Sequence record: NC_054916.1
Origin: Escherichia phage vB_EcoM-G28
DNA length: 64,000 nucleotides
Reading direction: 5' to 3' (one strand)
In this document: positions 1-64,000 of the stretch, piece after piece
How the letters are laid out: the number at the start of each line of letters is the position of its first letter
Numbering within the stretch: position 1 is the stretch's first letter
Position numbers and translations under genes: made by a program
Notes under the pieces: model-generated
Told to the model about the DNA's origin: nothing
Database searches by the model: none
The model's input: the letters and a program-made list of their open reading frames with translations, nothing else

Positions 1-2178
1 TTAGGCCGCAAGGGCCTTCATAGTTTTAGCGATTTGGGAAACTTCATCATCACTTAAAGAGTTGCGATATCCGATGAAGTCGGAAACAATACGGAATTTC
101 TTGGTAAACTCAGCAACCATTTTATCACTGTTTTTTGAAGCATTATTTGATAATACATCAAAAAGATTAGTTACTGTCCAGATATCATGACCGATGGTAT
201 CTTTTCCACCATTAAAATATACACCGCGCAATGAACTAACTATATTAGCGAGTCGTGTATATTCTTCAGAAACTTCATCTGTACTGAAGTACTTCATCAT
301 AAAATCGAGTTCAGGATACTTAATAATTTTATCAATATATCGTTTAGCTGAACTTGAATAACCTACATACTTATCATAATCTACATCATCAAAAGCATCT
401 ACATATAAATCACGCAAAGCTTCAAAAATACATTGGCACTGACCGAGTTCTTTTACCTTTTTCTGTAAAAGCGGACGAATAACATAAAATTCATTAATGC
501 CAATAAGATTAGCCATACGAATCAAAATATTCATAGATGGATGACAAAGAGATGTAGTACCATCCATAGAGAAAATATCAGAACGATGCATATACGCTAC
601 ATAACCAGTAATTTCATCTGCTTCTGATGTGAGCGTAAATAGTTCCTCTTTTTCCCAACGCCCGTCTTTAATTTCAAACTTAAATGCTGTAGCAGCTTTA
701 GGGCGAGGAGCTTTACTTTTAACTACCTTTGGAATATAGCTTTTAACTAAAGCTTCAATTTCTGACAAATAATGAATGTTAACTTCATCACTTTCAAACA
801 TCGCTATAATATCAGGAAGCAAATCAATCTGCGATTCTACTTCTGGATTAATAAACAGAAGGCGTTCGTTGTGATGAATATTCAAAGTGTTATTAAATTC
901 ACTATCATCTAACGCACGTGCTAATCCACGGACAATATTAACACGATTTTTAATATTATCAATAACGATATTAATTTTTGTTGTATTAATACCAAACAGA
1001 CGATAACTTGATGCAACGGCTGAAGTTTCATGACTTTGCTTAATGCGTTTCAGTCGAGGGTCAAGATTTACTTCATACACAACTCCTGCATTGCATAACT
1101 TACTGTCAGGTTCAAACATGCTCTGCATCTTTTTATATGACAGATTTTTAGTCGTGAATTTGACTGAATTACTAATCATATAATCTCGAGCAGAATATCC
1201 CATCTTCATCAATTCACGATATGTGTGACGAGGAGATGTAGATTCTTTAAATCGCTTTACATCTTCATTAAATGCTTTCTCACTGAGTTCTTTAACTCGT
1301 TCAATAATATTTTTACGAGTACGATCATCCAGTGAAAGAGCCTCACGAGATGGAGCAATATCAAGTGAACCCATTGGAAACTTAATGTAATTCACTTCAT
1401 TGCGAATGCTTAGCCAGTTACGGTCTCTAATAACACCATCGATAGGATAAACAATACCGCCATAGATAGCATATAATCCACCACGATCTGGCCAGTATCT
1501 TTCTGGATTTACACCGTAATAGTCATCAAAATCCGGAAAATAATCAATTTCGTGGTCAAGACCATTAATGATAGCCAAATCTTTGAACGGTCGCATGATA
1601 TAAGAAACTTCATAAGCAAAGTTTCTAAAATCTTTTTCTTCAACTGGAACTACGATTTCAATACCAGTTTTATCATTTGGACCCATTTCTTTTACGAATG
1701 TAGGTTTAATTTGCGGACCGTCACCATCCATGTAAGCTACATAACCACGAATTTCGCCTTTATGATATGAAGTAATACTAAACGTATCAGTATAACTAAA
1801 CGGAGATTTAGAACCTAAACCAAATCCACCAATGAAATCGTTAGATTCAGCCTTAGATGAACTGAAGTATGAATTATACAACCCAGGAGAATTATCATCA
1901 CCCTGAATATCAAAATCGCTCATACCCGGACCAAAATCTCGACAAACAAATCGCGGATCTAATCGTCCTGGAACTTGAATGATAAATTTTTCAGGATTTC
2001 CATTAAGAGCATGGGCATCAATCATGTTGGTAATCAATTCACGGACTACTGCGCGAATCTTGTTTGTATACAAATCAGATGACAGAATTTTGAATACTTT
2101 AGGAGATGCTGTGATGCTAAATGCTTTTGATTTAGAACCATTACCAAGAATTGTTTCTTTTTCAGTGGTGATAATCAT
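1..2178 (-). CDS. rIIA: rIIA protein (lysis-inhibition / exclusion-sensitivity factor) with GHKL-type ATPase-like N-terminus
   Basis: 725-aa ORF, ATG at 2176-2178, stop at 1-3; [11 protein letters not shown] (E-x-x-N-x-x-D) and DFGPGM motifs; size and position as in T-even phages. Confidence 0.85.
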
Positions 2179-2188
2179 AATTTCCTCA

Positions 2189-2392
2189 TTAATTCATATT
2201 GCGTTTAATAACTTCAGCAACTTCTAGTAGTTCATCTTTAGTTGCGGTGTCAGATTGAATTTTATCTCTAATATTCTTAAAGCGGTTTTTAAACTCTTCG
2301 GCTTCTCCCATATCGAAAAAGCGTTGAATGATTCTATATTCTCGATGAACTGCTTTATCAAAAAGTTCTAAATTTACACTATATGATTTCAT
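2189..2392 (-). CDS. small hypothetical protein downstream of rIIA (rIIA.1 position)
   Basis: 67-aa ORF, ATG at 2390-2392, tightly packed with rIIA on same strand. Confidence 0.5.
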
Positions 2393-2417
2393 TTCAATAT
2401 CCTCATTTGCCCAATTA

Positions 2418-2447
2418 ATTATACCACATCCTTGTGGTAAAGTAAAC
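2418..2447 (-). promoter_or_regulatory. early (sigma70-type) promoter, GTTTAC-N18-TATAAT
   Basis: minus-strand GTTTAC (plus gtaaac 2442-2447), 18-nt spacer, TATAAT (plus attata 2418-2423); directly upstream of rIIA.1/rIIA. Confidence 0.6.
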
Positions 2448-4264
2448 TACTGGCTCATCCATTCTTTACGAAGGTCAGCATTATCTCCCATGAGCATTTC
2501 AAAAAGCTCTTTCCAGTTCTCAGGAAGTTTAACAACATCATATACTGGATTTTGAATCATCTCACGATATTCAGATTTTTCCAAAGAGCCAAGTCCTTTA
2601 ATATAACGGATGCTATGTTTAGGTAGAGCATCTTTGGCACTCTCATATTCAGCGACTGTATAAAACCATTCTTGTTTTTTACCGACCTGAGCGATGATTA
2701 CAGGGGTTTTGACAAAGCGAATTCTTCCTTGTTCAAACAGTTCTGGCCAATTACTAAAAAATCCGAGCAGAGAAGGATAAATGCTTCCTAGACCATCATG
2801 GTCAGCATCGGTCATAATAGCAATATTATGATAATTCAAGTTTTCAGCTTTTTCACCAAGAACCAATCCAGTGATTGCGCAAATATCAAACAGTTCTTTG
2901 TTTTTAAGCATATCAGCATATGACATGCCCCAACTGTTAAGAACTTTACCACGCAATGGATAACCACCATGAAGTTCTTTATCACGAACATCAATAAGAT
3001 ATCCAATAGCAGAATCACCCTCAGTCAAGAAAAGAGTAGTGTCAGCATCTTTACCACAAAGATTCGCTTTAATATGTTTATGAACCTTAGCTTTAGAAGC
3101 CTTTTTAGCTGCTTTAGTTTCTGCTGCTTTTTCTGCCGCCAATTTACGAGCCAAGGCAGCTTCAATAATTGGCATTAAAATTGCTTCATTATTTAAAATA
3201 GCACGTGAAATCTTTTTAGCATCAAGCTGAATATGACTACGAATTTCACCAAATGGAGAAGTCAAACGCTCTTTAGTCTGAGAGTCAAATCGCATGTTTT
3301 TCATATCACGAACAAACATAACGATAGTCAAACATTCTTTAACACGTGCTTTAGTTACATCAATTTTGAACTTACGTTTGATTTGTGGAATAAGGTCTTC
3401 ACAAATATCATCCATAACACAGTCAATGTGATGGCCACCATTCTTAGTATGAATGTTATTGACGTACGTTAATTGACGAAAACCATCCGGCGAACGACCA
3501 ACCGCAATAGAACAGTTTTCTTGTTCTTGAACGATAGCATGCTCATCATATTGGCGTGCATATTTCTTAAAATTACCCTGAACCTTTTTACCATTAAAGG
3601 TAAATTGAATATCAGGATAAACTACTGCAAGTGTCTGGAGACGATCTAGTGTAATGTCAAGATAAACTTGAGATAGCTCATTAGTTTCAAATGACATAAA
3701 ATCAGGAATGAAAGTAACGCGAGTTCCTTTCCATTTTCCAGGAATATCTTCCCACGATTTATTTTCCATGCCGTTTGAACAACGAACTACAATATTATTT
3801 TGACCGTCGCCAGTTTCACCGACAAACATCACAGAAAAAATGTTAGTTAAACTAGAACCAACACCATTCATACCACCGGTGACGCGTTCTTTATCATCAC
3901 CAAAGTTACCACCTGCTTTTGGAATAGTCCAGGCAGCAACTGGACCAGGAATTTCTTCACCAGTAGGTGTTTTAACCATCGCCTGTGGAATACCACGACC
4001 GTTATCTTCAACTGTTACTTGATTGTTTTTGATAGTAACATTAATTTTATTTGCGAATTTAAACTTAGTACGAATACCTTCATCTACTGAGTTATCGATA
4101 ATTTCATCAATAAGCTTAACAAGACCAGGTACATACTGAACACTTTCCCATTTACCAAACAGAAAGCGCTCATGCATTTCATTAGCAGAAGAACCAATGT
4201 ACATGCCGCTACGCTTTTTGATATGTTCAATATCGCTCAGAATTTTAATTTCATTCTTAATCAT
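2447..4264 (-). CDS. 39: DNA topoisomerase II large subunit, uninterrupted GyrB-like ATPase + TOPRIM (gene 39 type; no separate gene 60)
   Basis: GHKL motifs IDNSVDE, DNGRGIP, GGMNGVGSS; TOPRIM motifs EGDSA and DADHDG; ATG at 4262-4264 with GAGGA RBS; continuous 605-aa frame. Confidence 0.9.
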   Translation of the reverse strand: MIKNEIKILSDIEHIKKRSGMYIGSSANEMHERFLFGKWESVQYVPGLVKLIDEIIDNSVDEGIRTKFKFANKINVTIKNNQVTVEDNGRGIPQAMVKTPTGEEIPGPVAAWTIPKAGGNFGDDKERVTGGMNGVGSSLTNIFSVMFVGETGDGQNNIVVRCSNGMENKSWEDIPGKWKGTRVTFIPDFMSFETNELSQVYLDITLDRLQTLAVVYPDIQFTFNGKKVQGNFKKYARQYDEHAIVQEQENCSIAVGRSPDGFRQLTYVNNIHTKNGGHHIDCVMDDICEDLIPQIKRKFKIDVTKARVKECLTIVMFVRDMKNMRFDSQTKERLTSPFGEIRSHIQLDAKKISRAILNNEAILMPIIEAALARKLAAEKAAETKAAKKASKAKVHKHIKANLCGKDADTTLFLTEGDSAIGYLIDVRDKELHGGYPLRGKVLNSWGMSYADMLKNKELFDICAITGLVLGEKAENLNYHNIAIMTDADHDGLGSIYPSLLGFFSNWPELFEQGRIRFVKTPVIIAQVGKKQEWFYTVAEYESAKDALPKHSIRYIKGLGSLEKSEYREMIQNPVYDVVKLPENWKELFEMLMGDNADLRKEWMSQ

Positions 4265-4317
4265 CACTTATCCTCGTTTGGTTTCGGGAATATTATACTC
4301 CAGTAATCATAAAGCTA

Positions 4318-4333
4318 AAGGCCCGAAGGCCTT
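4318..4333 (-). terminator. stem-loop terminator (AAGGCC-CGAA-GGCCTT) flanked by A/T runs, possibly bidirectional
   Basis: perfect 6-bp GC-rich stem with tetraloop, T-run follows on both strands; lies between 39.1-like ORF stop and gene 39 start. Confidence 0.55.
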
Positions 4334-4606
4334 TTATTTAAAACGGATAGTCGAATCCTTGAAGAATAGACCAGAACATACTGTTCCTTCTACTTTCTGC
4401 CCGGTAGGTCCAATAGCACGAAATCCAGTATGTTGGAAATCATTTTCAGAGCAACCGAACCAATTATATCCAGTGATTTCAATATTAGTAAAACCGCTTG
4501 AAGACAAAACTTTGGTTGCATTATCAGCATCAGTACATCCTACTAAAGATACTGCTAATACTAATGCCGCGATAGAACGATTAACATATTTCATAATTTC
4601 ACTCAA
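4334..4606 (-). CDS. hypothetical lipoprotein-like protein
   Basis: 90-aa ORF; N-terminal hydrophobic segment ending LVGC (lipobox-like). Confidence 0.5.
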   Translation of the reverse strand: MSEIMKYVNRSIAALVLAVSLVGCTDADNATKVLSSSGFTNIEITGYNWFGCSENDFQHTGFRAIGPTGQKVEGTVCSGLFFKDSTIRFK

Positions 4607-4970
4607 ATTTAATGGCTTGAAGGAGACTAATAATTCTCAAGCGACTTCTTTCATCTTTAACTGTAAAAGAAAGAGGGTCGCCAGATTTCATAGTGATAGT
4701 GCATTCAAAATCAAAATCTTCAGGAACTTCTTCGAAGAAGTCAAATTCTTCATCATAAATTAGAACATTACTCTGAAAACTGTGAAGAATTTTTCCATCA
4801 TTTCCAGATGCTGTACTAATCATTGTAACATTATGGCCTTTCATATCTTCAACGATAAATTCGCTTGTAGATATTACGGCATTAATAGAACCATTCCTAT
4901 AAATAGAAGAAAGTAGATATTTCTTTTCTTCACCTTCGCGAACACGATATTTCTTACCAATTTTAAACAT
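4599..4970 (-). CDS. hypothetical protein
   Basis: 123-aa ORF, ATG at 4968-4970. Confidence 0.45.
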   Translation of the reverse strand: MFKIGKKYRVREGEEKKYLLSSIYRNGSINAVISTSEFIVEDMKGHNVTMISTASGNDGKILHSFQSNVLIYDEEFDFFEEVPEDFDFECTITMKSGDPLSFTVKDERSRLRIISLLQAIKFE

Positions 4971-4972
4971 AA

Positions 4973-5149
4973 TTACCCTTTAAGTAAGTCGTAAAATCCA
5001 CCATTCACATGCTTAGGAGCAGAAGGCCGACGAGTAGACAAACGATGACATTTAGGGCAAACATCATTTTCTCGTTCAGAAATCTTTTTAATTTTTTCAT
5101 ATTCATGCCCACAATCTTCGGATTGGCATTTATAATCATACATTGGCAT
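4973..5149 (-). CDS. FmdB-family-like zinc-ribbon protein (58 aa; below ORF-track length cutoff)
   Basis: translation MPMYDYKCQSEDCGHEYEKIKKISERENDVCPKCH... has the M-P-x-Y-[DE]-Y-x-C-x(2-3)-CG...CP-x-C signature; AAGGA RBS; ATG 2 nt after upstream stop. Confidence 0.55.
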   Translation of the reverse strand: MPMYDYKCQSEDCGHEYEKIKKISERENDVCPKCHRLSTRRPSAPKHVNGGFYDLLKG

Positions 5150-5151
5150 AA

Positions 5152-5571
5152 TTATTCCTTAAAATGTGCTTTCAACATCTGATACAAGGACCATGCCTGT
5201 TCATTATTTTCAATAGTAACTTTCATGACAGGAAATTCGGTGAAATCTTCTATTTGTTCTTGCTCTTCCTGCTCTTGCTCTTCAGCTGCCTGGTATGGAT
5301 TTTCCACTTCATCAAAGAACCTGGCTTCGTCAGTAGAAAGCCAGATAAAGTTTTCGTCAAGGATATCGCCATGTTTTGCATATCCAATTGTGCCAGTAGA
5401 TGACATAATTTTAGTAGGACGACCAAGATAGTCAGCATCTAAAATTTTAAAAGGTTCCATACCTAAACGTCGTGCATAGATTCCATTATCAGTATGGTCT
5501 TTAATAAAATTTTCTTGGGCTTGTTTATTTTTAAATTGATACCATTTATTAACTTCAAATTTAATAGCCAT
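5152..5571 (-). CDS. hypothetical acidic protein with [10 protein letters not shown] tract (occupies the T4 goF position)
   Basis: 139-aa ORF, ATG at 5569-5571; name only by size/position. Confidence 0.5.
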
Positions 5572-5786
5572 TAATAAATTTCCTTCCAGTAAGTTGTGCC
5601 ATCTTCAGTAATTTCACGAAATACACCGTAAATTGGTTGTTTATCACCAACCTTTTCATACACATAAACCGAAGTCAAGTGAGTAAACTTAATGGTGTGT
5701 TCCTTTTGAACTACTACCAAATCTGGATCGAATAATACATCTTCAAATTCGTCATTAGTGCAGTTCTGAACAATTTTACGTTTCAT
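5571..5786 (-). CDS. hypothetical protein, 71 aa (occupies the T4 cef position)
   Basis: ORF with ATG at 5784-5786; name only by size/position. Confidence 0.45.
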
Positions 5787-5799
5787 TACAATTTCCTCA

Positions 5800-6069
5800 T
5801 TAATTGAACAGTGGAGCGATGCGTTTCAGAAGAGTAGCAGCACCTTTGGCAAATTTTACATCATGAAAAACAGTTTCTTCTTCCGTTACAACACGAACTT
5901 TAATGTTTTCACAATCCCAATTTTTACGAACAATCTTCAAAAGCTGCAGTAAATCTTTACATTCAGCAATATCGATAACACATCCACGAGAATCTTCCAT
6001 TATCGCACGATAACCGTAAGCCATACCATAATCGTTGAAAGATTGCTCGATGATAATTAAGTTTTCCAT
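5800..6069 (-). CDS. hypothetical protein
   Basis: ORF; ATG at 6067-6069 preceded by conserved leader TTGGAGAATAAA shared with two other genes. Confidence 0.5.
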   Translation of the reverse strand: MENLIIIEQSFNDYGMAYGYRAIMEDSRGCVIDIAECKDLLQLLKIVRKNWDCENIKVRVVTEEETVFHDVKFAKGAATLLKRIAPLFN

Positions 6070-6095
6070 TTTATTCTCCAAGTTGTTTTCTGTAT

Positions 6096-6134
6096 CAGTA
6101 GTTGATATTGATATAGTACCATAATCAACTACTG
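6096..6134. repeat. 11-bp perfect inverted repeat (CAGTAGTTGAT / ATCAACTACTG) with 17-nt spacer containing a -10-like TACTAT
   Basis: read directly from sequence; lies between the motB-like stop and the next gene. Confidence 0.6.
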
Positions 6135-6166
6135 ATGTATATAGTTTTATGAAAAAATTTTAAACT

Positions 6167-6655
6167 TTATGCATAGAGAGCTTTGCTATAGTGTTTAATC
6201 CAGCTTTCAGGAATGACTTTGTATGTTCCTAAAAATACCACGTTATACAACTTAACGCCATCTTCTACCCACTGATCGGTAATGTATGCGCACATAGCAC
6301 GAGTATAAACAGCCGCTCCATCATCTTTGATAAATTTAAATTCACAAGGAGAAACGAACTTAATAGCCTGACCGAGTTTCCACTTAAAATCTACACCTAC
6401 ATGTGAAGTATCAATCGTTTCAATTCCTTTAGCAGGAACAGCTTTCAAAAACGCAGATTCAAGAAATTTCGCACGAACATAGCCAAACTGAGGTTTAGAC
6501 TTTCCATCTTTAGGAATGATACGCACTTTTACTTCAGAATCTTCATCTTTAACGCCATGTTTAAGCTGAATGCTTACAATTTCGACCAATTTTCCTGCTG
6601 CTTTAGAACGGGATTTATCAGATACACGAGCAATTTCACCAATATTAATAATCAT
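6167..6655 (-). CDS. MotB-like protein (by size/position), shares C-terminal domain with adjacent ORF
   Basis: 162-aa ORF; C-terminal AYITDQWVEDGVKLYNVVFLG aligns with CGWVTDQWIEDGVELLNVVHAG of ORF 6732-7271. Confidence 0.5.
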   Translation of the reverse strand: MIINIGEIARVSDKSRSKAAGKLVEIVSIQLKHGVKDEDSEVKVRIIPKDGKSKPQFGYVRAKFLESAFLKAVPAKGIETIDTSHVGVDFKWKLGQAIKFVSPCEFKFIKDDGAAVYTRAMCAYITDQWVEDGVKLYNVVFLGTYKVIPESWIKHYSKALYA

Positions 6656-6731
6656 AGTTATCTCTCACTTGTTAAAAAGATTTTATACTCCACGGGACCA
6701 TTATACTCTGGTCCCAAGAGTTTGTAAACTA

Positions 6732-7271
6732 TTAATTTAAAATAGCTACCACTGCACTACGAGGTACTACACTAAAATCACCTGCATGAACAACGTTCAG
6801 AAGTTCAACACCATCTTCAATCCACTGGTCTGTTACCCAACCACAGACCGAAATAAATGGAGTCTTGATAGCTACCGCACGAGTCAAAAGGTCAGTAGGA
6901 TCGCATTCTTGGAAGAGGATGAACTCTGCTTCAAAGACTATAGTTTTAATTACTTCATCATTATCTAAACGGTGTACTCGAATCACGTAAGCTTTATTCT
7001 TATCATGCCAGTTACTTTTTGAAAAGCTTTTAACCACAAACTCGCCTTCACCAAAAACATTAGTCAATGCTTTATAACCCAAATTTAGTTCAGTAGTTTT
7101 AATTTCAGTTTCAACCAGTTTGTAGATTTTGCCGATTTCAATAGCGGTAGTCATAGTAGGTTCCTTAATTTCCAGTGGTTTAACAGGGCATACATAAGTG
7201 CTTACAACATCAAAATCAATCAGTTTAGCTACCGGATTTGGTGTGTATTCAGGATTATAATTAAATTTCAT
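6732..7271 (-). CDS. hypothetical protein, C-terminal paralog of the motB-like ORF
   Basis: 179-aa ORF; shared ~35-aa C-terminal block. Confidence 0.5.
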   Translation of the reverse strand: MKFNYNPEYTPNPVAKLIDFDVVSTYVCPVKPLEIKEPTMTTAIEIGKIYKLVETEIKTTELNLGYKALTNVFGEGEFVVKSFSKSNWHDKNKAYVIRVHRLDNDEVIKTIVFEAEFILFQECDPTDLLTRAVAIKTPFISVCGWVTDQWIEDGVELLNVVHAGDFSVVPRSAVVAILN

Positions 7272-7273
7272 AA

Positions 7274-7777
7274 TTATCTCATTTCAATAAAATCTACAAG
7301 TTCAGCATGGGATTTGCGGAACATTACTTGGTGTCCACCAATGACAACTTGATCATCTGGCACTTCGTATACAGCAAGATAAAATCCTTTAGAAGATAAT
7401 TCTTCACGCTCTTCTCGTGTGAACCATCTCATCATATCATATTCGCTAGCGAAAGCAAAATGATAAAGAGCTATAAACCATCCTGGAATATGATATTCTA
7501 CTCCAACATAATCTTTCTTGAACTTAGTATTAATTACTATATTAGCGTTTTTAACTAATAGTTTATCTTCGTGTGGTAAAGGAATTCTTTTATTATTATT
7601 ATCGCTATGATGCATAAAATTAGGTCTGTCATAACCTACGTGTAATAGCCACTCTTCGCTCCATGAATCTATTATACTCCTGTACGGTGTTATTTGAACA
7701 CAAAGATTTCGACGTATTGTTATAGCATCTTCATAATCAAGAATACTAAACGATGATTCAACACGATAAATTTTCAT
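7274..7777 (-). CDS. hypothetical protein
   Basis: ORF trimmed to ATG at 7775-7777 (GAGGA RBS) because an early promoter -10 overlaps the longer track start. Confidence 0.45.
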   Translation of the reverse strand: MKIYRVESSFSILDYEDAITIRRNLCVQITPYRSIIDSWSEEWLLHVGYDRPNFMHHSDNNNKRIPLPHEDKLLVKNANIVINTKFKKDYVGVEYHIPGWFIALYHFAFASEYDMMRWFTREEREELSSKGFYLAVYEVPDDQVVIGGHQVMFRKSHAELVDFIEMR

Positions 7778-7804
7778 TTTATTATCCTCAGTAGCTATGG
7801 TGTT

Positions 7805-7834
7805 ATAATACCACAACTAACCGAGGAAGTAAAC
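7805..7834 (-). promoter_or_regulatory. early promoter, GTTTAC-N18-TATTAT
   Basis: plus-strand ataata 7805-7810 and gtaaac 7829-7834; between dexA stop and next gene. Confidence 0.55.
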
Positions 7835-7840
7835 AACTTT

Positions 7841-8524
7841 TTATCGTTTTGTTGGAAGAGATAGAGGATCGCATTCTTCCTCTGACGGAGCATCTTCAAG
7901 ACCCATAGCATAGCGCAAAGCATACTTCATCATCAGGATGTCTTTTGCACAGTCATGAATAGAATCATGTGCAACGAATCCATCTAAAGTTCCTTTTGGA
8001 AGAGGACACGTGGTCATATCACGAACAAGGAGAAGTGCTTCAATTCTGGTACGAATATCACGCTGATTCCAGAATTTACAAGGTTCTAACTTAAATGTGT
8101 CAAGTTCATTCTCAGAAACGCCATTAAGACGTTGAATATCGCGAATGAGATCGACTAAAATTGGAAAATCAAATGACATTCCACGGCACCAGCCCTGAGA
8201 TTTCCAAGGATCGATATTATGCGCATTGATGTAATCATTAAATTTTGCAATACCATCGATAGTGCTTACATCTTCATCTGACGGTGCAATATTTTTTCGA
8301 GCTTCAGGAGACTGATTTTTCCACCATTCGATAGTGCTTTTAGTAAAAAGACGATGTCCTTTTTGGCTTTTTAAATCAAATTTGATTTTAATGCCGCGCG
8401 AAACTAATTCATCAAATGATTCAACTACTTCTGGATTAGGGTCAAAGGCAATAACAGCCAAATCAATAACAGCTGCCTTTTCACCGCTTCCCATTGTTTC
8501 AAAATCTATAATAAAATCAAACAT
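7841..8524 (-). CDS. dexA: exonuclease A (DEDD-family 3'-5' exonuclease)
   Basis: 227-aa ORF; DFETMG exo motif I and HDSIHD motif; size and position as T4 dexA. Confidence 0.8.
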   Translation of the reverse strand: MFDFIIDFETMGSGEKAAVIDLAVIAFDPNPEVVESFDELVSRGIKIKFDLKSQKGHRLFTKSTIEWWKNQSPEARKNIAPSDEDVSTIDGIAKFNDYINAHNIDPWKSQGWCRGMSFDFPILVDLIRDIQRLNGVSENELDTFKLEPCKFWNQRDIRTRIEALLLVRDMTTCPLPKGTLDGFVAHDSIHDCAKDILMMKYALRYAMGLEDAPSEEECDPLSLPTKR

Positions 8525-8799
8525 TAAATTTTCCTCGCTAAATCGCGAATTTGACCTACAGTATAATCTTGGATATAAACTTTATTAATGGGCTCATCAA
8601 TAAATTTTGCCATAGATTCAATATCTTTTTGTATCTCTTCAAGACTGTATACTATCTTTAAAGCTTTTTCGCGAATAGTAACATTATCAGGTCCTGAATT
8701 TTCTTGAATGACAGCTTTAACATTTGTCATAAGAGATTTAAACTGATGCAAACTTAATTCAATCATTAATAACCGCCTTATAAAGATGGCTAATTTCAC
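8524..8799 (-). CDS. hypothetical protein
   Basis: 91-aa ORF in operon context. Confidence 0.4.
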   Translation of the reverse strand: MKLAIFIRRLLMIELSLHQFKSLMTNVKAVIQENSGPDNVTIREKALKIVYSLEEIQKDIESMAKFIDEPINKVYIQDYTVGQIRDLARKI

Positions 8800-9019
8800 C
8801 TAAAACGTAATCACTGATTGTAACAGTTTTCACTTCACCACAAAAGAATTCTAACGCAATCAAATCTCGTTCAATTTCTTCTAGTTGAAGCATTAACTTG
8901 CCTGATTTAATTTTTACATTTGTACAATTTTTACTATAAGCTATTTCATAAATTTCGCTCACTTTATCTTGAAGTAGATAAAACTGGTCTTTAGTTATTT
9001 CCACGAATAGCTTCCTCAA
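8759..9019 (-). CDS. hypothetical protein
   Basis: 86-aa ORF directly downstream of dda. Confidence 0.4.
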   Translation of the reverse strand: MRKLFVEITKDQFYLLQDKVSEIYEIAYSKNCTNVKIKSGKLMLQLEEIERDLIALEFFCGEVKTVTISDYVLGEISHLYKAVIND

Positions 9020-9025
9020 ATTTAA

Positions 9026-10345
9026 TCATACATAAAACACATCATAACGACCACGTGTTACACCAACATAAAGAAGCTGCTGAGCTAGTTCAGCATCTGC
9101 ATAATGAATGCAAGGTGTATAAATGAAAGCACGATCTACAGACATACCCTGAGCTTTATGGAATGTTGATGCAGGAAGTGCTTTCACTTTACTAAACTGT
9201 GATTTAGCATCCCAAAAATCACTCCATGGAGCTTTTCCGCCTTTATTCCAATTTTTGTAAGTTTCTGCAGTTTTACCTAAAAATAAGTTAAACTTATACA
9301 GCTCTTCATCAGATGAAATTATTTTAATCTTTTCACGATAATATTCATCATCGCCGTAAGTTTCTACTGTTAAATCCCAATGACGAATTAGATATTCTCC
9401 AGGAACGCCACGAGCTTTAACAAATGTTGATGTATATTCTGCTTCTATAATACGAACTAATTGTCCGTTATTAAAAATAATTTCTGACACAGGCTTTCCA
9501 TCAATTTTGTATGTTTTAATTAATGGTTCCTGCATTACAATAATTTCACCGACAATAAAATCTTTATCAGTTTCAAAAATCTTTTTACGAATAATGCTAT
9601 TTAACTTATCAACAGATTTATTCGTAAATGCCATTACACGATTTTCAAACAAATCATCTAGTGATTTTACGATTGAAAAATAATTTACCATAAAATCACG
9701 TAAAGCGGTATCACCAGTAAATCCACGTACTCCATGCCCGTCAACAACTTTATCATAAATCCACTTACCGTTGCGAACATCAGTAGCTACATCAATAATA
9801 GGAGCATTACTGCGTTTAACTTCAGTGAGTTCACACTGATAAAAATCTTTGTGCGTAAAGAATGGACTGATATAAGCAGTGTTTTCTCCTGGGTCAACAG
9901 GTCTAATTTGCTTATTATCGCCTATTCCAATTATAGTACACCACGGCGGGATAGTTGAAAGCAGAATTTTAAATAGCTTTCTATCATACATTGACACTTC
10001 GTCGCAGATTAATACTCTGCATTTAGCCAAATCCGGTACTTCTTTTTGTTCAAAAAGAACGTTTTCTTCGTATGTTACTGGGTTAATTTTGAGAATACTG
10101 TGAATAGTACTTGCTTCTTTCCCTGATAGTTTTGAAAGAATCTTTTTAGCTGCATGTGTAGGAGCTGCTAAAATAATTCCAGTTTCGCCCGTAGATATTA
10201 AAGCTTCAATGATGAACTTAGTAAGAGTAGTCTTACCAGTACCAGCAGGTCCATTAATAGTTACATGATGTTTCTTTTCTTTAATAGCCCTCATAACGAT
10301 GTTAAAGGCATTTTTCTGGCCTTCGGTCAAATCATCAAATGTCAT
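9026..10345 (-). CDS. dda: Dda DNA helicase (SF1)
   Basis: 439-aa ORF; Walker A GPAGTGKTT, Walker B LICDEVSM; ATG at 10343-10345. Confidence 0.9.
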   Translation of the reverse strand: MTFDDLTEGQKNAFNIVMRAIKEKKHHVTINGPAGTGKTTLTKFIIEALISTGETGIILAAPTHAAKKILSKLSGKEASTIHSILKINPVTYEENVLFEQKEVPDLAKCRVLICDEVSMYDRKLFKILLSTIPPWCTIIGIGDNKQIRPVDPGENTAYISPFFTHKDFYQCELTEVKRSNAPIIDVATDVRNGKWIYDKVVDGHGVRGFTGDTALRDFMVNYFSIVKSLDDLFENRVMAFTNKSVDKLNSIIRKKIFETDKDFIVGEIIVMQEPLIKTYKIDGKPVSEIIFNNGQLVRIIEAEYTSTFVKARGVPGEYLIRHWDLTVETYGDDEYYREKIKIISSDEELYKFNLFLGKTAETYKNWNKGGKAPWSDFWDAKSQFSKVKALPASTFHKAQGMSVDRAFIYTPCIHYADAELAQQLLYVGVTRGRYDVFYV

Positions 10346-10653
10346 CGTAAATTCCCTGCAATTGGTATACTAATAATACGCCCAGTATCTAAAATTCGCC
10401 GATATAATCTTTGTGTGTCTACATCAGGCTTAACATGTTTAACTTCTATTTTATTAAACCAAAACTTGCGTGGAGTCTCAACTAATCTCGGAATTCCCAT
10501 ACCTAAAGCTAGTTGATACTGCTCTTTAAGAGTAGTAAATACTTTATCAGCAATCTCCCTTTCAAAAAATACAGCAGGACGATGTTCATCAAGAGGAACA
10601 GGCACCGCAAATCCATCTTTATCTCTATACACTATCGCATATACATAAAACAT
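10342..10653 (-). CDS. hypothetical protein
   Basis: 103-aa ORF overlapping dda start by 4 nt. Confidence 0.45.
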   Translation of the reverse strand: MFYVYAIVYRDKDGFAVPVPLDEHRPAVFFEREIADKVFTTLKEQYQLALGMGIPRLVETPRKFWFNKIEVKHVKPDVDTQRLYRRILDTGRIISIPIAGNLR

Positions 10654-10654
10654 A

Positions 10655-11401
10655 TTATCCTCGGATAAGTTTAAAAATTGAACAATTTAGCGGGTATCCT
10701 CTTTTCAGTTTAAGTTTATCAATAAAAGACAAGTTTTGATACCGCTCTACACCTTGAATAATTTTATCACACATATCATATTGCATTTCTGCTTCTGACA
10801 ACTTTTTCACGGTTTTCCAATCCGAGCCTTTAAGAAGAACGTTCAATTTAACAACTTCAGCGCCTTCTGCTATACGAGAACCATCAATACGAGCTTTAAG
10901 TGCTATAATCGTTAGCTTAACGTCAGAAGTTTGTTTTGATTTAGAAAGCTGAGAAATGTGCTCAATTCGGTTTTCACGTTTTTTCTGTATAGCTTTAATT
11001 TGATTATAAGTCTTTTTGATTTTAGCCCATTTCTTTTCATCTAAATTTAGTTTATGAACTTTTTTCGCAGATGAACGACCAATTCGCAAAGCAAATAAAT
11101 CACGCTTTTCAATCAGCTCTTCTAAAGTATAATCAGAACGAAATGTATTATACTTTTTCTTTACTGCAATAACATTCCCTTTAATGTATCCAACGTTATT
11201 ATCAAAACGTTCTAACGATAATTTCTCTCCTTCAATACGATTATCAAAAGGTTCTCCTGAGTAAGCGCAAACTTTCTGATCTAAAATGTTCTTAATGTAA
11301 TTGAAGTCTAAGTTAAAATCTTTAGAACGTCTTTTAGCTGATGCCTGAGTGTGCTCTAAACGACGTGTAATTTTACGAATTTGATTTTTAGACAGTTTCA
11401 T
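10655..11401 (-). CDS. hypothetical basic protein (occupies T4 srd position)
   Basis: 248-aa ORF, ATG at 11399-11401; name only by size/position. Confidence 0.5.
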   Translation of the reverse strand: MKLSKNQIRKITRRLEHTQASAKRRSKDFNLDFNYIKNILDQKVCAYSGEPFDNRIEGEKLSLERFDNNVGYIKGNVIAVKKKYNTFRSDYTLEELIEKRDLFALRIGRSSAKKVHKLNLDEKKWAKIKKTYNQIKAIQKKRENRIEHISQLSKSKQTSDVKLTIIALKARIDGSRIAEGAEVVKLNVLLKGSDWKTVKKLSEAEMQYDMCDKIIQGVERYQNLSFIDKLKLKRGYPLNCSIFKLIRG

Positions 11402-11430
11402 ATTTTTCTCACGGACGGTTAACTACTTAT

Positions 11431-11460
11431 ACTATATCATTTTTACTTCAGCTTGTAAAC
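11431..11460 (-). promoter_or_regulatory. early promoter, GTTTAC-N18-TATAGT
   Basis: plus-strand actata 11431-11436 and gtaaac 11455-11460; upstream of the srd-position ORF. Confidence 0.55.
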
Positions 11461-11516
11461 AACTTTATGAAAAATGCTTTAAAACTTTCATGGTATAATG
11501 AATCTAAGTCCTTCCA

Positions 11517-12119
11517 TTATAGATTAAATCCTTCAAAATCAAGAGTATAGATAGTGTATGTTGAATACTTTTTATACTCGTATCTATCCGCAATTCTAAA
11601 TACACTTCCAGATGGTATCATTACTTCTTGTTCATCTGAAACTAATTCCATATTACGATAGCGATGGCTATCCGGAAACTTAAAACTTGGACTATATTCT
11701 TTACAGCGTAGAGCTTTTATAGCATACTCCTGGAAATTAAATACCATAGGAGCTTTGAATTCAAAAATAACTTGTGTATTGTATTCTAATCCAGAAGCAA
11801 AATGTAGAGCTATATTTTTATCATATGAAGCTGATACTACTTTATCAAATGTAATAATATCAATTCCTTGATTTAACACCTGCTTAGTCTCAACTGGAAC
11901 ACCTCTCCAAAGAGGTTTATCGTTTGGAACCAAACGAGATTTGATTATTTCATTTAACCAAGAATGATCGTCTGGCTTATTAGTAATACAATGAATTAAA
12001 AGTTCAATTTCAGATAAATTAAATCCTTCAGAAAGTAATTCTTCACGAATAGAAGCACGCACCGATGCATCCATTGATTTGATTTTAAAATCTTTTAATT
12101 GCATTGCTGAATATTTCAT
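11517..12119 (-). CDS. modA: ADP-ribosyltransferase ModA
   Basis: 200-aa ORF; R-S-E motif set (PLWRG, SASY, EQEVMIP) typical of mono-ADP-ribosyltransferases; paralog of adjacent ORF. Confidence 0.7.
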   Translation of the reverse strand: MKYSAMQLKDFKIKSMDASVRASIREELLSEGFNLSEIELLIHCITNKPDDHSWLNEIIKSRLVPNDKPLWRGVPVETKQVLNQGIDIITFDKVVSASYDKNIALHFASGLEYNTQVIFEFKAPMVFNFQEYAIKALRCKEYSPSFKFPDSHRYRNMELVSDEQEVMIPSGSVFRIADRYEYKKYSTYTIYTLDFEGFNL

Positions 12120-12739
12120 TCAACTACCTCAATATCATACACTTTAAATGTTCCAAATGAATCGTGTAATTTTTCTTTTGAAATAGAAGTTATTTTATAC
12201 TTTCCAATTGGAATCATCCATTCTTGTTCACGCACAATCATCATTAAGTTATCAGTACGTTCTGAATCTAATCCATCAGTATCTTCATATGTATACTTAA
12301 ACTCAGTATTAGGAGAAGAAAGTATAATATCGCTGATATGGTCAGAGTAATTAAAAGCTTTATCAGTTTTTAAGCGAAGTACTATTTCAGTGAAATACTC
12401 AACATAAGAAAAACCGCATGCTGTGTGCAAACTAGTAGTAAATGAATCTACCCTGTTCGTTGAAAACACTTCTCCGACTTGTAAATCTTTAATGAGCTCT
12501 TTTGTCGATTTTGATATACCACGATATAGCTGATAAGGTGATTTAGTTAAATGCTTTTTAATGATTTTATTCAACTGCCGATGAAGAGCTTCATTCTTTT
12601 TGGCTTCCATACATTGCCAAAGAATTGACTGTTCAAAGTCAGTAAATTTTTCACAGACCTTTTTATACATATTATATTGAAAATCAACGCTTTCAGCTTT
12701 TATAGATAACTGTTCAACATCTGCAAGATTAATAATCAT
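12116..12739 (-). CDS. modB: ADP-ribosyltransferase ModB
   Basis: 207 aa from ATG at 12737-12739 (GGAGG RBS); motifs QLYRG, FSTNR, EQEWMIP. Confidence 0.7.
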   Translation of the reverse strand: MIINLADVEQLSIKAESVDFQYNMYKKVCEKFTDFEQSILWQCMEAKKNEALHRQLNKIIKKHLTKSPYQLYRGISKSTKELIKDLQVGEVFSTNRVDSFTTSLHTACGFSYVEYFTEIVLRLKTDKAFNYSDHISDIILSSPNTEFKYTYEDTDGLDSERTDNLMMIVREQEWMIPIGKYKITSISKEKLHDSFGTFKVYDIEVVE

Positions 12740-12765
12740 GATAGCCTCCATATACTTCAGAAGCT

Positions 12766-12795
12766 ATCATATCATTGTTAGGAAGGAAAGTAAAC
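12766..12795 (-). promoter_or_regulatory. early promoter, GTTTAC-N18-TATGAT
   Basis: plus-strand atcata 12766-12771 and gtaaac 12790-12795; upstream of modB. Confidence 0.5.
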
Positions 12796-12806
12796 AACTT
12801 TTTGAA

Positions 12807-12989
12807 TTATTTTGCCCAGGGAGCCCAGGGCGGAGGGTCAAGATGGTATGAAGCTAGTTCTTCTAGAAGAGCATCTGGGGCTTCAATTCCATAATTCTGT
12901 AATACTATACGGTACTCTTTCTTATAATCACTAGAATCATTCCGGATATTCGTAGAATGATTATCTTCTAACATCTCAAATAAATCCAT
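12807..12989 (-). CDS. hypothetical protein with Pro/Trp-rich C-terminus
   Basis: 60-aa ORF; GC-rich 3' end encoding DPPPWAPWAK. Confidence 0.4.
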   Translation of the reverse strand: MDLFEMLEDNHSTNIRNDSSDYKKEYRIVLQNYGIEAPDALLEELASYHLDPPPWAPWAK

Positions 12990-12997
12990 ATTAATTC

Positions 12998-13468
12998 CTA
13001 GCGATAAAAACCAAAATAACGATTAGCTTCAATAATTTTTCTTTCTTCTTCGGACATTCTCCAGCGTAGTCCAACATCAAAATGAGCCCAGACCATCTTA
13101 ACAAATGCATTTATATCTTTAATATCTTCAATAATGAATGTTTTACTTTTAGAAGGTTGACTCGCTAATTTAACTTTATCGTCTTCAAACAGGTCAAAAA
13201 GACCATATTCACGAGCTCTTTTATAGCCTTTAATAGTTAAAGCTTCAGAAGAAGAAAATGGTGAATCAGTATTCTGCAAAATATCTTCAGTATGCTTTAT
13301 AATTAGAATAACATTTTCTGGATATTTTCTTTCTTTTATATCTTTAATTAAAAGATTCGGATTTTCTGCTAAAGGAATAATTAATGAGCACTTTTTGTCA
13401 AGCGTATTTACTGATTTACCTTCTTTAGACATAAATTCTATTGAATATAGTTTTGCTACTTCAATCAT
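12998..13468 (-). CDS. hypothetical protein
   Basis: 156-aa ORF. Confidence 0.45.
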
Positions 13469-13621
13469 ATGATTTCCTCTTGCCTACTAATGGACCGTCA
13501 GGAATTTTGTTTTCCTGGATATATTTCTCATTTTCTTCCATCATTTTACTGCCAATTTTAAGAAGCAAATCCAATGCTTCATTTGCTTTAGCCTTGGCCT
13601 CTTCTAACGTCATATCTCTGT

Positions 13622-13825
13622 TCATGATTTATCCCCATAGATGTCTCTCATCAATTTAAGCGCTGAGCGTTCTAATTTCTTTTCTTTCTCGGCACTAATC
13701 ATTGATTTCATCCATTCTTCTGATTCGTTCTGCATTTCTTTATTTGCCTGTTCAACCCAACCATCATCAATGTACATTGAGTTTGGTCTACTGAACCATT
13801 CAAACATTTTCTTCAGAACTTTCAT
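13622..13825 (-). CDS. hypothetical protein
   Basis: 67-aa ORF. Confidence 0.4.
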
Positions 13826-14297
13826 TTGTTTTACCTAAAACAACAGTAGGAGCATCGTCAAATTCATGAATTTTTAGCAAATTTGGATGTAAACTATTCC
13901 ACACAGAAGAAATAAAATATGATAAAGCATCTTCACTCGCAATTATAAATTTATTTCCTTTATCTATTTTCCAGTTATATACTGAATCATACGAATAGAA
14001 AGATAAAGGTTTATCATTATATTGTTCTGCGCTAACATTAATGTATTCGGATTTAGTAAATGCTTCAATTGCTCTAAATGGAATATTTGGTACAGTTTCA
14101 ATGATACCAATCTTTTTAAGCTTTATTTCAACATCTTCTGGAACTGGCATTGAAACGAAATTTTCTACGAGATACATTGGGTCACAATAACCCTTATCAA
14201 TCAATACTGCTACGGTAATTGGAACGTCTTTAGCAAACGCCATGCTATCGCTATTAATATACATTTCAAACAAAATCGCTTCCATAATTTTCCTCAA
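13800..14297 (-). CDS. hypothetical protein
   Basis: 165-aa ORF. Confidence 0.45.
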
Positions 14298-14635
14298 TCA
14301 CAAGATGTAGATGAACAATTAGAATCACAAGAACTTCCACATGAATCACCTGCCCATACATGAACAGGAACATTAGTATCATATGAATCAGAATTAGACT
14401 GTATATTCTGTGTATTAGATGATGTAGTAGGTGTTGACCAGCGCCAGGGATTTTTATAATATTCCTGGGCTTCTTCATAAGTCATAGTAACTGCTTCTAC
14501 TGTTCCATCTCCCATATAAACATATTCAACTACAGTTAAAGGAAGGTAGTCATTTGAAATAGGAACTACACCTTCTCCAGGAGTCGTAGAGAAAAAATCC
14601 GTAAAGAAATTTTTAAACCAATTAAAGATAAACAT
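14294..14635 (-). CDS. hypothetical protein with hydrophobic N-terminus and Cys/Ser-rich C-terminal tail
   Basis: 113-aa ORF; C-terminus [15 protein letters not shown]. Confidence 0.45.
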
Positions 14636-14841
14636 TACAAAAAGCCTCTTTTGAATTCAACTTGCTTCTCGCCATAATCATATCGAATCTCTGCATTAAA
14701 TTCGACAGAACCATCTGCGTACATCATAAATGAATGCACAACAACTTCTGTAGACCATGGCTGTAATTCATATTTCTTCATTACATGCCGTGAAATGATA
14801 ATATCTAAATCTTCGTTTGGTTTAATCCAGCGATTTAACAT
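14635..14841 (-). CDS. hypothetical protein
   Basis: 68-aa ORF, ATG at 14839-14841, served by promoter at 14868-14897. Confidence 0.4.
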   Translation of the reverse strand: MLNRWIKPNEDLDIIISRHVMKKYELQPWSTEVVVHSFMMYADGSVEFNAEIRYDYGEKQVEFKRGFL

Positions 14842-14867
14842 AGTGCTCTCCTCTATAAGATAATTCT

Positions 14868-14897
14868 ATTATACCATACTCATTTTGGAAAGTAAAC
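14868..14897 (-). promoter_or_regulatory. early promoter, GTTTAC-N18-TATAAT
   Basis: plus-strand attata 14868-14873 and gtaaac 14892-14897. Confidence 0.6.
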
Positions 14898-14912
14898 CGT
14901 TTAAATGAAAAA

Positions 14913-14932
14913 AGGACTCCCGAAGGAGTCCT
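14913..14932 (-). terminator. rho-independent terminator downstream of soc (AGGACTCC-UUCG loop, then U-run)
   Basis: 8-bp stem, CGAA/UUCG tetraloop, TTTTTTCATTT follows on minus strand. Confidence 0.7.
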
Positions 14933-14939
14933 TGAATTA

Positions 14940-15185
14940 TTAACCGCCAGTTACTTTCCACAAATCTTCGTTTGCAGCAATCCACGCAGCACGTTGATTT
15001 TCTTCATATACAGTAGTATATGCTGCTTTTTCTGAAGGGAATGTCTGGTAATGAGCGCCAGAAATTTTGTGAACGTCAGAATAAAGAGGGAAAGCTACAG
15101 AAATTTCCTTTCCTTCAATTTTCTTATTTCCATCTAATTTTTGCTCAAATGTTTTAATATTAACATAACCGCGAGTACTAGCCAT
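14940..15185 (-). CDS. soc: small outer capsid protein Soc
   Basis: 81-aa ORF beginning MASTRGYVNIKTFEQ, matching my recollection of T4 Soc; ATG at 15183-15185. Confidence 0.8.
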   Translation of the reverse strand: MASTRGYVNIKTFEQKLDGNKKIEGKEISVAFPLYSDVHKISGAHYQTFPSEKAAYTTVYEENQRAAWIAANEDLWKVTGG

Positions 15186-15267
15186 GTAATTCTCCTTTTA
15201 TTTAAATTACATGATTATTTATAATCATTCTCGCGGCTTTTAAGTCGTCTTTTAAATAAACGAGCTA

Positions 15268-15786
15268 TTAATAACCTCGGTCTTGACGAGCGAAGTTTTC
15301 AGCATTTTTCAGATAATAAAGTTTAAAGATTTCTTCAGCCGTAAGACCGAGACCTTGGAACATGTTCAGAACGAAATGAAGAATATCAATCATTTCAAAT
15401 TTAATTTCCAACTGGTCTTGTGGAGACAAATCAGTAATTAGAGTTTCGCGGCGTTCACCATGTTGAGCTTTCCAAGGCTTCCATACAGCAGATGCATCTT
15501 TTTCGCCATTGCTCATACCGCCAAGAGATGTCAGAAGTTCACGGAATTCATCGTCAATATAATCTTTCTGATTACGTAGCCAATCAACAACTTCACCAGC
15601 AGTAGCCAAATCATCAGGATGACGGTTATATTCAGGTTTATCTTTAGCTAAACGAACCTGCAGAGATTTCTGCATATCAAGCATAACTTGCAGCGGGTCT
15701 TTTTCATCACCGAGAATATCCCAGTATTCGTTTTGAGCTTTATCAGCGCCTTCAATCAGTTGTGAACATTCATTAAAGTATGCCAT
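15268..15786 (-). CDS. 56: dCTPase/dUTPase (MazG-like NTP pyrophosphatase), gene 56
   Basis: 172 aa from ATG at 15784-15786 (AAGGA RBS); acidic helix motifs of MazG family; position between soc and dam. Confidence 0.7.
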   Translation of the reverse strand: MAYFNECSQLIEGADKAQNEYWDILGDEKDPLQVMLDMQKSLQVRLAKDKPEYNRHPDDLATAGEVVDWLRNQKDYIDDEFRELLTSLGGMSNGEKDASAVWKPWKAQHGERRETLITDLSPQDQLEIKFEMIDILHFVLNMFQGLGLTAEEIFKLYYLKNAENFARQDRGY

Positions 15787-15846
15787 TATTTTTCCTTTCA
15801 ATTCATTAATAAGTTAAATAATTATATCATTTGAATATATAAGCAA

Positions 15847-17186
<1,340 letters not shown>

Positions 17187-17211
17187 TATATTATCCTCAG
17201 CAGTTTATTTT

Positions 17212-17241
17212 ATAATACCACAGCAAGCTGAGAAAGTAAAC
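17212..17241 (-). promoter_or_regulatory. early promoter, GTTTAC-N18-TATTAT, upstream of nuclease-like ORF and dam
   Basis: plus-strand ataata 17212-17217 and gtaaac 17236-17241. Confidence 0.55.
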
Positions 17242-17259
17242 AAATTTTGTAAAATTTGC

Positions 17260-17267
17260 GATAAATA
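17260..17267 (+). promoter_or_regulatory. late-promoter-like box GATAAATA (7/8 match to TATAAATA)
   Basis: 24 nt upstream of the plus-strand ORF at 17291; imperfect match, so tentative. Confidence 0.3.
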
Positions 17268-17290
17268 TTTAATTTAAAGGAGGACGACGC

Positions 17291-17491
17291 ATGGTACAAA
17301 AATTAATGGCACTTGTTAATGCCATAAAAGGTAATAAAAAACGTATAGCTTTTACTATTTCTGCTATGATAGGAATTTTACTATGGAACTTTATTTTATC
17401 GCCAATTGCTATTGCTCATGGCGTTAGTATTCCAGTAATTACTCTCGATACATTCGTAGATTTAGCATTTGCTTTAGTTGGATTAATTTAA
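17291..17491 (+). CDS. small hydrophobic (predicted two-TM) membrane protein, plus strand
   Basis: 66-aa ORF; strong RBS AAAGGAGG 6-8 nt before ATG; two hydrophobic segments; converges on primase gene 3' end. Confidence 0.5.
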   Translation: MVQKLMALVNAIKGNKKRIAFTISAMIGILLWNFILSPIAIAHGVSIPVITLDTFVDLAFALVGLI

Positions 17492-18516
17492 ATCTTAGCA
17501 TATTTAGATAGCCGCATTTTAGCCATCAACCCTTGGGCAATATTATTTTTCATATATTCCATAATTTGTTCAGGGGTTGCACCTTCCTTTCTAATCATAT
17601 CATTAACATCTTTTGATTTCCAGGGAGATTTATCCCAAAACATAACCCTTTCTCCTGCGTCAACTAATTTAGTCATTCGTTTAATAGTATCAGGATGACG
17701 AGGTTCATTATCCAAAACCCATACTCGTCTATCTTTAAATGGAACAATTTCTAGGTCTAATTGACCACCTGTAATAGCTATACCATTTTCAATAAAAAGT
17801 GAATCTATAGGTCCTTCTAGAACATATACATCACCATCTTTAACTCGTTCAACACCATAGATTTTTGTTGCCTCAGGATAAGCTTTGATGGTGATATATT
17901 TTTGAGGAGCATCTTTCTTTAATGCACGTCCTTGAAAAGACTCAGCTTTTCCATTAGCATTATAAATTGGAATAACAAGACGAGGCTCAGGTATTTCCTT
18001 TTTATATGTTCCTGGTGCTATACTATTAACTAATTTAGGCCATTCGGTTGTAAACCAAAGATATTTCCATTTATCCTTTGGAATACAACGAGCTTTTACG
18101 TATTTTATAATTGGATGGTCTTCCGTCAGTTTATCTAATCTAATGCATGACGGAAGAGATTTAATTATTTTCTTCTCAGGTTGTTTAGGAAGTTCTTTAG
18201 GTTTTTCTACTGGACGACTTTTACCTTTTTCTTTTCTTATTTCAAAGATATACTCACGATATAAATCAGGTTCAAACTCCTTTAAATATATTCCGATTGG
18301 TGCATGATAGTTACAGTTATAACAATGAATATTTCCTTCATTATTATCACCGTAATACCATCCACGGGCTTTATTTTGGTCGGTTTTTGAATCTCCACAA
18401 ACAGGGCATCTAAACCGTAATTTAAAAGTTGAACTATTATTTACTTGTGTGAATTTAGGTAAATGAGCTAGCGCACGATATGCAAACTCATTATCAATCC
18501 AAGGTATTGATGACAT
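17488..18516 (-). CDS. 61: DNA primase (zinc-ribbon + TOPRIM), gene 61
   Basis: 342-aa ORF; CPVCGDSK...HCYNCNYH zinc ribbon; TOPRIM EGPIDS/DNE motifs. Confidence 0.9.
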   Translation of the reverse strand: MSSIPWIDNEFAYRALAHLPKFTQVNNSSTFKLRFRCPVCGDSKTDQNKARGWYYGDNNEGNIHCYNCNYHAPIGIYLKEFEPDLYREYIFEIRKEKGKSRPVEKPKELPKQPEKKIIKSLPSCIRLDKLTEDHPIIKYVKARCIPKDKWKYLWFTTEWPKLVNSIAPGTYKKEIPEPRLVIPIYNANGKAESFQGRALKKDAPQKYITIKAYPEATKIYGVERVKDGDVYVLEGPIDSLFIENGIAITGGQLDLEIVPFKDRRVWVLDNEPRHPDTIKRMTKLVDAGERVMFWDKSPWKSKDVNDMIRKEGATPEQIMEYMKNNIAQGLMAKMRLSKYAKI

Positions 18517-18682
18517 TTTTACTCTTCTTTTTCTTTAGATTCCTCTTTTTCTTTTTAGGAATCTGTTCAGGACCTTTATTTACTACAGCGCCTGACGTTG
18601 TTCCAGTAGAGATATTTTCAGGATTACCACCTGAATCTCCAGCTACCATATCTTCTTTGATAAATTCTTTATATGTTTTCAT
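18494..18682 (-). CDS. hypothetical Lys-rich small protein overlapping primase start
   Basis: 62-aa ORF, ATG at 18680-18682, AGAGGT RBS. Confidence 0.4.
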   Translation of the reverse strand: MKTYKEFIKEDMVAGDSGGNPENISTGTTSGAVVNKGPEQIPKKKKRNLKKKKSKNVINTLD

Positions 18683-18705
18683 ATTAACCTCTATTCATAA
18701 AAGCA

Positions 18706-19311
18706 TTAAAAATTTGGGTCATCAATAGAAACTTTTACTTTAAACTGTTTTTCTGATGGTAATTCATATCCGCATATTACAATTTTGTGATCAATATCAA
18801 AATACACAGAAGCAATATGATTAATGATGTTTTCAGTAAAGTCTAAATCAACCTCAATATCTTTTTGACCACAACCCAAAGGATAAATAATGCGAGTAAT
18901 TCGATTATCTTTAACAAAGATTCCACCAATATACTCTGTGCTGCGTTTAAAGTCTACGCGCCGCCGAAATGAAAAATATTCAGGCTCTTTATGAGCTCGG
19001 CTCATAGGACACAACGAGTAACTAGAGTAAGAGATGTCAAATCCTACGCCTTCGATATTAGCCAAAGTGTCATGATTAAACCAATTATAATCGTACGCCA
19101 AGTCCATTAGATTATAATATGTAAAAGGCACCGGATTAACATCACTAGTCACAAGCACGTAATTAGCAACTGCTATAATTTCGTTGTTTTTAACGAATAC
19201 AAACCGCGATTGATGCGAATGACCTGGACCTGCGTTTTCACGATTAATGATATAACACTGGGCACCTTTATATTTGTACGTGTCTTTGCACTTGTGCATT
19301 TGATAAAGCAT
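18706..19311 (-). CDS. hypothetical protein
   Basis: 201-aa ORF; ATG shares an A with the sp stop codon (TAATG coupling). Confidence 0.5.
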   Translation of the reverse strand: MLYQMHKCKDTYKYKGAQCYIINRENAGPGHSHQSRFVFVKNNEIIAVANYVLVTSDVNPVPFTYYNLMDLAYDYNWFNHDTLANIEGVGFDISYSSYSLCPMSRAHKEPEYFSFRRRVDFKRSTEYIGGIFVKDNRITRIIYPLGCGQKDIEVDLDFTENIINHIASVYFDIDHKIVICGYELPSEKQFKVKVSIDDPNF

Positions 19312-19604
19312 TATTCACCTACCACTTCAGCGATGATATTTTTATTATTGAAGTTTTTATCGCAATACAGAACGTAATTATACTGCATTACACCACCAGA
19401 CTTAAGCTGTTTTTGCACTTCAGCTTTCATTTCAGGACGATCACGCTCAACGATATTCATAATATCTGCTTCAATCTGAGTTTCAACCTCAGTCTGATCT
19501 GCAGTCATAGACCATTCGCACAAATCTTTATCATAACCTGCCATAGCAGGCTGAGCAGCGCAAGAAGCTAAAGCAAAAATTGCAGCAAAAACAAATTTTT
19601 TCAT
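19311..19604 (-). CDS. sp: periplasmic Spackle-like protein (superinfection exclusion)
   Basis: 97-aa ORF with N-terminal signal peptide (MKKFVFAAIFALASCAAQPAMA); size/position as T4 sp. Confidence 0.65.
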   Translation of the reverse strand: MKKFVFAAIFALASCAAQPAMAGYDKDLCEWSMTADQTEVETQIEADIMNIVERDRPEMKAEVQKQLKSGGVMQYNYVLYCDKNFNNKNIIAEVVGE

Positions 19605-19661
19605 GATAATCTCCTCAGTAGTTTATGTTTATATAGTATCTCAATTTCTAACAAAAGTAAA

Positions 19662-19916
19662 CTATTTTATTTCCTCAAGTTCGTTAATCAATAAAAGTTC
19701 TCTGACGCTAAAAACAAAGAAAAATGTGTTCCCATCAACCAGAGCATGACCGCTAATAGAACACCCTCTGCGGAATTTAGAAACTTCACAATCTAGAACT
19801 GTAAAGGGTTTTAATCCTATGACTTTAGCTGTGCGTCTATTCAGTTCACAACCACTTGCGAATTTTTCCAAATCTTCTTCTGATTTAAACTGATATTCTC
19901 TATTAACTAGCATCAT
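19662..19916 (-). CDS. hypothetical protein
   Basis: 84-aa ORF downstream of early promoter at 19948-19977. Confidence 0.45.
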   Translation of the reverse strand: MMLVNREYQFKSEEDLEKFASGCELNRRTAKVIGLKPFTVLDCEVSKFRRGCSISGHALVDGNTFFFVFSVRELLLINELEEIK

Positions 19917-19947
19917 TTTCTTTTCTCCGCGATTAGCTGATAGAATT

Positions 19948-19977
19948 ACTATAACACAACTCTATCAGCTTGTAAAC
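19948..19977 (-). promoter_or_regulatory. early promoter, GTTTAC-N18-TATAGT
   Basis: plus-strand actata 19948-19953 and gtaaac 19972-19977. Confidence 0.55.
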
Positions 19978-19979
19978 TA

Positions 19980-20222
19980 CTATTTTACTAGCATCAATAA
20001 CTGTTTCTCTAACTTGACGATTTTACGAAAGTATCTTTTGCATTGGCGAATCTGTCGCTTCGTAGGGCGCACAGCAAACTTAATAAATTCCACTCGACCA
20101 AATGGAGGACTTTCTTCTGCTGGAATATCTAACACCAATTCCCACGTATCCGCAATAAGTGCCTTGAATTGAGTATTTTTCCTGACATTATACGGAGTAG
20201 GTTTAAATAAAACAATATGCAT
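19980..20222 (-). CDS. hypothetical basic protein immediately downstream of dmd
   Basis: 80 aa from ATG at 20220-20222 (GAGGA RBS inside dmd 3' end); 1-nt gap after dmd stop. Confidence 0.45.
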   Translation of the reverse strand: MHIVLFKPTPYNVRKNTQFKALIADTWELVLDIPAEESPPFGRVEFIKFAVRPTKRQIRQCKRYFRKIVKLEKQLLMLVK

Positions 20223-20223
20223 A

Positions 20224-20406
20224 TTATCCTCGGCAATCCACTTCACATACTTTCTTGTCATCAATGAAAGCTTTAACTAGCGCTTTATTAACTTCAGCAT
20301 ATTGAGTAGTAGCCCATTGAACGTCATCTTTCATCATTGTGATTTCTTTAGTAAACATGCTTTCATTCTTAAACCACCCCATAAAAACTACCTTTACCAA
20401 TTCCAT
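20224..20406 (-). CDS. dmd: Dmd-like antitoxin (inhibitor of RnlA/LsoA-type toxins)
   Basis: 60-aa ORF, ATG at 20404-20406, just downstream of helicase 41; size/position and recalled sequence of T4 Dmd. Confidence 0.65.
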   Translation of the reverse strand: MELVKVVFMGWFKNESMFTKEITMMKDDVQWATTQYAEVNKALVKAFIDDKKVCEVDCRG

Positions 20407-20435
20407 AAAAATCTCCTCATTTAACCAACAAGACT

Positions 20436-20465
20436 ACTATACCATAGTCTTGTCAGCTTGTAAAC
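20436..20465 (-). promoter_or_regulatory. early promoter, GTTTAC-N18-TATAGT, upstream of dmd
   Basis: plus-strand actata 20436-20441 and gtaaac 20460-20465; overlaps gene 41 stop. Confidence 0.55.
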
Positions 20466-21892
20466 TAAAATTTTAATTCATTCGCCAAAGCATCTAACTG
20501 GGCTCGAGTAGATTCATTTCTTTGATAGCGATTCTGCTCAGCTTGTATCTGTTGTGAACCTGCTACTTCGTTCACTTCAGTTGGAGTAGAATCTTGCTCA
20601 ATTTCTACCCATTTCTGATTTCCTTTTTGAACACCCATCAAAAACTTATTCCATTTATTCTTATCACCATATCGTGATTTGATTTGCTTAATTAGTTGTT
20701 GTTCAGCAGCTGCTAACTCCTCGGTTTCAATGACCGCAAGCATAAAATCGGCTGTTGCTGGAAGACCGGCAGATTCTGCAATATCGCTCATGTTAACATC
20801 AGAAGAATCCCAAGCTTGTTTACCAACCTGTGCTGCGGTCCAAAGAACAGTTTCGGTTTCAACAGCCAGAGCACGTAATTCTTCTGCGATAGCTTTAACA
20901 GTTGTGTAACTATTTTCTGAATAAACTCTGATGCGGCAAGATTTACAAATACCCAGATAGTCAACAATAATGATTGTTGGAACAAAATTCTTCTTGAGCT
21001 TTAATTCATTTAAAAGCGACCGAAATGTATTAGCGTCTGCTCCACCAGTAGGATACTGTTTAACGATTAAACGGCCGAGAGTAGATTTCTCACGCCATTT
21101 TTCCATTTTTCCTTTATATTCAGCGTAAGAAATATGCCCATCATCAATGTCATCAAGAGAAACATCGAGCATATTAGCGTCAATACGTTTAGCACAGACT
21201 TCTTCTGCCATTTCCATGGAAATGTAAAGAACATTATGTCCGAGCTGCAAATAATCTGCTGCCAATGAACACAGACCTAATGACTTACCAACGTTAACAC
21301 CAGCCATTAAAACGTTCAGTGTTCCAGTTTCAGCTCCGCCTTTAGTAATTTTATTTAGAATTTTGAGTCTAAATGGAACCTTACGAGCTTTATTCATATA
21401 AGATAGCCAACGTGCTTCGTAGTCATCCATCCAATCATGGCCAACGTAGCTATCAAATGAAATTGATAATGCTTGGCGCATGATGTCAGGAATAGCACCT
21501 ACATCTGGCATTTTCTTATTTCGTTTTTCTGGAGGAAGCTCAGCATTGGTTTGAATTTCAATTATTTTAGATGTGGCGTTAAACATCGCCCTTTGCTGAA
21601 CATATTTTTCTGTTTCTTTTACTAACCAGCTGTGGTCTTCTGGAGAATCGGCTAGTTTTGAAATAAGTGTTTTTACGCCAGAATATTCCGTTTCAGTAAA
21701 TGAACTATTTTCTAATGCAACATTTAACGCATTAATAGATGGAACGCTATGATACTCATTAACATGAGATTTAATTAATTTGAATGTATTTTTAGCTGGA
21801 CCACTTTCAAAATATTCTGAATCCATATATGGCCAAACTTTTGAAAAATAAGCTTGATCAAATATGAGATGAGAAAGAATAATTTCTACCAC
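20465..21892 (-). CDS. 41: replicative DNA helicase (DnaB family), gene 41
   Basis: 475-aa ORF; Walker A MAGVNVGKSLG; apparent GTG start. Confidence 0.9.
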   Translation of the reverse strand: MVEIILSHLIFDQAYFSKVWPYMDSEYFESGPAKNTFKLIKSHVNEYHSVPSINALNVALENSSFTETEYSGVKTLISKLADSPEDHSWLVKETEKYVQQRAMFNATSKIIEIQTNAELPPEKRNKKMPDVGAIPDIMRQALSISFDSYVGHDWMDDYEARWLSYMNKARKVPFRLKILNKITKGGAETGTLNVLMAGVNVGKSLGLCSLAADYLQLGHNVLYISMEMAEEVCAKRIDANMLDVSLDDIDDGHISYAEYKGKMEKWREKSTLGRLIVKQYPTGGADANTFRSLLNELKLKKNFVPTIIIVDYLGICKSCRIRVYSENSYTTVKAIAEELRALAVETETVLWTAAQVGKQAWDSSDVNMSDIAESAGLPATADFMLAVIETEELAAAEQQLIKQIKSRYGDKNKWNKFLMGVQKGNQKWVEIEQDSTPTEVNEVAGSQQIQAEQNRYQRNESTRAQLDALANELKF

Positions 21893-21901
21893 ACTTACTC
21901 C

Positions 21902-22240
21902 TTAAAAGAATTTAAATTTTTTCTTTGACCTTTTATTAAATGCATCTTGTAGTTGCATTGTAATACATTTTTCTACATGAGAAGCTAACTCAGCTTTTCT
22001 TTCTTGGTCAAGAACAGCAAAGTCCATTACGACTTTTCCATCAACCCAATCTAATTTTGTCACATACACAATGTGTGTAGAACCATCTTCTAGTTTAATG
22101 ACAATCTCCTGGATAACATTTTCCATGGCAGATTTAATTATCTTAAGAGATTCATTAAAAAGACGTTCTTTTCTTTCTTCTTCCCCCTCCGAAGAGGGGG
22201 ATTCGTCGATAATTTCTAAATCTAAATCATCTTTATTCAT
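21902..22240 (-). CDS. 40: gene 40-position protein (head assembly accessory), acidic N-terminus
   Basis: 112 aa from ATG at 22238-22240, overlapping uvsX stop (ATGA); name by position. Confidence 0.5.
   Translation of the reverse strand: MNKDDLDLEIIDESPSSEGEEERKERLFNESLKIIKSAMENVIQEIVIKLEDGSTHIVYVTKLDWVDGKVVMDFAVLDQERKAELASHVEKCITMQLQDAFNKRSKKKFKFF
22183..22200 (-). other. GC-rich perfect hairpin (CCCCCTC-UUCG-GAGGGGG) embedded in gene 40 coding sequence, ~30 nt downstream of uvsX stop
   Basis: 7-bp G/C stem with tetraloop in an otherwise AT-rich region; no U-run. Confidence 0.5.
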
Positions 22241-23414
22241 TAAATTCTTCCATATCACTTAACTGATCTAGGTCAGTTTCTAAATCAGCTGCTGATTTAC
22301 TTTTACTTTCTGGAGATTTAAATTTTTCAACCTTTGAGTTAATTAATTCATCAACTTCAGCTTCAACAATTTCATTACTATCAATAGCACCTAACTGATA
22401 AGCACGTTTAATAGCATCTCGGAATGGTTGATGCTTAAATAAAGGACCCCAGAATGTAGTGCAATTGGTATCTTTTGCGCGCCAAGATTTTTCTTCGCGA
22501 ATCATCTCGCCGGTTTCTTCGTCAAGAAATTCACGAGCATACCAACCATTTTTAGGTTTTACTACAAATCCTAATTCAAGAGCCATATCTAACAATCCAG
22601 AATAAGGATCGATACCACCGTCAAATTTAACATCAATAAAGAATTTACTTTTTTCTTTGACGGTACGAGATTTTTCTACATTTAGAACAAATTGATACCC
22701 CTGAAGATCAGAACCATCTTTAATCTGACGCTTACCGATAATGAATACAGTATCAGCCGAATACATTACGCCTGTACCACCTGTCATCACGGTTTTACTA
22801 AACATTTCAATTGTTTCAATTGTATGGTTAACCGCAACACATGGAATGTTTTTAATACTAAAATAAGGAGTAACAATACGGAATAATGACTTCAGTGATT
22901 TAGCACGAGTCATATCTGCCACAGATTTTTCATTCAAGGCATCTTCCGTTTCTTTCTTAGAAGCCATATTACCGATTGAGTCGATGAATACGATAACTTT
23001 TTCACCGCGCTCAATAGCTTCAAGCTGATTCACCATATCAATTTTCAGTTGTTCAACTGACTGAATTGGCGTATGAATTACTCGTTCCGGGTCAACTCCC
23101 ATGGATCGCAAATAAGCTGGAGTAATACCAAATTCGCTATCATAGAATAGACAAACTGCGTCAGGATATTTGTTCAAATACGCCGCAACCATAGTCAAAG
23201 ACATATTTGATTTAAAGTGTTTAGAAGGACCCGCAAAAATGGTTAAACCAGACTGCATTCCACCATCAATTGCGCCGGAAATAGCGATATTGAGCATTGG
23301 AATTTTTGTACGAATTACATCCTTTTCGTTAAAGAATTTAGATGTAGTCAGTTCAGCAGTCATTTTAGAAGTGGAAGCTTTAATCAAACGGGATTTTAAA
23401 TCTGCAATAGACAT
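22233..23414 (-). CDS. uvsX: UvsX recombinase (RecA/Rad51 family)
   Basis: 393-aa ORF; Walker A GPSKHFKS; ATG at 23412-23414. Confidence 0.9.
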   Translation of the reverse strand: MSIADLKSRLIKASTSKMTAELTTSKFFNEKDVIRTKIPMLNIAISGAIDGGMQSGLTIFAGPSKHFKSNMSLTMVAAYLNKYPDAVCLFYDSEFGITPAYLRSMGVDPERVIHTPIQSVEQLKIDMVNQLEAIERGEKVIVFIDSIGNMASKKETEDALNEKSVADMTRAKSLKSLFRIVTPYFSIKNIPCVAVNHTIETIEMFSKTVMTGGTGVMYSADTVFIIGKRQIKDGSDLQGYQFVLNVEKSRTVKEKSKFFIDVKFDGGIDPYSGLLDMALELGFVVKPKNGWYAREFLDEETGEMIREEKSWRAKDTNCTTFWGPLFKHQPFRDAIKRAYQLGAIDSNEIVEAEVDELINSKVEKFKSPESKSKSAADLETDLDQLSDMEEFNE

Positions 23415-23491
23415 TCATTTTTTCCATAGGCATCATTATATTTTCCTCACTGGTTAAAGATAGGGTAATTATAACACAATAAATTTAGGCA

Positions 23492-24334
23492 TTAATCAAC
23501 CGCTATTGGATGAATAGCATTAAACTTATGAAACGCTTCTGATTTTTCTTTGCGCGAAACACACATGCGAAGAACCTTTAATGGCTCGTCTTCTTCACCT
23601 AATGATTTTCGTTTTTCAATATTAGAAGTTTTCCAACGAGCTTGCTCTGGAAACTCTCTATTGATTTGCTCAAGAGCTCTATTATGCTTAGAATTACTAC
23701 GAATTGAGCTGCATCCACCGGGAGCCTGTGCTTTTCCAGATACAACCAGATATTTGAACAAGGCCAAATGCGGATAACCTTGATTAATTAAATTGAGAAA
23801 TGCATACATATCTTCGCATAAATCAATTTTTCCATACCCAATTTGTTCTGTTGTAAGTTTTCCAAGGTCATACCATGTATTCGTGAATCCATATGAATTT
23901 TCACGATAATTACCCCAAGATGAAGTAATTTTAAAAATTGGTAGACGAGCATGGCCATGATAATACCCGCAATCCATGGCATCCTCAACATATTGAATCA
24001 ATTCATAGAACTGTTCACGAGTCAATTGATTGACTTTATCTACACAACGACGGTCATCTCTTTTTCGCATTGAACTCATACGAATAGTAGTATCATCGTC
24101 AATCATCCAGATTCGTTGACCTGCATACATATCAGTAATTGCTTTACGAGTACCGGCAATTCCGTTTACATCATCAGGAATAGTTATAATTTTAGCTCTA
24201 GACCCATAGGCATCATAATAAGCTTTTTCTTCATGTTCACGTACTACGATATGAGGTTCATAATCAGTTGGAAACATATCAAGGGCAGAAACTGCCCCTG
24301 CACGTTGATAGCTCGGAATTACGAATTGAATCAT
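23492..24334 (-). CDS. putative glycosyltransferase (DxD-type) at the bgt locus; candidate HMC-DNA glucosyl-modifying enzyme
   Basis: 280-aa ORF; RIWMIDDDTTI (hydrophobic strand + DDD); lies between uvsX and gene 42. Confidence 0.45.
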   Translation of the reverse strand: MIQFVIPSYQRAGAVSALDMFPTDYEPHIVVREHEEKAYYDAYGSRAKIITIPDDVNGIAGTRKAITDMYAGQRIWMIDDDTTIRMSSMRKRDDRRCVDKVNQLTREQFYELIQYVEDAMDCGYYHGHARLPIFKITSSWGNYRENSYGFTNTWYDLGKLTTEQIGYGKIDLCEDMYAFLNLINQGYPHLALFKYLVVSGKAQAPGGCSSIRSNSKHNRALEQINREFPEQARWKTSNIEKRKSLGEEDEPLKVLRMCVSRKEKSEAFHKFNAIHPIAVD

Positions 24335-24972
24335 TTAAGTGCCTTGCATTTGTCAAAATGGTATCTTGTCATATTTGGCCCACGTCCTTTTAGTCCGCAA
24401 TGCGGACATATTTTTTCTATCAAATTATGAGGTTTTCCTTTACGATTTTTAGACATCGTTTCTTTAATTATTTTAGCTTTTTCTGCGCCAAAAATTTCTT
24501 CATAAGTTTTACCAGAATTTTCCTTTGCTCGATTTATAATTCCATATGCCTGCTCATTTTTACCATACATTGGATTACCTTCGCCTTTCATTCTTTTAGA
24601 ATGATCAGGACGCTTGATTCCACGAAAGGCATTTCCGCACTTATATCTTTCTTCTGGAGATAGTTTTTTACCGTACATTCCATTTAATTTGCCTGGAAAA
24701 CTTCCTCCCCATGCTTCATTCTTTAAATTATATGAATCCGGACAATTAGCAGCATCTAAACAAGTTAAAATAATTTCTTCAACCTGTCTAAACATTGGTC
24801 CTTCATATAATATTTCTTTATTAAAGGATTTTATTCCATATTTCTTTTTAGCATGTTGCCAAACTACACCCGAACCATCATAATTCGGGTTGTGACCATC
24901 ATGACTTCCTATATACCACTTTTTAGTTTTAGGATGTTTATACTTATAAACATGTGGCACATTTACTTCCAT
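24331..24972 (-). CDS. GIY-YIG homing endonuclease (Seg-like) with NUMOD-like repeats and C-terminal zinc finger
   Basis: 213 aa; VYK-x9-WYIGS N-terminal module; repeated NGMYGK/GNPMYGK; C-terminal CPHCGLKGRGPNMTRYHFDKC. Confidence 0.6.
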   Translation of the reverse strand: MEVNVPHVYKYKHPKTKKWYIGSHDGHNPNYDGSGVVWQHAKKKYGIKSFNKEILYEGPMFRQVEEIILTCLDAANCPDSYNLKNEAWGGSFPGKLNGMYGKKLSPEERYKCGNAFRGIKRPDHSKRMKGEGNPMYGKNEQAYGIINRAKENSGKTYEEIFGAEKAKIIKETMSKNRKGKPHNLIEKICPHCGLKGRGPNMTRYHFDKCKALK

Positions 24973-25703
24973 TTTCCAGTATAATCCTTTTTAGCAATAT
25001 GAGTTTCACCAGTGTTCCACCAATGGTCAACTAAATAAAACTGATTTTCGTACACATGAAGACTTCCAACGTTCCATATAATAGAACCTGCTTTATATTG
25101 CCGCGATGGGTCGCCTGCATTCAAATCAGATACTAATTTATCTAATACGTATTTTTGCCATGCATAGTCATTACGATAGCCTGCCCAGCAATCATTGCTT
25201 CTCATGTTAACTACTGCATTGACTTTCTTATCACGAATCAGATACTGTACTGTATTCGTACACATGAAATCTGACATACCATCTTTATTGTAGTCAAACT
25301 GCATAGATGGACGAGTATAAATCATGATACCGCGCCGAGAATCAGGATTTTGACCAAGTTCAGCTAAACACATATCATACTGGGCATAGTTATCTTCTGA
25401 CCAGATAGCCCAACCATAATTTGAGTTAATTTCACCTTTAGAAGATGCTACTTGTTGCCAAATCTTCGGTGTTTCACCCGGAATATCTTTAACGAACAAG
25501 CTTTTAGATTTATACCATTCAAGTTCACGCTGAATGTATTCATCATTAAGAGCGCCAAAAATAAACGGTTCATCTGCTACAAATGATGCGCCAATAATTT
25601 CAATAGTTTTAACACCTGTTTTATCAACTACGAAATCTTTTTCCTTTAATGCAAGCCCCAAATGAAGACGGATTTCTTCAACTGTCATAGAGTCACTAAT
25701 CAT
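24963..25703 (-). CDS. 42: dCMP hydroxymethylase (thymidylate-synthase fold), gene 42
   Basis: 246-aa ORF; size and position; TS-like fold assumed from T4 knowledge. Confidence 0.8.
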   Translation of the reverse strand: MISDSMTVEEIRLHLGLALKEKDFVVDKTGVKTIEIIGASFVADEPFIFGALNDEYIQRELEWYKSKSLFVKDIPGETPKIWQQVASSKGEINSNYGWAIWSEDNYAQYDMCLAELGQNPDSRRGIMIYTRPSMQFDYNKDGMSDFMCTNTVQYLIRDKKVNAVVNMRSNDCWAGYRNDYAWQKYVLDKLVSDLNAGDPSRQYKAGSIIWNVGSLHVYENQFYLVDHWWNTGETHIAKKDYTGKWK

Positions 25704-25856
25704 TTAAACCTCAATTGATGCATTCATATTTAACTTGTAACAGTAATAAGCTCCAACCTAAAATAACAGTTGGAATCATAAGAGGAACCGTTACACTATA
25801 GTATATACTTATTATAATCATCAAGATTAAAAGCAATGCTGCTATAATTTTGCTTT

Positions 25857-26108
25857 TCATTCCTTCTCTCTGATGATAATTACTTGATTTGGTTGTGCAG
25901 ACTTTTTAGTTTCACCAGCAATTGACCAAATAAATGTAATAAACCAACCAATAATTGACCAGTTAAACAGTAAAGACGTGAAAAAGATTCCTACTGTCGA
26001 TTTTGACCCACGCATCAAGGCGATAAACCATGGAAGCATGTATATAATAATAGCCAACACACCTGAAACTAAAACCATAAAAATTGAACCTGCTACTAAA
26101 GTTTCCAT
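25857..26108 (-). CDS. imm: Imm-like membrane immunity protein
   Basis: 83-aa ORF with two hydrophobic segments; position upstream of gene 43. Confidence 0.65.
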   Translation of the reverse strand: METLVAGSIFMVLVSGVLAIIIYMLPWFIALMRGSKSTVGIFFTSLLFNWSIIGWFITFIWSIAGETKKSAQPNQVIIIREKE

Positions 26109-26115
26109 GTTTTCC

Positions 26116-26496
26116 TCACTTAGTCAAATTTTTTACACATGAATTATAAGAATTTACTACATACTCCATCGGAGCATTTTTACCAGTACGCCATTGGTAA
26201 TTATTAGCCCAATTAGCCCAAAGTTCGGCGCAGTAGTTTTCAATTTTTTCTTCGCGTGTAATTACATCCGAATTACGATATGCTTGAACAGATTCATCTG
26301 GACGAATAGCTTCGTCAAAATTCGCCTGCATTTGTTCTACTGTTTGCTTTGGAGCTTCTTTATAACACTTGACATTAGGATTATAAAATTTGCTTGAACA
26401 GTTTACAATTTTTCCTACATCAGACTGATTTACTACCGGTCCTTGAGCTACACAACCAGTAAGACCTAATGCAATAACCAAAATAGCGATTTTCAT
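26116..26496 (-). CDS. hypothetical lipoprotein (imm.1 position)
   Basis: 126-aa ORF; N-terminal LGLTGC lipobox; ATG at 26494-26496. Confidence 0.5.
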   Translation of the reverse strand: MKIAILVIALGLTGCVAQGPVVNQSDVGKIVNCSSKFYNPNVKCYKEAPKQTVEQMQANFDEAIRPDESVQAYRNSDVITREEKIENYCAELWANWANNYQWRTGKNAPMEYVVNSYNSCVKNLTK

Positions 26497-26530
26497 TTCA
26501 TTCTCTAAATCCGTATCAGTTGATAGTTGT

Positions 26531-26560
26531 ATAGTACCACAGAAGAACAGTCTTGTAAAC
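26531..26560 (-). promoter_or_regulatory. early promoter GTTTAC-N18-TACTAT with conserved leader
   Basis: plus-strand atagta 26531-26536 and gtaaac 26555-26560; leader ACAACTATCAACTGATACGGATTT shared with promoters at ~54627 and ~6110. Confidence 0.6.
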
Positions 26561-26648
26561 AGTTTTGTGAAAAATTTTTTAGGGAATTCTAAAGGTCCAG
26601 AATCATCTGTTTTTCATAAGTATAGATTTATATTACTTGTATGAAAAA

Positions 26649-26664
26649 GGGACCCGGAGGTCCC
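26649..26664 (-). terminator. rho-independent terminator downstream of gene 43
   Basis: GGGACC-CGGA-GGTCCC hairpin followed by TTTTTCAT on minus strand. Confidence 0.65.
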
Positions 26665-26677
26665 TAGATTTATTCTA

Positions 26678-29374
26678 TCAGCCAAACAGGAAGTCTAACG
26701 AAGCTTTTTCTTCATAGTCCATACCAGCCGATTCACACATACCTGCAAGCGGTTTAACAAACGATTTTTGGAACAAAGTTGAGTAGTCAATCCAAGATAG
26801 TACATCAGAACGAATTTCTTTTGGAAGTTCTGTACCTGATGGCCAAGCAATGCACTTGTCACCAAATGGATTTCCTTCACGTAATGGAAGAACCATTACT
26901 TTATTTCCATCCAAAATTGGAGCTACACCTAAACCGTTAACAGCTCGACGATAAGTTAGCACACCACGAATATGGAACGGGCATTTAAATCCTGGCCAAC
27001 CTTTATCATCATATTTCGCTATATCGTTCGCAGTTTTTACTTCAGCAATAACTTTATAGTCAAGTTGACGATATTCTTTCTCGAAGTTCTTGTAATATTC
27101 TTGGACAGACTCTTCACCTTCCTGAAGAATACGACGAATACTTTCTTCGAGAGCTTCTTGTACTGCTTTTGGTGTTGAACTCTGTTGAGTTTCCATACCC
27201 ATGATTTTTAGATGCGGTTCAGCAAATCGCTTATCTTCCATATCATAAACGTTCAGAGCATAACGTTTTTTCGCTTTCCAAAATCCGCCAACGCCCTTTG
27301 AACCAAGTGGAGGACAAGAAATAGCTTCACGGTCCATATGCATCAGATGCTCGCGGTTATTCATATAATCACATAACTCACGATATGCAACATCAATCAT
27401 AGGTTCCATCTTTTTCTTACCGAACTGATTCATGAATTCAACTAAATCGTTCTGCTCTTTAAAACGGTCAAGACCAACTTTTTCAATAACTTTATCTACG
27501 CAAACATATACCGAATCAGTATCACCTGCTGCGATGAAATCTTCACCGTTAGTTCCGCATACTTTATTCAGATATTCATTAATTTTACGAGCAATCCACT
27601 GAATACCGACTTGACCAAAAATTGTGATAGCAGTAGCATTTCGCAAATCATAGTAACGGAAATGAATATTACCAAGAGCACCATAAAGACTGTTAATAAG
27701 AATTTTACGGTTCAGCTGATTTGTATTAGCAAGTGTAGCCGCTTTTTCACATTCCTCAATCAGACTATTGAGAACAGATTCGGTGTAATTCGACAGTTCA
27801 TTTAAAAAATCATCAGTGAACTTAACATATCGTTCAACTTCTGGTTTAGTTGAACAAGACCCTGCGCCTTTCATAATAATCTTTTTAATAGCTTCGGCAT
27901 TCATTTCTTCAGCGAACATTTTCTTTTTCCAGTCTTTACGCTGGAAAAATACTTTAGCGATTTCCTTTGGAATGATACCTTCTTGATGCTTATCATACAT
28001 CCATCCATTCGGAGAACAAGAATATTCATCACTCGGTTTAGGAGCTGTTCCTGCGATATATTCATGAATTGGATGAACTTTAAACTGACCACGAATAGTT
28101 TCAGGACTAATGTTAACCTGGCGAATAATGCTCGGATACAGAGACGTCAAGTCAAAACTCATAATGTATCGACGAGCAATTGGCTTAGGTTCAAATACAA
28201 ATGCACCCGGAAAACTCTGTTTAATGTGCGAACCTTGTTGAGGAATAACCTTGTGTTCACCTTTCAATGAGTTAAAAATAATAGCATCCCAGGTTTTAAT
28301 AGGACTCATTACACAAGAAAAAGGCATTTTAGCGTAATAAGACATACTTAAAACTAGATCGATAAACCCACGAATTTTATCGATTGCTTGAACTGATTCT
28401 ACGTCAATGATGTTATAACTAATGTATCGTTGATGATTAGTCTCACGAAGTTTATTAATAGGACCGTCGTATGGTAATTTACCTTTTTTGGTTTCATGTT
28501 GAGCAACTGATTCCAAAGAGAATGACGGCAAATTAGTAAAAGCGAATTTCTTGTACAAATCTAAATAATCAAGAATAGATACGCCATCAATAGAATAAAT
28601 TTCTTTACTACCGTACATATTTTGAATTAGTTTAGATTTTACCCGACCGATTGGAGAGAAACGTTTCATACTACGTTCACCTAGAATCATTTTAACGCGA
28701 TTCATGATATACGGAACGTCAAATCCCTCAATATTCCAACCGGTAAAAATAGCAGGTCGTTTCTGTTCCCAGAGATTAATATATTCCATGAGCATATCAC
28801 GCTCATTATCAAATGGCATATAAATTACTCGGTCAAGAATTTCTTGAGGAACTTCATCACCACCTTCACAGTCAAGCTTAGCAGCTAACTTTGCATCCCA
28901 TTTTGATACTGAACCGTACATTGAATTCAACAAATCAAAGACGTAAAAACGGTCGTCAATTGAATCATAATGAGTGATAGCATCAATTTCATATTCTGCT
29001 TTCATTGGGTCAGGAAATTTATCACCAGTAACCTCAATGTCACAGTTAGCTACACGAACAAATTTTCGGTCATAAACAATTTCTGAACCATATGTATCAC
29101 TGATATAAGCGAGTTTAAAATCGTTCATACCGAGAGCTTCGAGACCGATGTCTTCCATTCGTTTCATCCAATCTCGTGCATCTTTCATTGATGGAAATTT
29201 TTGAGGAGCGCAATTTTTACCGTAAATGTCTTTGTATTTTGATTCTTCCTTACAATGTCTAAACATAGTCGGAAGATATTCTACTTCGCGAGTACGTTCC
29301 TTTCCATTTTCATCAATATAACGTTCAACAATATTATTTCCGACTGTTTCGATAGAGATATAAAATTCTTTCAT
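26678..29374 (-). CDS. 43: DNA polymerase (family B), gene 43
   Basis: 898-aa ORF; motif A DLTSLYPSII, motif B KILINSLYGALG, motif C AGDTDSVYV; N-terminal exonuclease domain. Confidence 0.95.
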   Translation of the reverse strand: MKEFYISIETVGNNIVERYIDENGKERTREVEYLPTMFRHCKEESKYKDIYGKNCAPQKFPSMKDARDWMKRMEDIGLEALGMNDFKLAYISDTYGSEIVYDRKFVRVANCDIEVTGDKFPDPMKAEYEIDAITHYDSIDDRFYVFDLLNSMYGSVSKWDAKLAAKLDCEGGDEVPQEILDRVIYMPFDNERDMLMEYINLWEQKRPAIFTGWNIEGFDVPYIMNRVKMILGERSMKRFSPIGRVKSKLIQNMYGSKEIYSIDGVSILDYLDLYKKFAFTNLPSFSLESVAQHETKKGKLPYDGPINKLRETNHQRYISYNIIDVESVQAIDKIRGFIDLVLSMSYYAKMPFSCVMSPIKTWDAIIFNSLKGEHKVIPQQGSHIKQSFPGAFVFEPKPIARRYIMSFDLTSLYPSIIRQVNISPETIRGQFKVHPIHEYIAGTAPKPSDEYSCSPNGWMYDKHQEGIIPKEIAKVFFQRKDWKKKMFAEEMNAEAIKKIIMKGAGSCSTKPEVERYVKFTDDFLNELSNYTESVLNSLIEECEKAATLANTNQLNRKILINSLYGALGNIHFRYYDLRNATAITIFGQVGIQWIARKINEYLNKVCGTNGEDFIAAGDTDSVYVCVDKVIEKVGLDRFKEQNDLVEFMNQFGKKKMEPMIDVAYRELCDYMNNREHLMHMDREAISCPPLGSKGVGGFWKAKKRYALNVYDMEDKRFAEPHLKIMGMETQQSSTPKAVQEALEESIRRILQEGEESVQEYYKNFEKEYRQLDYKVIAEVKTANDIAKYDDKGWPGFKCPFHIRGVLTYRRAVNGLGVAPILDGNKVMVLPLREGNPFGDKCIAWPSGTELPKEIRSDVLSWIDYSTLFQKSFVKPLAGMCESAGMDYEEKASLDFLFG

Positions 29375-29434
29375 AGATATTCCTTAGTTTATAGCCCGAG
29401 TTATTAGGCTCTTGATATATTATACTCCAAATAA

Positions 29435-29448
29435 GGGGCCGAAGCCCC
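29435..29448 (-). terminator. rho-independent terminator downstream of regA
   Basis: GGGGC-CGAA-GCCCC hairpin, U-rich tract follows on minus strand. Confidence 0.6.
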
Positions 29449-29453
29449 CTTGC

Positions 29454-29822
29454 TTAATTACCAATCGTATATTTAGGAACGAGTTTCCATTCATGTTTTT
29501 GCTTAAAAGAAATAACTCGGAAGTTATTAGTTAAATCTTTCATAAAAGTTCTTTGACCGGGAGCGATTTCAATCAGTCCCCAATCTTCTAACAGCCATGC
29601 AATCGAATCACGACGAACTTCATCTTCTTCTGTCATTTCAACCTGGCGACCATCCATACGAAGCATTTCTTTAAAATGAACGATATAGTATAGTCCTTTT
29701 TTCTGGAGAATATGACAGGATTGATACAGAACTTTATCTTTATTATTAGCAATTCCCATACGAGTCAGAGTTTCTTTAACTTTCAGAAAATCTTCAGGTT
29801 TTTTAAGAGTAATTTCAATCAT
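29454..29822 (-). CDS. regA: translational repressor RegA
   Basis: 122-aa ORF directly downstream of clamp-loader genes; size/position. Confidence 0.7.
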   Translation of the reverse strand: MIEITLKKPEDFLKVKETLTRMGIANNKDKVLYQSCHILQKKGLYYIVHFKEMLRMDGRQVEMTEEDEVRRDSIAWLLEDWGLIEIAPGQRTFMKDLTNNFRVISFKQKHEWKLVPKYTIGN

Positions 29823-29823
29823 T

Positions 29824-30387
29824 TTACCATTCCAATGCTAGTTTTTTGAGTTGTTTCTGTTCTTTTACGTTCTTAGTCACTTCTTTCAAAAAATCATCCG
29901 TGACTAAACCTTTTAGTTCTTTTAATACTAAAGGAAGTTTTCCATTTTTAGTAAGAATTGATTTATAGTTAATTGCATCATTTGTATTAACTTGATACCG
30001 CTTAGCAAGTAACTTAATAATCAATACTTCGGTAGAATCTTCAACCAGTTTTGCCCATTTACCATATCTTTTACCACGAGGAACAGCAGCCATCAGATAA
30101 TTAAAATGGGCTTCATCGCTTAAACCTGATCCAATTAAATTCATAGCATATACAGCTGGCATGCACTCAGGAAATTGTGATAATGCATTCTCAACCATGT
30201 ATTTTGAATAATCTTTTTGAGCAATAGAGCATTTAGTTTTATTATTGATCGCTCCAATTATTTCAAAAAATTCATTTTCAGCTTTTTCCTTAAAAGAATC
30301 AGCAGCAGATTGGACAGCTGTCCAATCTTTTGAATACCAAGCAACTTGATGCTCGTTTAATTGAATATCATCTTCAAATAAGCTCAT
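29824..30387 (-). CDS. 62: clamp loader small subunit, gene 62
   Basis: 187-aa ORF; ATG 1 nt after gene 44 stop; size/position. Confidence 0.75.
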
Positions 30388-30388
30388 A

Positions 30389-31348
30389 TCACTTCCACTG
30401 CATTTCGCATGCCAATTGAATGAAAAGATATGCTAAATGTAACTCAGTATTAGCCGCAATTCCATGATACTGGTTATTTTCACCAACAATTTCATACATA
30501 CGAATAATACTTTGCGGAGTTACACGTGAATAAATTTCTTCGGCAAGTTTACCTACGAACCACGAATAATCAGCTGCATATTTTGGCGCTAAAGCTCTGA
30601 GCTGTTTAACATCTTTATTTTTGAGAGATTCAAGAACATCATCAATAGCACCACGATCGTTAGTAACCAGTGATAAAATACCAGCATCCAAAACACCTTT
30701 AGATGAATAACTATCGAGCTCACCAATAGTTTTACGAAAATCAGGAAAATTCTTTTTAACCAAAGCTGCTACAACTTTCATATCAGCTATAGCAATTCCT
30801 TCACGCTTGCAGATTTCAGTCAATCGACGAATCATCTGCTTCATCATTTCAATTTTATCTTCATCGGTTGGTTGACCGAACGTAATAACTCGGCAGCGTG
30901 ACTGAAGCGGTTTAATAATACCATCAATATTGTTAGCAGTAATAATAATACTACAGTTTGAACTATAAGCTTCCATAAAGGAACGAAGATGTCGCTGAGA
31001 CTCTGCTAACCCTGAGCGGTCAAATTCATCAATAACAATTACTTTTTGACGACCATCAAATGAAGCTGCACTAGCAAAATTGGTCAAAGGACCGCGAACG
31101 AAATCAATTTTACAATCTGACCCATTCACAAACATCATATCAGCATTTACATCATGACACAATGCTTTTGCTACGGTTGTTTTACCTGTTCCTGGAGAAG
31201 GAGAATGAAGAATAATATGTGGAATCTTACCTTTACTTGTAATAGATTTAAAGGTTTCTTTATCAAAGGCGGGAAGAATACATTCATCGATAGTAGATGG
31301 ACGATATTTCTGTTCAAGAATGTGTTCTTTTTCATTTACAGTAATCAT
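30389..31348 (-). CDS. 44: clamp loader ATPase subunit (RFC-like AAA+), gene 44
   Basis: 319 aa from ATG at 31346-31348 (GAGGA RBS); Walker [11 protein letters not shown], Walker [12 protein letters not shown] motif LQSRCRVI. Confidence 0.9.
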
Positions 31349-31382
31349 AATTTCCTCATTCAAGTTTTAGTGTAAATTATAA

Positions 31383-31396
31383 AGGGCCGAAGCCCT
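31383..31396 (-). terminator. stem-loop terminator downstream of gene 45
   Basis: AGGGC-CGAA-GCCCT hairpin followed by TTTATAATTT on minus strand. Confidence 0.55.
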
Positions 31397-31399
31397 CTA

Positions 31400-32086
31400 T
31401 TAAAAGTCGTGGGTAGAATCAGCTTCAAGAGCTACTACATAATTCGCGTGTTCACCTTCAAATTTAGCAGCGCCTTGTTTACCTTTTGCCCAGAGCAGAA
31501 GTTTATAATTTCCTGGTTGCATTTTCATATTTGCCATATTGATAATGAAATTAAATGTATTTTCACCATCATAATCACCAAGAGTCAAAGAATATTTAAC
31601 ACGGGTCAAAGCAGAATCTTCTACTTTATTAAAACCGTTAATTACGATTTTACCTTCTTTTACTGTGATAGCAATTGTATCAATCTGCAGACCGCGAGAT
31701 ACACGCAACAGCTGTTGAAGGTCTTCAGCTTTAATTTCAGTAACAACAGATGCTACTGGGAATGGAATTGGTTTATTAGGAGCAACTACTGTACTCGGAT
31801 CGGCTGCTGGCCAAAAAATTGTTGAACGAGCATCAGCAATTTTAATATTACCATCTTCTGACTGGGAAATTTCTGCATCATCATTAACTAGAGACAGAAT
31901 ACCGAGAAAACCGTTCAAATCGTAAATCGCTACATCAAAATCAATAGTGTCAGAAATATTTGCTTCCGCATAAGTTGTACCATTAACCGCGCGAGTCATA
32001 ATAAATTGACCGGATTTAAGCATAATACCAGAGTTAATAGTAGCGAAATTTTTAAGCAGAGCAGTAGTATCTTTAGACAGTTTCAT
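31400..32086 (-). CDS. 45: sliding clamp, gene 45
   Basis: 228-aa ORF between clamp loader and rpbA; size/position. Confidence 0.8.
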   Translation of the reverse strand: MKLSKDTTALLKNFATINSGIMLKSGQFIMTRAVNGTTYAEANISDTIDFDVAIYDLNGFLGILSLVNDDAEISQSEDGNIKIADARSTIFWPAADPSTVVAPNKPIPFPVASVVTEIKAEDLQQLLRVSRGLQIDTIAITVKEGKIVINGFNKVEDSALTRVKYSLTLGDYDGENTFNFIINMANMKMQPGNYKLLLWAKGKQGAAKFEGEHANYVVALEADSTHDF

Positions 32087-32141
32087 GTAATTTCCTTCAA
32101 TTCAAATGAGATTTAATTTTATAACTAATTTAATAAAGCAA

Positions 32142-32531
32142 TTAACGATTAAAATCAGCAGCAATTGTTTCCGCAACAATTTGAGCAGCAACAATTAGAC
32201 GTTCATCTGCATTACCGCAATAACCATCTTCAAGGCGTTCACCACATGAAGTCATAATAAATTTAGCACCAGCATTTAGAGATTCTGTCGTATGTTTGCG
32301 CATTAGTTCAATCCATTTATCACTCACTTCACGATCGATGGCTTCATAATACGCATGACGAGCAGGTGCAGATTTAATTTTGCTCTGAATAACTTCCATC
32401 GCGTTATCAGAAAGAGACAAAACCCATGCTCGACGAATTTTATTTTGGTTTTGTGGATTTGATTCAGAACGCACGTGTTTTGGCTGAATATCTTTTACAT
32501 CAACAGTATAATTCACAGTAATTTTAGTCAT
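32142..32531 (-). CDS. rpbA: RNA polymerase-binding protein RpbA
   Basis: 129-aa ORF; size/position only. Confidence 0.6.
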
Positions 32532-32540
32532 AATACACCT

Positions 32541-32732
32541 TTAGTCATAATAATCAGTAACAGTCCAAGCTTCATTTCTATTGGACATTATTTTTGTATA
32601 TTCTGCTTTAAATGCATTCCTAAGCATAGATTCAGTAACTATATGCTCTTCATTAGAAAAATTATTTCTCAGAATATATCGTTTTATTTCAGGAAAAGTT
32701 AATAAATGCTGTCCAGTTGAATATTCTGCCAC
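32541..32732 (-). CDS. hypothetical small protein
   Basis: 63-aa ORF, apparent GTG start. Confidence 0.35.
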   Translation of the reverse strand: MAEYSTGQHLLTFPEIKRYILRNNFSNEEHIVTESMLRNAFKAEYTKIMSNRNEAWTVTDYYD

Positions 32733-32742
32733 AGTTCCTCCG

Positions 32743-32750
32743 TATAAATA
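32743..32750 (+). promoter_or_regulatory. late promoter box TATAAATA (gp55-dependent) upstream of plus-strand HNH gene
   Basis: exact TATAAATA 33 nt upstream of ATG at 32784. Confidence 0.5.
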
Positions 32751-32783
32751 TGTTTATCACTCGCTGTATCAAAAGGATATGTT

Positions 32784-33500
32784 ATGAATTATAAACTAAT
32801 TTATGAAAAGTTAATCTCTAATGCTAAATCTCGAAAACTTGATTGCTATACTGAATCTCATCACATTATACCACGCTGTTTAAATGGTAGCGATGATGCT
32901 TCAAACTTAGTAGATTTAACACCAGAAGAGCACTATGTAGCTCATCAACTTTTAGTAAAAATTTATCCTTCTGAACCAAAATTAGTCTATGCTGCTAACA
33001 TGATGACAGTTTCCACGAAATACGCTAAACGCAACAATAAAACTTTCGGTTGGATTCGTCGTAAACTCTGGGAAATAGAAAAGAATAAAGAATTCTCCCA
33101 GGAGACACGAAAGAAAATGTCTGATGCAGTAGCTAATAAAGCAAGACTAACTTGTCCTCATTGCGGTAAATCTGGATTAAGCGGGAATATGAATCGATGG
33201 CATTTTGATAACTGCCCGAATCACCCTAATCCTAAAGTTAGACCACCGATGTCTAAAGAACATAGAAATAATATCTCAAACGGACTTAAAGCAATCGTTC
33301 TTGAAGAAACATCCTGCGAATTCTGCGGAATGATAGGCAAGAAATGCGTTATCGCAGCGCATAGAAATTTCTGCAAGAAAAATCCAAATGGACGCAAGAA
33401 AACTGAAAAGACTGGTACTTGCGTCCATTGTGGTAAAGTTACCACTTTCGGAAATTTATCAAGATGGCATAATGATAACTGTAAATATAAACCTAGCTAA
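32784..33500 (+). CDS. HNH homing endonuclease (Mob-like) with three tandem zinc-finger repeats, plus strand
   Basis: 238 aa; HNH core ESHHIIPRCLNGSDDASNLVDLTPEEHYVAH; three C-x2-C-G...N-x2-R-W-H-x-D-N-C repeats; AAGGA RBS; overlaps gene 46 3' end by 8 nt. Confidence 0.8.
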   Translation: MNYKLIYEKLISNAKSRKLDCYTESHHIIPRCLNGSDDASNLVDLTPEEHYVAHQLLVKIYPSEPKLVYAANMMTVSTKYAKRNNKTFGWIRRKLWEIEKNKEFSQETRKKMSDAVANKARLTCPHCGKSGLSGNMNRWHFDNCPNHPNPKVRPPMSKEHRNNISNGLKAIVLEETSCEFCGMIGKKCVIAAHRNFCKKNPNGRKKTEKTGTCVHCGKVTTFGNLSRWHNDNCKYKPS

Positions 33501-35181
33501 TCTTAGCTAAACTAAATCTACCAACTTTTTCCATCTGAATATGCTGACCATATTCTTGTGGGTCATGGTCTTTATGCGAAATTATGAAGAAGTTGGTATC
33601 CTTCAAACCATCTAAAATTTTAGCTACATTTTTAATACCTTCAGCATCAAATGCACCGTCATACACTTCATCAAGAAATAAACAACTTATTTTAACACCT
33701 GAAACTTTTTCAGCAATATCACGCCAAGTAAATAAAAGAGCAATATCAATTCGTGCTTTTTCACCTTGACTAAATGAAGCATAACTAAAATCTTCACGAC
33801 CACGGGATTTAATTGTCTCATTAAATTCTTCATCTAATGTAAACACATAATCCGCTTCCATTATTTTAAGATAATGGTTAATCTGCTTATTAAATAATGG
33901 AATGTACTTTTTAATAATAGCACCTTTAATACCAGAATCTTTGAGCATATCAGTCAAAATTCCTCTATGGTATTTTTCCATTACTAAATTAGTTTTTGTC
34001 TTAACAATTTTATCAAGTTCTTCTTGAAGCAGTGCTATTTCATCAGCGTGGTCAATAAACTCGGATGATGCTTTTTCTATAGCCGCTTTAACCTTTTTAG
34101 CTTTATCTACCGTCGTGATTAAGGATTGCTTTTTATTACGAATATCATTTGCCAATGACTGCTGAGTCTTAATATTATCTCGGTATTCATCGACAAGAAC
34201 TTTTAAATTATCACGATGTGTTGAAAGCTGTTCAAACGAATGCGTGCATTCAGAAACTTTATCTTTAATTTTAGAAACAACTTTATCACCGGAACTTAAT
34301 TGTGACAAACAGGTTGGACATAATCCACCTTCGTGATACATATTAATGACTTTATTATACGAGTCAATTTTTGATTTAATCAAAACTGCTTCTTGACCGA
34401 TTTTATTAAATGCATCAGTCGGGTCTTCATCTAAAACAATATTAACTAATCTTTCATTAGCTTCTTCTATTTCCGATTTTAGCGTTCTAGCTTCCTTTGC
34501 CAAATCGTCATACATATTCTGTAGACGAGTAAGGTTGTCACCAGTTAATTTTTTCTGGCGTTCAACGTTATCATTATATATTTTAATTTGCTGGATAATA
34601 CTATCTTTTTTAACATCAAGCACTTGGTTTTGTGAATTTAATTCACGTATTAGTGCTTTATTAAGTTTATCCATTTCAGCTAATGTTCCTACTTCGAGCA
34701 GGTCTTCGACAAGCTTTCTTCTTGCAGGAGTGGATAGGCCCATAAAAGGGGTATATCCAGCCGTGCCGAGTACGACGATCTGTTTGAAACTGGCGTATGA
34801 CATTCCGATAAGCTGTTCAAATTCTGCTTGGAAATCTTTACTGCTGGCAGATTCATTAAGACGTGTACCGTTAACGGTGATTTCGAAAACATTTGGTTTT
34901 TGTCCTCTTTTGATATAGTACTTTTTCTCATCATATTCCATCCACAGTTCAACTAAAAGTTCTTTCTTATTTGTGCTGTTTATTAATTGGCCTTTCTTTA
35001 CATCACGAAATGGCTTGCCAAAAAGCCCAAATGTGATGGCTTCTAACATAGTAGACTTACCACCGCCATTTCGTCCAGTAATAAGAGTTTTTTGAGCCTT
35101 ATCTAGTTGAATGTCAACTCCATTTTGACCAACTGACATTATATTTTTATATTTTACTCTATTAAGTTTAAATGATTTCAT
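33493..35181 (-). CDS. 46: recombination/repair nuclease ATPase subunit (SbcC/Rad50-like), gene 46
   Basis: 562-aa ORF; Walker A GRNGGGKST, long coiled-coil middle, Walker B LFLDEVYDG. Confidence 0.9.
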   Translation of the reverse strand: MKSFKLNRVKYKNIMSVGQNGVDIQLDKAQKTLITGRNGGGKSTMLEAITFGLFGKPFRDVKKGQLINSTNKKELLVELWMEYDEKKYYIKRGQKPNVFEITVNGTRLNESASSKDFQAEFEQLIGMSYASFKQIVVLGTAGYTPFMGLSTPARRKLVEDLLEVGTLAEMDKLNKALIRELNSQNQVLDVKKDSIIQQIKIYNDNVERQKKLTGDNLTRLQNMYDDLAKEARTLKSEIEEANERLVNIVLDEDPTDAFNKIGQEAVLIKSKIDSYNKVINMYHEGGLCPTCLSQLSSGDKVVSKIKDKVSECTHSFEQLSTHRDNLKVLVDEYRDNIKTQQSLANDIRNKKQSLITTVDKAKKVKAAIEKASSEFIDHADEIALLQEELDKIVKTKTNLVMEKYHRGILTDMLKDSGIKGAIIKKYIPLFNKQINHYLKIMEADYVFTLDEEFNETIKSRGREDFSYASFSQGEKARIDIALLFTWRDIAEKVSGVKISCLFLDEVYDGAFDAEGIKNVAKILDGLKDTNFFIISHKDHDPQEYGQHIQMEKVGRFSLAKIS

Positions 35182-35196
35182 TTTGTATCCAATTGT

Positions 35197-36051
35197 TCAC
35201 AATGAAGAAAATTCTTTAACTAAAGCCTGTAATGAAGCCTCTATTGGATATCCATTCTTAACTAACATTTTCCTAAACATTACATGTTTAGGACGATTAT
35301 ATGATATCCACAATTCATACAATTTATCTTTATTATCCCAATGATAGCCTTTTCGTCGAGATGCTATATGAGCTTTTCTAATCTCCGGATTTTTCCAACT
35401 AGCAGCTACTGAATTTGATATAGCTATTTTATATTCAGGTTTTGATAAAGCAGCACGAACAGCCTTTTGGTGTTTAATTTTATTTTCTTCGTTATTAAAC
35501 CATTCCCTTGAAGCAATTGAAATTTTTTGTTTTGTTTTAAAATTATTTAATCTTTCTTTGTTATCTTTCCTATTTTTTGCTACTGAAAAATATTTTAATG
35601 CCCTTTCTCTAGCAGCATTTCTATTTTGCGGATTTGAATAATACTGTTGAAGCCTTTTTGATATTGTGTCACTTACATCTTGTTTTATAAAACTATATTC
35701 AGCAGCTATTAAATCAACTTCGGCTAAAGATAAATTTTTATATGTTTTTCCTGACATCATTCTATTTAAAGCATTTAGCATTTTTCCATTTTTACCTTTT
35801 GCTAATAAGAAATGTGCTTTAAAATGATTAAAATGACTTAAATTAACTAAATTCCATGTAGATTTTAAATATTCAGGAAATATTGATTTAGGAAGCACGT
35901 GGTGTGCTTCCGTTTTACCTGGAGTTTTAACAGTTGAATTCATAGAAATAAAATTAATGTAAGACTTGGCGTCTTCTTCACTCAACGCTAATTTTTCAAC
36001 TAATTCCTTTATTAAAAATTCATCATTAATGTCAAGTTTAAAATTCTTCAC
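35197..36051 (-). CDS. HNH homing endonuclease (Mob-like)
   Basis: 284 aa; HNH core EAHHVLPKSIFPEY...NLVNLSHFNHFKAH; GTG start overlapping upstream stop (GTGA); C-terminal region similar to HNH at 55701-56480. Confidence 0.7.
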   Translation of the reverse strand: MKNFKLDINDEFLIKELVEKLALSEEDAKSYINFISMNSTVKTPGKTEAHHVLPKSIFPEYLKSTWNLVNLSHFNHFKAHFLLAKGKNGKMLNALNRMMSGKTYKNLSLAEVDLIAAEYSFIKQDVSDTISKRLQQYYSNPQNRNAARERALKYFSVAKNRKDNKERLNNFKTKQKISIASREWFNNEENKIKHQKAVRAALSKPEYKIAISNSVAASWKNPEIRKAHIASRRKGYHWDNKDKLYELWISYNRPKHVMFRKMLVKNGYPIEASLQALVKEFSSL

Positions 36052-36311
36052 AAAAGATTCCTTTTAATGTATCTTTTAGACCATTCTATCATATCATCAT
36101 AATCTAAAAAGTATTCGTCAAATTCAGCCATGCAAACAACGCCTTGTGCTGTTTTTGATGTAATGTAAATTATTCCAACATATCTAGAATCTTCTTCGAT
36201 ATAATCAATATTTGCTATGAATTCATCATTAATGTCAAATGTCGAAAACTTCACAGTATGCATCCTTAATACAAGATACAGCCATATCTCGTAATGATTT
36301 AGGTGTGTCAT
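36048..36311 (-). CDS. hypothetical protein (46.1 position); true start possibly GTG near 36254
   Basis: 87-aa track ORF; internal GTG-AAG...GAC-ATT-AAT-GAT-GAA-TTC with AAGGA RBS duplicates the start region of the HNH gene. Confidence 0.4.
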   Translation of the reverse strand: MTHLNHYEIWLYLVLRMHTVKFSTFDINDEFIANIDYIEEDSRYVGIIYITSKTAQGVVCMAEFDEYFLDYDDMIEWSKRYIKRNLL

Positions 36312-36498
36312 TATCTAAAATGTTGAAGTTAAAAGATACAGCCCAGTCAGTGCAGACTGTAACCTTTTTAATACAATTATCTTCAACCTCTAACGGTTCA
36401 AACCAATATTCAATAATTTCTTTATGCCCAATATCATCTTTTACTTCGCATTCAAAATGCTGACTCATCATAACATTTTTAAATTCATCAAAAGTCAT
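36235..36498 (-). CDS. hypothetical protein (46.2 position)
   Basis: 87-aa ORF, ATG at 36496-36498, 4-nt overlap with gene 47 stop. Confidence 0.45.
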   Translation of the reverse strand: MTFDEFKNVMMSQHFECEVKDDIGHKEIIEYWFEPLEVEDNCIKKVTVCTDWAVSFNFNILDNDTPKSLRDMAVSCIKDAYCEVFDI

Positions 36499-37514
36499 TG
36501 TGTTGCCTCTACATATAACTGATTTGCATATTGAATAAGTGCTTCACGGTCAGAATCAGTGATGTCTGGAATTGCATTAATGTATTCTTCCATCAATGTC
36601 TGAAGAGATTGAACTTCAACTTCTTCACTATCATCTGACTCGACAGAGTTATCAATCTTTGACACAACTCGTAATGAATGCACAACTTTTTCTAGTTCAG
36701 ATTCGAACTTCGTTAGATTTTTGTCTACTTCAGTTACTATAACACGTACTGATAGATTTGTAAAATCTTTATAGTCAATTTTTCCTTTAAATGGATAATG
36801 AATTCTACGATGCCAGGTAGTGTTGTTTGGAATAAATTCCATTCGTTCTGTTTCTGTATCAAACATCCAGAACCCACGAGGGTCATTCTCGTCACCTGCA
36901 GTTAGTGTCCATGGTGTCCCAATATATCTGACGTTAGCAGCCTCAGAGATAGTATGGAAGTGACCAGACCACACTTCTTTATAAGTCTTAAGGAAATCAG
37001 GTTCAAGACCATGAGATTTCATTCCTTTATAAAAATAAAATCCATTCAGTTCCCAGTGACCAACACAAAAAGAAGCAGAAGAAGTTTTTATGTGCTCGAG
37101 AATTTCACCAGTATTTTCTTCACACATCCAAGGAATTAAATCAATTAAACATCCGTCAAAATCTACTGTAGTAGGCTTATCATACACTTTAACATTAGGA
37201 TATTTAGCCAAAAGCTCAGTAGAAGCATTTGGATGCATTACATTTTTGTAGTGGAGATCGTGATTTCCTACAATAGTATGTAATGTGATTCCAGCGTCAT
37301 CAAGCATTTGAACTATTTCACGGGCAAACTCCATAGTTTTATGTGTAATTGCTTTTCGCACATCAAAAATATCACCATATTGAATCCATACAGTAATTCC
37401 ATTTTTCTTAGAATATTCTATCGCTTGCTTAATTCCATCAATTTGAATACCGCGAATCCACTCATCATCAGCTTTAACGCCTAAATGCCAATCACCCAAG
37501 TTTAGTATTTTCAT
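36495..37514 (-). CDS. 47: recombination/repair nuclease subunit (Mre11/SbcD-like phosphoesterase), gene 47
   Basis: 339-aa ORF; calcineurin-like motifs GDWHLG, GDIFD, GNHD. Confidence 0.9.
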   Translation of the reverse strand: MKILNLGDWHLGVKADDEWIRGIQIDGIKQAIEYSKKNGITVWIQYGDIFDVRKAITHKTMEFAREIVQMLDDAGITLHTIVGNHDLHYKNVMHPNASTELLAKYPNVKVYDKPTTVDFDGCLIDLIPWMCEENTGEILEHIKTSSASFCVGHWELNGFYFYKGMKSHGLEPDFLKTYKEVWSGHFHTISEAANVRYIGTPWTLTAGDENDPRGFWMFDTETERMEFIPNNTTWHRRIHYPFKGKIDYKDFTNLSVRVIVTEVDKNLTKFESELEKVVHSLRVVSKIDNSVESDDSEEVEVQSLQTLMEEYINAIPDITDSDREALIQYANQLYVEATQ

Positions 37515-38115
37515 GGTGTCTTTTCCATCCTAATTTAGCTGCTTTTGAAACCAGTTCTTTAATTTTTCCTTTTGTCCATTCAGGACCAGGAGGTTCATGA
37601 CATAACATTTGCTTAACTCCGTTATTATACCATTTTTTACCTTTATTATGTGATGAAGCTTTAAATTTATTTGACCTTCCTTTTACATAACCTTCTGGAA
37701 TATAAGGCAAAAAGGCAGATTTTCCTGTTAATGGATCATGTGAATGTATATTTCCTTTACAATTATGAGAACCATATAATGGATGATTTTGTCCTTTATT
37801 ATCTCTTCCAAATGAACCTTTTGGAGCAGCATATGACATATTAAAGAATAATGGATTTTTAACTGCATCATGCAATCGTTGATAATATAACTCGCATTTA
37901 ATAGCTTCTTCACGCGTATCAAATTCAGCTAAAATGCATGAATCAAATAAGTGAGGATTATCTGAAAGCTCTTTATTATAAATTTTCTTATACTTTTTAG
38001 ATAAAACTGAACCATGATATCCAGCTAAATGCCTATCTAAAGACGTAGATCCAATATAAAAAGGAGGAAGTTTATCTCCGCTATATATTGTTAAATAAGT
38101 TATATATTTTTTCAT
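37492..38115 (-). CDS. GIY-YIG homing endonuclease (Seg-like)
   Basis: 207 aa; TIY-x8-FYIGST module, REEAIKCELYY; 3' end overlaps gene 47 start by 23 nt. Confidence 0.65.
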   Translation of the reverse strand: MKKYITYLTIYSGDKLPPFYIGSTSLDRHLAGYHGSVLSKKYKKIYNKELSDNPHLFDSCILAEFDTREEAIKCELYYQRLHDAVKNPLFFNMSYAAPKGSFGRDNKGQNHPLYGSHNCKGNIHSHDPLTGKSAFLPYIPEGYVKGRSNKFKASSHNKGKKWYNNGVKQMLCHEPPGPEWTKGKIKELVSKAAKLGWKRHHENTKLG

Positions 38116-38277
38116 ATATCAAGAACCGTCATTGAAATGCAAAATAAAATTATTGAAATAAACCCATCTGGTGTGCTAAAGAACCCAATCCAACATGCTC
38201 TAGTGAATAGATAAAATGCAAGAAAAAGTATCACATATCCAAGAAATATCATTATATCAAACTCCGTATAAAGCTAA

Positions 38278-38291
38278 AGGGCCGAAGCCCT
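38278..38291 (-). terminator. stem-loop terminator immediately downstream of alpha-glucosyltransferase gene
   Basis: AGGGC-CGAA-GCCCT hairpin abutting the stop codon. Confidence 0.5.
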
Positions 38292-39494
38292 TTATTTTGT
38301 AATAATGTCAAACTGTTCTTTAAAGCAGAAGCTTGAATCTTGATGCTGATACAAAAATTCATAAGCTTTTTCGCGTTCGCGGTCATAAAGAGTTCGGTCA
38401 GATGACAGTTCTTTAATACGTTCAAATGTTGATTCCATGTCATTTTCATCAAACCAAATGATACCGCTATCATGCGAGGTCAAAGGAGTATTATCAACAC
38501 GGAATTTTAAATTTTCGCCAGTAGATTTCCAAAATACCGGAATTGTTCCACATGCACCAAGCTCGAGATGAGTATATTCTAAAGAGCGCTGTAGATATTT
38601 TTTATCCAACTTACTCAACTGATAACCAAAACCGGATTTACTCATACGTTCAAGCATTTCGCTATTTACATAACGGTCAAGAATTTGCGTTGGTAAATTA
38701 GGAGCAATTTTAATTTGGTCTACTTGATGAAGACGATAATACTCGTATGGAATTCCTTTTTCTTTAATAGGAATGAACGCTGGAGAACGTTCCAGACCTT
38801 CCATAATAGTACTTAGTCCTGCAGGTTTAAGATGTTTTTCATGAAAATCAAACATCTGATAAAAACCTTTCCATGTAGTCGTACGACCAATCCAACGGTT
38901 GATATTCATGTTAATTTCAGAAACATCTTTCCAGTAGGTTGACCGAACCTTCGCAATATCCATAGGAGGCTGAAAGTTATATACTGTCGGTGCTTCTTCA
39001 ATATCATCAAACAGAGAAACTGTTTCAGGATACCATTCTTTCATCAGAACTTTATTAAAATCACCATTATCAGAATGGCTAAAAATAACATCAGCTCGAC
39101 GAACAGTTTCTTCTAATCCCAAATTTCGGCGTAAAGAAAGAGAAGAATGGTCATGTTGATAAACTACAACACGAACCGAAGGTTTAATGTTATCAATAAT
39201 TTTTTTATAGTTATTAATAGTGTCTTCTTCAACTGAAGTAGCAGGAACTGAATTGATAATTAGAATATCACAATCATTTACCAGCTTAAGTGTTTTATCG
39301 TATTCTTTTGCCAATAAAACCGGAATTGAAAATGATTTATAATCATGCGCGCAATTACGAGTAAATGATTTATCTTTAGCATAAACCAAAGTTACTTCAT
39401 GACCATTCTTAATAAACCAATCACGTTGCTCAAGAGAAAATTTAGTTACACCACAACCTTCAAGACCTCGAGCCATAAAAATACATACTTTCAT
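38292..39494 (-). CDS. agt: alpha-glucosyltransferase (HMC-DNA glucosylation)
   Basis: 400-aa ORF in the position of T4 a-gt between gene 47 and gene 55; size/position. Confidence 0.65.
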   Translation of the reverse strand: MKVCIFMARGLEGCGVTKFSLEQRDWFIKNGHEVTLVYAKDKSFTRNCAHDYKSFSIPVLLAKEYDKTLKLVNDCDILIINSVPATSVEEDTINNYKKIIDNIKPSVRVVVYQHDHSSLSLRRNLGLEETVRRADVIFSHSDNGDFNKVLMKEWYPETVSLFDDIEEAPTVYNFQPPMDIAKVRSTYWKDVSEINMNINRWIGRTTTWKGFYQMFDFHEKHLKPAGLSTIMEGLERSPAFIPIKEKGIPYEYYRLHQVDQIKIAPNLPTQILDRYVNSEMLERMSKSGFGYQLSKLDKKYLQRSLEYTHLELGACGTIPVFWKSTGENLKFRVDNTPLTSHDSGIIWFDENDMESTFERIKELSSDRTLYDREREKAYEFLYQHQDSSFCFKEQFDIITK

Positions 39495-39545
39495 TTAATA
39501 TCCTCTTTGTTTTGGTTTATTTTACCAAAAATTTATAAAGCAATA

Positions 39546-39563
39546 TAGGAGCCGAAGCTCCTA
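39546..39563 (-). terminator. stem-loop (TAGGAGC-CGAA-GCTCCTA), possible weak terminator
   Basis: 7-bp stem; downstream U-tract is weak. Confidence 0.35.
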
Positions 39564-39737
39564 TCCACATAATACGCCATACAGAGGCTCGTTAGAACTT
39601 CTAAATTTTCTGCGCTTATATGTTATAGTTCCTTCTGCTTTAGCTTTATCATGAGACTCTTTAAAGCGTCTCATCATTTCCTCTTTAGAGGAACAAATTT
39701 TATTATAATCTATTTCAGAAGTCTGGGTGTTCATCTT

Positions 39738-39944
39738 TCATAACTGCCACCATTTTTTGACTTGATAAGAATCAACCCACACTTTCATATTAGGGTCTGC
39801 TCTTACAATAGGAGGATTAACTTCTTTAATTGAACTATCATGGTATTCTTTTTCAGAAATTTTCACACAAAGATGACCATTCAAAGATTCAGTAAATCCT
39901 GCATTAATTTTAAGACGCTTGAATTTTACGTGTGTAAGCATCAA
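39738..39944 (-). CDS. hypothetical protein
   Basis: 68-aa ORF. Confidence 0.35.
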   Translation of the reverse strand: MMLTHVKFKRLKINAGFTESLNGHLCVKISEKEYHDSSIKEVNPPIVRADPNMKVWVDSYQVKKWWQL

Positions 39945-40227
39945 TCATATCCTCAATCTGCGATCTAGTAGTCTTCCAAAGAATACTGATGAGTTCATCG
40001 TTATATGGCTGTTTTAGAATATCCCGACTTTTCTTGATAGCATATTCGTATTGAGCAAAATTATTATTTTCAGCTGCAATCTGAGCGTGCTTATAAAGAC
40101 GATTCAGTTCGCGTTTGTTTTTAGACAATAACTTATTTGCTTTTCTTTCTGCTTCAAGACGGTTCTTTTCTTCAATAGAAGAAATAAGCTTTTCCACTTC
40201 ATCATTAATTTCGGGTTTATCAGTCAT
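39910..40227 (-). CDS. hypothetical protein
   Basis: 105-aa ORF. Confidence 0.4.
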   Translation of the reverse strand: MTDKPEINDEVEKLISSIEEKNRLEAERKANKLLSKNKRELNRLYKHAQIAAENNNFAQYEYAIKKSRDILKQPYNDELISILWKTTRSQIEDMIDAYTRKIQAS

Positions 40228-40228
40228 A

Positions 40229-40447
40229 TTATTTCTCTAATATAAAATAAAAATCATCATCTGTTAAATGATACCGATAATTTAATTCTACACCATTAGA
40301 TTTAAAAGCGGTATCATACGGATTTTCTGGATCAATATCAATGTCAAGAGCTAAAACTTCCCTGAGATACATTTTAAGTAAATAGGGAATAGCTTCAACT
40401 TCAGGTATTTCTTCCAAGAATCCGGAGAGGTTAATCGTTAGCCTCAT
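40229..40447 (-). CDS. hypothetical protein
   Basis: 72-aa ORF. Confidence 0.4.
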
Positions 40448-40988
40448 ATAAAAAATCCAAACTAGGAGAATCGTCTACAACACTTTTCTTTTCAGCCCCC
40501 GGTGTTCTATAGGTTGATTCTTCGTAATGCGTCATTTTATCGTAGATGTCTTGAATAAAAGTTTCATCTACTAACGCAACCATATCGTCGTCACGGCTGT
40601 CATAGACATTGTGAACGAAGTAACTATATTTCTTTGCAACTTCCTTACGTTCTTTTTTAATACGTTGGACGAATGCATTAAAACAAGCTTGAGTTATATA
40701 CGCATGTGGGTTTTTATATTTCGTTTCATCAAAATTATGAAGCCCCTTAATAGAAGCTTCTATACCATCTGCAATCATTTCTTGTTTCCAAGACTGGGTG
40801 TATCCTGAAAAGTTGAAACGTTTAGATAAGCCTTCTGCAATAAGCATAATGGCTAATCCGATAGTATCATTTTGACGAACTACTTTATTTGGGTCTTTAT
40901 TATTTGCTAATTCTGTTTTCCAATCAATAATAGCTTGTAAAAGCTCTTTATTGTTTACGTAATTATATTTAGGCTTAGTTTCTGACAT
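40431..40988 (-). CDS. 55: late-transcription sigma factor gp55
   Basis: 185 aa from ATG at 40986-40988; size/position and recalled T4 gp55 N-terminus [10 protein letters not shown]. Confidence 0.8.
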
Positions 40989-41066
40989 TTTCACCTCTTA
41001 GCTCAATTCATAGATCTATTATATCATAATATTTGAAGATCTATCTTAAAGCACAGAGGATATCAG

Positions 41067-41336
41067 TTATCTAAGTAAACAGTATGCTTGGAACACTTTC
41101 TCCATCATCTTTTTAAATTCATGAATATCTATATAATGACTAGTTAAATCAGCATGATATAAAAAGTCTAAAAACTTTTCATGTGTGCTAACATATTCAC
41201 TTTCATTTAATTCAGAAACATGACTTTCCCAATATCCAACACCAGTCTTATTTGGGAAAAATGAAATTTTCATATATTGGTCAACATAGAAAATGCCATA
41301 ATTTTCAATAGTAATAGAAATATTAATAAATTTCAT
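41067..41336 (-). CDS. hypothetical protein
   Basis: 89-aa ORF. Confidence 0.4.
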   Translation of the reverse strand: MKFINISITIENYGIFYVDQYMKISFFPNKTGVGYWESHVSELNESEYVSTHEKFLDFLYHADLTSHYIDIHEFKKMMEKVFQAYCLLR

Positions 41337-41554
41337 ACATTCATCAACTTAGCCGCTTCGAGAGCTGCATCTAGTGAATCAAATTGGTCAACATATTCAA
41401 TCAATTCGCCGTAATTAGCATATAACCACCATTGGCTAAATTCATACTCAAGGATGAATCCGTTTCCTTCAATTTGAGTTAAACCAATGCCATTTGTATT
41501 TACTTCATACCCAGCAAGACGCAAATCGTTAATAAGAGCTTCGTTCATATTCAT
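41333..41554 (-). CDS. hypothetical protein
   Basis: 73-aa ORF. Confidence 0.4.
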   Translation of the reverse strand: MNMNEALINDLRLAGYEVNTNGIGLTQIEGNGFILEYEFSQWWLYANYGELIEYVDQFDSLDAALEAAKLMNV

Positions 41555-41877
41555 ACCTTAGTAATTTTCAGGTCTGCAAATTTTTTCTTGCGTTGATTTT
41601 TCATACGACGAATAGTCTTATCGGAAATTTCACGCTTTTGATAAGCTTTAGATTCTACACCGAAAGCTTTAACATCAAATTCTGACAAGATATATTGAAC
41701 CAACAATTCACGGACAGTATTGCGTCCAATCTTCTGATCATTCTGTTTCATCGTCTGATGAAGCTCTTTTTCCCATTTATCCAAAATTTGAGGAGTTACA
41801 ATATCGCCTTTTTCTAACAAAGAAACTACTTTATCATATGCGTAAGAATTGATGGCGTTTTTAATTTGAATAGTCAT
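41551..41877 (-). CDS. hypothetical protein
   Basis: 108-aa ORF. Confidence 0.45.
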   Translation of the reverse strand: MTIQIKNAINSYAYDKVVSLLEKGDIVTPQILDKWEKELHQTMKQNDQKIGRNTVRELLVQYILSEFDVKAFGVESKAYQKREISDKTIRRMKNQRKKKFADLKITKV

Positions 41878-41916
41878 ACATTATCCTCAATTACGTTAAA
41901 ATTTTATTATCCAAAA

Positions 41917-41930
41917 AGGGCCGAAGCCCT
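41917..41930 (-). terminator. rho-independent terminator
   Basis: AGGGC-CGAA-GCCCT hairpin followed by TTTTTGGATAAT on minus strand. Confidence 0.6.
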
Positions 41931-42130
41931 TAGCTAAACTTTTTGGCACCCTTCCAGCCTTCATACATCATTGCGGCTGATATTAATATTGCTCCTGAGC
42001 AACTTGAATATTTGTGGTTCCAAAACCAATTCAGAAAAACTTCGTCGTCAATACCTTGGGCTATCATATTTTCAAAGAATTGACGACGAGCTTCGGCAAT
42101 TCGCTGTGATAATTTAGATTCAGGATTCAT
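41930..42130 (-). CDS. hypothetical protein
   Basis: 66-aa ORF. Confidence 0.4.
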   Translation of the reverse strand: MNPESKLSQRIAEARRQFFENMIAQGIDDEVFLNWFWNHKYSSCSGAILISAAMMYEGWKGAKKFS

Positions 42131-42272
42131 TTAAATTTCCCACCAATTGCCATTTTCATCAATGAATTTAATCCAGTCATTTACTGACCACTTGGTCGTA
42201 TCACCTTTTGGAGCAACATTTAAAGTATATAATCCTTGTTTAAAAAGCATGCGTTTGATATTCATATTTTCC

Positions 42273-42566
42273 TCAGCTGTAACGATAACACTCGTTTGAT
42301 TTGCGCTTAGCAACTCGTTGAGAAGTATTATAATCAAAATCATCATCAATGTAAACTGATTTTTTCAACTTTCTTACTTCACCACGTAATTGGCGATTTA
42401 GCTCATCTTTAACTTCTGAGTCAATGCCTTTCATTCTACGCCATTTATCTGAGCGAAAAATGTTTTCAACCATATCTTTATGACTTACACCATCAGGAGC
42501 TTTACGCTTTCCGAAATAGTCATAATCACGAACTTTTAAGTCTTTACGACGATACGTTTTACCCAT
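42273..42566 (-). CDS. hypothetical basic protein
   Basis: 97 aa from ATG at 42564-42566, overlapping upstream small ORF stop. Confidence 0.4.
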   Translation of the reverse strand: MGKTYRRKDLKVRDYDYFGKRKAPDGVSHKDMVENIFRSDKWRRMKGIDSEVKDELNRQLRGEVRKLKKSVYIDDDFDYNTSQRVAKRKSNECYRYS

Positions 42567-42735
42567 TGAGTTTAATTTCCTTAGCAACTGAACTAAATAC
42601 AGCACGATCGCAAATCATCTGTTTATTCCATTTAAGTACAGTATAATGAACATCTAGATCATCTACTGCTGTAACAATAACAATATGTCCGTTAACACGA
42701 TAATACTGATCTCTTTTAATCTCTTTATCAACCAT
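42559..42735 (-). CDS. hypothetical small protein (58 aa; not in ORF track)
   Basis: ATG at 42733-42735 with GAGGA RBS; first gene after promoter 42766-42795. Confidence 0.4.
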   Translation of the reverse strand: MVDKEIKRDQYYRVNGHIVIVTAVDDLDVHYTVLKWNKQMICDRAVFSSVAKEIKLNG

Positions 42736-42765
42736 ATCAAATCCTCAAAGGCAATTCATATGTTA

Positions 42766-42795
42766 ATAATACCACAGTTTGAACTTCTTGTAAAC
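42766..42795 (-). promoter_or_regulatory. early promoter, GTTTAC-N18-TATTAT
   Basis: plus-strand ataata 42766-42771 and gtaaac 42790-42795. Confidence 0.55.
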
Positions 42796-42892
42796 AACTT
42801 TGTGAAATTATTTTAAGGAATGATAAGAAGGGAACGATAGCTTAGAATGGTAATATACAGAATGTGAGAAAGAAAGGCCCAGAGGGCCCGTC

Positions 42893-43201
42893 TTAGTCTT
42901 CTATGATATCTCTATCATATCCAAGTGAAATGAGAGTTTCTTTGAAGTGTTTAATGTTCTTTTGTCTAGAATCATTAATGAAAATGACTGGATAACGAAT
43001 GTTAAGAGATGTGAATCCAGCTCGTTTAGCAAGAGATACAATCAGTGGACGATCATACTCAATCTTACCATTATTTGTAAGAACTTTATAGAAAGTAAAA
43101 GGAGCATTGAGCTCCTTTAGAAGTTTTGTAACTGATTGACATCCAGGACAACGACCTACTTCATCTGGAATTCCATAGACTTCAATCTTATTTTGTTTCA
43201 C
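42893..43201 (-). CDS. nrdH: NrdH-like glutaredoxin
   Basis: 102-aa ORF; CPGC redox motif; AAGGA RBS, apparent GTG start. Confidence 0.8.
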   Translation of the reverse strand: MKQNKIEVYGIPDEVGRCPGCQSVTKLLKELNAPFTFYKVLTNNGKIEYDRPLIVSLAKRAGFTSLNIRYPVIFINDSRQKNIKHFKETLISLGYDRDIIED

Positions 43202-43203
43202 AA

Positions 43204-43440
43204 CTATTCCTTACTAAGAGCAGCATTCAGCTTGTTAGTAATTTTATCCAGACGCTCATTGAACTCACTAGAAGATAAGCCCTTTTCTGGAGAAATTAAA
43301 CTAATAACGAAAAATACAACAATAAAAGGAATAAGAAAAATAGCTCCAACTGCCATAAACAGAAAGAATGTTACAGTTGTAAGAAAATCAGCTAAACCTT
43401 TACGAAATTTATACATATTTACCCTTAATTTATTAACCAA
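43204..43440 (-). CDS. hypothetical membrane protein
   Basis: 78-aa ORF with central hydrophobic segment. Confidence 0.45.
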   Translation of the reverse strand: MVNKLRVNMYKFRKGLADFLTTVTFFLFMAVGAIFLIPFIVVFFVISLISPEKGLSSSEFNERLDKITNKLNAALSKE

Positions 43441-43530
43441 GCATTGATAAGTACTAAACTATACTGCGAATAAAATTCTGGACCAAAATGAAAAATCATA
43501 TCATTTATAGTATCAATAATATAATTCAGT

Positions 43531-44001
43531 TTAATCATGTTTCCACACCCCATCGGTATTTGACCAAAGTCGCTGATTATCTGAACCTCGCCACAGCTTT
43601 TTGGTCGGAAGATTTTTCTCATACTTCCCATCAATAATAACATCAACATATTTAAGCATTTCTAGTTGTTTAATATCTTCAAACTTATATCCTGTCCACA
43701 ACCAAATGCTTTTATTGGGATAAAGATTTTTAATAGTTTGAACCACAGAGTGAATCACGTCTCTGTTATCAGGATAAAGAGGGTCTCCTCCAGTTATAGT
43801 TAATCCTTCTATATAATCATTATTCAAACATTCAATTAATTGCTCTAGTGTTTCACCAGTGAATGGAATGCCATTTCTAGCATTCCATGTTGATTTATTA
43901 TAACACCCTTCACATTTATGCAAACAACCTGTAACGAAAAGAACGACCCTGCAACCAGGGCCATTCACAAAATCGCAAGGATAAAATCTATCATAATTCA
44001 T
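43531..44001 (-). CDS. nrdG: anaerobic ribonucleotide reductase activating enzyme (radical SAM)
   Basis: 156-aa ORF; CLHKCEGCYN (C-x3-C-x2-C) cluster. Confidence 0.9.
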   Translation of the reverse strand: MNYDRFYPCDFVNGPGCRVVLFVTGCLHKCEGCYNKSTWNARNGIPFTGETLEQLIECLNNDYIEGLTITGGDPLYPDNRDVIHSVVQTIKNLYPNKSIWLWTGYKFEDIKQLEMLKYVDVIIDGKYEKNLPTKKLWRGSDNQRLWSNTDGVWKHD

Positions 44002-45815
44002 TGGTGTTTAACCCTATGCATGATTTCTTTATTTTTACCGAGATTAAATCCGCGTTCGTTCGGATTTCCCAAATAACCACATGTTCTTCTTATTGTGTTC
44101 ATCTTTTTAGGATCAGTTTCTCCACAAATAGAACAAACAAATCCGCTTTCAGTAGGAGTCATTTCATGGGTACTTCCGCATGTAAAACATTTATCTACCG
44201 GCATGTTAACACCAAAATAATCTAAATGTTGTGCAGCATAATCCCATACGGCCTCAAGACCCTTTAAGTTATTTTTCATATCAGGAAGTTCAACATAAGA
44301 AATGTGACCACCTGTCGCAATGAAATGATATGGTGCTTCACGAGAAATCTTTTCAAACGGAGTAATATTTTCTTCTACTGAAACATGGAAACTGTTAGTG
44401 TACCAGCCTTTATCTGTAACATCTTTTACGCTTCCATATTTTTCTGTATCGAGTTTACAGAAGCGATAACAAAGGTTTTCAGCAGGAGTCGAATATAAAC
44501 TAAAAGCAAAACCGGTTCTTTGAGTCCACTGCTTAAGATGAGCATTCATTTTAGTTAAAATTTCTTGTCCAATATCACGACCGACAAGAATATTCAATTC
44601 GTGAATACCAATGTATCCTAAAGACACTGAACTTCTACCGTTTTTAAATAACTCAATTATGTCGTCATCAGGTTTAAGACGAACCCCGAATGCACCTTCT
44701 TGGTAAAGAATAGGAGCAACAGTCGCTTTAACTCCTTTTAAGGAACTAATTCTACACATCAAAGCTTCAAAACATAAATCCATTCGTTCATTGAATAATT
44801 CGATAAATTTCTGTTCATTGAACTGTGTTCCAATATAAGAATCTAACGCGATGCGAGGAAGATTTAATGTTACAACACCGAGATTATTACGTCCATCAAG
44901 AATTTCATTACCGGTTGAATCTTTCCACACACTCAAGAAACTACGACAACCCATTGGAGAAACAGGAATAGATGAGCCGGTGATAGCTTTATTGTTCTTA
45001 GCTGAAATAATATCAGGATACATTCTTTTGCTTGCGCACTCTAGAGCAAGCTGTTTAATATCATAGTTCGGATCGTCTTTATAAAGATTAACACCTTCTT
45101 CAACGAACATAACAAGTTTAGGGAAAATAGGAGTTATCCCATCACGACCAAGACCTTTAATACGATTTTTCAGAATTGCTTTCTGAATCATTCGTTCAGT
45201 CCAGTCAGTTCCTGTACCAAATGTAATTGTTACAAAAGGTGTTTGTCCGTTTGAACTAAAGAGAGTATTTACTTCATATTCATAAGCTTGGAATGCATCG
45301 TATACATCTTTTTCTGTTTTAGATTGAGCATAATTCAACGCATCAGCGATTTGCCATTTTTCTGCATCCTCAATATGTTTTGCATAGGTGCGTTTAACAT
45401 AAGGAGAAAGTACTTTATCTACATTCGCAAAAGTCGTTCCGCCGTATTGGTGAGAAGCAACTTGCGCAGTAATTTGTGCCATAATTGCAGTAGCAACTCC
45501 AATTGATTTAGGAGTTTCAATCTGCGCATTACCTAGCTTAAATCCGTTTTCAAGCATTCCTTTTAAATCTACTAAACAGCAATTAGTAAATGGAAGAGCA
45601 GGGGAATAATCAATATCATGGAAATGAATAATTCCGCTTTCATGCGCTTTCATAATAAAAGACGGGACCATATTTTTGGCAATGTGTTTAGACACAATAC
45701 CAGCCATAAGGTCCCGTTGAGTTGGAAAAACACGAGAATCTTTATTAGCATTCTCGTTTAAAAGGTCTTTATTAGTTTTATGAATCAATCCTTCAATTTC
45801 TTTTTCAATTGTCAT
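43998..45815 (-). CDS. nrdD: anaerobic ribonucleoside-triphosphate reductase (glycyl radical enzyme), intron-less
   Basis: 605-aa continuous ORF; C-terminal zinc ribbon CFTCGSTHE...CSICG and glycyl-radical motif RRTCGYLG. Confidence 0.9.
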   Translation of the reverse strand: MTIEKEIEGLIHKTNKDLLNENANKDSRVFPTQRDLMAGIVSKHIAKNMVPSFIMKAHESGIIHFHDIDYSPALPFTNCCLVDLKGMLENGFKLGNAQIETPKSIGVATAIMAQITAQVASHQYGGTTFANVDKVLSPYVKRTYAKHIEDAEKWQIADALNYAQSKTEKDVYDAFQAYEYEVNTLFSSNGQTPFVTITFGTGTDWTERMIQKAILKNRIKGLGRDGITPIFPKLVMFVEEGVNLYKDDPNYDIKQLALECASKRMYPDIISAKNNKAITGSSIPVSPMGCRSFLSVWKDSTGNEILDGRNNLGVVTLNLPRIALDSYIGTQFNEQKFIELFNERMDLCFEALMCRISSLKGVKATVAPILYQEGAFGVRLKPDDDIIELFKNGRSSVSLGYIGIHELNILVGRDIGQEILTKMNAHLKQWTQRTGFAFSLYSTPAENLCYRFCKLDTEKYGSVKDVTDKGWYTNSFHVSVEENITPFEKISREAPYHFIATGGHISYVELPDMKNNLKGLEAVWDYAAQHLDYFGVNMPVDKCFTCGSTHEMTPTESGFVCSICGETDPKKMNTIRRTCGYLGNPNERGFNLGKNKEIMHRVKHQ

Positions 45816-46285
45816 TTTAAACTCTTTCTAAGCTGCTTCTTAAATGAAGCTATTAACTGTGTTTTGGTGTCAGATTCATTATATTCAAATCCTCTTTGAA
45901 GCATCTCGGCCATCATTTCCTCTTTTCCTAAACGAGAAAATTCCTTTGATTTATCTCCAACAAAGTTAGGGTGAATATTATTTTGGGTGTAATCGGATTT
46001 TAAATAAGTAAGTAAATTTTCTAACCATTCAAGATAATCAACACCTTGTCCCTTTAAGCCAGAACGATTAAATTTATGCTTCATTTGACCTTCTGCGGCA
46101 TTGCAGAGATTACAAAGCAATCCACGTACCTTTCCAGCTTTCGGTCCGTTTAATTCATGGTCATGGTCGAGGTGATTAGCTTGAACATCAGGATTTAGTT
46201 CTCGTTGGCAAATTAAGCATTTACCGTTTTGCGCATCATAAAATTTCTGTTTTTCTTCTTTATATAATTTGCCAGTCAATAACAT
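45812..46285 (-). CDS. 49: endonuclease VII (Holliday junction resolvase), gene 49
   Basis: 157-aa ORF; zinc-binding CLICQ...HDH...CNLCN. Confidence 0.8.
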   Translation of the reverse strand: MLLTGKLYKEEKQKFYDAQNGKCLICQRELNPDVQANHLDHDHELNGPKAGKVRGLLCNLCNAAEGQMKHKFNRSGLKGQGVDYLEWLENLLTYLKSDYTQNNIHPNFVGDKSKEFSRLGKEEMMAEMLQRGFEYNESDTKTQLIASFKKQLRKSLK

Positions 46286-46326
46286 AATAAACCCTTACCT
46301 TAAATAGATAAGGGTATTTATTATTT

Positions 46327-46812
46327 TCAAGTATTGTAAAACATTTGATGCAATCGCTTATATTGCCGAATCTTTTGGTCAGAAAAATAAATTTGATTTT
46401 CAAGCCATTCAATGTATTCTGCGGCAGCTTGCATCAGGTTACCTTCATAGCCATCGTTATTTTCTTGTGCAGCTAATTTAGCTAATGCGTATGAAATACG
46501 TTCACCTTGAAAATCGGCTTTAGGCTTCTGAACAACTTGATTAGTTCGCTCTACAACTTCTTCAATTTCGCCATTTTCGACTGATTCAGTATTCCACAAG
46601 CACCAATACGTAATTGGCTTATCGTAGATGTTAATAATTTTTCCATCAGAAAGTTCAATTTCAATAATTCCAGTGTCAGGCTCTATATCATCTTCACATT
46701 CTTTTGCAAGTTCACGAACTTTAAAGACAGTACCTGCACTAAGTTCCGGCCAGTAATTACACAGCCCTGTATCAGCACGATTAATTCTAAACCACTTATC
46801 TACTGTAATCAT
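46327..46812 (-). CDS. hypothetical protein (size/position of T4 pin protease inhibitor)
   Basis: 161 aa from ATG at 46810-46812. Confidence 0.45.
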   Translation of the reverse strand: MITVDKWFRINRADTGLCNYWPELSAGTVFKVRELAKECEDDIEPDTGIIEIELSDGKIINIYDKPITYWCLWNTESVENGEIEEVVERTNQVVQKPKADFQGERISYALAKLAAQENNDGYEGNLMQAAAEYIEWLENQIYFSDQKIRQYKRLHQMFYNT

Positions 46813-46902
46813 GTCCCATCTCCATATCAATTAAGTCATTTATCGTTGGTTCATTATATACTGTTTCTTCATCAGTGTAAACCGGTTCTTCCGGCTCTGG
46901 CT

Positions 46903-47106
46903 CTACAGTTTCCCATCTAGCCGCCCACCAAGGTTTAACCCCCGAAGCTTATTAAGTTCTTCATCATCAATCCAGGATTCTAGTCCTGATGGCAGGTCAC
47001 ATTCAATTTCCCAAAGAAGTTCTTCAATTTTCTGAAGACGATCTAGTTCTTCGGCTGGAATAGTAACCATTGACGGAGCTCGTGATACATTAATATCGTA
47101 AATCAT
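46903..47106 (-). CDS. hypothetical protein
   Basis: 67-aa ORF. Confidence 0.35.
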   Translation of the reverse strand: MIYDINVSRAPSMVTIPAEELDRLQKIEELLWEIECDLPSGLESWIDDEELNKLRGLNLGGRLDGKL

Positions 47107-47108
47107 AT

Positions 47109-47324
47109 TTACCCCAATTTAACCATACAATCGCCGTATTTCCACTTAGAAATAGACTTTTCACCATTAGAATAATAAACTTCGAGTTTAGCACGATTAT
47201 TTTTAATTTGAATAACCTTGGCTGTCATCAAAGTTCCATACCCATAATAAACTGCAACTTCATCACCTACATATACCGCGCTTCCGCGGTAATCATGAAT
47301 ATAGTCAGTTCCTTCGAGCATCAT
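47109..47324 (-). CDS. hypothetical protein
   Basis: 71-aa ORF. Confidence 0.4.
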   Translation of the reverse strand: MMLEGTDYIHDYRGSAVYVGDEVAVYYGYGTLMTAKVIQIKNNRAKLEVYYSNGEKSISKWKYGDCMVKLG

Positions 47325-47584
47325 TTAAAATATTCTCGCAGTTGGTCAAATCCACCAATATGACTTCCATCAGGAGCAAATACCTGGGGCATTGTCAAGC
47401 CGATTTGAGTATCACGACCTAGTTTAGTCAGAAGCTCAGCGATTTTCTCATCATCAAAAACACCTTTTTCCGGCATAATGTTGATAAATTCAAACGGCTG
47501 TTTCTTCACGGTCAAAAGACGTTTTGCATTATCGCAATACACACATTTATGAATGTTGCTATCATAACCATATACTTTAAACAT
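47321..47584 (-). CDS. nrdC: phage thioredoxin/glutaredoxin NrdC
   Basis: 87-aa ORF; CVYC active site. Confidence 0.85.
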   Translation of the reverse strand: MFKVYGYDSNIHKCVYCDNAKRLLTVKKQPFEFINIMPEKGVFDDEKIAELLTKLGRDTQIGLTMPQVFAPDGSHIGGFDQLREYFK

Positions 47585-47585
47585 A

Positions 47586-47828
47586 TTATTCCTTAATTCC
47601 TAGTACTTGTTTAAAAGTCTCGTCGTAATCAAGACTTTGGCCCGTTTGTTCTTTATGTTTGTATATAATATCACTTACTTCTGATAGCATATTTTTATAT
47701 GAACGAGTTAAAGCAGATTTAAGCACGCTGTATCTATCAGGAAATTTACCATGTTCATTATAATAAGCTATTGCTAATTCACGGACTGCCTTTTCAGCAG
47801 CCTCCATATATTCTTTACGCTTGGTCAT
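47586..47828 (-). CDS. hypothetical protein (nrdC.1 position)
   Basis: 80-aa ORF. Confidence 0.45.
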
Positions 47829-47830
47829 TT

Positions 47831-48220
47831 TTAATCCAAAATATTATTAGGCATTGGTTGAACACTCACAAGTTCTTTAAAGAACTCAGTAGAGTCAGGT
47901 AATTTAACCATTTCCGGAGCATGCTTACTGAATTTATGTTTACATTGACGGCATTTATATTCAAGCTCTGGTTTACGCCAGTTAATCAACTGAACTTGTT
48001 CAGTACCGCATTCAGGGCAATTAGGAACGTTTTTAGAAGCTCTTTCACGTCGTTCAACCATAGCCATAATAGCATCCCATGCTGGAGGTTTAAAATCTAA
48101 ATCGTCGCAGCCGTGAATCTTTCCACGCATTTCCATATCATCTTCCTCACCAGCCATAATAATTTTAATTAAACTGGAATTACTTGAAGCTGCAATGTCT
48201 TCTAATAAACGCTTTTTCAT
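47831..48220 (-). CDS. hypothetical zinc-ribbon protein (nrdC.2 position)
   Basis: 129-aa ORF; CPECG...CRQCKH. Confidence 0.45.
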
Positions 48221-49146
48221 TTCAATACCTCAATAGCATTACGTAAACCATTTGCTTTTGCATTAAGAGCTTTTAACAATTTGGTGTGTTCTGCAATTTG
48301 GGCTTCAACTTCAATCAAACGGGCATTGAGATATTCACGTTCTTCACTCAGATTATCAACCTTTTCTACTTTAGGCTCTTTTACAACTGTCTTATATGTA
48401 TTAGGGTTCTTCAGTTTAATTAGAATGCGTGAACTGTATAACATTGAACCATTATCTTCGGTTTCGTCATACATTTCCACTACGTCCATAATTTTTAACA
48501 TCATGCGGAGTTTATAAGACAACGAACGAATAGTTTTGTTGTGCTTATTAATTTCTTTAGCTGTCATGGTGCCAAGATTACGTGAGTAATAATAAGGAAC
48601 CTGGATATTAATTAATACTGATGAACCACCTGGCTTGTGTGTTACTTCATCAGCAATAACCCAGTCCTTAACATGAACTGTATTTGTACGGTCATCGCCC
48701 GCGGTAAATAGTTTGCGAGCATGCTTAAAAAGCATATTCACTTGGTCATTGAATTGACAAGCAAATTTATCAGCAAATTTAGTTTCAGGAATGGTAGAAA
48801 ACCAATCAGCCAAATAAGTCTTTTTAACATCATTAACAATAGTAAATTCAACCAAATCGGTTATAGATGTCTCAGATTTAATGAAGCTCGGCTTCATAAA
48901 GTTTTTAATGTTCTCATGAGCTACAGTAGAAGATAACATACGAGAACGTTTAAACCATTCAAGCAAATTGCCTAACGAATGAGAATAAGCGTTTTGAGTA
49001 TCTTTACAGATATGATTTTCCTGACCAACATATTGAAGGAAATCACGAAGAATATTATTGATTATTGCTCTGTGTCCTATCTGATAATTACGGTGTTTAG
49101 TAATAAGACTATCAAAATAATCAATATAATGTTTACGAGTTTTCAT
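48217..49146 (-). CDS. hypothetical protein with C-terminal coiled coil (nrdC.3 position)
   Basis: 309-aa ORF; C-terminal heptad-like [33 protein letters not shown]. Confidence 0.5.
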   Translation of the reverse strand: MKTRKHYIDYFDSLITKHRNYQIGHRAIINNILRDFLQYVGQENHICKDTQNAYSHSLGNLLEWFKRSRMLSSTVAHENIKNFMKPSFIKSETSITDLVEFTIVNDVKKTYLADWFSTIPETKFADKFACQFNDQVNMLFKHARKLFTAGDDRTNTVHVKDWVIADEVTHKPGGSSVLINIQVPYYYSRNLGTMTAKEINKHNKTIRSLSYKLRMMLKIMDVVEMYDETEDNGSMLYSSRILIKLKNPNTYKTVVKEPKVEKVDNLSEEREYLNARLIEVEAQIAEHTKLLKALNAKANGLRNAIEVLK

Positions 49147-49198
49147 ATTCTTCTCACTTGGTTAATGGTTTATACTCCGAGCCATCCTTGGCTTTAAA

Positions 49199-50200
49199 TT
49201 ACTTAATTAACTGTAAAGCTTGTTCAAGACGATCAAGACGATTAACAGATTCTTCCCAAATCCTTTTAGCCTGCTCATATTCTTTCTGCGCTTTATTAGA
49301 AATTTCTAGAGCTTCTTTATAAGCTTTTTCTAATGCAATAACTTCTGGACGAATTTCTACCGATTTAGGCGAATCATCAAGATTATCCATTAGTTCCTCA
49401 AGTGTAGTTTCTTCTTTAGGAGTATTCACAATTTCTTCACATTTTTGTTGGTAAATTTCTTTATCAGTCGGTGAGTACGCACATTTTACTTCACGAAGGC
49501 TAATTACAATTTTATATCCTTCCCAACCGCATATATTCTTAAAAGGATAAGTATGAATATTTTCTACTGTTTCCATACAGCCCAAAACCGCCTCTAATTG
49601 ATAAGTTATAGTGCTAGCAATTGAGAAAAATTTATTAATATTCTTTTGGTTAGCGTTTGGTGTAAAAAATCCATAATTCACAAAAATAGCTACTTTATTT
49701 TCATCAAGCTCATATTCTTTTACGATAATCATATCAGAAGCCAAAGGATGAATTTGACGATAATCGCCATAACATAATTTAGAAGCTGATTTTAGAATTT
49801 GTCCTTTGAAAAGTCTGAAATTACTAATCCAACGACGAGTAAAAATATTCTCAGGGTCTTCTTTATTATTAAGATGATAAGAATTAACATCACCGAACCA
49901 ATTATATCCTACTACATCTTTAGTTCGTTTAATTTCTTTCCCAAATTTACTAAGAATATCTCTGTTGACTAAGTATGAAAGAAGACGAGACCCTTTAAAG
50001 GTTTTCTTAATGTCATCTTTATCTGTACGACTAGAAATTTCACGAACTTCATGAATAAATTTGCCGGAAGAAACAATACTTGCATCAGTATTATTGAGCC
50101 ATTGATTGATAATAGAAATCACACTATTCTTACTAGACATAGGTTTAACTTTATCATCAATAACGCTGTTGAACGATTTAATATATTCGTTGCGAGTCAT
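49199..50200 (-). CDS. hypothetical protein with C-terminal coiled coil (nrdC.4 position)
   Basis: 333 aa from ATG at 50198-50200 (GAGGAG RBS); track start lies inside the promoter -10. Confidence 0.5.
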   Translation of the reverse strand: MTRNEYIKSFNSVIDDKVKPMSSKNSVISIINQWLNNTDASIVSSGKFIHEVREISSRTDKDDIKKTFKGSRLLSYLVNRDILSKFGKEIKRTKDVVGYNWFGDVNSYHLNNKEDPENIFTRRWISNFRLFKGQILKSASKLCYGDYRQIHPLASDMIIVKEYELDENKVAIFVNYGFFTPNANQKNINKFFSIASTITYQLEAVLGCMETVENIHTYPFKNICGWEGYKIVISLREVKCAYSPTDKEIYQQKCEEIVNTPKEETTLEELMDNLDDSPKSVEIRPEVIALEKAYKEALEISNKAQKEYEQAKRIWEESVNRLDRLEQALQLIK

Positions 50201-50228
50201 ATTAATCTCCTCAGTAGAAAGTAAGAAC

Positions 50229-50258
50229 ATTATACCACATCCTTGTGGCGAAGTAAAC
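50229..50258 (-). promoter_or_regulatory. early promoter GTTTAC-N18-TATAAT, near-identical copy of promoter at 2418-2447
   Basis: plus-strand attataccacatccttgtggcgaagtaaac vs attataccacatccttgtggtaaagtaaac at 2418-2447. Confidence 0.6.
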
Positions 50259-51265
50259 TAGTTTAGTGCATTTAGTGCGTTGTTCAATTTAGAACGTTGC
50301 TTCATGAGATTTTTTACTTTTTCTTGAGCTTTTTCTAGCATCTTTTCAGCTTCTAACACTTCATTAGTTGCTTTAACGAGTTCATCATCTACTGCCTTGA
50401 TAGACTTCTCAATCGCATCCGCGTGCCATTTTTCAACAGGTTTAAGACTCGGATTTTCAACAGGAAGAAAATTCACTTTATTGAATTTCCATGCATCATT
50501 ATTACCTGAACTATACATCCAAAATTTAGGATCGTTTGATGAGTAATTAGTTTGGGGTTCAGGTTTTTTCTCTTGTGTAACTTCGTCCTTTCTCAAAAAA
50601 TCATATTTAAATGAAACGATCATATCAAGTTCATATGTTGTCGTATCTAATTTAAATCGTTCGAAATGCTGCGAAATCTTAGATTGAACAGCAGCAACAA
50701 CATCCATATACTTAAATGCTTCTGTCAGCTGTGATTTAAGACATTCACAAATTGAAAGAGAATTTTTTGTATTAGGTTTAAATCTAATTCGTGCAGTTCT
50801 ATTATTTTCTTTTAATGGTCTTACTTCCATCTGAAGAGTATAACCATCAAATTTCAGATTCTTTAAGTTAATATCAGAACCTTTTAATCGACTAGCAGTA
50901 GACAAAATTTGCTTTAATTGTTTACGGAATAAAGCAATAAATCTCCATTCAAGACGATAATGATTTGGATTAAAAAATCCAGTTGATAGATCAGTCTTAC
51001 TTTGACCAACGCCTCGAACAAATAGAGGATTTTTATAATCAATAGTTTTACAGAAATCAACGAGCTGTTCGCGAGCAGTCATTTGTGTAATATATCCTGC
51101 TTCATTAAAATTACGCACCCATTCACTGCTGTTCAGATGTTTAAAGGCGTGAATGGAACAATTAACTTTACCAAGGTCTAAATTATTTTCGCACAAAAAT
51201 GTCATAGCATCACGAGTATAGCTGGCATTACGAACCATATCTTCAATTTGAGAACGAGTTTTCAT
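50258..51265 (-). CDS. hypothetical protein with C-terminal coiled coil (nrdC.5 position)
   Basis: 335-aa ORF. Confidence 0.5.
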   Translation of the reverse strand: MKTRSQIEDMVRNASYTRDAMTFLCENNLDLGKVNCSIHAFKHLNSSEWVRNFNEAGYITQMTAREQLVDFCKTIDYKNPLFVRGVGQSKTDLSTGFFNPNHYRLEWRFIALFRKQLKQILSTASRLKGSDINLKNLKFDGYTLQMEVRPLKENNRTARIRFKPNTKNSLSICECLKSQLTEAFKYMDVVAAVQSKISQHFERFKLDTTTYELDMIVSFKYDFLRKDEVTQEKKPEPQTNYSSNDPKFWMYSSGNNDAWKFNKVNFLPVENPSLKPVEKWHADAIEKSIKAVDDELVKATNEVLEAEKMLEKAQEKVKNLMKQRSKLNNALNALN

Positions 51266-51273
51266 GGTATTCC

Positions 51274-52182
51274 TTAAGATTTAAGTAAATCAACAATTTT
51301 AATTAATTTTTCACGTTCAGATTTAGCTTTACTACTCAATCCAGATAGTCTGAAAATTTCATCGTCATATTGTTGAATAGAAATATTCAGCTCTTCAATT
51401 TGCTTATTAAAATAATCAATTTGTTCAGAATGTTTTTCGTTACTACGAACTGGTACAGGTTTTGTAGGCAATTTAGTTAAACTGGATTCATCCGGGCGAT
51501 AAATTAAAATACAACTTGAACCAATCGGGCATTTAGCACCAGATGAATATTCTAACGTTCCAGCTTCTTTTAAAACTTCAAAAGCTAAACAGAGATGATG
51601 CCCCATATTAACATAATCTGTAGAGCGAGCTCTGACGTAATAATCATCGCCGCGAATACTAAATTTAAAGCATTTAAGGTCTTCTGTATTATTGGTCTTA
51701 AAAATCATTTGTTTATCTAGACCTTTAGCTAATCGAGCGCCTAATGCTAATAATCGTCGTTGATTTTCCCACAAATCCGCAATCATTTGATCGAATGATA
51801 ATTTCGGCATTAGTCGACCATAAAGGTCATATCCTTTATTATAATTGCGAAGGATTTCACTCGCGTTAATACGAGACAACGCTCCAATTTTATTAAGGGC
51901 TTTCATGATGCGATTAGATAAACCCATTCCAGACCCGTTTGTTCGTTGTAAATGTTTATCTAATCCAAACCCAATATCAACTTTAAATTTATCTAAAATT
52001 TCAGCATGAACATCTCTGTCAATAACATTCAAATCCAAAGTTGGGTTAAATCTATGAAAAAATTTATCTGGCTCTCCACGACGAAGTATAGTCCATTCAT
52101 TCAATTTTTTATTAACTAAAGATTTAATTACTGCATTGACATTATTAATTACTACTGACATATTTTCCTCACTCAATTTCAA
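51274..52182 (-). CDS. hypothetical protein with C-terminal coiled coil (nrdC.6 position)
   Basis: 302-aa ORF. Confidence 0.5.
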   Translation of the reverse strand: MKLSEENMSVVINNVNAVIKSLVNKKLNEWTILRRGEPDKFFHRFNPTLDLNVIDRDVHAEILDKFKVDIGFGLDKHLQRTNGSGMGLSNRIMKALNKIGALSRINASEILRNYNKGYDLYGRLMPKLSFDQMIADLWENQRRLLALGARLAKGLDKQMIFKTNNTEDLKCFKFSIRGDDYYVRARSTDYVNMGHHLCLAFEVLKEAGTLEYSSGAKCPIGSSCILIYRPDESSLTKLPTKPVPVRSNEKHSEQIDYFNKQIEELNISIQQYDDEIFRLSGLSSKAKSEREKLIKIVDLLKS

Positions 52183-52576
52183 TTTTACTAAATATACAGA
52201 ATAAGATGGAACAGACTATATAAGCACCACACACAGATTGAACTAATACCATTCCAAAGAACCAAACAATATTATCAAACAATGTCTGTTTTACGTCGAA
52301 AGGACGTAAACTTACAGTAATATTATCGCCTTTTTCTATTGATGAATACATCTCTGGTGAAATATATTCGCTAAATCTATAACCGTCTTTGAGTTCATAT
52401 ACGGCAATAAACGATAAACTAGACCCCTTTCCTTGAGTTACTGTAAGGGTATTAACTACAGTAACATCATAATCTTTATAATACATATAATCATTAATTG
52501 CGTAATAACCATATGCAATTACTATACATAAACAACATATCAATAAATTCAATCTTTTAATTATCAACTGTTTCAT
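52169..52576 (-). CDS. hypothetical membrane protein (nrdC.7 position)
   Basis: 135-aa ORF with N- and C-terminal hydrophobic helices. Confidence 0.45.
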   Translation of the reverse strand: MKQLIIKRLNLLICCLCIVIAYGYYAINDYMYYKDYDVTVVNTLTVTQGKGSSLSFIAVYELKDGYRFSEYISPEMYSSIEKGDNITVSLRPFDVKQTLFDNIVWFFGMVLVQSVCGAYIVCSILFCIFSKIEIE

Positions 52577-52631
52577 AATAATCTCAATTAAAAGGGCTTA
52601 GAACCATTATACCATCCTTGGTATAAAGCGG

Positions 52632-53159
52632 TTATGCGAGTACCGTCTTTAACCGTTCTTCAAACTTCCGAAGAGTATTTTGGCGTTCAGCTCTTTGCTT
52701 TTTGTAAGTTTCAATACGCTCTGAAATGAGAGAGTATCGTTCATTTACTGATTCTTTCATAAAATCAGGAATTTCACGAGAAGCTTTAATCTCGTCAAAT
52801 TTATCAATAACAGCTTGCTCTTCAGCAATTAAGTTATCATACATCAAAATATCTTTCTTGATGAACTCAATATCTTCTTGAGTTACACGAGATAATTTAG
52901 ATGCTTTATCCTTTTTGTACTGTTCGTTAGTATCACGAGACCAGTGTAATGTACGATTTTTATTCGTATTCTTGTAAATTTCTACAATACCAATCTCATC
53001 GATAATAACGATCCAATTCCAACGGGATTTGTAAATTTGTCCTCCATCAACCGTGATTTCACCTCCGATTGAGATGTCATTAAAGAACTTGCTTTGTGCT
53101 TCAGATTTAAATTTACCATCGTTGTAATTTACCAGGTTGAAAATATCTTTAGCGTTCAT
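52632..53159 (-). CDS. hypothetical protein with C-terminal coiled coil (nrdC.8 position)
   Basis: 175-aa ORF; ATG at 53157-53159 after promoter/leader cassette. Confidence 0.5.
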   Translation of the reverse strand: MNAKDIFNLVNYNDGKFKSEAQSKFFNDISIGGEITVDGGQIYKSRWNWIVIIDEIGIVEIYKNTNKNRTLHWSRDTNEQYKKDKASKLSRVTQEDIEFIKKDILMYDNLIAEEQAVIDKFDEIKASREIPDFMKESVNERYSLISERIETYKKQRAERQNTLRKFEERLKTVLA

Positions 53160-53187
53160 TTTCTGTTCCTCCGTAGTTGATAGTTGT

Positions 53188-53217
53188 ATAGTACCACAGA
53201 GGAACAGTCTTGTAAAC
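53188..53217 (-). promoter_or_regulatory. early promoter GTTTAC-N18-TACTAT
   Basis: plus-strand atagta 53188-53193 and gtaaac 53212-53217. Confidence 0.6.
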
Positions 53218-53219
53218 CA

Positions 53220-53522
53220 CTAAAAGAAACTTCTTTCACAATTTTTTCCACTGAACCATGCGCTCACTGCTTTCTTAGTCTCAGGAGCAGTGTTATCCAT
53301 AAACCATTCAAAGGAAGCCTTTTTATGATTCTGGAGGGCTTCTCGGGCTTTAATCTGCTCACGGTCTATTAACACTAACATATGAGCCTTTCTTGTCACC
53401 ATGGGCTTCTTATGATTTTTTGAATATTCCCAATCATTTGTCCATCGCATCGTTGTTGCGAATTGAAGTACAGCTTCTTTAATTTTAGTTTCGTAAATTT
53501 CACGAGCCTTTGAGTATAACAT
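53220..53522 (-). CDS. hypothetical protein (nrdC.9 position)
   Basis: 100 aa from ATG at 53520-53522 (GGAGG RBS). Confidence 0.45.
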   Translation of the reverse strand: MLYSKAREIYETKIKEAVLQFATTMRWTNDWEYSKNHKKPMVTRKAHMLVLIDREQIKAREALQNHKKASFEWFMDNTAPETKKAVSAWFSGKNCERSFF

Positions 53523-53623
53523 CACTACCTCCATTTATCAGTTTAATTCTAGTCATCTTTTTAATGGCAGTCCATATAATCTATTTCTGAACTGCCTTTT
53601 TGTCATAGAAGTCCTCTTATGAA

Positions 53624-54592
53624 TTATTTCAGAAGAGTAACCTCAGCGATTTCTTCCCAACCGTTTTTGTCGGTCATAATAAAGTCAGCAAGATAAAGTG
53701 CAGTACGCAGTGAAACATTGCGTAAACGATTAACATTGACTTTCATCCATGATAATGCTTTATAAGTTTCTTCATCAGAAAGACCGCGCTTTTGCATCAT
53801 GTCAGTTGAAAGAATAACATCTTCAACCCTGACCATAATTTCTTCATTAGTGTGAACACCCAAATCTAAATAAACTGAGCGGGACACTAATGCTTGTAAA
53901 TGTGGAGCAAGTTTAGTACCACGGTCTAATTCGCGGTCAATGTCAACGTTTGTGATAAAAACAATCGTTCCTTTAAATTCAAACTCACGCTCAATGCCTT
54001 TTTCTTCTAAGTAAGAAGATGCAGTGCTCCAGCAGACTTTACGGGTCTCTCCAGTGTCCAGAGCAGCTTTCAGAAGATTAAGAATGTCCATATCAGAGAA
54101 AACATCCACATCATCAATCAAAAGGACAGAATTCTCTTCACGATTATTCCAAAGCTGTTCATAAAGACCGATACCAGAGATTTTACCATTAATGCTTTTA
54201 TATTCAATGTATCCAATATCATTTGCTTTATTTAAAGCTTTATCCAAAGAATACGTTTTACCAATACCTGCTGCTCCCGAGATAATTAATGAACGAATGT
54301 TTCCGTTAATAATACCATTCGTCATCATTCCCATAACATTAAATCTTTTATTAATGCGGGTTTTCATATCTTCATATGATTCTTTAACTTCTTCAACTTT
54401 TACACCATCATATGAAATGTCTGATTTGTAAACCCAAACACCACGACGTTTACCATCAATTTCAACAAAAACTTTACCATCTCCTTGTGCATCTACCGGA
54501 GCATTATCTGGGAACCATTCACCTAAGAGCTCAAAAGTTCCAGAGATTTCTTTACCAAAGTAGATACCCTTATTGATAGTTACAGTTTTCAT
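53624..54592 (-). CDS. AAA+ family ATPase of unknown function (nrdC.10 position)
   Basis: 322 aa from ATG at 54590-54592; Walker A GAAGIGKT, Walker B VLLIDDVD, sensor-like FITNVD. Confidence 0.6.
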   Translation of the reverse strand: MKTVTINKGIYFGKEISGTFELLGEWFPDNAPVDAQGDGKVFVEIDGKRRGVWVYKSDISYDGVKVEEVKESYEDMKTRINKRFNVMGMMTNGIINGNIRSLIISGAAGIGKTYSLDKALNKANDIGYIEYKSINGKISGIGLYEQLWNNREENSVLLIDDVDVFSDMDILNLLKAALDTGETRKVCWSTASSYLEEKGIEREFEFKGTIVFITNVDIDRELDRGTKLAPHLQALVSRSVYLDLGVHTNEEIMVRVEDVILSTDMMQKRGLSDEETYKALSWMKVNVNRLRNVSLRTALYLADFIMTDKNGWEEIAEVTLLK

Positions 54593-54626
54593 TTTATTCT
54601 CCAAATCCGTATCAGTTGATAGTTGT

Positions 54627-54656
54627 ATAGTACCATAAAGCTTTATGCTTGTAAAC
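54627..54656 (-). promoter_or_regulatory. early promoter GTTTAC-N18-TACTAT with conserved leader
   Basis: plus-strand atagta 54627-54632 and gtaaac 54651-54656; leader nearly identical to that of the gene at 26116-26496. Confidence 0.6.
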
Positions 54657-54686
54657 CGTTTTGTGAAAAAATTTTGAAATAAAAAA

Positions 54687-54704
54687 GGGAGCCTTCAGGC
54701 TCCC
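54687..54704 (-). terminator. rho-independent terminator downstream of the NTase-like gene
   Basis: GGGAGCC-TTCA-GGCTCCC hairpin then TTTTTTATTTC on minus strand. Confidence 0.7.
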
Positions 54705-54706
54705 TA

Positions 54707-55717
54707 TCATTTATAATAACTTCGGTGGTTTTCAAGATAGACCTTCTCAAGGAAGTCATCCCAGAAACCCATGTCCACTTTTTGCTGCATACCGTTCTTA
54801 GAAGCTTCAGTAGATGCTGCTTCTACTTGATCGACCACATCTTCCAAAAACTCTTGAACTGTTTTAAATGGATGCTTACCCAACTTCACGTCGAGAATAA
54901 ATGGAGCATCTTGGAGTGGATAAACCAAGTCACCAGTTTTGTAAATTTCCAATAGTTGGAGTCCACCACGACAAGCATGACTCAGAGCTTTCCAGTCAAT
55001 GCCCTCATTCGCTTCAGCCTTACGAGCGCGTTCGCCGTATTCAGCATCAAGTTTATTCAAAGATTGCTTAAGCTCGATAAGAGAAAGCGTTGTTTGATAT
55101 TTACGACCCAACACAGTGTAGAACGTTTGTGGGCCTGTTTTCTCATGATTATGGAACACCCATTCACAGAATTCGTTTTCTGGAAGACGATGCTTAATAT
55201 CTTCAACTTTAGTACGACGCTGCTTAATGGAACCGTCTTCTTGATAATCAACCCACTGATCAGGGATTTGATTAACTACTTTCAATACATCACGTAATGC
55301 GGCCAAACGAGAACCCTTAACGCCGTATTTAGAAGCTTGCTTGCGAACATATCCTAAATAGGATTTCATGTTAGTCGTATAAAAACGAGAACGATTGTCT
55401 TGAATAAACTTCCATACATCAGGCAAATCAGATTTAACCACTAGTTCAGGCGGAGTGTGAAGCATATCCAATGCTACAGTTTCACCATCTGCTGCTAATT
55501 TAAAGAAATACTTAAGACTGTATAGTTCATGGTCAATATCATCTTTAGTGTTTTTAGATGATGTGTTGTTAGTGTTTTTACTCATATGCTCTTTAACATT
55601 TCCGATAAGAATATCACGAGCAGGAGGAACAAAGATTTCTTTAAAATCTACATCAGATTCTGGAGTAGAAGTTCCATAAAGATGACTACCAAAATAAGAC
55701 TTAACTACAGTTTTCAT
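54707..55717 (-). CDS. Pol-beta-superfamily nucleotidyltransferase-like protein (nrdC.11 position)
   Basis: ~336 aa from ATG at 55715-55717 (track ORF extends to 55753); FGSHLYGTSTPESDVDF (GS-x10-D-x-D) plus downstream VALDML acidic strand. Confidence 0.55.
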   Translation of the reverse strand: MKTVVKSYFGSHLYGTSTPESDVDFKEIFVPPARDILIGNVKEHMSKNTNNTSSKNTKDDIDHELYSLKYFFKLAADGETVALDMLHTPPELVVKSDLPDVWKFIQDNRSRFYTTNMKSYLGYVRKQASKYGVKGSRLAALRDVLKVVNQIPDQWVDYQEDGSIKQRRTKVEDIKHRLPENEFCEWVFHNHEKTGPQTFYTVLGRKYQTTLSLIELKQSLNKLDAEYGERARKAEANEGIDWKALSHACRGGLQLLEIYKTGDLVYPLQDAPFILDVKLGKHPFKTVQEFLEDVVDQVEAASTEASKNGMQQKVDMGFWDDFLEKVYLENHRSYYK

Positions 55718-56480
55718 TATTAGACCTTTCATAATCTTCATTAAATTGTACAATCAATCGATGATAATTAGATTTTGGATATCCTAATTTACTTATATAA
55801 GTTCCGAATGACCCACGTTTAGGTCTATTTAATTTAATCCATAACTTATAAAGTAAGTCATAGTCTTGCCAATGTTTACCAGTTCTTTGTCTAATTTTAG
55901 ATGAATTTGATTGTTTCTTTTTAGTTTCAAAATTATTCAAAGATTTTTTGACTGCAGCAGAGTGTTTTTCTTTAACTCCCGGTCGTTTAAAAGCAGCTTT
56001 CACCCCTTTAGATATTTTTTCTTTAACTTCCGGTTTGTTTTGTGCTTCTAACTGGGATTCTGAAATTTTAGCCCTTATTTCAGGAAGACTTAATGTTATC
56101 GAACGTTTTTCTCTGTATTCATTAGACTTCCACATTTCTTTCATTGTATTAGAATGTATTTTTGAAAATTTTTCTCTAACTAACTGATATCCTCTTGAAG
56201 TTAATTTGAGATTTCTTCCTAAAGAATCTTCTCCAAAATTATAAAATGACCACCATGCATAAATTAATCCAGGCGAATTATAATGAATTTTAGCTAAAAG
56301 CCAATGGGCTATAAAATGCTCTCTAGCTGTTAATAAAACTAGATTATCAGAATCATCATTACCACCAATACAAGATGGAATAATATGATGCTTTTCCGTA
56401 TAAAAATTTAATTTAGATTTATCTAATTTTCTGAGTTTTCCTTTCTTAATTAAATTATTATATACTTTAGTATAATTCAT
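55701..56480 (-). CDS. HNH homing endonuclease (MobD-like by position)
   Basis: 259 aa; HNH core EKHHIIPSCIGGNDDSDNLVLLTAREHFIAH; C-terminal similarity to HNH at 35197-36051. Confidence 0.7.
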   Translation of the reverse strand: MNYTKVYNNLIKKGKLRKLDKSKLNFYTEKHHIIPSCIGGNDDSDNLVLLTAREHFIAHWLLAKIHYNSPGLIYAWWSFYNFGEDSLGRNLKLTSRGYQLVREKFSKIHSNTMKEMWKSNEYREKRSITLSLPEIRAKISESQLEAQNKPEVKEKISKGVKAAFKRPGVKEKHSAAVKKSLNNFETKKKQSNSSKIRQRTGKHWQDYDLLYKLWIKLNRPKRGSFGTYISKLGYPKSNYHRLIVQFNEDYERSNNENCS

Positions 56481-56554
56481 TGGTTCTTCGTCTCATTTAA
56501 TTTTGCTTTGCATTTATAACACATGTCTGTTCCACTTGAAATAAACATATTTCC

Positions 56555-57088
56555 TCACTTCGAAATCATAGTTGGAATGACAGAATCAAGATAAGTCTTT
56601 AGCGCAATAGCTTCGTCTTTGGTAAATGTGACAATATGTGCTCGAGAATCATCATTTTGGCGAACAAGTACGACATCGCCATCTTCATAACATTTTGATA
56701 CATTTAAAAGAGTTTCATCATTCTGATTGCAAGCGTTAGTAATAATAGCATTGCAATTTTTGAGCCATTTTAAACTATGTTTTCTTTCATTAGAATAATA
56801 AAAATATTTAATCTTAGCTATAAAACTATCCCAATGGATAACTGATAAACACATTGACTCACTTTTAATATTAAATCCTGGGCATGAAGAATAAAAATGA
56901 ATTTTGTGCTCATCATTGATGCTTACTATTTTATCAGTATAAGGATATTCAATTTGGGTTAAATGAATGATTTCACTAGGCGTAAAATATAGCATATCGT
57001 CTTCTTGCGTCAAACGATACATGTTATTTACTTTTTCTATAGCCAATTCACCAAAAAGCGGACTAACTTCTAATACTAATCGTTTCAT
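56555..57088 (-). CDS. hypothetical protein
   Basis: 177-aa ORF. Confidence 0.45.
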   Translation of the reverse strand: MKRLVLEVSPLFGELAIEKVNNMYRLTQEDDMLYFTPSEIIHLTQIEYPYTDKIVSINDEHKIHFYSSCPGFNIKSESMCLSVIHWDSFIAKIKYFYYSNERKHSLKWLKNCNAIITNACNQNDETLLNVSKCYEDGDVVLVRQNDDSRAHIVTFTKDEAIALKTYLDSVIPTMISK

Positions 57089-57089
57089 A

Positions 57090-57368
57090 TTAATCCTTTT
57101 TATTGGAACGAATTTGTTCTAAAATTTTAGAGTATTCCTTTGTATCAGATTTACGTACAATCGATACGCTATAAGGCATACTATCAGTGTCTTTTATAAA
57201 TCGTTCCAAATGACACTCTAACAAAATTTCTGGATTATAAATCGTGTACATCAAATTACCTGTTGCTCCACGATATTGACAGATTTCTACTGATTGAGCA
57301 TCATTCCACAATTTTGTTAAAACTAAATCACCTACTTCTAATTTAGGAAAGCCCATGTTATTCACCAA
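57090..57368 (-). CDS. hypothetical protein
   Basis: 92-aa ORF. Confidence 0.45.
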   Translation of the reverse strand: MVNNMGFPKLEVGDLVLTKLWNDAQSVEICQYRGATGNLMYTIYNPEILLECHLERFIKDTDSMPYSVSIVRKSDTKEYSKILEQIRSNKKD

Positions 57369-57543
57369 TTAAAGTTTCAATATAAAAATCAAGATTTACT
57401 TTAGCTTCTTCCATAAGAGTTTTGTATTTAATCTTGTTGGCATGTCCGGAGAAAGCTGATTCATCAATAATTGTTGATGTATGAACAGCTTTACTATACG
57501 TCTCAATTAATTCTCTTAATTTAAAAGCCTGCTCACTTGTCAT
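57358..57543 (-). CDS. hypothetical protein
   Basis: 61-aa ORF, ATG at 57541-57543, downstream of promoter 57676-57705. Confidence 0.4.
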   Translation of the reverse strand: MTSEQAFKLRELIETYSKAVHTSTIIDESAFSGHANKIKYKTLMEEAKVNLDFYIETLIGE

Positions 57544-57675
57544 TACATACTCCTCTGAATCATATCAATAATGTTGTTCACCAGATTATAAGTAAACATT
57601 GGGTAATTATATTGAATCATCACATACACAACAAACAAAACTTTCATTCTCTTCTCCTTGATAGTTGACAAGATT

Positions 57676-57705
57676 ACTATATCATAACCTTGCCAACTTG
57701 TAAAC
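57676..57705 (-). promoter_or_regulatory. early promoter GTTTAC-N18-TATAGT
   Basis: plus-strand actata 57676-57681 and gtaaac 57700-57705. Confidence 0.55.
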
Positions 57706-57707
57706 CA

Positions 57708-57881
57708 TTAAATGACGTTTTCGATAAAATTCTGAAGCTTTGTGTGAGCATCAACCATGATTTTCATTTCTTCTTTAGCGAAAGCTGTGCCTCTTTCCCG
57801 AGAAGAACATTCATAGTCAGAAACTGCATTAGCATATTCTTCAATTAGCTTCATTAAAAACATCTGCTTTTCAGTTTTCAT
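57708..57881 (-). CDS. hypothetical small protein (57 aa; not in ORF track)
   Basis: ATG at 57879-57881 with AGGTGG RBS; overlaps upstream stop. Confidence 0.35.
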   Translation of the reverse strand: MKTEKQMFLMKLIEEYANAVSDYECSSRERGTAFAKEEMKIMVDAHTKLQNFIENVI

Positions 57882-58065
57882 TATTCCACCTAATCATTTC
57901 AAGATATTGAACTAATTTAGCTTTAGATTTATCCAAATCCTTTTTAGCTGCTTCTATACCGTCGTATGAATATCCTTCACAATGCTCAACTGCTAATTGA
58001 TATGAATCTATTTCAATATCATGCGCTAATTTAATGATTTTTTCAAACTGTTCACGTGTTAGCAT
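57871..58065 (-). CDS. hypothetical protein
   Basis: 64-aa ORF. Confidence 0.4.
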   Translation of the reverse strand: MLTREQFEKIIKLAHDIEIDSYQLAVEHCEGYSYDGIEAAKKDLDKSKAKLVQYLEMIRWNNEN

Positions 58066-58067
58066 AC

Positions 58068-58250
58068 TTAAACTCTCGTATTATGATCGATAATTTCATC
58101 AAGAAACATATCTAACGCTTCTAAAGCATTATCAACTTTAGCTTCAAATTCTTCAATACCTGATAAGGCAAAGTTAATGCGTTCCTCATCTGCTTTACGA
58201 ATTAAAGCTACCAATTCCTTAATTTTATCCGCTTGTTCGATACTAATCAT
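58068..58250 (-). CDS. hypothetical protein
   Basis: 60 aa from ATG at 58248-58250. Confidence 0.4.
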   Translation of the reverse strand: MISIEQADKIKELVALIRKADEERINFALSGIEEFEAKVDNALEALDMFLDEIIDHNTRV

Positions 58251-58438
58251 TATTCCACCACATATGAAAGAGAGAATATTGCACACGCCATGTGAGTTGC
58301 AACTTCATCACACATATTATAACGTTTCTTGAGAAGTTCTACAAGTTCTTCACTAGTAACTTCATCCATGTCGACGAAAAAATCACCATTAATGATGACG
58401 TAGATATTTCCTTCTTGATTAAGTGCTTCAATTTTCAT
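58250..58438 (-). CDS. hypothetical protein
   Basis: 62 aa from ATG at 58436-58438 with AGAGGAG RBS, first gene after promoter 58467-58496. Confidence 0.45.
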
Positions 58439-58466
58439 GATGTTCTCCTCTTTATCTGATAGTTGT

Positions 58467-58496
58467 ATAGTACCATAACTCAAACGGAAAGTAAAC
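58467..58496 (-). promoter_or_regulatory. early promoter GTTTAC-N18-TACTAT
   Basis: plus-strand atagta 58467-58472 and gtaaac 58491-58496. Confidence 0.6.
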
Positions 58497-58511
58497 CGGT
58501 AAAATGAAAAA

Positions 58512-58529
58512 AGTCTCCCGAAGGAGACT
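58512..58529 (-). terminator. rho-independent terminator
   Basis: AGTCTCC-CGAA-GGAGACT hairpin then TTTTTTCATTTT on minus strand. Confidence 0.7.
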
Positions 58530-58533
58530 AATG

Positions 58534-58920
58534 TTATTCAAGGGAAAGAAGATACTTACTCTGGTAAAACATTCCAGTAATATCATCTATCGTGCTTTGG
58601 ATGGCTGGAGGCATTTCTTTATAAATGCTGTTAGATTGGTCTAGTATGCGATCAATCATTTTAATTGTGTCGGTAGGAAGTTTACTGGCATCTGGAATTG
58701 AAGGTGTGTATTTTCTACCAGAATACCCCAAATATTGCTCACCAAATTTATCAATTAAATCTGGCAACTCGGAGAAAATAAAATCGTATGCTTTGTGTCT
58801 AGCATAACTTTTAGTTTCAAAATGTGCAGAATGAAAATAAGCTTGTGCAGCCATTAATAAACCTAAGTATTCATCTGCCTTTGAAGGTTTTCCACTTTGT
58901 GAAAAGTCGCTGAATTTCAT
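58534..58920 (-). CDS. hypothetical protein (rI.-1 position)
   Basis: 128-aa ORF. Confidence 0.45.
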
Positions 58921-59210
58921 TCAGTCTCCAATTTAATGTTCATAATTCTAGCGTATGATTGTGCCATCTCCGCGCCTCGTTCTATACATTCAAAATCAGA
59001 AGAGCACAGGTCATTTTTATAGGTCGTTCTCATAAAACTATAGAATTGTTCAGACGATTCTACGCTTTTATTTTCAAAAAGCATATAAACGTGCCTAATA
59101 CCAGATTCCATAAATTTATCAAAATGAGGATCGACATTCGCTTCAATCGATGGAGATAAAACAAATGACAATCCTAGCATGGCAAATAGTGCCGTTGCTT
59201 TTAAGGCCAT
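58917..59210 (-). CDS. rI: RI-like lysis-inhibition regulator (signal-anchored periplasmic protein)
   Basis: 97-aa ORF with N-terminal hydrophobic anchor MALKATALFAMLGLSFVLSPSIEA; size/position next to tk. Confidence 0.6.
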   Translation of the reverse strand: MALKATALFAMLGLSFVLSPSIEANVDPHFDKFMESGIRHVYMLFENKSVESSEQFYSFMRTTYKNDLCSSDFECIERGAEMAQSYARIMNIKLETE

Positions 59211-59222
59211 AAATGCCTCCTA

Positions 59223-59435
59223 TCATTTTTGTCCTGTATTTACTTTATGCCGATGCACGGCCTTAACTTTATCAAGGTATTTTTCAAAATTTCGCAATCT
59301 AGTATAGTCTGCCGGAGATTGGTTGAGTGATACTTCTCGACGCAAAGCTGAAATGATATTTCCAACTTCCCTACGAATTTCATCTAATTGAAGCACAGTA
59401 AGATTGCGAAGTTGCTTTTCAGTTAATTGTAGCAT
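59223..59435 (-). CDS. hypothetical protein
   Basis: 70-aa ORF. Confidence 0.4.
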
Positions 59436-59477
59436 ATATACCCCTTTAGTTAGATAAACCTATTTATAACTTTTGCA

Positions 59478-60059
59478 CTAACCGAGCTTTTTAGTTAATT
59501 CATTCCAATGTTTTCTGCACAAAGAAACATAAATTTCATCACCAATACAGATTTGATTACCTTCTTTAACTGGTGTTCCATCTTCCATTAATCGAGCTGT
59601 CATAATCGCTTTTTTACCACAATGACAAACTGCCTTTAGTTCAATAAGTTTATCTGCAATCGCTAAAAGTTCTTTAGAACCTTCAAACAATTTTCCAGCG
59701 AAATCAGTCCTTAATCCATAAGCCATAACAGGAACATTATATGTATCAACAATTCGACTTAATTGATGCACCTGTTCAGTTTTTAAAAACTGAGCTTCAT
59801 CTACAAATACGCAATGAATATCTTTTTGTGCTTCAGCCCATTTATAGAACTCGAAAATATCCATATCATCTGTAATAATATTCGCTTCCTGCTTAATTCC
59901 AATGCGAGAAACGACTTCACAGACAGAATCGCGAGTATCAATAGCAGGCTTAAGAACTAATACACTCATTCCACGTTCTTTATAATTATGTGCAGCAGTC
60001 AAAAGAGAAGCAGATTTTCCAGCATTCATTGCTGCATAAGTAAAAATTAAACTCGCCAT
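59478..60059 (-). CDS. tk: thymidine kinase
   Basis: 193-aa ORF; P-loop AAMNAGKSASLL; C-terminal zinc-binding cysteines CHCGKKA...C-x-x-H. Confidence 0.9.
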   Translation of the reverse strand: MASLIFTYAAMNAGKSASLLTAAHNYKERGMSVLVLKPAIDTRDSVCEVVSRIGIKQEANIITDDMDIFEFYKWAEAQKDIHCVFVDEAQFLKTEQVHQLSRIVDTYNVPVMAYGLRTDFAGKLFEGSKELLAIADKLIELKAVCHCGKKAIMTARLMEDGTPVKEGNQICIGDEIYVSLCRKHWNELTKKLG

Positions 60060-60068
60060 ATCACCTTC

Positions 60069-60254
60069 TTAAAGCGTATTCACATAAGCTATTAATTCAT
60101 TTTCTTTCTTATCAAACCGATCAGCAAATTCTTCCTGCTGTTCGGGAGATAGCGGGCCGTATTCATCATAAAAGGTGTTTGCTTCTATATGCTCATCTAG
60201 AAGTTCATGGATAAGCTCAAACAATTTATCTTTTTGTTCTTTGCTTAGACTCAC
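60069..60254 (-). CDS. hypothetical acidic protein
   Basis: 61-aa ORF, apparent GTG start. Confidence 0.4.
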   Translation of the reverse strand: MSLSKEQKDKLFELIHELLDEHIEANTFYDEYGPLSPEQQEEFADRFDKKENELIAYVNTL

Positions 60255-60427
60255 AGTATGTCAATCCCCAAAAGTTTTAAAATGACTCGTTTCTGATTCA
60301 TAACCGCTACGATTGAATGACCGTTGGGGTCTTTTTGACCTGATCCAATTATAAATCCTTTTTGCGCAGAAAGTTCAATCAAAACATCAAGTTCACGTAA
60401 TAATTGATATTTTAAATCATCATTCAT
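60251..60427 (-). CDS. hypothetical small protein (58 aa; not in ORF track)
   Basis: ATG at 60425-60427 overlapping upstream stop; weak support. Confidence 0.3.
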   Translation of the reverse strand: MNDDLKYQLLRELDVLIELSAQKGFIIGSGQKDPNGHSIVAVMNQKRVILKLLGIDIL

Positions 60428-60651
60428 TTTGGTTTACCTTCTTTAACGAAATCAGGATAAGGATAAAATCCCGAATAAAATCCTTCACCTTTATGATTGA
60501 TGCATCCTTTATTAGAACAATAGCACCAATAATCGAAATCACAAGCCATTTCATCGTTGCATAAAGCAAAAACAACCGGCCACTTACACTTTTCACAGTG
60601 GGCATTTTTAAGAATATTAGTTTGGCTCATAACCATGTAACCTTTAAGCAA
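60424..60651 (-). CDS. hypothetical Cys-rich (zinc-binding?) protein
   Basis: 75-aa ORF; CEKCKW...CNDEMACDFDYWCYCSNKGC. Confidence 0.45.
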   Translation of the reverse strand: MLKGYMVMSQTNILKNAHCEKCKWPVVFALCNDEMACDFDYWCYCSNKGCINHKGEGFYSGFYPYPDFVKEGKPK

Positions 60652-60839
60652 TATTCTTCTACATGTTGTTTACGACCTTTCTTATCAATAAAGGTATATT
60701 CAACGAATGTTCCAATGTAGTCTTTATCTACATCGTGTGGACTATTAATTGGACATTTAGTACGGCAAATGCGTTCCCATTGACGAATAATTACTGCTTT
60801 GTTTTTAGGATCAAACGGATGCGGGTAATGTACTTTCAT
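60627..60839 (-). CDS. hypothetical protein
   Basis: 70-aa ORF, ATG at 60837-60839. Confidence 0.4.
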   Translation of the reverse strand: MKVHYPHPFDPKNKAVIIRQWERICRTKCPINSPHDVDKDYIGTFVEYTFIDKKGRKQHVEEYCLKVTWL

Positions 60840-61290
60840 AATCCACCACTATTAAATCAATATCAGGAGTAAACATGTCGATTAATTTAGAAACCTTATC
60901 CCAATCGCCGCCAGCAATACCACAACCTATGCGTGGAATGTAAATTACCGGTTTAAACAAAAGGGTTTCTGCCTGTAGATTTAATTCTATCATGCAGTTT
61001 ACTAAAGCACCATAATCAAGATTAGGACCTGGTTCGTATTGCGTATACAAGTTATAACATATGCCAAAACCATTAGGTTTATGTTTAAAAACAATAGACA
61101 TATCGCCTAATTTATCACGAGAACCGTACTCAGTAGTGGTTTTATCTATTTCTAAAATTTTGGGATAGGCTCTTGCTAATTGACCAGCTACACCACTGCC
61201 CATTGTATGAAAACAGTTACACCCATGCGCAATAATATTACCTTCAAGAAAGAGGGCGACAATATCGCCCTTGATATATTTTACAATCAT
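60811..61290 (-). CDS. macro-domain-like protein (putative ADP-ribose binding/processing)
   Basis: 159-aa ORF; IIAHGCNCFHTMGSGVAGQLARAYP resembles the macro-domain glycine-rich ADP-ribose-binding loop. Confidence 0.45.
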   Translation of the reverse strand: MIVKYIKGDIVALFLEGNIIAHGCNCFHTMGSGVAGQLARAYPKILEIDKTTTEYGSRDKLGDMSIVFKHKPNGFGICYNLYTQYEPGPNLDYGALVNCMIELNLQAETLLFKPVIYIPRIGCGIAGGDWDKVSKLIDMFTPDIDLIVVDYESTLPASV

Positions 61291-61634
61291 CTAGTACTCA
61301 ATCCTCGATTATAAGAATCTACCAAACGGTCAACCATTGAATGACAAGCGGCTTTATCTTTCTCCTCCGCAACTGAACATTCTAAGGTATTCCACTTTTT
61401 AGCATATCGTTTTAACAATGTATCATTTTTGTATCTGCTTGATTTATCTCTTTCTCCGTCTTTATATGCATATATTAATTTCTGCGCAAATTCAGCTTGA
61501 CATGCTTTATTTTTCCCACAATAATCTGCCGCAGTGCGGTTCACATACTCCCTAATTTCAGTATATGATGTATCTGCTGACGCATAAGCAGAAAATGAAA
61601 TTAATCCTATACATAAAACCAAAATTTTAGTCAT
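61287..61634 (-). CDS. hypothetical secreted protein (size/position of T4 vs)
   Basis: 115-aa ORF with N-terminal signal-like segment. Confidence 0.45.
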   Translation of the reverse strand: MTKILVLCIGLISFSAYASADTSYTEIREYVNRTAADYCGKNKACQAEFAQKLIYAYKDGERDKSSRYKNDTLLKRYAKKWNTLECSVAEEKDKAACHSMVDRLVDSYNRGLSTR

Positions 61635-62172
61635 TTACTATTTCCAAAAGTTTATTATTTTTAAGGTAATTAGCCTTTTCTAGGACTTCAGAAGCATATT
61701 TAGAACCTGCTTTAACATTCCATCCCGAATTATAAGAGGATATTGCTTTTCTTATATCGCCCTTATGTATATTTAACCAATAAGAAAGTTCAATGTACGC
61801 CCAGGAAGCTGAATTGGATCGTTTATTCAACATTCTTTTTATTTCAGCATCGGTCATATTATAACCAAGTTCCTTAACTCTCGCTCGCATAGTAGGCAAA
61901 TAATTTTGGAACATTCCATAAGCGTGATGCTTTGGTTTAGATTTTAAATTAACTCCGCCAGAGCTTTCTTGCCATAAAATAGCAGCCATTATATGACCTA
62001 ATCCGCTCTTGTGGATATTTTTGTGTGTTTTATATTTTCCATCCTTAGAAAATTGTTCCCCGAATTGATATGCGTAACGCATGTTATCGAGTTGGACATT
62101 ACTGAAAGTATGCTCGGAGCTATGTGCCATCATTGAAATGGCCAATAGACCAGCGAGTAGTGCTTTTCTCAT
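61627..62172 (-). CDS. secreted lytic-transglycosylase-like protein
   Basis: 181-aa ORF; signal peptide; AILWQESSGG resembles SLT-domain catalytic E-S motif. Confidence 0.5.
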   Translation of the reverse strand: MRKALLAGLLAISMMAHSSEHTFSNVQLDNMRYAYQFGEQFSKDGKYKTHKNIHKSGLGHIMAAILWQESSGGVNLKSKPKHHAYGMFQNYLPTMRARVKELGYNMTDAEIKRMLNKRSNSASWAYIELSYWLNIHKGDIRKAISSYNSGWNVKAGSKYASEVLEKANYLKNNKLLEIVND

Positions 62173-62179
62173 GCTTACC

Positions 62180-62641
62180 TCATTGAGTTTTAATTACTGC
62201 TTTAGAAGCCTTTCCTGGTAAACGACGACTGTTAATAATTGCCATCCTGCACTGAAGCGACGGGTCTTTGAACTTCGCATTAGGTTTACAAACTGTAAAT
62301 CCAAGCCAAAGATTTCCATCTGTGATTTCTAAACGTCCAGGACGGTATTCAACCCCATCAATAAAATCCTCGTCAATGTCAGGACGCGGAGGCATACTCA
62401 GGAATTCATTAACTTCTAAAACATGGTCTTTTATTTTGTGGAATAATTCAAAAACATATGTCTCATCAATCTCCCGTTGAATTGCACGATCAAGAAGATG
62501 CTGAGAATATTTTAGATGAAACGATGAGACTCCTGCTGCTTTTGATGCCTCACGAATCTCATTGTTAATTTGACGAAACTCCGACTCAAAGTGACGACGG
62601 AGCTTATTTCGACGGATAAAAACTTCTGTGTTGATAGTCAT
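62180..62641 (-). CDS. regB: RegB-like sequence-specific endoribonuclease
   Basis: 153-aa ORF immediately downstream of a consensus early promoter; size/position as T4 regB. Confidence 0.65.
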   Translation of the reverse strand: MTINTEVFIRRNKLRRHFESEFRQINNEIREASKAAGVSSFHLKYSQHLLDRAIQREIDETYVFELFHKIKDHVLEVNEFLSMPPRPDIDEDFIDGVEYRPGRLEITDGNLWLGFTVCKPNAKFKDPSLQCRMAIINSRRLPGKASKAVIKTQ

Positions 62642-62668
62642 GTTATTCTCCTCTTAACTGATAGAAAA

Positions 62669-62698
62669 ATTATACCACAGTCAAGAGGAAAAGTAAAC
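62669..62698 (-). promoter_or_regulatory. early promoter GTTTAC-N18-TATAAT upstream of regB
   Basis: plus-strand attata 62669-62674 and gtaaac 62693-62698. Confidence 0.65.
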
Positions 62699-62700
62699 AG

Positions 62701-63021
62701 TTATTCTTTAAATCTGATCAATTTATTCATAGACTTTGAAACTTCTGCACGAACCTCATGTAAGTTTTTAAGCTGTTCAAGACGCTGTTCATAGTAAGCA
62801 ATTTCATCTTCTTCGAGACAGTCCTGTGAATCTTCTTTAAGATAGCGTGCATAGTCCTGGAAAGCTTTACGGACTACTTCCTGGAAGTCATCAAGACTTT
62901 GAATTTTCTTAGGAGCGGCAGATACACGACGAGGGGCAGTATAATACTCATAACCAAACCCTGCACTTAATTGAGCCATTAGTATTTTTCCTCTGGTTGG
63001 AACACAGCACGGCAAGCCCAC
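62701..63021 (-). CDS. hypothetical protein (vs.3 position)
   Basis: 106-aa ORF. Confidence 0.4.
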
Positions 63022-63245
63022 ATACTTGCTTCTTTGAGTTTCGTTTTAGCAATAGTTAACTGATCGAGGCTTTCGGCGTAATTCTTCGCGAGTTCATCAT
63101 CTTCACAGCTATCAAATGCTTCCCAGAATTCATCGTATAAAGCGTCAAAGATAAGTCCCAAACGAACTTCAGCGTCTTTGATAGCATTCACTTTACCGAT
63201 TTTCTCTTCAGTATGCGGCTTATAACCCTTAATATCTTCAATCAT
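62979..63245 (-). CDS. hypothetical small acidic protein (vs.4 position)
   Basis: 88 aa from ATG at 63243-63245 (GAGGA RBS). Confidence 0.4.
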
Positions 63246-63459
63246 ATTTAACTTCCTCACCAGTACATAAATCGTATTCAACTAAACGAATAGGTTCATG
63301 AATGCCATATCCCTGAACAGAAATTTCTGTCGTAGGATAAATTCCATCAATATCACCCATATTCCAGGCTTCATTAAATTGCTGTTCGCCTGAATTACTA
63401 AACCACTCGGCGAAAGCATTTAGTACATCTTTAGAACCTTCAATAATTATCTTTGCCAT
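63238..63459 (-). CDS. hypothetical protein
   Basis: 73-aa ORF. Confidence 0.4.
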   Translation of the reverse strand: MAKIIIEGSKDVLNAFAEWFSNSGEQQFNEAWNMGDIDGIYPTTEISVQGYGIHEPIRLVEYDLCTGEEVKYD

Positions 63460-63821
63460 TATAAGCTCTCAGTAAAGGTACGAGCGATAACGTCGCGCTG
63501 CTGTTCCGGAGTCAGAGAGTTAAAGCGAACTGCATAACCTGATACACGGATGGTCAGCTGCGGATATTTTTCCGGATGCTTAACTGCATCTTCCAGGGTT
63601 TCACGACGCAGAACGTTAACGTTCAGGTGTTGACCACCTTCAATTTTAACTGTAGGCTGTGTTTCAATTTCAATTTCACGGGCGTGCAATCCATAGAAAA
63701 TTTCCGGGTCTACAAAAGAGTCCTCTTTAAAGGTTTTAGAGACAATAATTCGTGCTTGAATACCATCTTCAAAATAAATAGTACCTTTATGTGTGCCTTC
63801 AAGAATTTGATATGCTTTCAT
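63459..63821 (-). CDS. GrcA/YfiD-like autonomous glycyl-radical cofactor
   Basis: 120-aa ORF; C-terminal glycyl-radical signature RVSGYAVRF within [60 protein letters not shown]; 3' half is GC-rich. Confidence 0.8.
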
Positions 63822-63828
63822 ATAAACC

Positions 63829-64000
63829 TCAATTAGAAAATAAATTTATCCAAGATTGTTCTTTAATTAAAAATGGCTCAGAATCATATGCCATTAAACT
63901 TTGGGTGATTAGTCCTTTAAAAGGTCCATCAATAAATTCCATGGTAAAATATGGAATTTTATTCATTAGCCGTGCATTAGGAGCAGTACATAAAACTCTG
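63829..64000 (-). CDS. hypothetical protein, 5'-truncated by window edge
   Basis: open minus-strand frame running from window end to TGA at 63829-63831. Confidence 0.35.

Follow-up and report, generated by a model that had tools for sequence, protein, structure and literature searches.

Three free-standing homing endonuclease genes at separate junctions of the gene 46/47 region of a T4-like phage

Three homing endonuclease genes (HEGs) stand around genes 46 and 47 in a stretch of 64,000 nucleotides from Escherichia phage vB_EcoM-G28 (NC_054916.1; the whole stretch is called the window below), which represents the early region of a T4-like phage (Tequatrovirus). The question raised by this locus is whether the endonucleases are tied functionally to the recombination nuclease whose genes they adjoin, or whether they have simply come to rest there. 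Relative to T4 there are three insertions, here called HEG1, HEG2 and HEG3, and all coordinates of the earlier note hold. The insertions are precise with respect to T4 and to other genomes with empty sites (blastn against T4, junction views, 13-genome alignment), and they lie at three separate junctions of the conserved 45.2-46-46.1-46.2-47-47.1 run:

32541..32732, minus strand: gene 45.2 (Pfam Gp45_2, 2.6e-35; junction compared with T4)
32784..33500, plus strand: HEG1, Mob-type HNH, 238 aa, corresponding to RB32ORF054w
33493..35181, minus strand: gene 46 (Rad50/SbcC-like), 562 aa
35197..36051, minus strand: HEG2, MobD-like HNH, 284 aa, between genes 46 and 46.1; also in phage T6
36048..36254, minus strand: gene 46.1 (DUF5487), its stop overlapping the HEG2 start (GTGA)
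36235..36498, minus strand: gene 46.2 (Pfam T4_Y03C, 2.6e-43)
36495..37514, minus strand: gene 47 (Mre11/SbcD-like), 339 aa, ATG at 37514-37512
37492..38115, minus strand: HEG3, GIY-YIG, 207 aa, its ATG forming an ATGA junction with the 47.1 stop
38112..38252, minus strand: gene 47.1, 46 aa

Gene 45.2 is annotated in RB32 and left out of the RefSeq records of Aplg8 and teqhad. Five HEGs lie in the window; T4 mobB and mobC are not among its genes.

Judged from their sequences, HEG1, HEG2 and HEG3 are nucleases with intact catalytic motifs, although any of the three may lack activity even with its reading frame intact. HEG1 consists of a Mob-type HNH N-terminal domain followed by three CxxC...H...C zinc-ribbon repeats. 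It is annotated as 'similar to mobB' in RB32; its N-terminus is 44% identical to T4 MobB (E 4e-29), and its nuclease domain 37% to MobC and 53%, over 75 aa, to MobD. The Pfam HNH match is below threshold (16.9 vs 21.4 bits), as it is for T4 MobD itself. A Pfam search with HEG2 gave no match, and this gene was recognized by its identity to T4 MobD (30% over 243 aa, E 8e-16), by PHROG 655 'homing endonuclease' (4.8e-45) and by an HH...N...H motif that aligns with MobB and MobC; the earlier description of a second HNH gene between 46 and 46.1 is correct. The Pfam GIY-YIG match of HEG3 is also just below threshold (21.4 vs 22.6 bits). Its class is confirmed by the predicted fold, the best PDB matches of the AlphaFold model (pLDDT 85.7) being the I-TevI catalytic domain, followed by UvrC GIY-YIG domains. 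In 46 homologues, residues Y7, Y11, G13, Y20-I21-G22, E75 and N92 show no variation. RefSeq mislabels HEG3 as 'HNH endonuclease'. No paper characterising any of the three genes was found in a literature search.

The distribution of the three genes was followed in about 500 Tequatrovirus records. HEG1 is found in 58 phage records (98.6-99.2% DNA identity), HEG2 in 69 including T6 (99-100%) and HEG3 in 64 (99-100%). Among phages with more than 95% identity each is sporadic, and most close relatives lack it; T4, like most relatives, has none of them. All three single genes and all three pairwise combinations occur, the pairs 10, 7 and 9 times vs 8.0, 8.8 and 7.4 expected. The triple was found in none of the roughly 500 collected genomes, with about 1.0 expected. 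HEG1, HEG2 and HEG3 assort independently. Homologues of HEG1 occupy the same site in Dhakavirus IME281, MX01 and Bp7, and homologues of HEG3 the same site in Dhakavirus QL01 and IME08; they are sporadic there too.

These data bear directly on the proposal that clustering at 46/47 and the overlaps serve to match endonuclease synthesis to that of the gp46/47 nuclease, which resects the breaks the endonucleases make. Across the pangenome, HEGs have landed at no fewer than five sites in the stretch of genes from 45 to a-gt, among them those of mobB in T4 and of a 295-aa HEG between rpbA and 45 (L043), and gp46/47 is listed among the possible exonuclease functions in homing (PMC2988022). HEG2 and HEG3 are moreover co-oriented with the operon and seated on its translational-coupling junctions. 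Against this stand the independent assortment without enrichment of pairs or triples, the absence of all three genes from most relatives, and the placing of three of the five HEG midpoints within 4.7 kb of the 64-kb window, which is not significant (P about 0.12, simulation). The overlap lengths vary among homologues, the same style of insertion is found at unrelated T4 loci (PMC2988022), and HEG1, on the opposite strand, has a late promoter of its own. The suggestion that clustering reflects the processing of HEG-made breaks by gp46/47 is therefore not upheld, and a functional coupling of this kind is considered highly improbable. Known and already catalogued mobile elements have been combined here by chance; the locus is ordinary and no special regulatory arrangement. 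Very probably, the three genes are unrelated, independently acquired free-standing HEGs, each at its own junction, that target genes 46 and 47; their proximity to these genes would reflect the choice of conserved targets and no functional partnership.

The junctions of the two minus-strand insertions show how they are joined to the operon:

35164..35172, minus strand: downstream copy of a 9-nt direct repeat flanking the HEG2 cassette, AAGTTTAAA (sense TTTAAACTT), gene 46 codons 4-6
35173..36033, minus strand: HEG2 cassette, 861 bp, within the first codons of gene 46 (blastn against T4, junctions)
36034..36042, minus strand: upstream copy of the repeat, HEG2 codons 4-6
37492..37514, minus strand: HEG3/gene 47 overlap, 23 nt, the last seven HEG3 codons and stop lying out of frame over the gene 47 start
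37497..37506, minus strand: four synonymous substitutions in gene 47 codons 3-7 (37497, 37500, 37505, 37506), fully linked to HEG3
37515..38108, minus strand: HEG3 cassette, 594 bp, exactly at the 47.1/47 stop/start junction, with ATGAAAA on both sides

HEG2 reuses the original GTG start of gene 46, its first six codons and its GTGA overlap with the 46.1 stop, and at 35179-35196 the cassette provides gene 46 with a new initiation region and start codon; the gene now begins with ATG (M-K-S-F-K-L) vs GTG (V-K-N-F-K-L) in T4. In the same manner the 47.1 stop, coupled to gene 47 in T4, is here coupled to HEG3. As had been noted earlier, this GIY-YIG gene overlaps the start and ribosome-binding region of gene 47 by 23 nt, and the ribosome-binding region is located within HEG3. 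No strong RNA structure was found in the overlap by fold analysis, and in HEG3 homologues the overlap with gene 47 measures 14 nt (L024) or 4 nt (L027).

HEG2 and HEG3 are thus physically embedded in the 47.1-47-46.2-46.1-46 transcription unit. Because HEG3 sits on the ATGA junction that is 47.1/47 in T4, and HEG2 on the GTGA junction that is 46.1/46, their expression is necessarily tied to the operon. The proposed coupling of expression to 46/47 holds to that extent for these two genes but not for HEG1, which is uncoupled from the operon because of its opposite strand and own late promoter. Lacking promoters of their own, HEG2 and HEG3 occupy the start codon and stop/start coupling junction that belonged to genes 46 and 47, and each provides the displaced gene with a substitute initiation region; any coupling of expression would be a by-product of this mode of insertion.

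Such embedded signals favour retention according to a review (PMC2988022), and with the gene 46 start codon inside the HEG2 cassette and the gene 47 ribosome-binding region inside HEG3 it could be argued that at least one HEG no longer homes and is kept as a relic, the cassette supplying essential expression signals (for gene 46 or 47 the start codon and ribosome-binding region, and for gene 46 also the altered 3' end) whose clean deletion would be deleterious. The HEG1 cassette has likewise taken out a T4 spacer that contains a MotA-box/-10 middle-promoter-like element. All three reading frames are nevertheless full length and 98.5-100% identical over dozens of genomes, with invariant catalytic residues, and the sporadic distribution with clean empty sites, together with flank haplotypes common to otherwise mosaic genomes, argues for recent movement. 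Retention by dependence is accordingly regarded as improbable.

HEG1 differs from the other two in its orientation and signals:

32727..33512, plus strand: HEG1 cassette, 786 bp, in place of the 72-bp 45.2/46 spacer of T4 (blastn against T4, junction view, 13-genome alignment)
32743..32750, plus strand: T4 late-promoter box, exact match TATAAATA, 33 nt ahead of the HEG1 ATG
32773..32777, plus strand: HEG1 Shine-Dalgarno AAGGA, 6 nt ahead of the ATG
33493..33500, no strand: convergent HEG1/gene 46 stop overlap, 8 nt, within the small palindrome TAGCTAA/TTAGCTA
33493..33732, minus strand: hyperdivergent gene 46 3' end (about 240 nt), co-inherited with HEG1

Both the exact box ahead of the plus-strand HNH gene and its convergence on the gene 46 3' end, reported before, are real. 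Gene 45.2 starts with GTG and one extra codon (M-A-E-Y...) in genomes carrying HEG1 vs ATG (M-E-Y...) in T4, and gene 46 ends in ...GRFSLAKIS vs ...GRFTVMV. The HEG1 stop is TAA (33498-33500) and that of gene 46 TAG (33493-33495); the overlap is not conserved, Dhakavirus L022 having a 5-nt gap instead. TATAAATA occurs four times in the 64 kb vs 11.1 +/- 3.6 in shuffles, rarer than expected, and of the three other copies, two precede the late genes soc and rI.1 by 26-30 nt (T4 coordinate transfer).

An exact and rare promoter on this strand might serve mainly to make late RNA antisense to gene 46 and shut off gp46, HEG1 being incidental. The plus strand has no canonical terminator from 33500 to about 35890, the stops of HEG1 and gene 46 being marked by the palindrome alone, which is weak and AU-rich (fold z-scores -3.2 and -2.7). 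The promoter is, however, placed as for soc and rI.1, 26-33 nt ahead of an ATG with a good Shine-Dalgarno, and it is conserved jointly with the HEG1 reading frame in two genera: it is identical in all HEG1-carrying loci of the 13-genome alignment, and in Dhakavirus L022 a homologue with 64% identity is preceded by the conserved box and leader. The exact box is missing from the spacer in phages without HEG1, T4 having only TATAAATT there. An antisense regulator is considered highly improbable, and HEG1 would rather be a self-contained late cassette of TATAAATA, leader and reading frame.

The flanks of HEG1 and HEG3 carry signatures in both genera. In the gene 46 3' tract, genomes with HEG1 have 0-2 mismatches to the window per 60 nt vs 7-23 in those without, and identity to T4 is 77% vs 97% over the 400 nt that precede it; a like pattern is seen in Dhakavirus (69-70% vs 95.5%). 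The four substitutions in gene 47 are found in 4/4 genomes with HEG3 vs 0/9 without, and in a Dhakavirus locus with HEG3 (L024) four of the first six gene 47 codons are independently and synonymously recoded. The signature of HEG2 is weak, since T4 and L004, without HEG2, have nearly the same 60-nt haplotype at the gene 46 5' end. These associations come from 13 related genomes and six Dhakavirus loci, and genomes within a genus are not phylogenetically independent. On this evidence 33493..33732 is a putative co-conversion tract holding the presumed HEG1 target, and the gene 47 substitutions are putative changes that would make the HEG3 target immune to cleavage; flank divergence could also mirror generic recombination boundaries. 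An I-TevI-type operator resembling the presumed HEG1 target was searched for and not found.

By analogy with T4 SegF, SegG and MobE, independent homing would proceed by each enzyme nicking or cutting the HEG-less allele of the adjoining conserved gene in mixed infection, after which recombinational repair from the HEG-bearing genome would copy the HEG and adjacent flank into the recipient. The predicted targets are a site within the final ~240 nt of gene 46 for HEG1, the 46.1/46 junction and first codons of gene 46 for HEG2, and the 47.1/47 junction and first ~25 nt of gene 47 for HEG3.

At many unrelated loci, seg and mob genes of T4 are described as promoter-less cassettes with stop/start overlaps and with the expression signals of the downstream gene embedded in the endonuclease gene (PMC2988022). 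HEG1 and HEG2 resemble T4 MobB, MobC and MobD in being free-standing at junctions between conserved early genes and in sharing the HH...N...H motif, but the sites differ (45.2|46 and 46|46.1 vs a-gt|a-gt.2, nrdG|nrdD and nrdC.11|mobD.1), and HEG1 has another C-terminal half, with the three zinc-ribbon repeats, the opposite strand and its own late promoter. T4 segD is also antisense to its neighbours, without a recognisable promoter (PMC2988022), unlike HEG1 with its exact one. A late promoter just upstream of the endonuclease reading frame is known from intron HEGs (PMC2988022), from which HEG1 differs in that an RBS-sequestering hairpin was not found by fold analysis. HEG3 is similar to T4 SegF and SegG, for which intronless homing with flank co-conversion is described (PMC2988022): a GIY-YIG catalytic domain is followed by a separate C-terminal domain, the gene is inserted directly beside a conserved gene, and the linked flank polymorphisms fit co-conversion and target immunity. 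It is unlike them in overlapping the start of the downstream gene, and its cleavage site and homing are putative; pairwise similarity to T4 SegA or I-TevII is not significant (E 0.19 or worse). In T4 and Aeh1 the start of the promoter-less mobE gene overlaps the stop codon of the gene upstream, which suggests that translational coupling keeps endonuclease synthesis in check (PMC2988022). The overlaps of HEG2 with 46.1 (GTGA) and of HEG3 with 47.1 (ATGA) are like that of mobE with nrdA; unlike in mobE, the coupling junction originally belonged to the downstream gene that was displaced, 46 or 47, and HEG2 even retains six codons of gene 46.

The window comes from a Tequatrovirus (T4-like phage) and spans its early-gene arm; the minus strand carries genes 62, 44, 45, rpbA, 45.2, 46, 46.1, 46.2, 47, 47.1 and a-gt in T4 order. 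Three homing endonuclease genes (HEGs), designated HEG1-HEG3, are inserted in this run. Re-examination of the sequence reproduced every coordinate of the earlier note. Both overlaps it described are real: 8 nt between the convergent stops of HEG1 and gene 46, and 23 nt between HEG3 and gene 47.

Homing endonuclease genes around genes 46 and 47, and the inserted cassettes as delimited by alignment to T4
32784-33500, plus strand: HEG1, 238 aa
35197-36051, minus strand: HEG2, 284 aa, between genes 46 and 46.1
37492-38115, minus strand: HEG3, 207 aa, covering the first 23 nt of gene 47
32727-33512: HEG1 cassette, 786 bp in place of a 72-bp T4 spacer
35173-36033: HEG2 cassette, 861 bp
37515-38108: HEG3 cassette, 594 bp

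All three products belong to homing endonuclease families and have intact catalytic residues, two being of the Mob-type HNH and one of the GIY-YIG family. The N-terminal ~110 residues of HEG1 are 44% identical to T4 MobB (E 4e-29), with 53% identity to T4 MobD over 75 aa; three CxxC...H...C zinc-ribbon repeats make up the C-terminal half. HEG2 is 30% identical to MobD over 243 residues (E 8e-16), its HH...N...H motif aligns with the T4 Mob proteins, and it shares PHROG 655 with HEG1. The Pfam HNH score of HEG1 is sub-threshold (16.9 bits), its only NCBIfam match is a far sub-threshold one to the HNH region of IscB, and HEG2 has no Pfam match. T4 MobD itself falls below the Pfam HNH cut-off, so such scores are normal for the Mob subfamily. 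The motif and the T4 Mob homology thus assign HEG1 and HEG2 to the Mob subfamily of HNH (beta-beta-alpha-metal) enzymes.

For HEG3 the Pfam GIY-YIG score is 21.4 bits against a cut-off of 22.6. Across 46 homologues there is no variation at Y11, Y20-I21-G22, E75 or N92, while the conserved Arg is not invariant. A phmmer search of the three proteins against PDB sequences gave nothing meaningful, and a fold search was therefore made for HEG3. The AlphaFold model (pLDDT 85.7) matched the I-TevI catalytic domain best (1LN0 and 1MK0, probability 0.99-1.0, target TM 0.60), followed by the GIY-YIG domains of UvrC. By motif and predicted fold HEG3 is a GIY-YIG enzyme. It is mislabelled 'HNH endonuclease' in NC_054933, NC_054920, NC_054911 and other RefSeq records.

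The cassettes reshape the ends of the neighbouring genes. The HEG1 cassette changes the C-terminus of gp46 to ...GRFSLAKIS from ...GRFTVMV in T4, and gives 45.2 a GTG start with one extra Ala codon in place of the T4 ATG. The RefSeq records of Aplg8 and teqhad have no annotation of gene 45.2 (32541-32732), whereas that of RB32 does. The T4 46/45.2 spacer (4245-4316 of the T4 locus) contains a MotA-box/-10 middle-promoter-like element, TTATGCTTTA-N11-TATAAT, which the HEG1 cassette deletes. In T4 the 46.1 stop and the GTG of gene 46 overlap as GTGA. HEG2 takes this original GTG as its start and with it the six opening codons of gene 46 (V-K-N-F-K-L). The cassette junctions are marked by the 9-nt direct repeat TTTAAACTT, and gene 46 has a new ATG (M-K-S-F-K-L) 13 nt past the HEG2 stop. 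The 47.1 stop and gene 47 start of T4 overlap as ATGA; in the window that ATG opens HEG3, gene 47 begins 600 nt further downstream, with a ribosome-binding region that forms part of the HEG3 coding sequence.

Other features were seen around gene 47. A MotA-box-like AGCTTTA-N12-TATAAT follows the a-gt terminator hairpin at 38252-38294 (minus strand); its -10 overlaps the 47.1 start codon, so transcripts would begin inside 47.1 and be unable to translate it. A HEG3 homologue in another phage locus (L027, 5249-6004, 251 aa) has the same GIY-YIG domain and a different, longer C-terminal domain, which suggests that the DNA-binding domain has been swapped; the N-terminus of gene 47 is more strongly altered there. 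In Dhakavirus a HEG3 homologue stands in place of gene 47.1 (L024 5340-5400 compared with L030 5795-5865). The -10 of a middle-promoter-like element with a MotA box lies only ~9 nt ahead of the homologue's start, and a nearly leaderless mRNA is therefore predicted.

Close relatives differ in whether they carry each of the three genes, and where one is missing its site is cleanly empty; in T4 and six more loci none of the three sites is occupied. Of ~501 Tequatrovirus-level records, 58 have HEG1 (RB32ORF054w of RB32, annotated 'similar to mobB'), 69, among them T6, have HEG2 and 64 have HEG3, all at 98-100% identity. Genes of the same family occupy the same site in divergent lineages for HEG1 and HEG3. 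Homologues of HEG1 (64% aa) are found at the same junction in the Dhakavirus phages IME281, MX01 and Bp7 but not in JS98, and homologues of HEG3 (61-64% aa) in QL01 and IME08, a distribution that is again sporadic. No HEG2 homologue was found at the 46/46.1 site in 28 IMG/VR loci.

The flanking sequences of 13 aligned Tequatrovirus loci carry signatures of co-inheritance or altered target that are strong for HEG1, clear for HEG3 and weak for HEG2. In the last ~240 nt of gene 46, all genomes with HEG1 are within 0-2 mismatches per 60 nt of the window, and all genomes without it differ from it by 7-23. This tract is 77% identical to T4, compared with 97% for the preceding 400 nt, and a Dhakavirus locus with HEG1 has the same step (69-70% vs 95.5%). 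A common flank travelling with HEG1 was rejected, because the tracts of the two genera are 66% identical and are thus not one travelling segment. In gene 47, all four genomes with HEG3 and none of the nine without it have four synonymous substitutions within codons 3-7; in Dhakavirus, locus L024, which has HEG3, shows independent recoding of four of the six initial codons. The genomes with HEG2 share a 60-nt haplotype that is nearly the same in T4 and L004, which lack HEG2. Such flank patterns are produced by intronless homing with co-conversion and target immunity (PMC2988022). They indicate that the target of HEG1 is probably the 3' end of gene 46 (last ~240 nt) and that of HEG3 the start of gene 47 (first ~25 nt); HEG2 probably targets the 46.1/46 junction or the start of gene 46.

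The earlier note proposed that the three genes gather at this locus because gp46/47 process the breaks that they make. The way they assort speaks against this. The 5.9-kb stretch is 95-99% identical to hundreds of Tequatrovirus records, and in 50,697 phage records none reached more than 90% coverage of it and no genome had all three HEGs; nor did any of ten contigs whose HEG3 protein is identical. Single carriers exist (RB32, T6, AV122), as do all three double classes (Aplg8 and RB51; G2540-3 and PhiZZ23; teqhad and G2540), the pairs being inferred from coverage classes of the 5.9-kb search and verified on one example each. The pairs were observed 10, 7 and 9 times against 8.0, 8.8 and 7.4 expected under independence, and ~1.0 triple was expected among the ~501 Tequatrovirus-level records where none was observed. 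The triple in the window is therefore a rare case of the kind expected and not a selected combination. It holds five HEGs in total (HEG1-HEG3, a seg-like gene at 24331-24972 and mobD at 55704-56480), and three of five within 4.7 kb has a P of about 0.12. Significant clustering and co-selection of the three were both rejected. The overlaps also vary among homologues (HEG1 8 nt vs a 5-nt gap; HEG3 23, 14 and 4 nt). Most relatives, moreover, lack all three. T-even HEGs typically adjoin conserved DNA-metabolism genes, and 46/47 is thus an unsurprising address.

The HEG content of this arm differs elsewhere too. Six of the seven T4 HEGs of the arm are absent from the window; several T4 segments are missing, namely the gene 60.1/mobA segment, segF, mobB, mobC and the nrdD intron with I-TevII (sites 2782-2847, 15223-15305, 39485-39510, about 43981-44001 and 45277-45280). 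The mobD gene is kept with 99.6% aa identity. The seg-like endonuclease (minus strand, PHROG 314) adjoins uvsX, where T4 has segA, and is 37-38% identical to the N-termini of T4 SegA and SegB. Adjoining it, a 280-aa ORF of the TET-associated-glycosyltransferase family (23492-24334, minus strand) replaces T4 beta-gt. On another Tequatrovirus contig (L043, 10887-11774) the gene of a 295-aa homing endonuclease (PHROG 655) separates rpbA from gene 45, adding one more HEG landing site to the run of genes that holds HEG1-HEG3.

T4 late (gp55-dependent) promoters need no -35 and have their -10 element shortly before the gene; transcription, dependent on gp55/gp33/gp45, starts about 6-7 nt downstream of this element. 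An exact TATAAATA is located at 32743-32750, 33 nt 5' of the HEG1 ATG, which also has an AAGGA Shine-Dalgarno 6 nt 5' of it. The late box claimed for this gene is not a chance match: the motif is depleted (4 copies in 64 kb vs 11.1 +/- 3.6 in shuffles), two other copies precede the late genes soc and rI.1 by 26-30 nt (coordinates transferred from T4), and the box and leader are conserved upstream of the 64%-identical homologue in L022, a locus of another genus. HEG1 is a self-contained, putatively late cassette that runs against the direction of all the genes around it. The fourth exact copy (4898-4905, plus strand) is inside a non-T4 insert (4596-4968) with no obvious plus-strand gene after it. 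One MotA-box-like match antisense within HEG1 (33268-33293, minus strand) could be chance and is not kept in L022.

Sequence scans found neither a late box nor a convincing promoter of their own for HEG2 and HEG3. A sigma-70 scan was uninformative, at 35 sites vs 36 expected. Both genes would be transcribed with the 47.1-to-46 unit, with translation of HEG2 coupled to 46.1 and that of HEG3 to 47.1. The suggested coupling of endonuclease and 46/47 expression is thus borne out structurally for these two, at the 46.1/46 and 47.1/47 junctions, but as a generic by-product of cassette insertion. Folding of the initiation regions of HEG1-HEG3 and of the new starts of genes 46 and 47 (z -0.8 to +1.0) gave no evidence that an RBS is sequestered in a hairpin, as for I-TevI or segB. 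An I-TevI-style operator was likewise not found; when the region of the HEG1 promoter was compared with the HEG-less form of the gene 46 3' end, the best 20-mer matched at 14/20, no better than shuffles. No canonical plus-strand terminator was found after HEG1, and late antisense transcription into gene 46 may therefore occur.

The cassettes could be more than passengers. HEG2 and HEG3 hold the sole remaining initiation regions of genes 46 and 47, which could amount to an addiction-like retention that resets gp46/gp47 dosage; separately, a late antisense transcript from HEG1 could switch off gp46. This appears improbable. If it were true, triple carriers would have measurably altered recombination and DNA-degradation kinetics.

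HEG1, HEG2 and HEG3 are already annotated in many public genomes, and the triple combination is new to the phage collection searched, yet expected by chance. For T6, RB32 and RB51, Petrov et al. 2010 counted the mob-like and seg-like HEGs of each genome (PMC2993671). A literature search on HEG1-HEG3 in particular returned only these catalogue counts, with no paper or experimental characterisation. There is modest value in the anatomy of the junctions and in the predicted targets: the comparative data indicate the probable cut regions of three uncharacterised T-even homing endonucleases, and the promoter-less cassettes enter an essential operon without breaking it. Annotators of T4-like therapeutic phages could benefit, HEG3 being widely mislabelled and 45.2 dropped in some HEG1-bearing records, as could searchers for new sequence-specific nucleases.

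The three independent cassettes are of value mainly for teaching, as a clean example, and for the testable predictions they yield; they are no new kind of system. HEG2 and HEG3 are promoter-less and stop/start-coupled like T4 mobE, where the same arrangement is thought to limit endonuclease synthesis, and HEG1 is antisense to its neighbours, as is T4 segD (PMC2988022).

Follow-up and report, generated by a model that had tools for sequence, protein, structure and literature searches.

I-TevIII-type zinc fingers in predicted HNH and GIY-YIG homing endonucleases of a T4-like coliphage

Zinc fingers of the form CX2CX12-13HX3C have been described in I-TevIII, the HNH endonuclease encoded by the nrdB intron of phage RB3, which contains two of them in tandem (PMC1865063). 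Each of these fingers binds about one zinc ion in a PAR assay, and changing either Cys pair to Ala halves the zinc content and lowers both DNA binding and cleavage (PMC1865063). For the T4 Seg and Mob enzymes, cleavage followed by repair that copies the endonuclease gene has been described (PMC2988022, PMC2790892), and the C-terminal domain varies between members of the Mob family (PMC2790892; MobE study, Wilson & Edgell 2009). Small DNA-binding modules called NUMODs are reported to be shared by GIY-YIG and HNH homing endonucleases (Sitbon & Pietrokovski 2003, as cited in PMC1564403). Earlier publications thus cover the finger module (in I-TevIII), the two enzyme families, and the idea that DNA-binding modules are shared (NUMODs). 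A literature search returned no statement that the I-TevIII finger ends Seg-type GIY-YIG enzymes or that it is as widespread as we report below, and a prior description is possible.

Here we describe two genes of a T4-like coliphage that are predicted to encode homing endonucleases of different catalytic families, both with fingers of the I-TevIII type. With a probability of about 85%, we consider these to be two free-standing homing endonuclease genes with CX2CX12-13HX3C fingers, in which the module was joined to the nucleases long ago and was not exchanged in this phage. For the phage itself the gain is in annotation: one gene product can be described as a Mob-type HNH protein bearing three fingers of the I-TevIII type, the other as a Seg-type GIY-YIG protein bearing one. 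The finding is an example of a known principle and introduces no new mechanism, and it matters little for this window, the 64,000-nucleotide stretch of DNA that we analyzed.

Two predicted endonuclease genes and their setting

The window comes from a Tequatrovirus (T4-like coliphage), and around both ORFs many Escherichia and Shigella phages match it at 98-99% identity. The two ORFs have the positions, strands, and lengths given in the initial annotation (Table 1). Blastn against T4 showed that homology ends at 32726 and restarts at 33513, with 786 bp replacing 72 bp of T4 spacer. The full HNH region is carried by 58 of 652 matching phage records, and this frequency together with the replaced spacer shows that the HNH gene is an optional cassette. 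It is antisense to every neighbor, and its final 8 nt lie within the 3' end of gene 46. Like the T4 mob genes it is free-standing, intergenic, and polymorphic for presence and absence, but its site between genes 45.2 and 46 and its antisense orientation are unlike those of all T4 mob genes. Ahead of the gene is TATAAATA, which we take to be a match to the T4 late-promoter consensus, and between this element and the ATG we read an aaGGAt ribosome-binding site. This arrangement suggests that TATAAATA may serve the cassette as its own promoter. The GIY-YIG ORF lies between gene 42 (dCMP hydroxymethylase) and the beta-glucosyl-HMC-alpha-glucosyltransferase gene. T4 seg genes likewise occupy intergenic sites adjoining conserved nucleotide-metabolism genes. 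At least 80% of the GIY-YIG query was covered in 76 of 501 records, a count confounded by the fact that some phages have b-gt and others ba-gt.

Table 1. Features of the two predicted endonuclease genes and their positions in the window (aa, residues of the encoded protein).
Feature	Position	Strand	Description and basis
HNH gene cassette	32727..33512	+	786 bp at the gene 45.2 / gene 46 intergenic site; blastn against T4
Candidate late promoter	32743..32750	+	TATAAATA, 34 nt upstream of the HNH gene ATG; read from sequence
Predicted HNH homing endonuclease ORF	32784..33500	+	238 aa; Mob-type; between gene 45.2 and gene 46
HNH catalytic motif (aa 23-54)	32850..32945	+	E24, H26, H27, N41, H50, H54; alignment A3
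Helix ahead of finger 1 (aa 106-117)	33099..33134	+	weak NUMOD3-like motif SQETRKKMS; AF2 helix
Zinc finger 1 (aa 124-144)	33153..33215	+	CPHCGKSGLSGNMNRWHFDNC, canonical CX2CX12HX3C; HMM, AF2
Zinc finger 2 (aa 178-197)	33315..33374	+	CEFCGMIGKKCVIAAHRNFC, divergent CX2CX11HX3C, followed by a KKNPNGRK linker; I-TevIII alignment, AF2
Zinc finger 3 (aa 213-233)	33420..33482	+	CVHCGKVTTFGNLSRWHNDNC, canonical unit; HMM, AF2
Predicted GIY-YIG homing endonuclease ORF	24331..24972	-	213 aa; Seg-type
GIY-YIG catalytic domain (about aa 7-95)	24688..24954	-	Foldseek on AF2 model
NUMOD3-like motif (aa 125-138)	24559..24600	-	Pfam NUMOD3 18.1 bits, E=0.0026, under the 20.4 cut-off
Single C-terminal GIY-YIG finger (aa 189-209)	24346..24408	-	CPHCGLKGRGPNMTRYHFDKC, canonical CX2CX12HX3C, signature GPNMTRYHF; HMM, AF2

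From its sequence, the HNH ORF is predicted to encode a homing endonuclease of the Mob type. The N-terminal 125 residues are Mob-like, with 36% identity to RB3 MobE (BLASTP, E=2e-23), and phmmer matched the protein to MobB (1e-28), MobE (3e-27), MobD (2e-21), and MobC (1e-20) of T4. It has the N-terminal MNY..IY...HHI[IV]P...N...EH..AH domain in common with the T4 Mob family, and the ORF matches phrog_655 at 9e-69. The HNH motif residues listed in Table 1 are invariant in A3, an alignment of 27 sequences. Mob-type domains are in general poorly covered by the Pfam HNH model, and PF01844 scored 16.9 bits on this protein, under its cut-off of 21.4. A search of the PDB with the family profile matched the HNH domains of McrA (4e-4) and Cas8f-HNH, with E-values ranging from 4e-4 to 4e-3, which supports an HNH fold. 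The AF2 model of the protein had a pLDDT of 89.7. Pfam NUMOD3 gave a sub-threshold match (E=0.14) at the helix that precedes finger 1.

The 213-aa ORF is, by the same kind of comparison, predicted to encode a Seg-type GIY-YIG homing endonuclease. In phmmer searches it matched Seg proteins of T4 (SegA 1.6e-12, SegC 3e-12, SegB 7e-12, SegD 2e-9, SegE 6e-8), and the ORF matches phrog_314 at 2e-31. Like the T4 Seg enzymes and I-TevI, it has an N-terminal GIY-YIG domain and NUMOD3-like linker motifs. [quoted passage not shown] A Pfam scan of the protein gave no GIY-YIG match at E<=1, and TIGR01453 scored 25.1 bits, short of the cut-off of 56; PF19835 or PF01541 is present on several of its homologues. 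The catalytic residues of I-TevI are Tyr, Tyr, Arg, Glu, and Asn. Residues Y9, Y20, E65, and N85 of the GIY-YIG protein are conserved in alignment A4, in which no equivalent of I-TevI Arg27 was identified.

Four zinc fingers and their relation to I-TevIII

We searched all six frames of the 64-kb window with the regular expression C..C-x(8-16)-H-x(2-4)-C and found matches at four places only, all in the two endonuclease ORFs. We then built a hidden Markov model from 31 finger units of other proteins, leaving the window out, and scored it on all 184 window ORFs. Finger 1 of the HNH protein scored 60.2 bits (independent E=1e-18), finger 3 scored 46.5 bits (independent E=2e-14), and the GIY-YIG finger scored 42.8 bits (independent E=3e-13). 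Finger 2 scored 2.6 bits on this canonical profile (E=1). There was no match outside the two endonucleases among the 184 ORFs, and the three strong scores lie well outside what chance would give. The spacing between the second Cys and the His is x12 in fingers 1 and 3 and in the GIY-YIG finger, and x11 in finger 2, a minority type found in 22 of 520 units. AF2 predicted a strand-strand-helix arrangement for all four fingers, at residues 121-143, 175-196, and 210-232 of the HNH protein and 186-208 of the GIY-YIG protein. These blocks had pLDDT values of about 84-94, and in each the helix carries the His and the last Cys.

The initial annotation had reported three tandem repeats of one consensus in the HNH protein and a single copy at the end of the GIY-YIG protein. 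The single copy is there, as a canonical C-terminal finger. The HNH protein does contain three copies of the motif, but the quoted consensus is exact in finger 1 only; finger 3 matches the profile well and lacks one Gly, and finger 2 departs from the module in its x11 spacing and its low score while retaining the CX2CX11HX3C pattern and aligning within the finger pair of I-TevIII (see below). Stretches of 33 and 15 residues lie between the fingers, which are therefore not head-to-tail repeats. Blastn of the HNH gene against itself and against the GIY-YIG gene gave nothing significant. This null result rejects a repeat or recent copy at the DNA level.

At the protein level, 13 of 21 residues agree between finger 1 and the GIY-YIG finger. 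As nine of the 13 are not ligands, the similarity is real and is not confined to the cysteines and histidine. Short Cys/His motifs arise often, and finger 2 has little in common with the others beyond the ligands and CxFCG..GK, as would be expected if the four segments were not homologous and shared only a generic metal-binding pattern by convergence or chance. Against this stand the nine non-ligand identities, the P, H, R, W, F, and D that are nearly invariant in 34 finger units, the fold predicted alike for all four fingers, and leave-out E-values of 1e-13 to 1e-18 with nothing else among the 184 ORFs. We regard convergence as the least probable of the explanations considered here, and it is already refuted for three of the four segments, namely finger 1, finger 3, and the GIY-YIG finger. 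The sequences confirm that these three are a homologous module with more in common than metal ligands. The same module thus stands behind unrelated HNH and GIY-YIG catalytic domains, as had been proposed, with profile E-values of 3e-13 to 1e-18.

The canonical spacing is that of the I-TevIII fingers. Against I-TevIII, finger 1 gave a BLASTP E-value of 4e-6 and the GIY-YIG finger one of 4e-4. Residues 174-236 of the HNH protein, which span fingers 2 and 3, align with residues 207-266 of RB3 I-TevIII at 37% identity (E=7e-8). Because these two fingers align with the I-TevIII pair, finger 2 corresponds to the first, divergent finger of that enzyme. The KKNPNGRK linker between fingers 2 and 3 resembles the KLNPNR linker of I-TevIII, and both proteins begin with an HNH domain, continue with a long helical linker, and have their fingers after it. 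The two proteins differ in their nuclease domains, which is of the HNH_3 type (EIHHKDGNRENN) in I-TevIII and of the Mob type in the window protein. I-TevIII is also intron-encoded and has two fingers, whereas the window protein has three, with the additional canonical finger preceded by a NUMOD3-like helix.

We also scanned a six-frame translation of the first 150 kb of T4 with the HMM and the regular expression. To our knowledge, the last 19 kb of T4 contains no endonuclease gene. In the 150 kb scanned, the finger was found only in the defective I-TevIII (HMM E=5e-13) and in ORF nrdB.1, which lies directly downstream of the short mobE ORF and has the sole finger near a T4 mob gene. The HMM found no finger in SegA-G or MobB-D in this part of T4, and the finger is also absent from RB3 MobE. 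The window HNH protein, with its three fingers, therefore differs from MobB, MobC, MobD, and RB3 MobE, and the GIY-YIG protein, which ends in a CCHC finger, differs from SegA-G. It also differs from I-TevI, in which the finger is a Cys4 element of the linker and the DNA-binding end is a helix-turn-helix; neither the HMM nor the regular expression gave anything at this Cys4 finger in the T4 translation.

Scans of both window proteins with Pfam, NCBIfam, and PHROGs returned no dedicated finger model. They gave only sub-threshold matches to Zn-ribbon, Lar, and NUMOD3 models. The Zn-ribbon matches that the fingers draw are spurious, so the finger has no curated model in Pfam-A or NCBIfam.

Distribution and inheritance of the finger

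We built a 32-position profile from 34 finger units and ran it on 1.84 billion representatives of clusters at 50% identity. Matches numbered 9,386 at E<=1e-3, of which 1,681 reached E<=1e-10. The consensus of the finger is TCPHCGKxGxxxxMxRWHFDNCK. Each of the 176 proteins examined had 1-9 fingers, most of them located in the C-terminal half. The linkers that join fingers were long and of irregular length, mostly 10-21 aa, and they often began with K-x-NPN. Finger-only proteins of 91-124 aa exist among the matches. Pfam identified NUMOD3 (40), GIY-YIG (20), SegE_GIY-YIG (19), HNH (10), HNH_3 (6), and HNH_5 (6) on the top 146 matches, and local classing of 167 finger proteins gave 52 of the Seg type, 45 of the Mob type, and 11 of the I-TevIII type. 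The usage of W and Y at finger position 16 is equal in these three classes, which indicates that variants of the finger do not segregate with nuclease family. In this respect the finger is like the NUMODs, which recur as small DNA-binding modules in varying order behind GIY-YIG, HNH, and other homing-endonuclease domains. It differs from them in that Pfam has NUMOD models, whereas the I-TevIII-type finger has none in Pfam-A or NCBIfam. A unit this widespread, probably old and joined many times to different nuclease domains, would account for the module being common to both enzymes of the window.

The initial annotation had attributed the common module to shuffling within one genome. Recent exchange in this phage lineage, in which one endonuclease gene copied its finger segment from the other, might be suspected from the presence of both genes in one 64-kb window and from the match between finger 1 and the GIY-YIG finger, where 9 of the 13 identical residues are also encoded by identical codons. 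In-frame nucleotide identity between these two fingers is 41/63, however, and the best in-register match between the genes is 14 nt (E=0.34), in keeping with the null blastn result. The sequence flanking the fingers is unrelated, and finger 1 is closer to metagenomic fingers than to the GIY-YIG finger of its own genome; with that of P0015, for instance, it is identical at 16 of 21 residues (counted by eye). The C-terminal finger is kept in 54 of 63 homologues of the GIY-YIG protein, mostly with the GPNMTRYHF signature, and orthologues of the HNH protein retain its three fingers in the same layout down to about 57% identity. Because homologues of each protein keep their fingers, each gene appears to have inherited them in its own lineage. 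We therefore consider exchange within this genome very improbable, and the claim of shuffling at that level is not upheld. Older joining of the module to each nuclease, the reading that we favor, fits the conservation of the fingers within each gene's homologues.

Tail swapping can instead be seen when the GIY-YIG protein is compared with its homologues. Seven close homologues lack the finger. The one of these that was aligned, P0197, matches residues 7-180 of the GIY-YIG protein at 69% identity before its sequence turns into an unrelated tail, placing the breakpoint near residue 180. The six others have tails similar to that of P0197. The tail of P0211 weakly resembles the DNA-binding helix-turn-helix of I-TevI (PF20987, E=0.042, below the cut-off).

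The finger, which has so far been characterized in I-TevIII alone, is among the commonest DNA-binding modules of phage homing endonucleases by these counts. It occurs fused to domains of at least five nuclease models and yet has no curated family model or solved structure. A domain model and one DNA-bound structure would improve the annotation of thousands of phage proteins, and would also reveal whether the fingers suit compact, monomeric site-specific nucleases.

Proposed function and likeness to classical zinc fingers

By analogy with I-TevIII, each finger would fold as a strand-strand-helix unit around one zinc ion. The fingers, together with the NUMOD3-like helices that precede them, may form the extended DNA-binding half of each enzyme, and this half would anchor the nuclease domain beside its site in related phages that do not have the gene. 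Cleavage there and repair by recombination would then carry a copy of the gene into the genome that was cut, a process called intronless homing. From their described relatives, the two window proteins are thus expected to bind zinc, bind DNA, cleave it, and promote homing, and a part for the fingers in target recognition, for which the analogy is to I-TevIII alone, is likewise conceivable. The +/-400 bp flanks of the two genes have a longest common word of 10 nt, within the range of 9-13 nt obtained by shuffling; with no common word beyond chance, the flanks give no hint of a common target.

The fingers could be homologous and nonetheless act as a spacer or ruler, a redox switch, or a dimerization aid, with specificity provided by the NUMOD3-like helices and the linkers. 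[quoted passage not shown] C-terminal deletions of I-TevIII that remove the fingers destabilize or abolish dimerization (PMC1865063), but its dimerization interface comprises residues 194-241 and does not directly involve the fingers (Robbins et al. 2007, PMC1865063). [quoted passage not shown] The widely varying linker lengths, mostly 10-21 aa, are also unlike those of regular DNA-reading arrays, whereas proteins with 5-9 fingers, or with fingers alone, are hard to explain as rulers. On balance we think a purely structural or regulatory role unlikely and favor fingers that contribute to DNA binding.

The fingers also resemble classical C2H2/C2HC fingers in their C-x2-C-x12-H-x3-[H/C] spacing and predicted strand-strand-helix order, and their CP.CGK knuckle matches that of consensus and designed C2H2 fingers in the PDB. 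They differ from classical C2H2 fingers in that the last ligand is Cys, the linkers are long and irregular, and the preferred groove is probably another. A PDB search with the finger profile found only the CPxCGK knuckle of designed C2H2 fingers and no solved relative. Pfam zf-C2H2 scored 21.8 bits on the protein P0010, against a cut-off of 25.2. The best Foldseek matches were C2H2 arrays (CTCF, ZFAT, and TFIIIA), and the best E-value was only 0.016, so the resemblance of the predicted fold to the classical one is not statistically established. Tandem finger arrays fused to a nuclease also recall engineered zinc-finger nucleases. We think it improbable, though conceivable, that the I-TevIII-type finger is the phage counterpart of the classical beta-beta-alpha finger, in arrays of up to nine units, and that these proteins are natural zinc-finger nucleases. 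If they were, and if every finger recognized a short piece of DNA in a predictable way, the addition and exchange of fingers could alter target specificity, in evolution or by design.

C-terminal tails of the GIY-YIG homologues

The GIY-YIG protein (24331-24972) ends in a single CCHC zinc finger. Its close homologues P0197, P0207, P0211, P0212 and P0214-P0216 have a different C-terminal tail and no finger. Alignment of P0197 with the GIY-YIG protein showed 69% identity across residues 7-180 and no relationship beyond this point. Thus, the domain swap has a clean breakpoint near residue 180. In P0211, the tail bears a weak resemblance to the helix-turn-helix of I-TevI, at a level (E=0.042) below the cut-off.

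Fingers in proteins without a nuclease domain

Eight metagenomic proteins of 91-218 aa (P0096, P0098, P0103, P0124, P0148, P0153, P0171 and P0010) lack a nuclease domain and are made up of two or three fingers. These may be stand-alone DNA-binding proteins or pieces of endonuclease genes. In T4, the ORF nrdB.1 encodes NUMOD3-like repeats and a single canonical finger, CPHCGKKVNKGNALRWHYDKC, and lies directly downstream of the short mobE ORF in a different frame. This T4 ORF has the appearance of a DNA-binding tail split off from MobE.

Other homing-endonuclease-like genes in the window

The window contains at least five homing-endonuclease-like genes, counting that for a MobD-like protein that is matched by the HNH protein at 4e-20 (phmmer). 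The MobD-like, Mob-like and Seg-like ORFs contain no zinc finger. The Mob-like ORF is sited between genes 46 and 47, the position of 46.1 and 46.2 in T4, and the Seg-like ORF separates gene 47 from the large ORF that follows. The family phrog_10820 matched by the latter bears the PHROGs label "HNH endonuclease".

Finger-bearing T4 ORF and fingerless endonuclease ORFs of the window
Feature	Coordinates	Strand	Length	Match or annotation
T4 nrdB.1	AF158101 139716-139967 (= L005 39716-39967)	-		'hypothetical protein'
Mob-like HNH endonuclease ORF	35197-36051	-	284 aa	phrog_655, 5e-45
Seg-like ORF	37492-38115	-	207 aa	phrog_10820, 1e-94; also phrog_314
MobD-like HNH endonuclease	55701-56480	-	259 aa	phrog_655, 1e-56

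Orientation and flanks of the HNH cassette

All neighbors of the HNH gene (32784-33500) are on the opposite strand. Within the 32727-32783 stretch there is a late-promoter-like TATAAATA box (32743-32750), and the gene shares its final 8 nt with the 3' end of gene 46 in a convergent overlap (region 33493-33512). The flanks of the inserted cassette diverge unequally from T4, with 99.4% identity on the 45.2 side (32401-32726) and 88.5% at the gene 46 3' end (33513-33896). This unequal divergence could result from a co-conversion tract or from target-site immunity changes.

Follow-up and report, generated by a model that had tools for sequence, protein, structure and literature searches.

Organization of the gene 46 locus

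The window, that is the whole stretch of 64,000 nt analysed here, comes from Escherichia phage vB_EcoM-G28 (NC_054916.1), a Tequatrovirus of the T2/T6/RB51 type. All genes described below lie on its minus strand. Gene 46.1 (36048..36254) encodes a 68-aa protein with a DUF5487 profile match (E=5e-49, residues 1-66). It starts with the GTG at 36254, inside a longer mechanical ORF (36048-36311), and its TGA shares the tetranucleotide GTGA with the GTG that opens the following ORF. The T2 orthologue, YP_010073705.1, is the bNACHT11 activator ‘T2 gp57’, and the protein encoded by 46.1 directly triggers bNACHT11, a bacterial NLR-like sensor (bioRxiv 10.1101/2024.12.17.629029). Next comes an ORF of 284 aa (35197..36051), followed by the essential gene 46 (33493..35181), which encodes a Rad50/SbcC-like recombination nuclease subunit of 562 aa and is the invaded host gene. 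In several records gene 46 is annotated from an internal ATG.

The 284-aa protein matches phrog_655 ‘homing endonuclease’ (E=4.8e-45, residues 1-282) and phrog_12434 ‘HNH endonuclease’ (E=2.5e-15). In tblastn it is 35.6% identical to a MobC-like protein (E=5e-22) and 30% identical to T4 mobD (E=3e-11). His50, His51, Asn67, His73, Asn75, His76, and His80 are invariant across three alleles, consistent with an HNH core. No Pfam HNH match at E<=0.01, no NCBIfam match and no PDB sequence relative were found, and a homologous-protein search returned 8 proteins only. The PHROG matches, the Mob homology and the conserved His/Asn positions together point to an endonuclease. Among seven intact copies of the gene 17 variable codons are synonymous and 6 nonsynonymous. 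The gene is intact in T6, whereas in T2 and RB51 it is frameshifted and ends at a premature stop. Table 5 of PMC2993671 tallies the endonuclease, for T2 and T6, under ‘other HNH’; beyond this count we found no description of it in the literature. Judging from these similarities, we regard the ORF as a free-standing HNH (Mob-like) homing-endonuclease gene (HEG), a rather ordinary member of an already known class of mobile element.

An in-frame insert with a captured and a replacement start

Relative to HEG-less T4-type genomes the window carries an insert of 870 nt (35164..36033), which is in frame (290 codons) after codon 6 of gene 46. The homology to T4 continues through AAGGAATCTTTTGTGAAGAATTTTAAACTT, breaks, and picks up at TTTAAACTTAATAGAG in gene 46. 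The exact borders of the insert are ambiguous within a 9-nt direct repeat, TTTAAACTT, whose left copy (36034..36042) is gene-46 codons 4-6 and whose right copy (35164..35172) is codons 4-6 of the reconstituted gene 46.

To the left of the insert lies the captured native translation-initiation region of gene 46 (36034..36063) with the Shine-Dalgarno sequence AAGGA at 36059-36063, a 7-nt spacer, the GTG at 36049-36051, and codons 1-6 (MKNFKL). Comparison with T4 identifies the RBS and codons 1-6 of the HNH ORF (AAGGAATCTTTT GTG AAG AAT TTT AAA CTT) as the native gene-46 start, which is contiguous with gene 46 in T4 and in every HEG-less relative examined. A replacement start is located within the insert (35164..35196). 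There the HNH stop is followed by a 15-nt spacer, ACAATTGGATACAAA, and by ATG AAA TCA TTT AAA CTT (MKSFKL). Gene-46 codons 1-6 are thus present twice, as an imperfect 18-nt duplication (13/18 identical) that contains the flanking 9-mer. The reconstituted gene 46 starts as GGATACAAAATG, with the HNH stop 15 nt upstream. In its MKS start and its ATACA..ATG context it is similar to gene 46 of the L030/L031 lineage, and its Shine-Dalgarno sequence, GGA placed 6 nt 5' of the ATG, is weak. Of 50 diverse gene-46 starts listed, 48 keep M/V-K-x-F-K-L, and the first six codons therefore probably have to be restored. The capture and duplication of the start accounts for the N-terminal MK(N/S)FKL common to the endonuclease and gp46, and the duplication that makes the insertion viable is that of gene 46's own start, not of 46.1's.

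Other kinds of element do not fit. A transposon or IS with a target-site duplication was rejected, as there is no inverted-repeat pair with arms at about 35164 and 36033, the HNH protein is the sole ORF of the insert, and the flanking 9-mer belongs to the imperfect 18-nt duplication and not to a clean target-site duplication. A group I intron and an intein were considered since the insert is exactly 870 nt long and in frame. Rfam gave no intron match (only sub-threshold noise, E 0.3-0.9), and an intein-type fusion is absent because the TGA of the HNH ORF precedes the separate gene-46 ATG by 15 nt. Upstream of the HEG there is no convincing late promoter (TATAAATA), MotA-box middle promoter or RBS-sequestering hairpin.

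The 19-nt repeat at the left junction

The 19-mer AATTCATCATTAATGTCAA occurs in the window exactly twice, at 36017-36035 and 36220-36238 (plus-strand coordinates), as the first-pass annotation had reported. The further similarity noted there (about 40 nt in total) is likewise reproduced by alignment: a repeat search extends the 19-mer to 45 nt with 78% identity (36008-36052 vs 36211-36255) at a spacing of 203 nt. On the coding (minus) strand the 46.1 copy reads AAGGA-N8-GTG AAG TTT TCG ACA TTT GAC ATT AAT GAT GAA TTC (VKFSTFDINDEF), from the GTG at 36254 within ORF 36048-36311, and the HNH copy reads AAGGA-N7-GTG AAG AAT TTT AAA CTT GAC ATT AAT GAT GAA TTT (MKNFKLDINDEF), so that the earlier reading of both as AAGGA-N7/8-GTG-AAG with DINDEF holds. 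The codon phase is identical, from the second base of codon 6 to the second base of codon 12. Copy A (36220..36238), in 46.1, is the source copy and is the single one in the HEG-less relatives examined; copy B (36017..36035) covers codons 6-12 of the HNH ORF and begins exactly at the left insertion junction, overlapping the T4-homologous codon 6 of gene 46 by a 2-nt microhomology, TT (36034-36035).

Given an AT-rich genome and the location of both sites at gene starts, one might suspect a chance similarity. This is vanishingly improbable: 0.02 copies of the 19-mer are expected (with up to 2 mismatches allowed), 0 of 100 dinucleotide-preserving shuffles reached 2 matches, only a handful of 19-mers are repeated in the window, and the second copy begins precisely at an independently mapped insertion junction.

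According to the first-pass annotation, the HNH gene had duplicated the RBS and the first ~12 codons of its neighbour, and the direct repeat would permit precise loss of the endonuclease. Both starts indeed have the form AAGGA-N7/8-GTG-AAG, both genes encode DINDEF, and the 19-mer duplication is HEG-specific. What the HNH ORF shares with 46.1 by descent is only codons 7-12 (DINDEF), 19 nt spanning codons 6/7-12. Its RBS, GTG, and codons 1-6 are identical to the single-copy native gene-46 start of HEG-less genomes, and they differ from 46.1 in the spacer length and in codons 3-6 (AAT TTT AAA CTT vs TTT TCG ACA TTT). Moreover, the repeats bracket 46.1 and not the HEG, which is itself flanked by the 9-mer TTTAAACTT. 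Of this account the origin of codons 7-12 stands. As a whole it is very improbable, its specifics being refuted by the T4 comparison, and the idea of precise endonuclease loss through the 19-mers falls. The HNH ORF is instead a three-part chimera of gene-46 codons 1-6, 46.1 codons 7-12, and the endonuclease proper, with homology to paralogues starting around residues 13-29.

Could the 19-mer, or DINDEF, be a functional element, either an mRNA site for a translational regulator or an N-terminal protein motif, held by selection or ongoing gene conversion? DINDEF is kept at the protein level in all HEG-carrying copies, codons 7 and 10 vary only synonymously, and the two copies share their codon phase. 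However, nucleotide identity is lost in the HEG copy, which differs from the 46.1 copy at 1 position in T2 and at 2 in NRG-P0074 and Pu-Krd-SF1, with synonymous variants; this argues against selection at the RNA or DNA level and against continuing conversion. The motif is missing in the paralogues of phages F2 and SEA1 described below, and neither copy lies under a stable structure or a known RNA family. We consider a functional origin of the repeat highly improbable. We read the 19-nt repeat as the left recombination scar, marking the border of a selfish homing-endonuclease gene.

Presence and absence of the HEG among relatives

About 69-70 of ~500-517 Tequatrovirus records carry the HEG, and its junctions are the same in each; in the others the 46.1-46 junction is uninterrupted. 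An identical two-piece architecture of 701 nt is found in at least 60 of 69 HEG-carrying records. Phage Ac3, which is recoded, was left out of the comparisons. In IMG/VR the HEG was found neither by an exact 28-mer scan nor by a profile-based locus search, and the HNH family of the window lies 5' of gene 46 in none of the 70 IMG/VR gene-46 loci.

The 19-mer is single-copy in T4 and in 10/10 other HEG-less genomes examined, and double in all HEG-carrying ones. Together with the 870-nt insert relative to T4, this bears out the earlier view of an insertion footprint in which a homing-endonuclease gene uses the host's translation-initiation region. The expectation that HEG-less T-even phages would lack the same duplication holds for the 19-mer, but not for the AAGGA-N7/8-GTG-AAG resemblance of the two starts. 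Since the native gene-46 start is contiguous with its gene in HEG-less genomes, this resemblance exists without any HEG. In T4 the native 46.1 and 46 start regions align with a score of 8, the best among the other 15 gene starts of the locus; random 31-mers score -5.0 +/- 3.7, and 0.3% of them reach 8.

Paralogues in phages F2 and SEA1

Immediately upstream of gene 46, Escherichia phage F2 (NC_054913) and Salmonella phage SEA1 (OQ927978) have paralogous HNH genes with 42-43% aa identity (up to 45% for F2). Their N-termini are unrelated to that of the window protein and are without DINDEF; therefore MKNFKL and DINDEF are not native to the endonuclease family. DINDEF as a native N-terminus was rejected on this ground, as the paralogues start otherwise and the homology begins downstream.

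The F2 locus was compared with the HEG-less locus L031, to which its flanks are 98% and 97% identical. On the left, homology extends over the first 22 nt of the HNH ORF and stops behind codon 7 of the resident 46.1-like gene (MTKTDYE). On the right, it restarts at base 2 of the gene-46 start codon. The F2 paralogue has thus independently captured the RBS and the first 7 codons of a 46.1-type gene. Like the window element, the F2 copy has taken the RBS and first codons of a resident gene and supplies the initiation region of gene 46. Both F2 and SEA1 elements share with the window the protein family, the niche directly upstream of gene 46, and a 5' patch of gene 46 that diverges from HEG-less relatives. 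The arrangements also differ. The F2 element replaces 46.1, whereas the window element sits after it; the SEA1 element directly follows gene 47. The 3' ends of the F2 and SEA1 elements overlap the gene-46 start by 14 nt, where the window has a spacer, and the duplicated 19-mer is in neither. F2 is a second, independent example, which shows that start-region capture is a recurring habit of this endonuclease family.

A divergent patch in gene 46 and co-conversion

Immediately past the insertion point, codons 7-22 of gene 46 (NRVKYKNIMSVGQNGV; 35116..35163) form a hyper-divergent 47-nt patch. RB14-type and T4-type alleles have 12 differences in the first 50 nt past the junction, and their flanks are 96-100% identical. 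The RB14-type allele is present in 360 records and the T4-type in 143, the latter including essentially all HEG-carrying genomes; the window carries the T4-type, HEG-linked allele. Mismatches are concentrated in the 5' patch of gene 46 also between F2 and L031 and between SEA1 and L035, and the HEG is linked to one patch allele in three lineages. The patch is a candidate target and immunity site of the endonuclease. The enzyme most likely cuts within or beside the patch that encodes the conserved Y(K/Q)NIMSVG, directly 3' of the insertion point; the T4-type allele is probably the immune form. Alternatively, the patch could be a short imported conversion tract unrelated to the HNH enzyme.

In Mosigvirus NRG-P0074 a tract of ~1.27 kb identical to T6 is embedded in an L031-type backbone. 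It spans the 3' part of 46.2, 46.1, the HEG, and ~110 nt of gene 46, and its two borders lie in conserved stretches, one within 46.2 and the other within the Walker-A region of gene 46. BEU50 shares this configuration and is 99.2% identical over the locus. We interpret the tract, from its mosaic outline, as lateral spread of the HEG with co-conversion of flanking markers. The endonuclease is predicted to cross species or genus lines and to cut gene 46 at codons ~7-22. Predicted to be sensitive are the RB14/L031-type alleles, about 70% of sequenced T-even-like phages, and predicted to be immune are the T4-type ones.

Comparison with known homing endonuclease genes of T-even phages

SegF with gene 56 and SegG with gene 32 are known examples of Seg-type homing, and mobA lies between T4 genes 39 and 60. 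The T4 MobE and free-standing Mob (HNH) genes likewise lie between or against conserved DNA-metabolism genes and are present or absent among close relatives (PMC2988022, PMC2790892). The start codon of mobE overlaps the stop of the upstream ORF as UAAUGA (PMC2790892), just as the window HNH start overlaps the 46.1 stop as GTGA, and by this analogy the overlap suggests translational coupling. Unlike the T4 Mob genes, the window HEG is not intergenic. It sits within the first codons of the neighbouring essential gene and uses the RBS, the start, and six codons of gene 46, for which the duplicated start compensates. Its protein is only ~30-36% identical to the T4 Mob proteins, and the late promoter or RBS-sequestering hairpin of several T4 HEGs was not found at it.

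The system also resembles intronless homing of the SegF/SegG/SegB type (PMC2330249, PMC2988022). In both, the target is presumed to lie in an adjacent conserved gene near the HEG, the site is polymorphic and presumably immune in genomes that carry the HEG, and flanking markers are co-converted, to which the NRG-P0074 tract and the patch linkage correspond. However, the Seg enzymes are GIY-YIG and the window enzyme is HNH, with its cleavage site and exclusion phenotype at the stage of prediction. In HEG-split genes, such as mobE inside nrdA of Aeromonas phage Aeh1 (PMC3045599), a free-standing HEG also lies within the coding sequence of an essential DNA-metabolism gene and host function is preserved. 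This likeness extends to the mobA arrangement as well. The difference is that the split host protein consists of two polypeptides that reassemble, whereas gp46 of the window stays a single full-length protein, with only six N-terminal codons upstream of the insert, which are simply duplicated.

Proposed history of the insertion

The following history, which we consider probable, brings together what was observed, namely the anatomy, the polymorphic presence of the HEG, the second case (F2), the two patch alleles, and the mosaic transfer. It comprises a HEG cassette in gene 46, a scar left by the joining of the 46.1 and 46 starts, and spread by homing.

Step 1: The endonuclease family would reside immediately 5' of gene 46. 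It would first have replaced the body of a 46.1-type gene, with the RBS and first codons kept, as in F2.

Step 2: Later the similar native starts of 46.1 and 46 (AAGGA-N7/8-GTGAAG..TTTT..A.TT) would have been joined at the TT microhomology, either by homeologous strand invasion in break repair or by unequal crossover. The 46.1(7-12)::HNH unit would thereby have been placed behind the gene 46 start in a genome with an intact 46.1. The 870-nt free-standing HNH cassette now sits in frame after codon 6 of gene 46. For translation the endonuclease ORF would use the native Shine-Dalgarno sequence of gene 46 and its GTG, which overlaps the 46.1 stop (GTGA); therefore the HNH protein would begin with MKNFKL. 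The 3' end of the cassette restores gene 46 with the 15-nt spacer, the new ATG, and the second set of codons 1-6 (MKSFKL).

Step 3: The resulting architecture has perfect homology arms in every T-even genome that contains 46.1, and it would have spread by homing with co-conversion.

The order of these events rests on the analogy with F2, because the 46.1(1-12)::HNH intermediate without intact 46.1 was not found in phage records. A synthetic 498-nt query for a direct fusion of 46.1 codons 1-12 to HNH gave two-piece matches only (in 9 sampled, then in the 60 best HEG-carrying records). In metagenome contigs the fusion had no match, but neither had a positive-control scan for the observed junction.

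The order may also be reversed. A 203-nt tandem duplication, from 46.1 codon 7 to gene-46 codon 6 with a TT join, would come first, and the HEG would then have entered the spare 46.1 copy after codon 12, replacing the remainder. Such a course would produce the left junction and the spacing of 203 nt just as observed. In F2 a member of the HEG family did take the place of a 46.1-type body, and the right flank (CTTCATT..ATACA..ATG) is similar to the 3' end of a 46.1-type gene from the L031 lineage. The same flank speaks against it, since duplication of the resident gene predicts a T4-type 46.1 3' end and the flank is L031-type. The bare duplication is present in none of the ~500 records, each of which has either one 19-mer or the full HEG architecture, and two rare events would be needed at one spot. 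We therefore think it unlikely that the duplication preceded the HEG, and keep to the joining of the two starts as the origin of the scar.

Possible consequences of the repeat geometry

As the 19-mers flank the body of 46.1 at a spacing of 203 nt, recombination between them would delete 46.1 and not the endonuclease. Codons 7-68 of 46.1 and the captured gene-46 start would be lost, and an in-frame 46.1(1-12)::HNH fusion would be left. Precise excision of the HEG could proceed through the 9-mer TTTAAACTT (36034-36042 and 35164-35172).

The GVV strand recognised by bNACHT11 (bioRxiv 10.1101/2024.12.17.629029) is encoded between the two 19-mers. One may speculate, although we regard it as doubtful, that HEG-carrying phages (T2, T6, and the window) hold a pre-wired, higher-frequency escape from bNACHT11 by a 203-nt deletion, absent from HEG-less phages, and that T4 is a ‘post-HEG’ genome with the immune gene-46 target allele. 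If true, one 203-nt deletion would remove the immune trigger and would leave an in-frame, 46.1-driven endonuclease. Gene 46 would be spared, since the HEG cassette has its own gene-46 start.

A selfish gene appears to have landed in the essential phage Rad50 homologue without harm by taking its start signals and delivering a spare set. The geometry of the repeat that it left ties it to the potential loss of 46.1, a recently identified immune trigger, and the proposed scheme makes testable predictions about an endonuclease that T2 and T6, two classic phages, carry and that is so far uncharacterised.

Anatomy of the insertion

The window belongs to a Tequatrovirus of the T2/T6/RB51 type (best match vB_EcoM_G2540-3, 99.8%; 517 matching phage records). 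On the minus strand the listed gene order is a-gt, 47.1, a GIY-YIG-like ORF (37492-38115), gene 47 (36495-37514), 46.2 (36235-36498; Pfam T4_Y03C), 46.1 (GTG at 36254 down to 36048; DUF5487, E=5e-49), an HNH-like ORF of 284 aa (35197-36051) and gene 46 (33493-35181).

The 19-mer AATTCATCATTAATGTCAA is present in exactly two copies in the 64-kb window, at 36017-36035 in the HNH ORF and at 36220-36238 in 46.1, and the similarity widens to 45 nt with 78% identity (36008-36052 versus 36211-36255, spacing 203 nt). The chance expectation is 0.02 copies with two mismatches allowed, and two matches occurred in 0 of 100 dinucleotide-preserving shuffles. On the minus (coding) strand the 46.1 copy reads AAGGATGCATACT GTG AAG TTT TCG ACA TTT GAC ATT AAT GAT GAA TTC, and the HNH copy AAGGAATCTTTT GTG AAG AAT TTT AAA CTT GAC ATT AAT GAT GAA TTT. 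The duplication, its downstream similarity and both readings are as the first-pass annotation described them.

Its proposal that the HNH ORF carries a copy of the 46.1 RBS does not hold. In T4, where nothing separates 46.1 from 46, the homology with the window (98%) runs from gene 47 through 46.2 and 46.1 to AAGGAATCTTTT GTG AAG AAT TTT AAA CTT, taking in the RBS and the first six codons of the window HNH ORF. It is lost after AAA CTT and regained at TTTAAACTT AAT AGA GTA within window gene 46. In T4 these 30 nt are the native gene 46 start (MKNFKLNRVKY...). Hence, the HNH ORF took over gene 46's initiation region, whose GTG overlaps the stop codon of 46.1 (GTGA). The comparison with T-even genomes lacking the homing-endonuclease gene (HEG), proposed earlier, thus maps the insertion point in T4 and defines an in-frame insert of 870 nt (35164-36033), bounded by the 9-nt direct repeat TTTAAACTT (36034-36042 and 35164-35172). 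The insert ends with TGA, the 15-nt spacer ACAATTGGATACAAA and ATG AAA TCA TTT AAA CTT (MKSFKL), the new start of gene 46. The pattern M/V-K-x-F-K-L holds for 48 of 50 diverse gene-46 starts printed, consistent with a need for these six residues and with their duplication as the reason why the insertion is tolerated.

The 19-mer copy of the HNH ORF starts exactly at the left junction, with 2 nt (TT) common to the end of the T4-homologous segment. This makes the ORF, as read from the sequence, a three-part chimera: gene-46 codons 1-6, 46.1 codons 7-12 (DINDEF) and the endonuclease proper. Its closest paralogues (42-43% identity), from phage F2 and Salmonella phage SEA1, have unrelated N-termini (MTKTDYETQIY... 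and MIDAETILKAA..., respectively) and their conservation with the window protein begins at about residues 13-29, so neither MKNFKL nor DINDEF is native to the endonuclease family.

Spread and origin of the junction

Relatives without the HEG do not show the duplication: the 19-mer is single, in 46.1, in T4 and in 10 of 10 other such genomes examined (three of these with at most one mismatch), and the second copy is found in all HEG-carrying genomes. Synonymous variants of the HEG copy occur in T2 (GAT ATT AAT GAT) and in NRG-P0074 and Pu-Krd-SF1 (GAT ATT AAT GAC); thus the DINDEF peptide is maintained and the nucleotide identity is not. The same two-piece architecture, spanning 701 nt, is found in at least 60 of the 69 HEG-carrying records, hence the junction arose once and then spread.

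The F2 and SEA1 paralogues also lie directly 5′ of gene 46. The F2 flanks are 98% and 97% identical to L031, a HEG-less IMG/VR locus. The left homology stops 22 nt into the F2 HNH ORF, past codon 7 of the 46.1-like gene of L031, with which the ORF shares its start, ATG ACG AAG ACT GAT TAT GAA (MTKTDYE); the right homology restarts at base 2 of gene 46's start codon. The F2-type HEG therefore replaced a 46.1-type body while keeping its RBS and first seven codons, and its 3′ end embeds the initiation region of gene 46. Together with the window, this makes capture of a resident start and supply of a start for gene 46 recurrent in this family. F2 further shows that a 46.1 N-terminus fused to an HNH body does exist.

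In T4, even without the HEG, the 46.1 and 46 start regions resemble each other to an unusual degree: they align with a score of 8, which 0.3% of random 31-mers from the locus attain (-5.0 ± 3.7) and which ranks top against the other 15 gene starts there. We suggest that the window-type HEG was first in an F2-like position, fused to 46.1 codons 1-12. Later, in repair of a break at the gene-46 5′ end or in an unequal crossover, the recipient gene-46 start (...AAACTT) would pair with the donor's homeologous 46.1 start (...ACATTT) and extend into GAC ATT AAT..., yielding the observed junction in one step with 46.1 retained. The right flank of the cassette resembles the L030/L031 lineage in its MKS start (unique among the 50 printed loci) and CTTCATT...ATACA.ATG context, which hints at a passage through that lineage. 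In the rival scenario, a tandem duplication of 203 nt came first and the HEG then inserted into the redundant 46.1; phage records yielded no intermediate for the fusion-donor or the duplication-first route.

A search upstream of the HEG turned up neither a late promoter nor an RBS-sequestering hairpin, and no MotA-type middle promoter that was convincing. The HEG is presumably expressed via read-through from upstream and the captured SD/GTG coupled to 46.1 termination, an arrangement comparable to that of mobE (PMC2988022). The replacement start of gene 46, 15 nt past the HNH stop codon, has a weak SD (GGA), and reinitiation coupled to this stop is plausible.

Candidate target and mobility

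Two gene-46 alleles exist among HEG-less Tequatroviruses, differing at 12 of 50 nt right after the insertion point and 96-100% identical elsewhere. In the phage collection this patch is of the T4 type (AAT AGA GTA AAA TAT AAA AAT ATA ATG TCA GTT GGT CAA AAT GGG) in 143 records and of the RB14 type (AAC CGA GTT AGG TAT CAA AAT ATA ATG TCA GTA GGT GGA AAT CCT) in 360. The changes are mostly synonymous, which points to a DNA-level cause. HEG-carrying genomes make up about half of the 143 T4-type records, matching from query position 10 only, with a two-SNP GGA GTT variant. ERS-1 is an empty site with this HEG-linked haplotype and could be the exact product expected of 9-mer excision, or an ancestral empty site; the PSGBLB0006 patch is chimeric. 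Mismatches are likewise crowded in the first 48-72 nt of gene 46 between F2 and L031 and between SEA1 and L035. This pattern of occupied, immune-like and sensitive-like alleles is as expected for a candidate homing-endonuclease target adjoining its gene.

NRG-P0074, filed as Mosigvirus, follows L031 (96% identity) as far as a conserved stretch in the 3′ portion of 46.2. From there across 46.1 and the HEG to ~110 nt into gene 46 it is T6-identical, and within the Walker-A coding stretch it returns to L031 identity. The tract of ~1.27 kb lies in a backbone just ~75-78% identical to T-even phages, and BEU50 has the locus in common (99.2% identity). The tract is a footprint of homing with co-conversion, and suggests that an L031/RB14-like patch allele served as permissive recipient.

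The backbone of L044 (IMGVR_UViG_2706795408_000001, 1790-2010) is just 45-80% identical in 47, 46.2 and 46, yet holds a T4-like 46.1 (90% aa identity across residues 6-63), with the 3′ end of that gene and the AAGGAATCTTTTGTGAAG start of gene 46 included. The junction on the right lies among the initial codons of gene 46, and 46.1 differs in its first five codons; thus 46.1, too, is transferred as a cassette that breaks at gene starts. In L068, L069, L074, L081, L092 and L094 (IMG/VR, ~1100-2000), 600-940 nt from the gene 47 end to the gene 46 start have no similarity to 46.1, 46.2 or the present HNH family, so the 47-46 interval of divergent T4-like genomes may be a general landing pad holding other inserts.

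The endonuclease and its neighbours

The HNH protein has no match in Pfam, NCBIfam or PDB-sequence searches; it matches phrog_655 'homing endonuclease' (E=4.8e-45), shares 30-36% identity with mobD and MobC-like genes, and already carries the label 'homing endonuclease' in RefSeq records. By homology we assign it to free-standing Mob-like HNH homing endonucleases. An intron-family search and an inverted-repeat search at the ends of the insert ruled against an intron and an IS element, and the insert is not an intein, since the HNH ORF stops at a TGA ahead of a separate ATG for gene 46. This gene probably accounts for the one 'other HNH' tallied in each of T2 and T6 (PMC2993671); the literature yielded no functional study of it.

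Variable codons among seven intact copies comprise 17 synonymous and 6 nonsynonymous, a sign that the gene is translated and under purifying selection. The intact 855-nt ORF is found in the window, T6, PP01 and others; it is frameshifted in T2 (L002; 868-nt insert, with the gene split into two annotated CDS) and, with an 869-nt insert, in both RB51 (L014) and RB68 (protein P0002), as expected late in the HEG life cycle. Enterobacteria phage Ac3 (OK040907.1; L013, 1303-3451) matches RB51 exactly until base 3 of the HNH start codon (GTG>GTT), past which about every third base differs through the HEG and gene 46 (568 mismatches; GC 46% versus 31%; E. coli-preferred codons). The segment has the look of synthetic or codon-optimised DNA within a public phage entry.

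The GIY-YIG-like ORF between 47.1 and 47 (207 aa; Pfam GIY-YIG E=3e-4, under the family cut-off) is lacking in T4, where 47.1 abuts 47, and is probably a second, seg-like HEG flanking the 46/47 operon. On the other side, where T4 has 45.2, a plus-strand ORF (32784-33500, 238 aa) with Cys-rich repeats and a weak HNH match (E=0.007) overlaps the gene 46 3′ end (33493) by 8 nt. In this phage, three putative HEGs thus surround genes 46/47.

Several GenBank records (L016, L020, L021, L023, L024) begin gene 46 at an internal ATG (codon 15, locus position 1692) rather than at GTG 1650, an annotation inconsistency that loses the conserved MKNFKLNRV(K/R)Y(K/Q)NI N-terminus. Elsewhere in the window, an element of ~20-37 nt (AAATCCGTATCAGTTGATAGTTGTATAGTACCAC...) has up to four plus-strand copies (26507-26543, 53175-53200, 54603-54638, 58457-58478), and its reverse complement contains GTGGTACTATA, which presumably recalls T4 early-promoter -10 regions.

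Consequences of the repeats

The first-pass annotation saw in the 19-mer a route to precise endonuclease loss. Recombination between its copies would instead delete 203 nt, namely 46.1 codons 7-68 and the captured gene-46 start, leaving gene 46 unaffected and the HEG in place. Because the two repeats agree in codon phase, the reading frame would be preserved, giving a VKFSTFDINDEF-LIKEL... endonuclease expressed from the start of 46.1. Precise HEG loss would use the 9-mer TTTAAACTT, regenerating a T4/ERS-1-type junction.

The 203-nt deletion matters because of what 46.1 (36048-36254), a DUF5487 protein of 'function unknown' in databases, does in T2. Its T2 orthologue YP_010073705.1 is the 'T2 gp57' reported, together with a cryo-EM complex, to activate the bacterial NLR-like sensor bNACHT11 directly, its GVV strand serving for binding and activation; deletion of the T4 homologue is viable and gives partial evasion of bNACHT11 defence (bioRxiv 10.1101/2024.12.17.629029). 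The locus-tag name obscures the link to the T4 gene name 46.1.

We note that this HEG is unusual in its site inside the first codons of an essential gene, in the hijacking and replacement of an initiation region, in its chimeric N-terminus and in the very sharp polymorphism of the adjoining patch.
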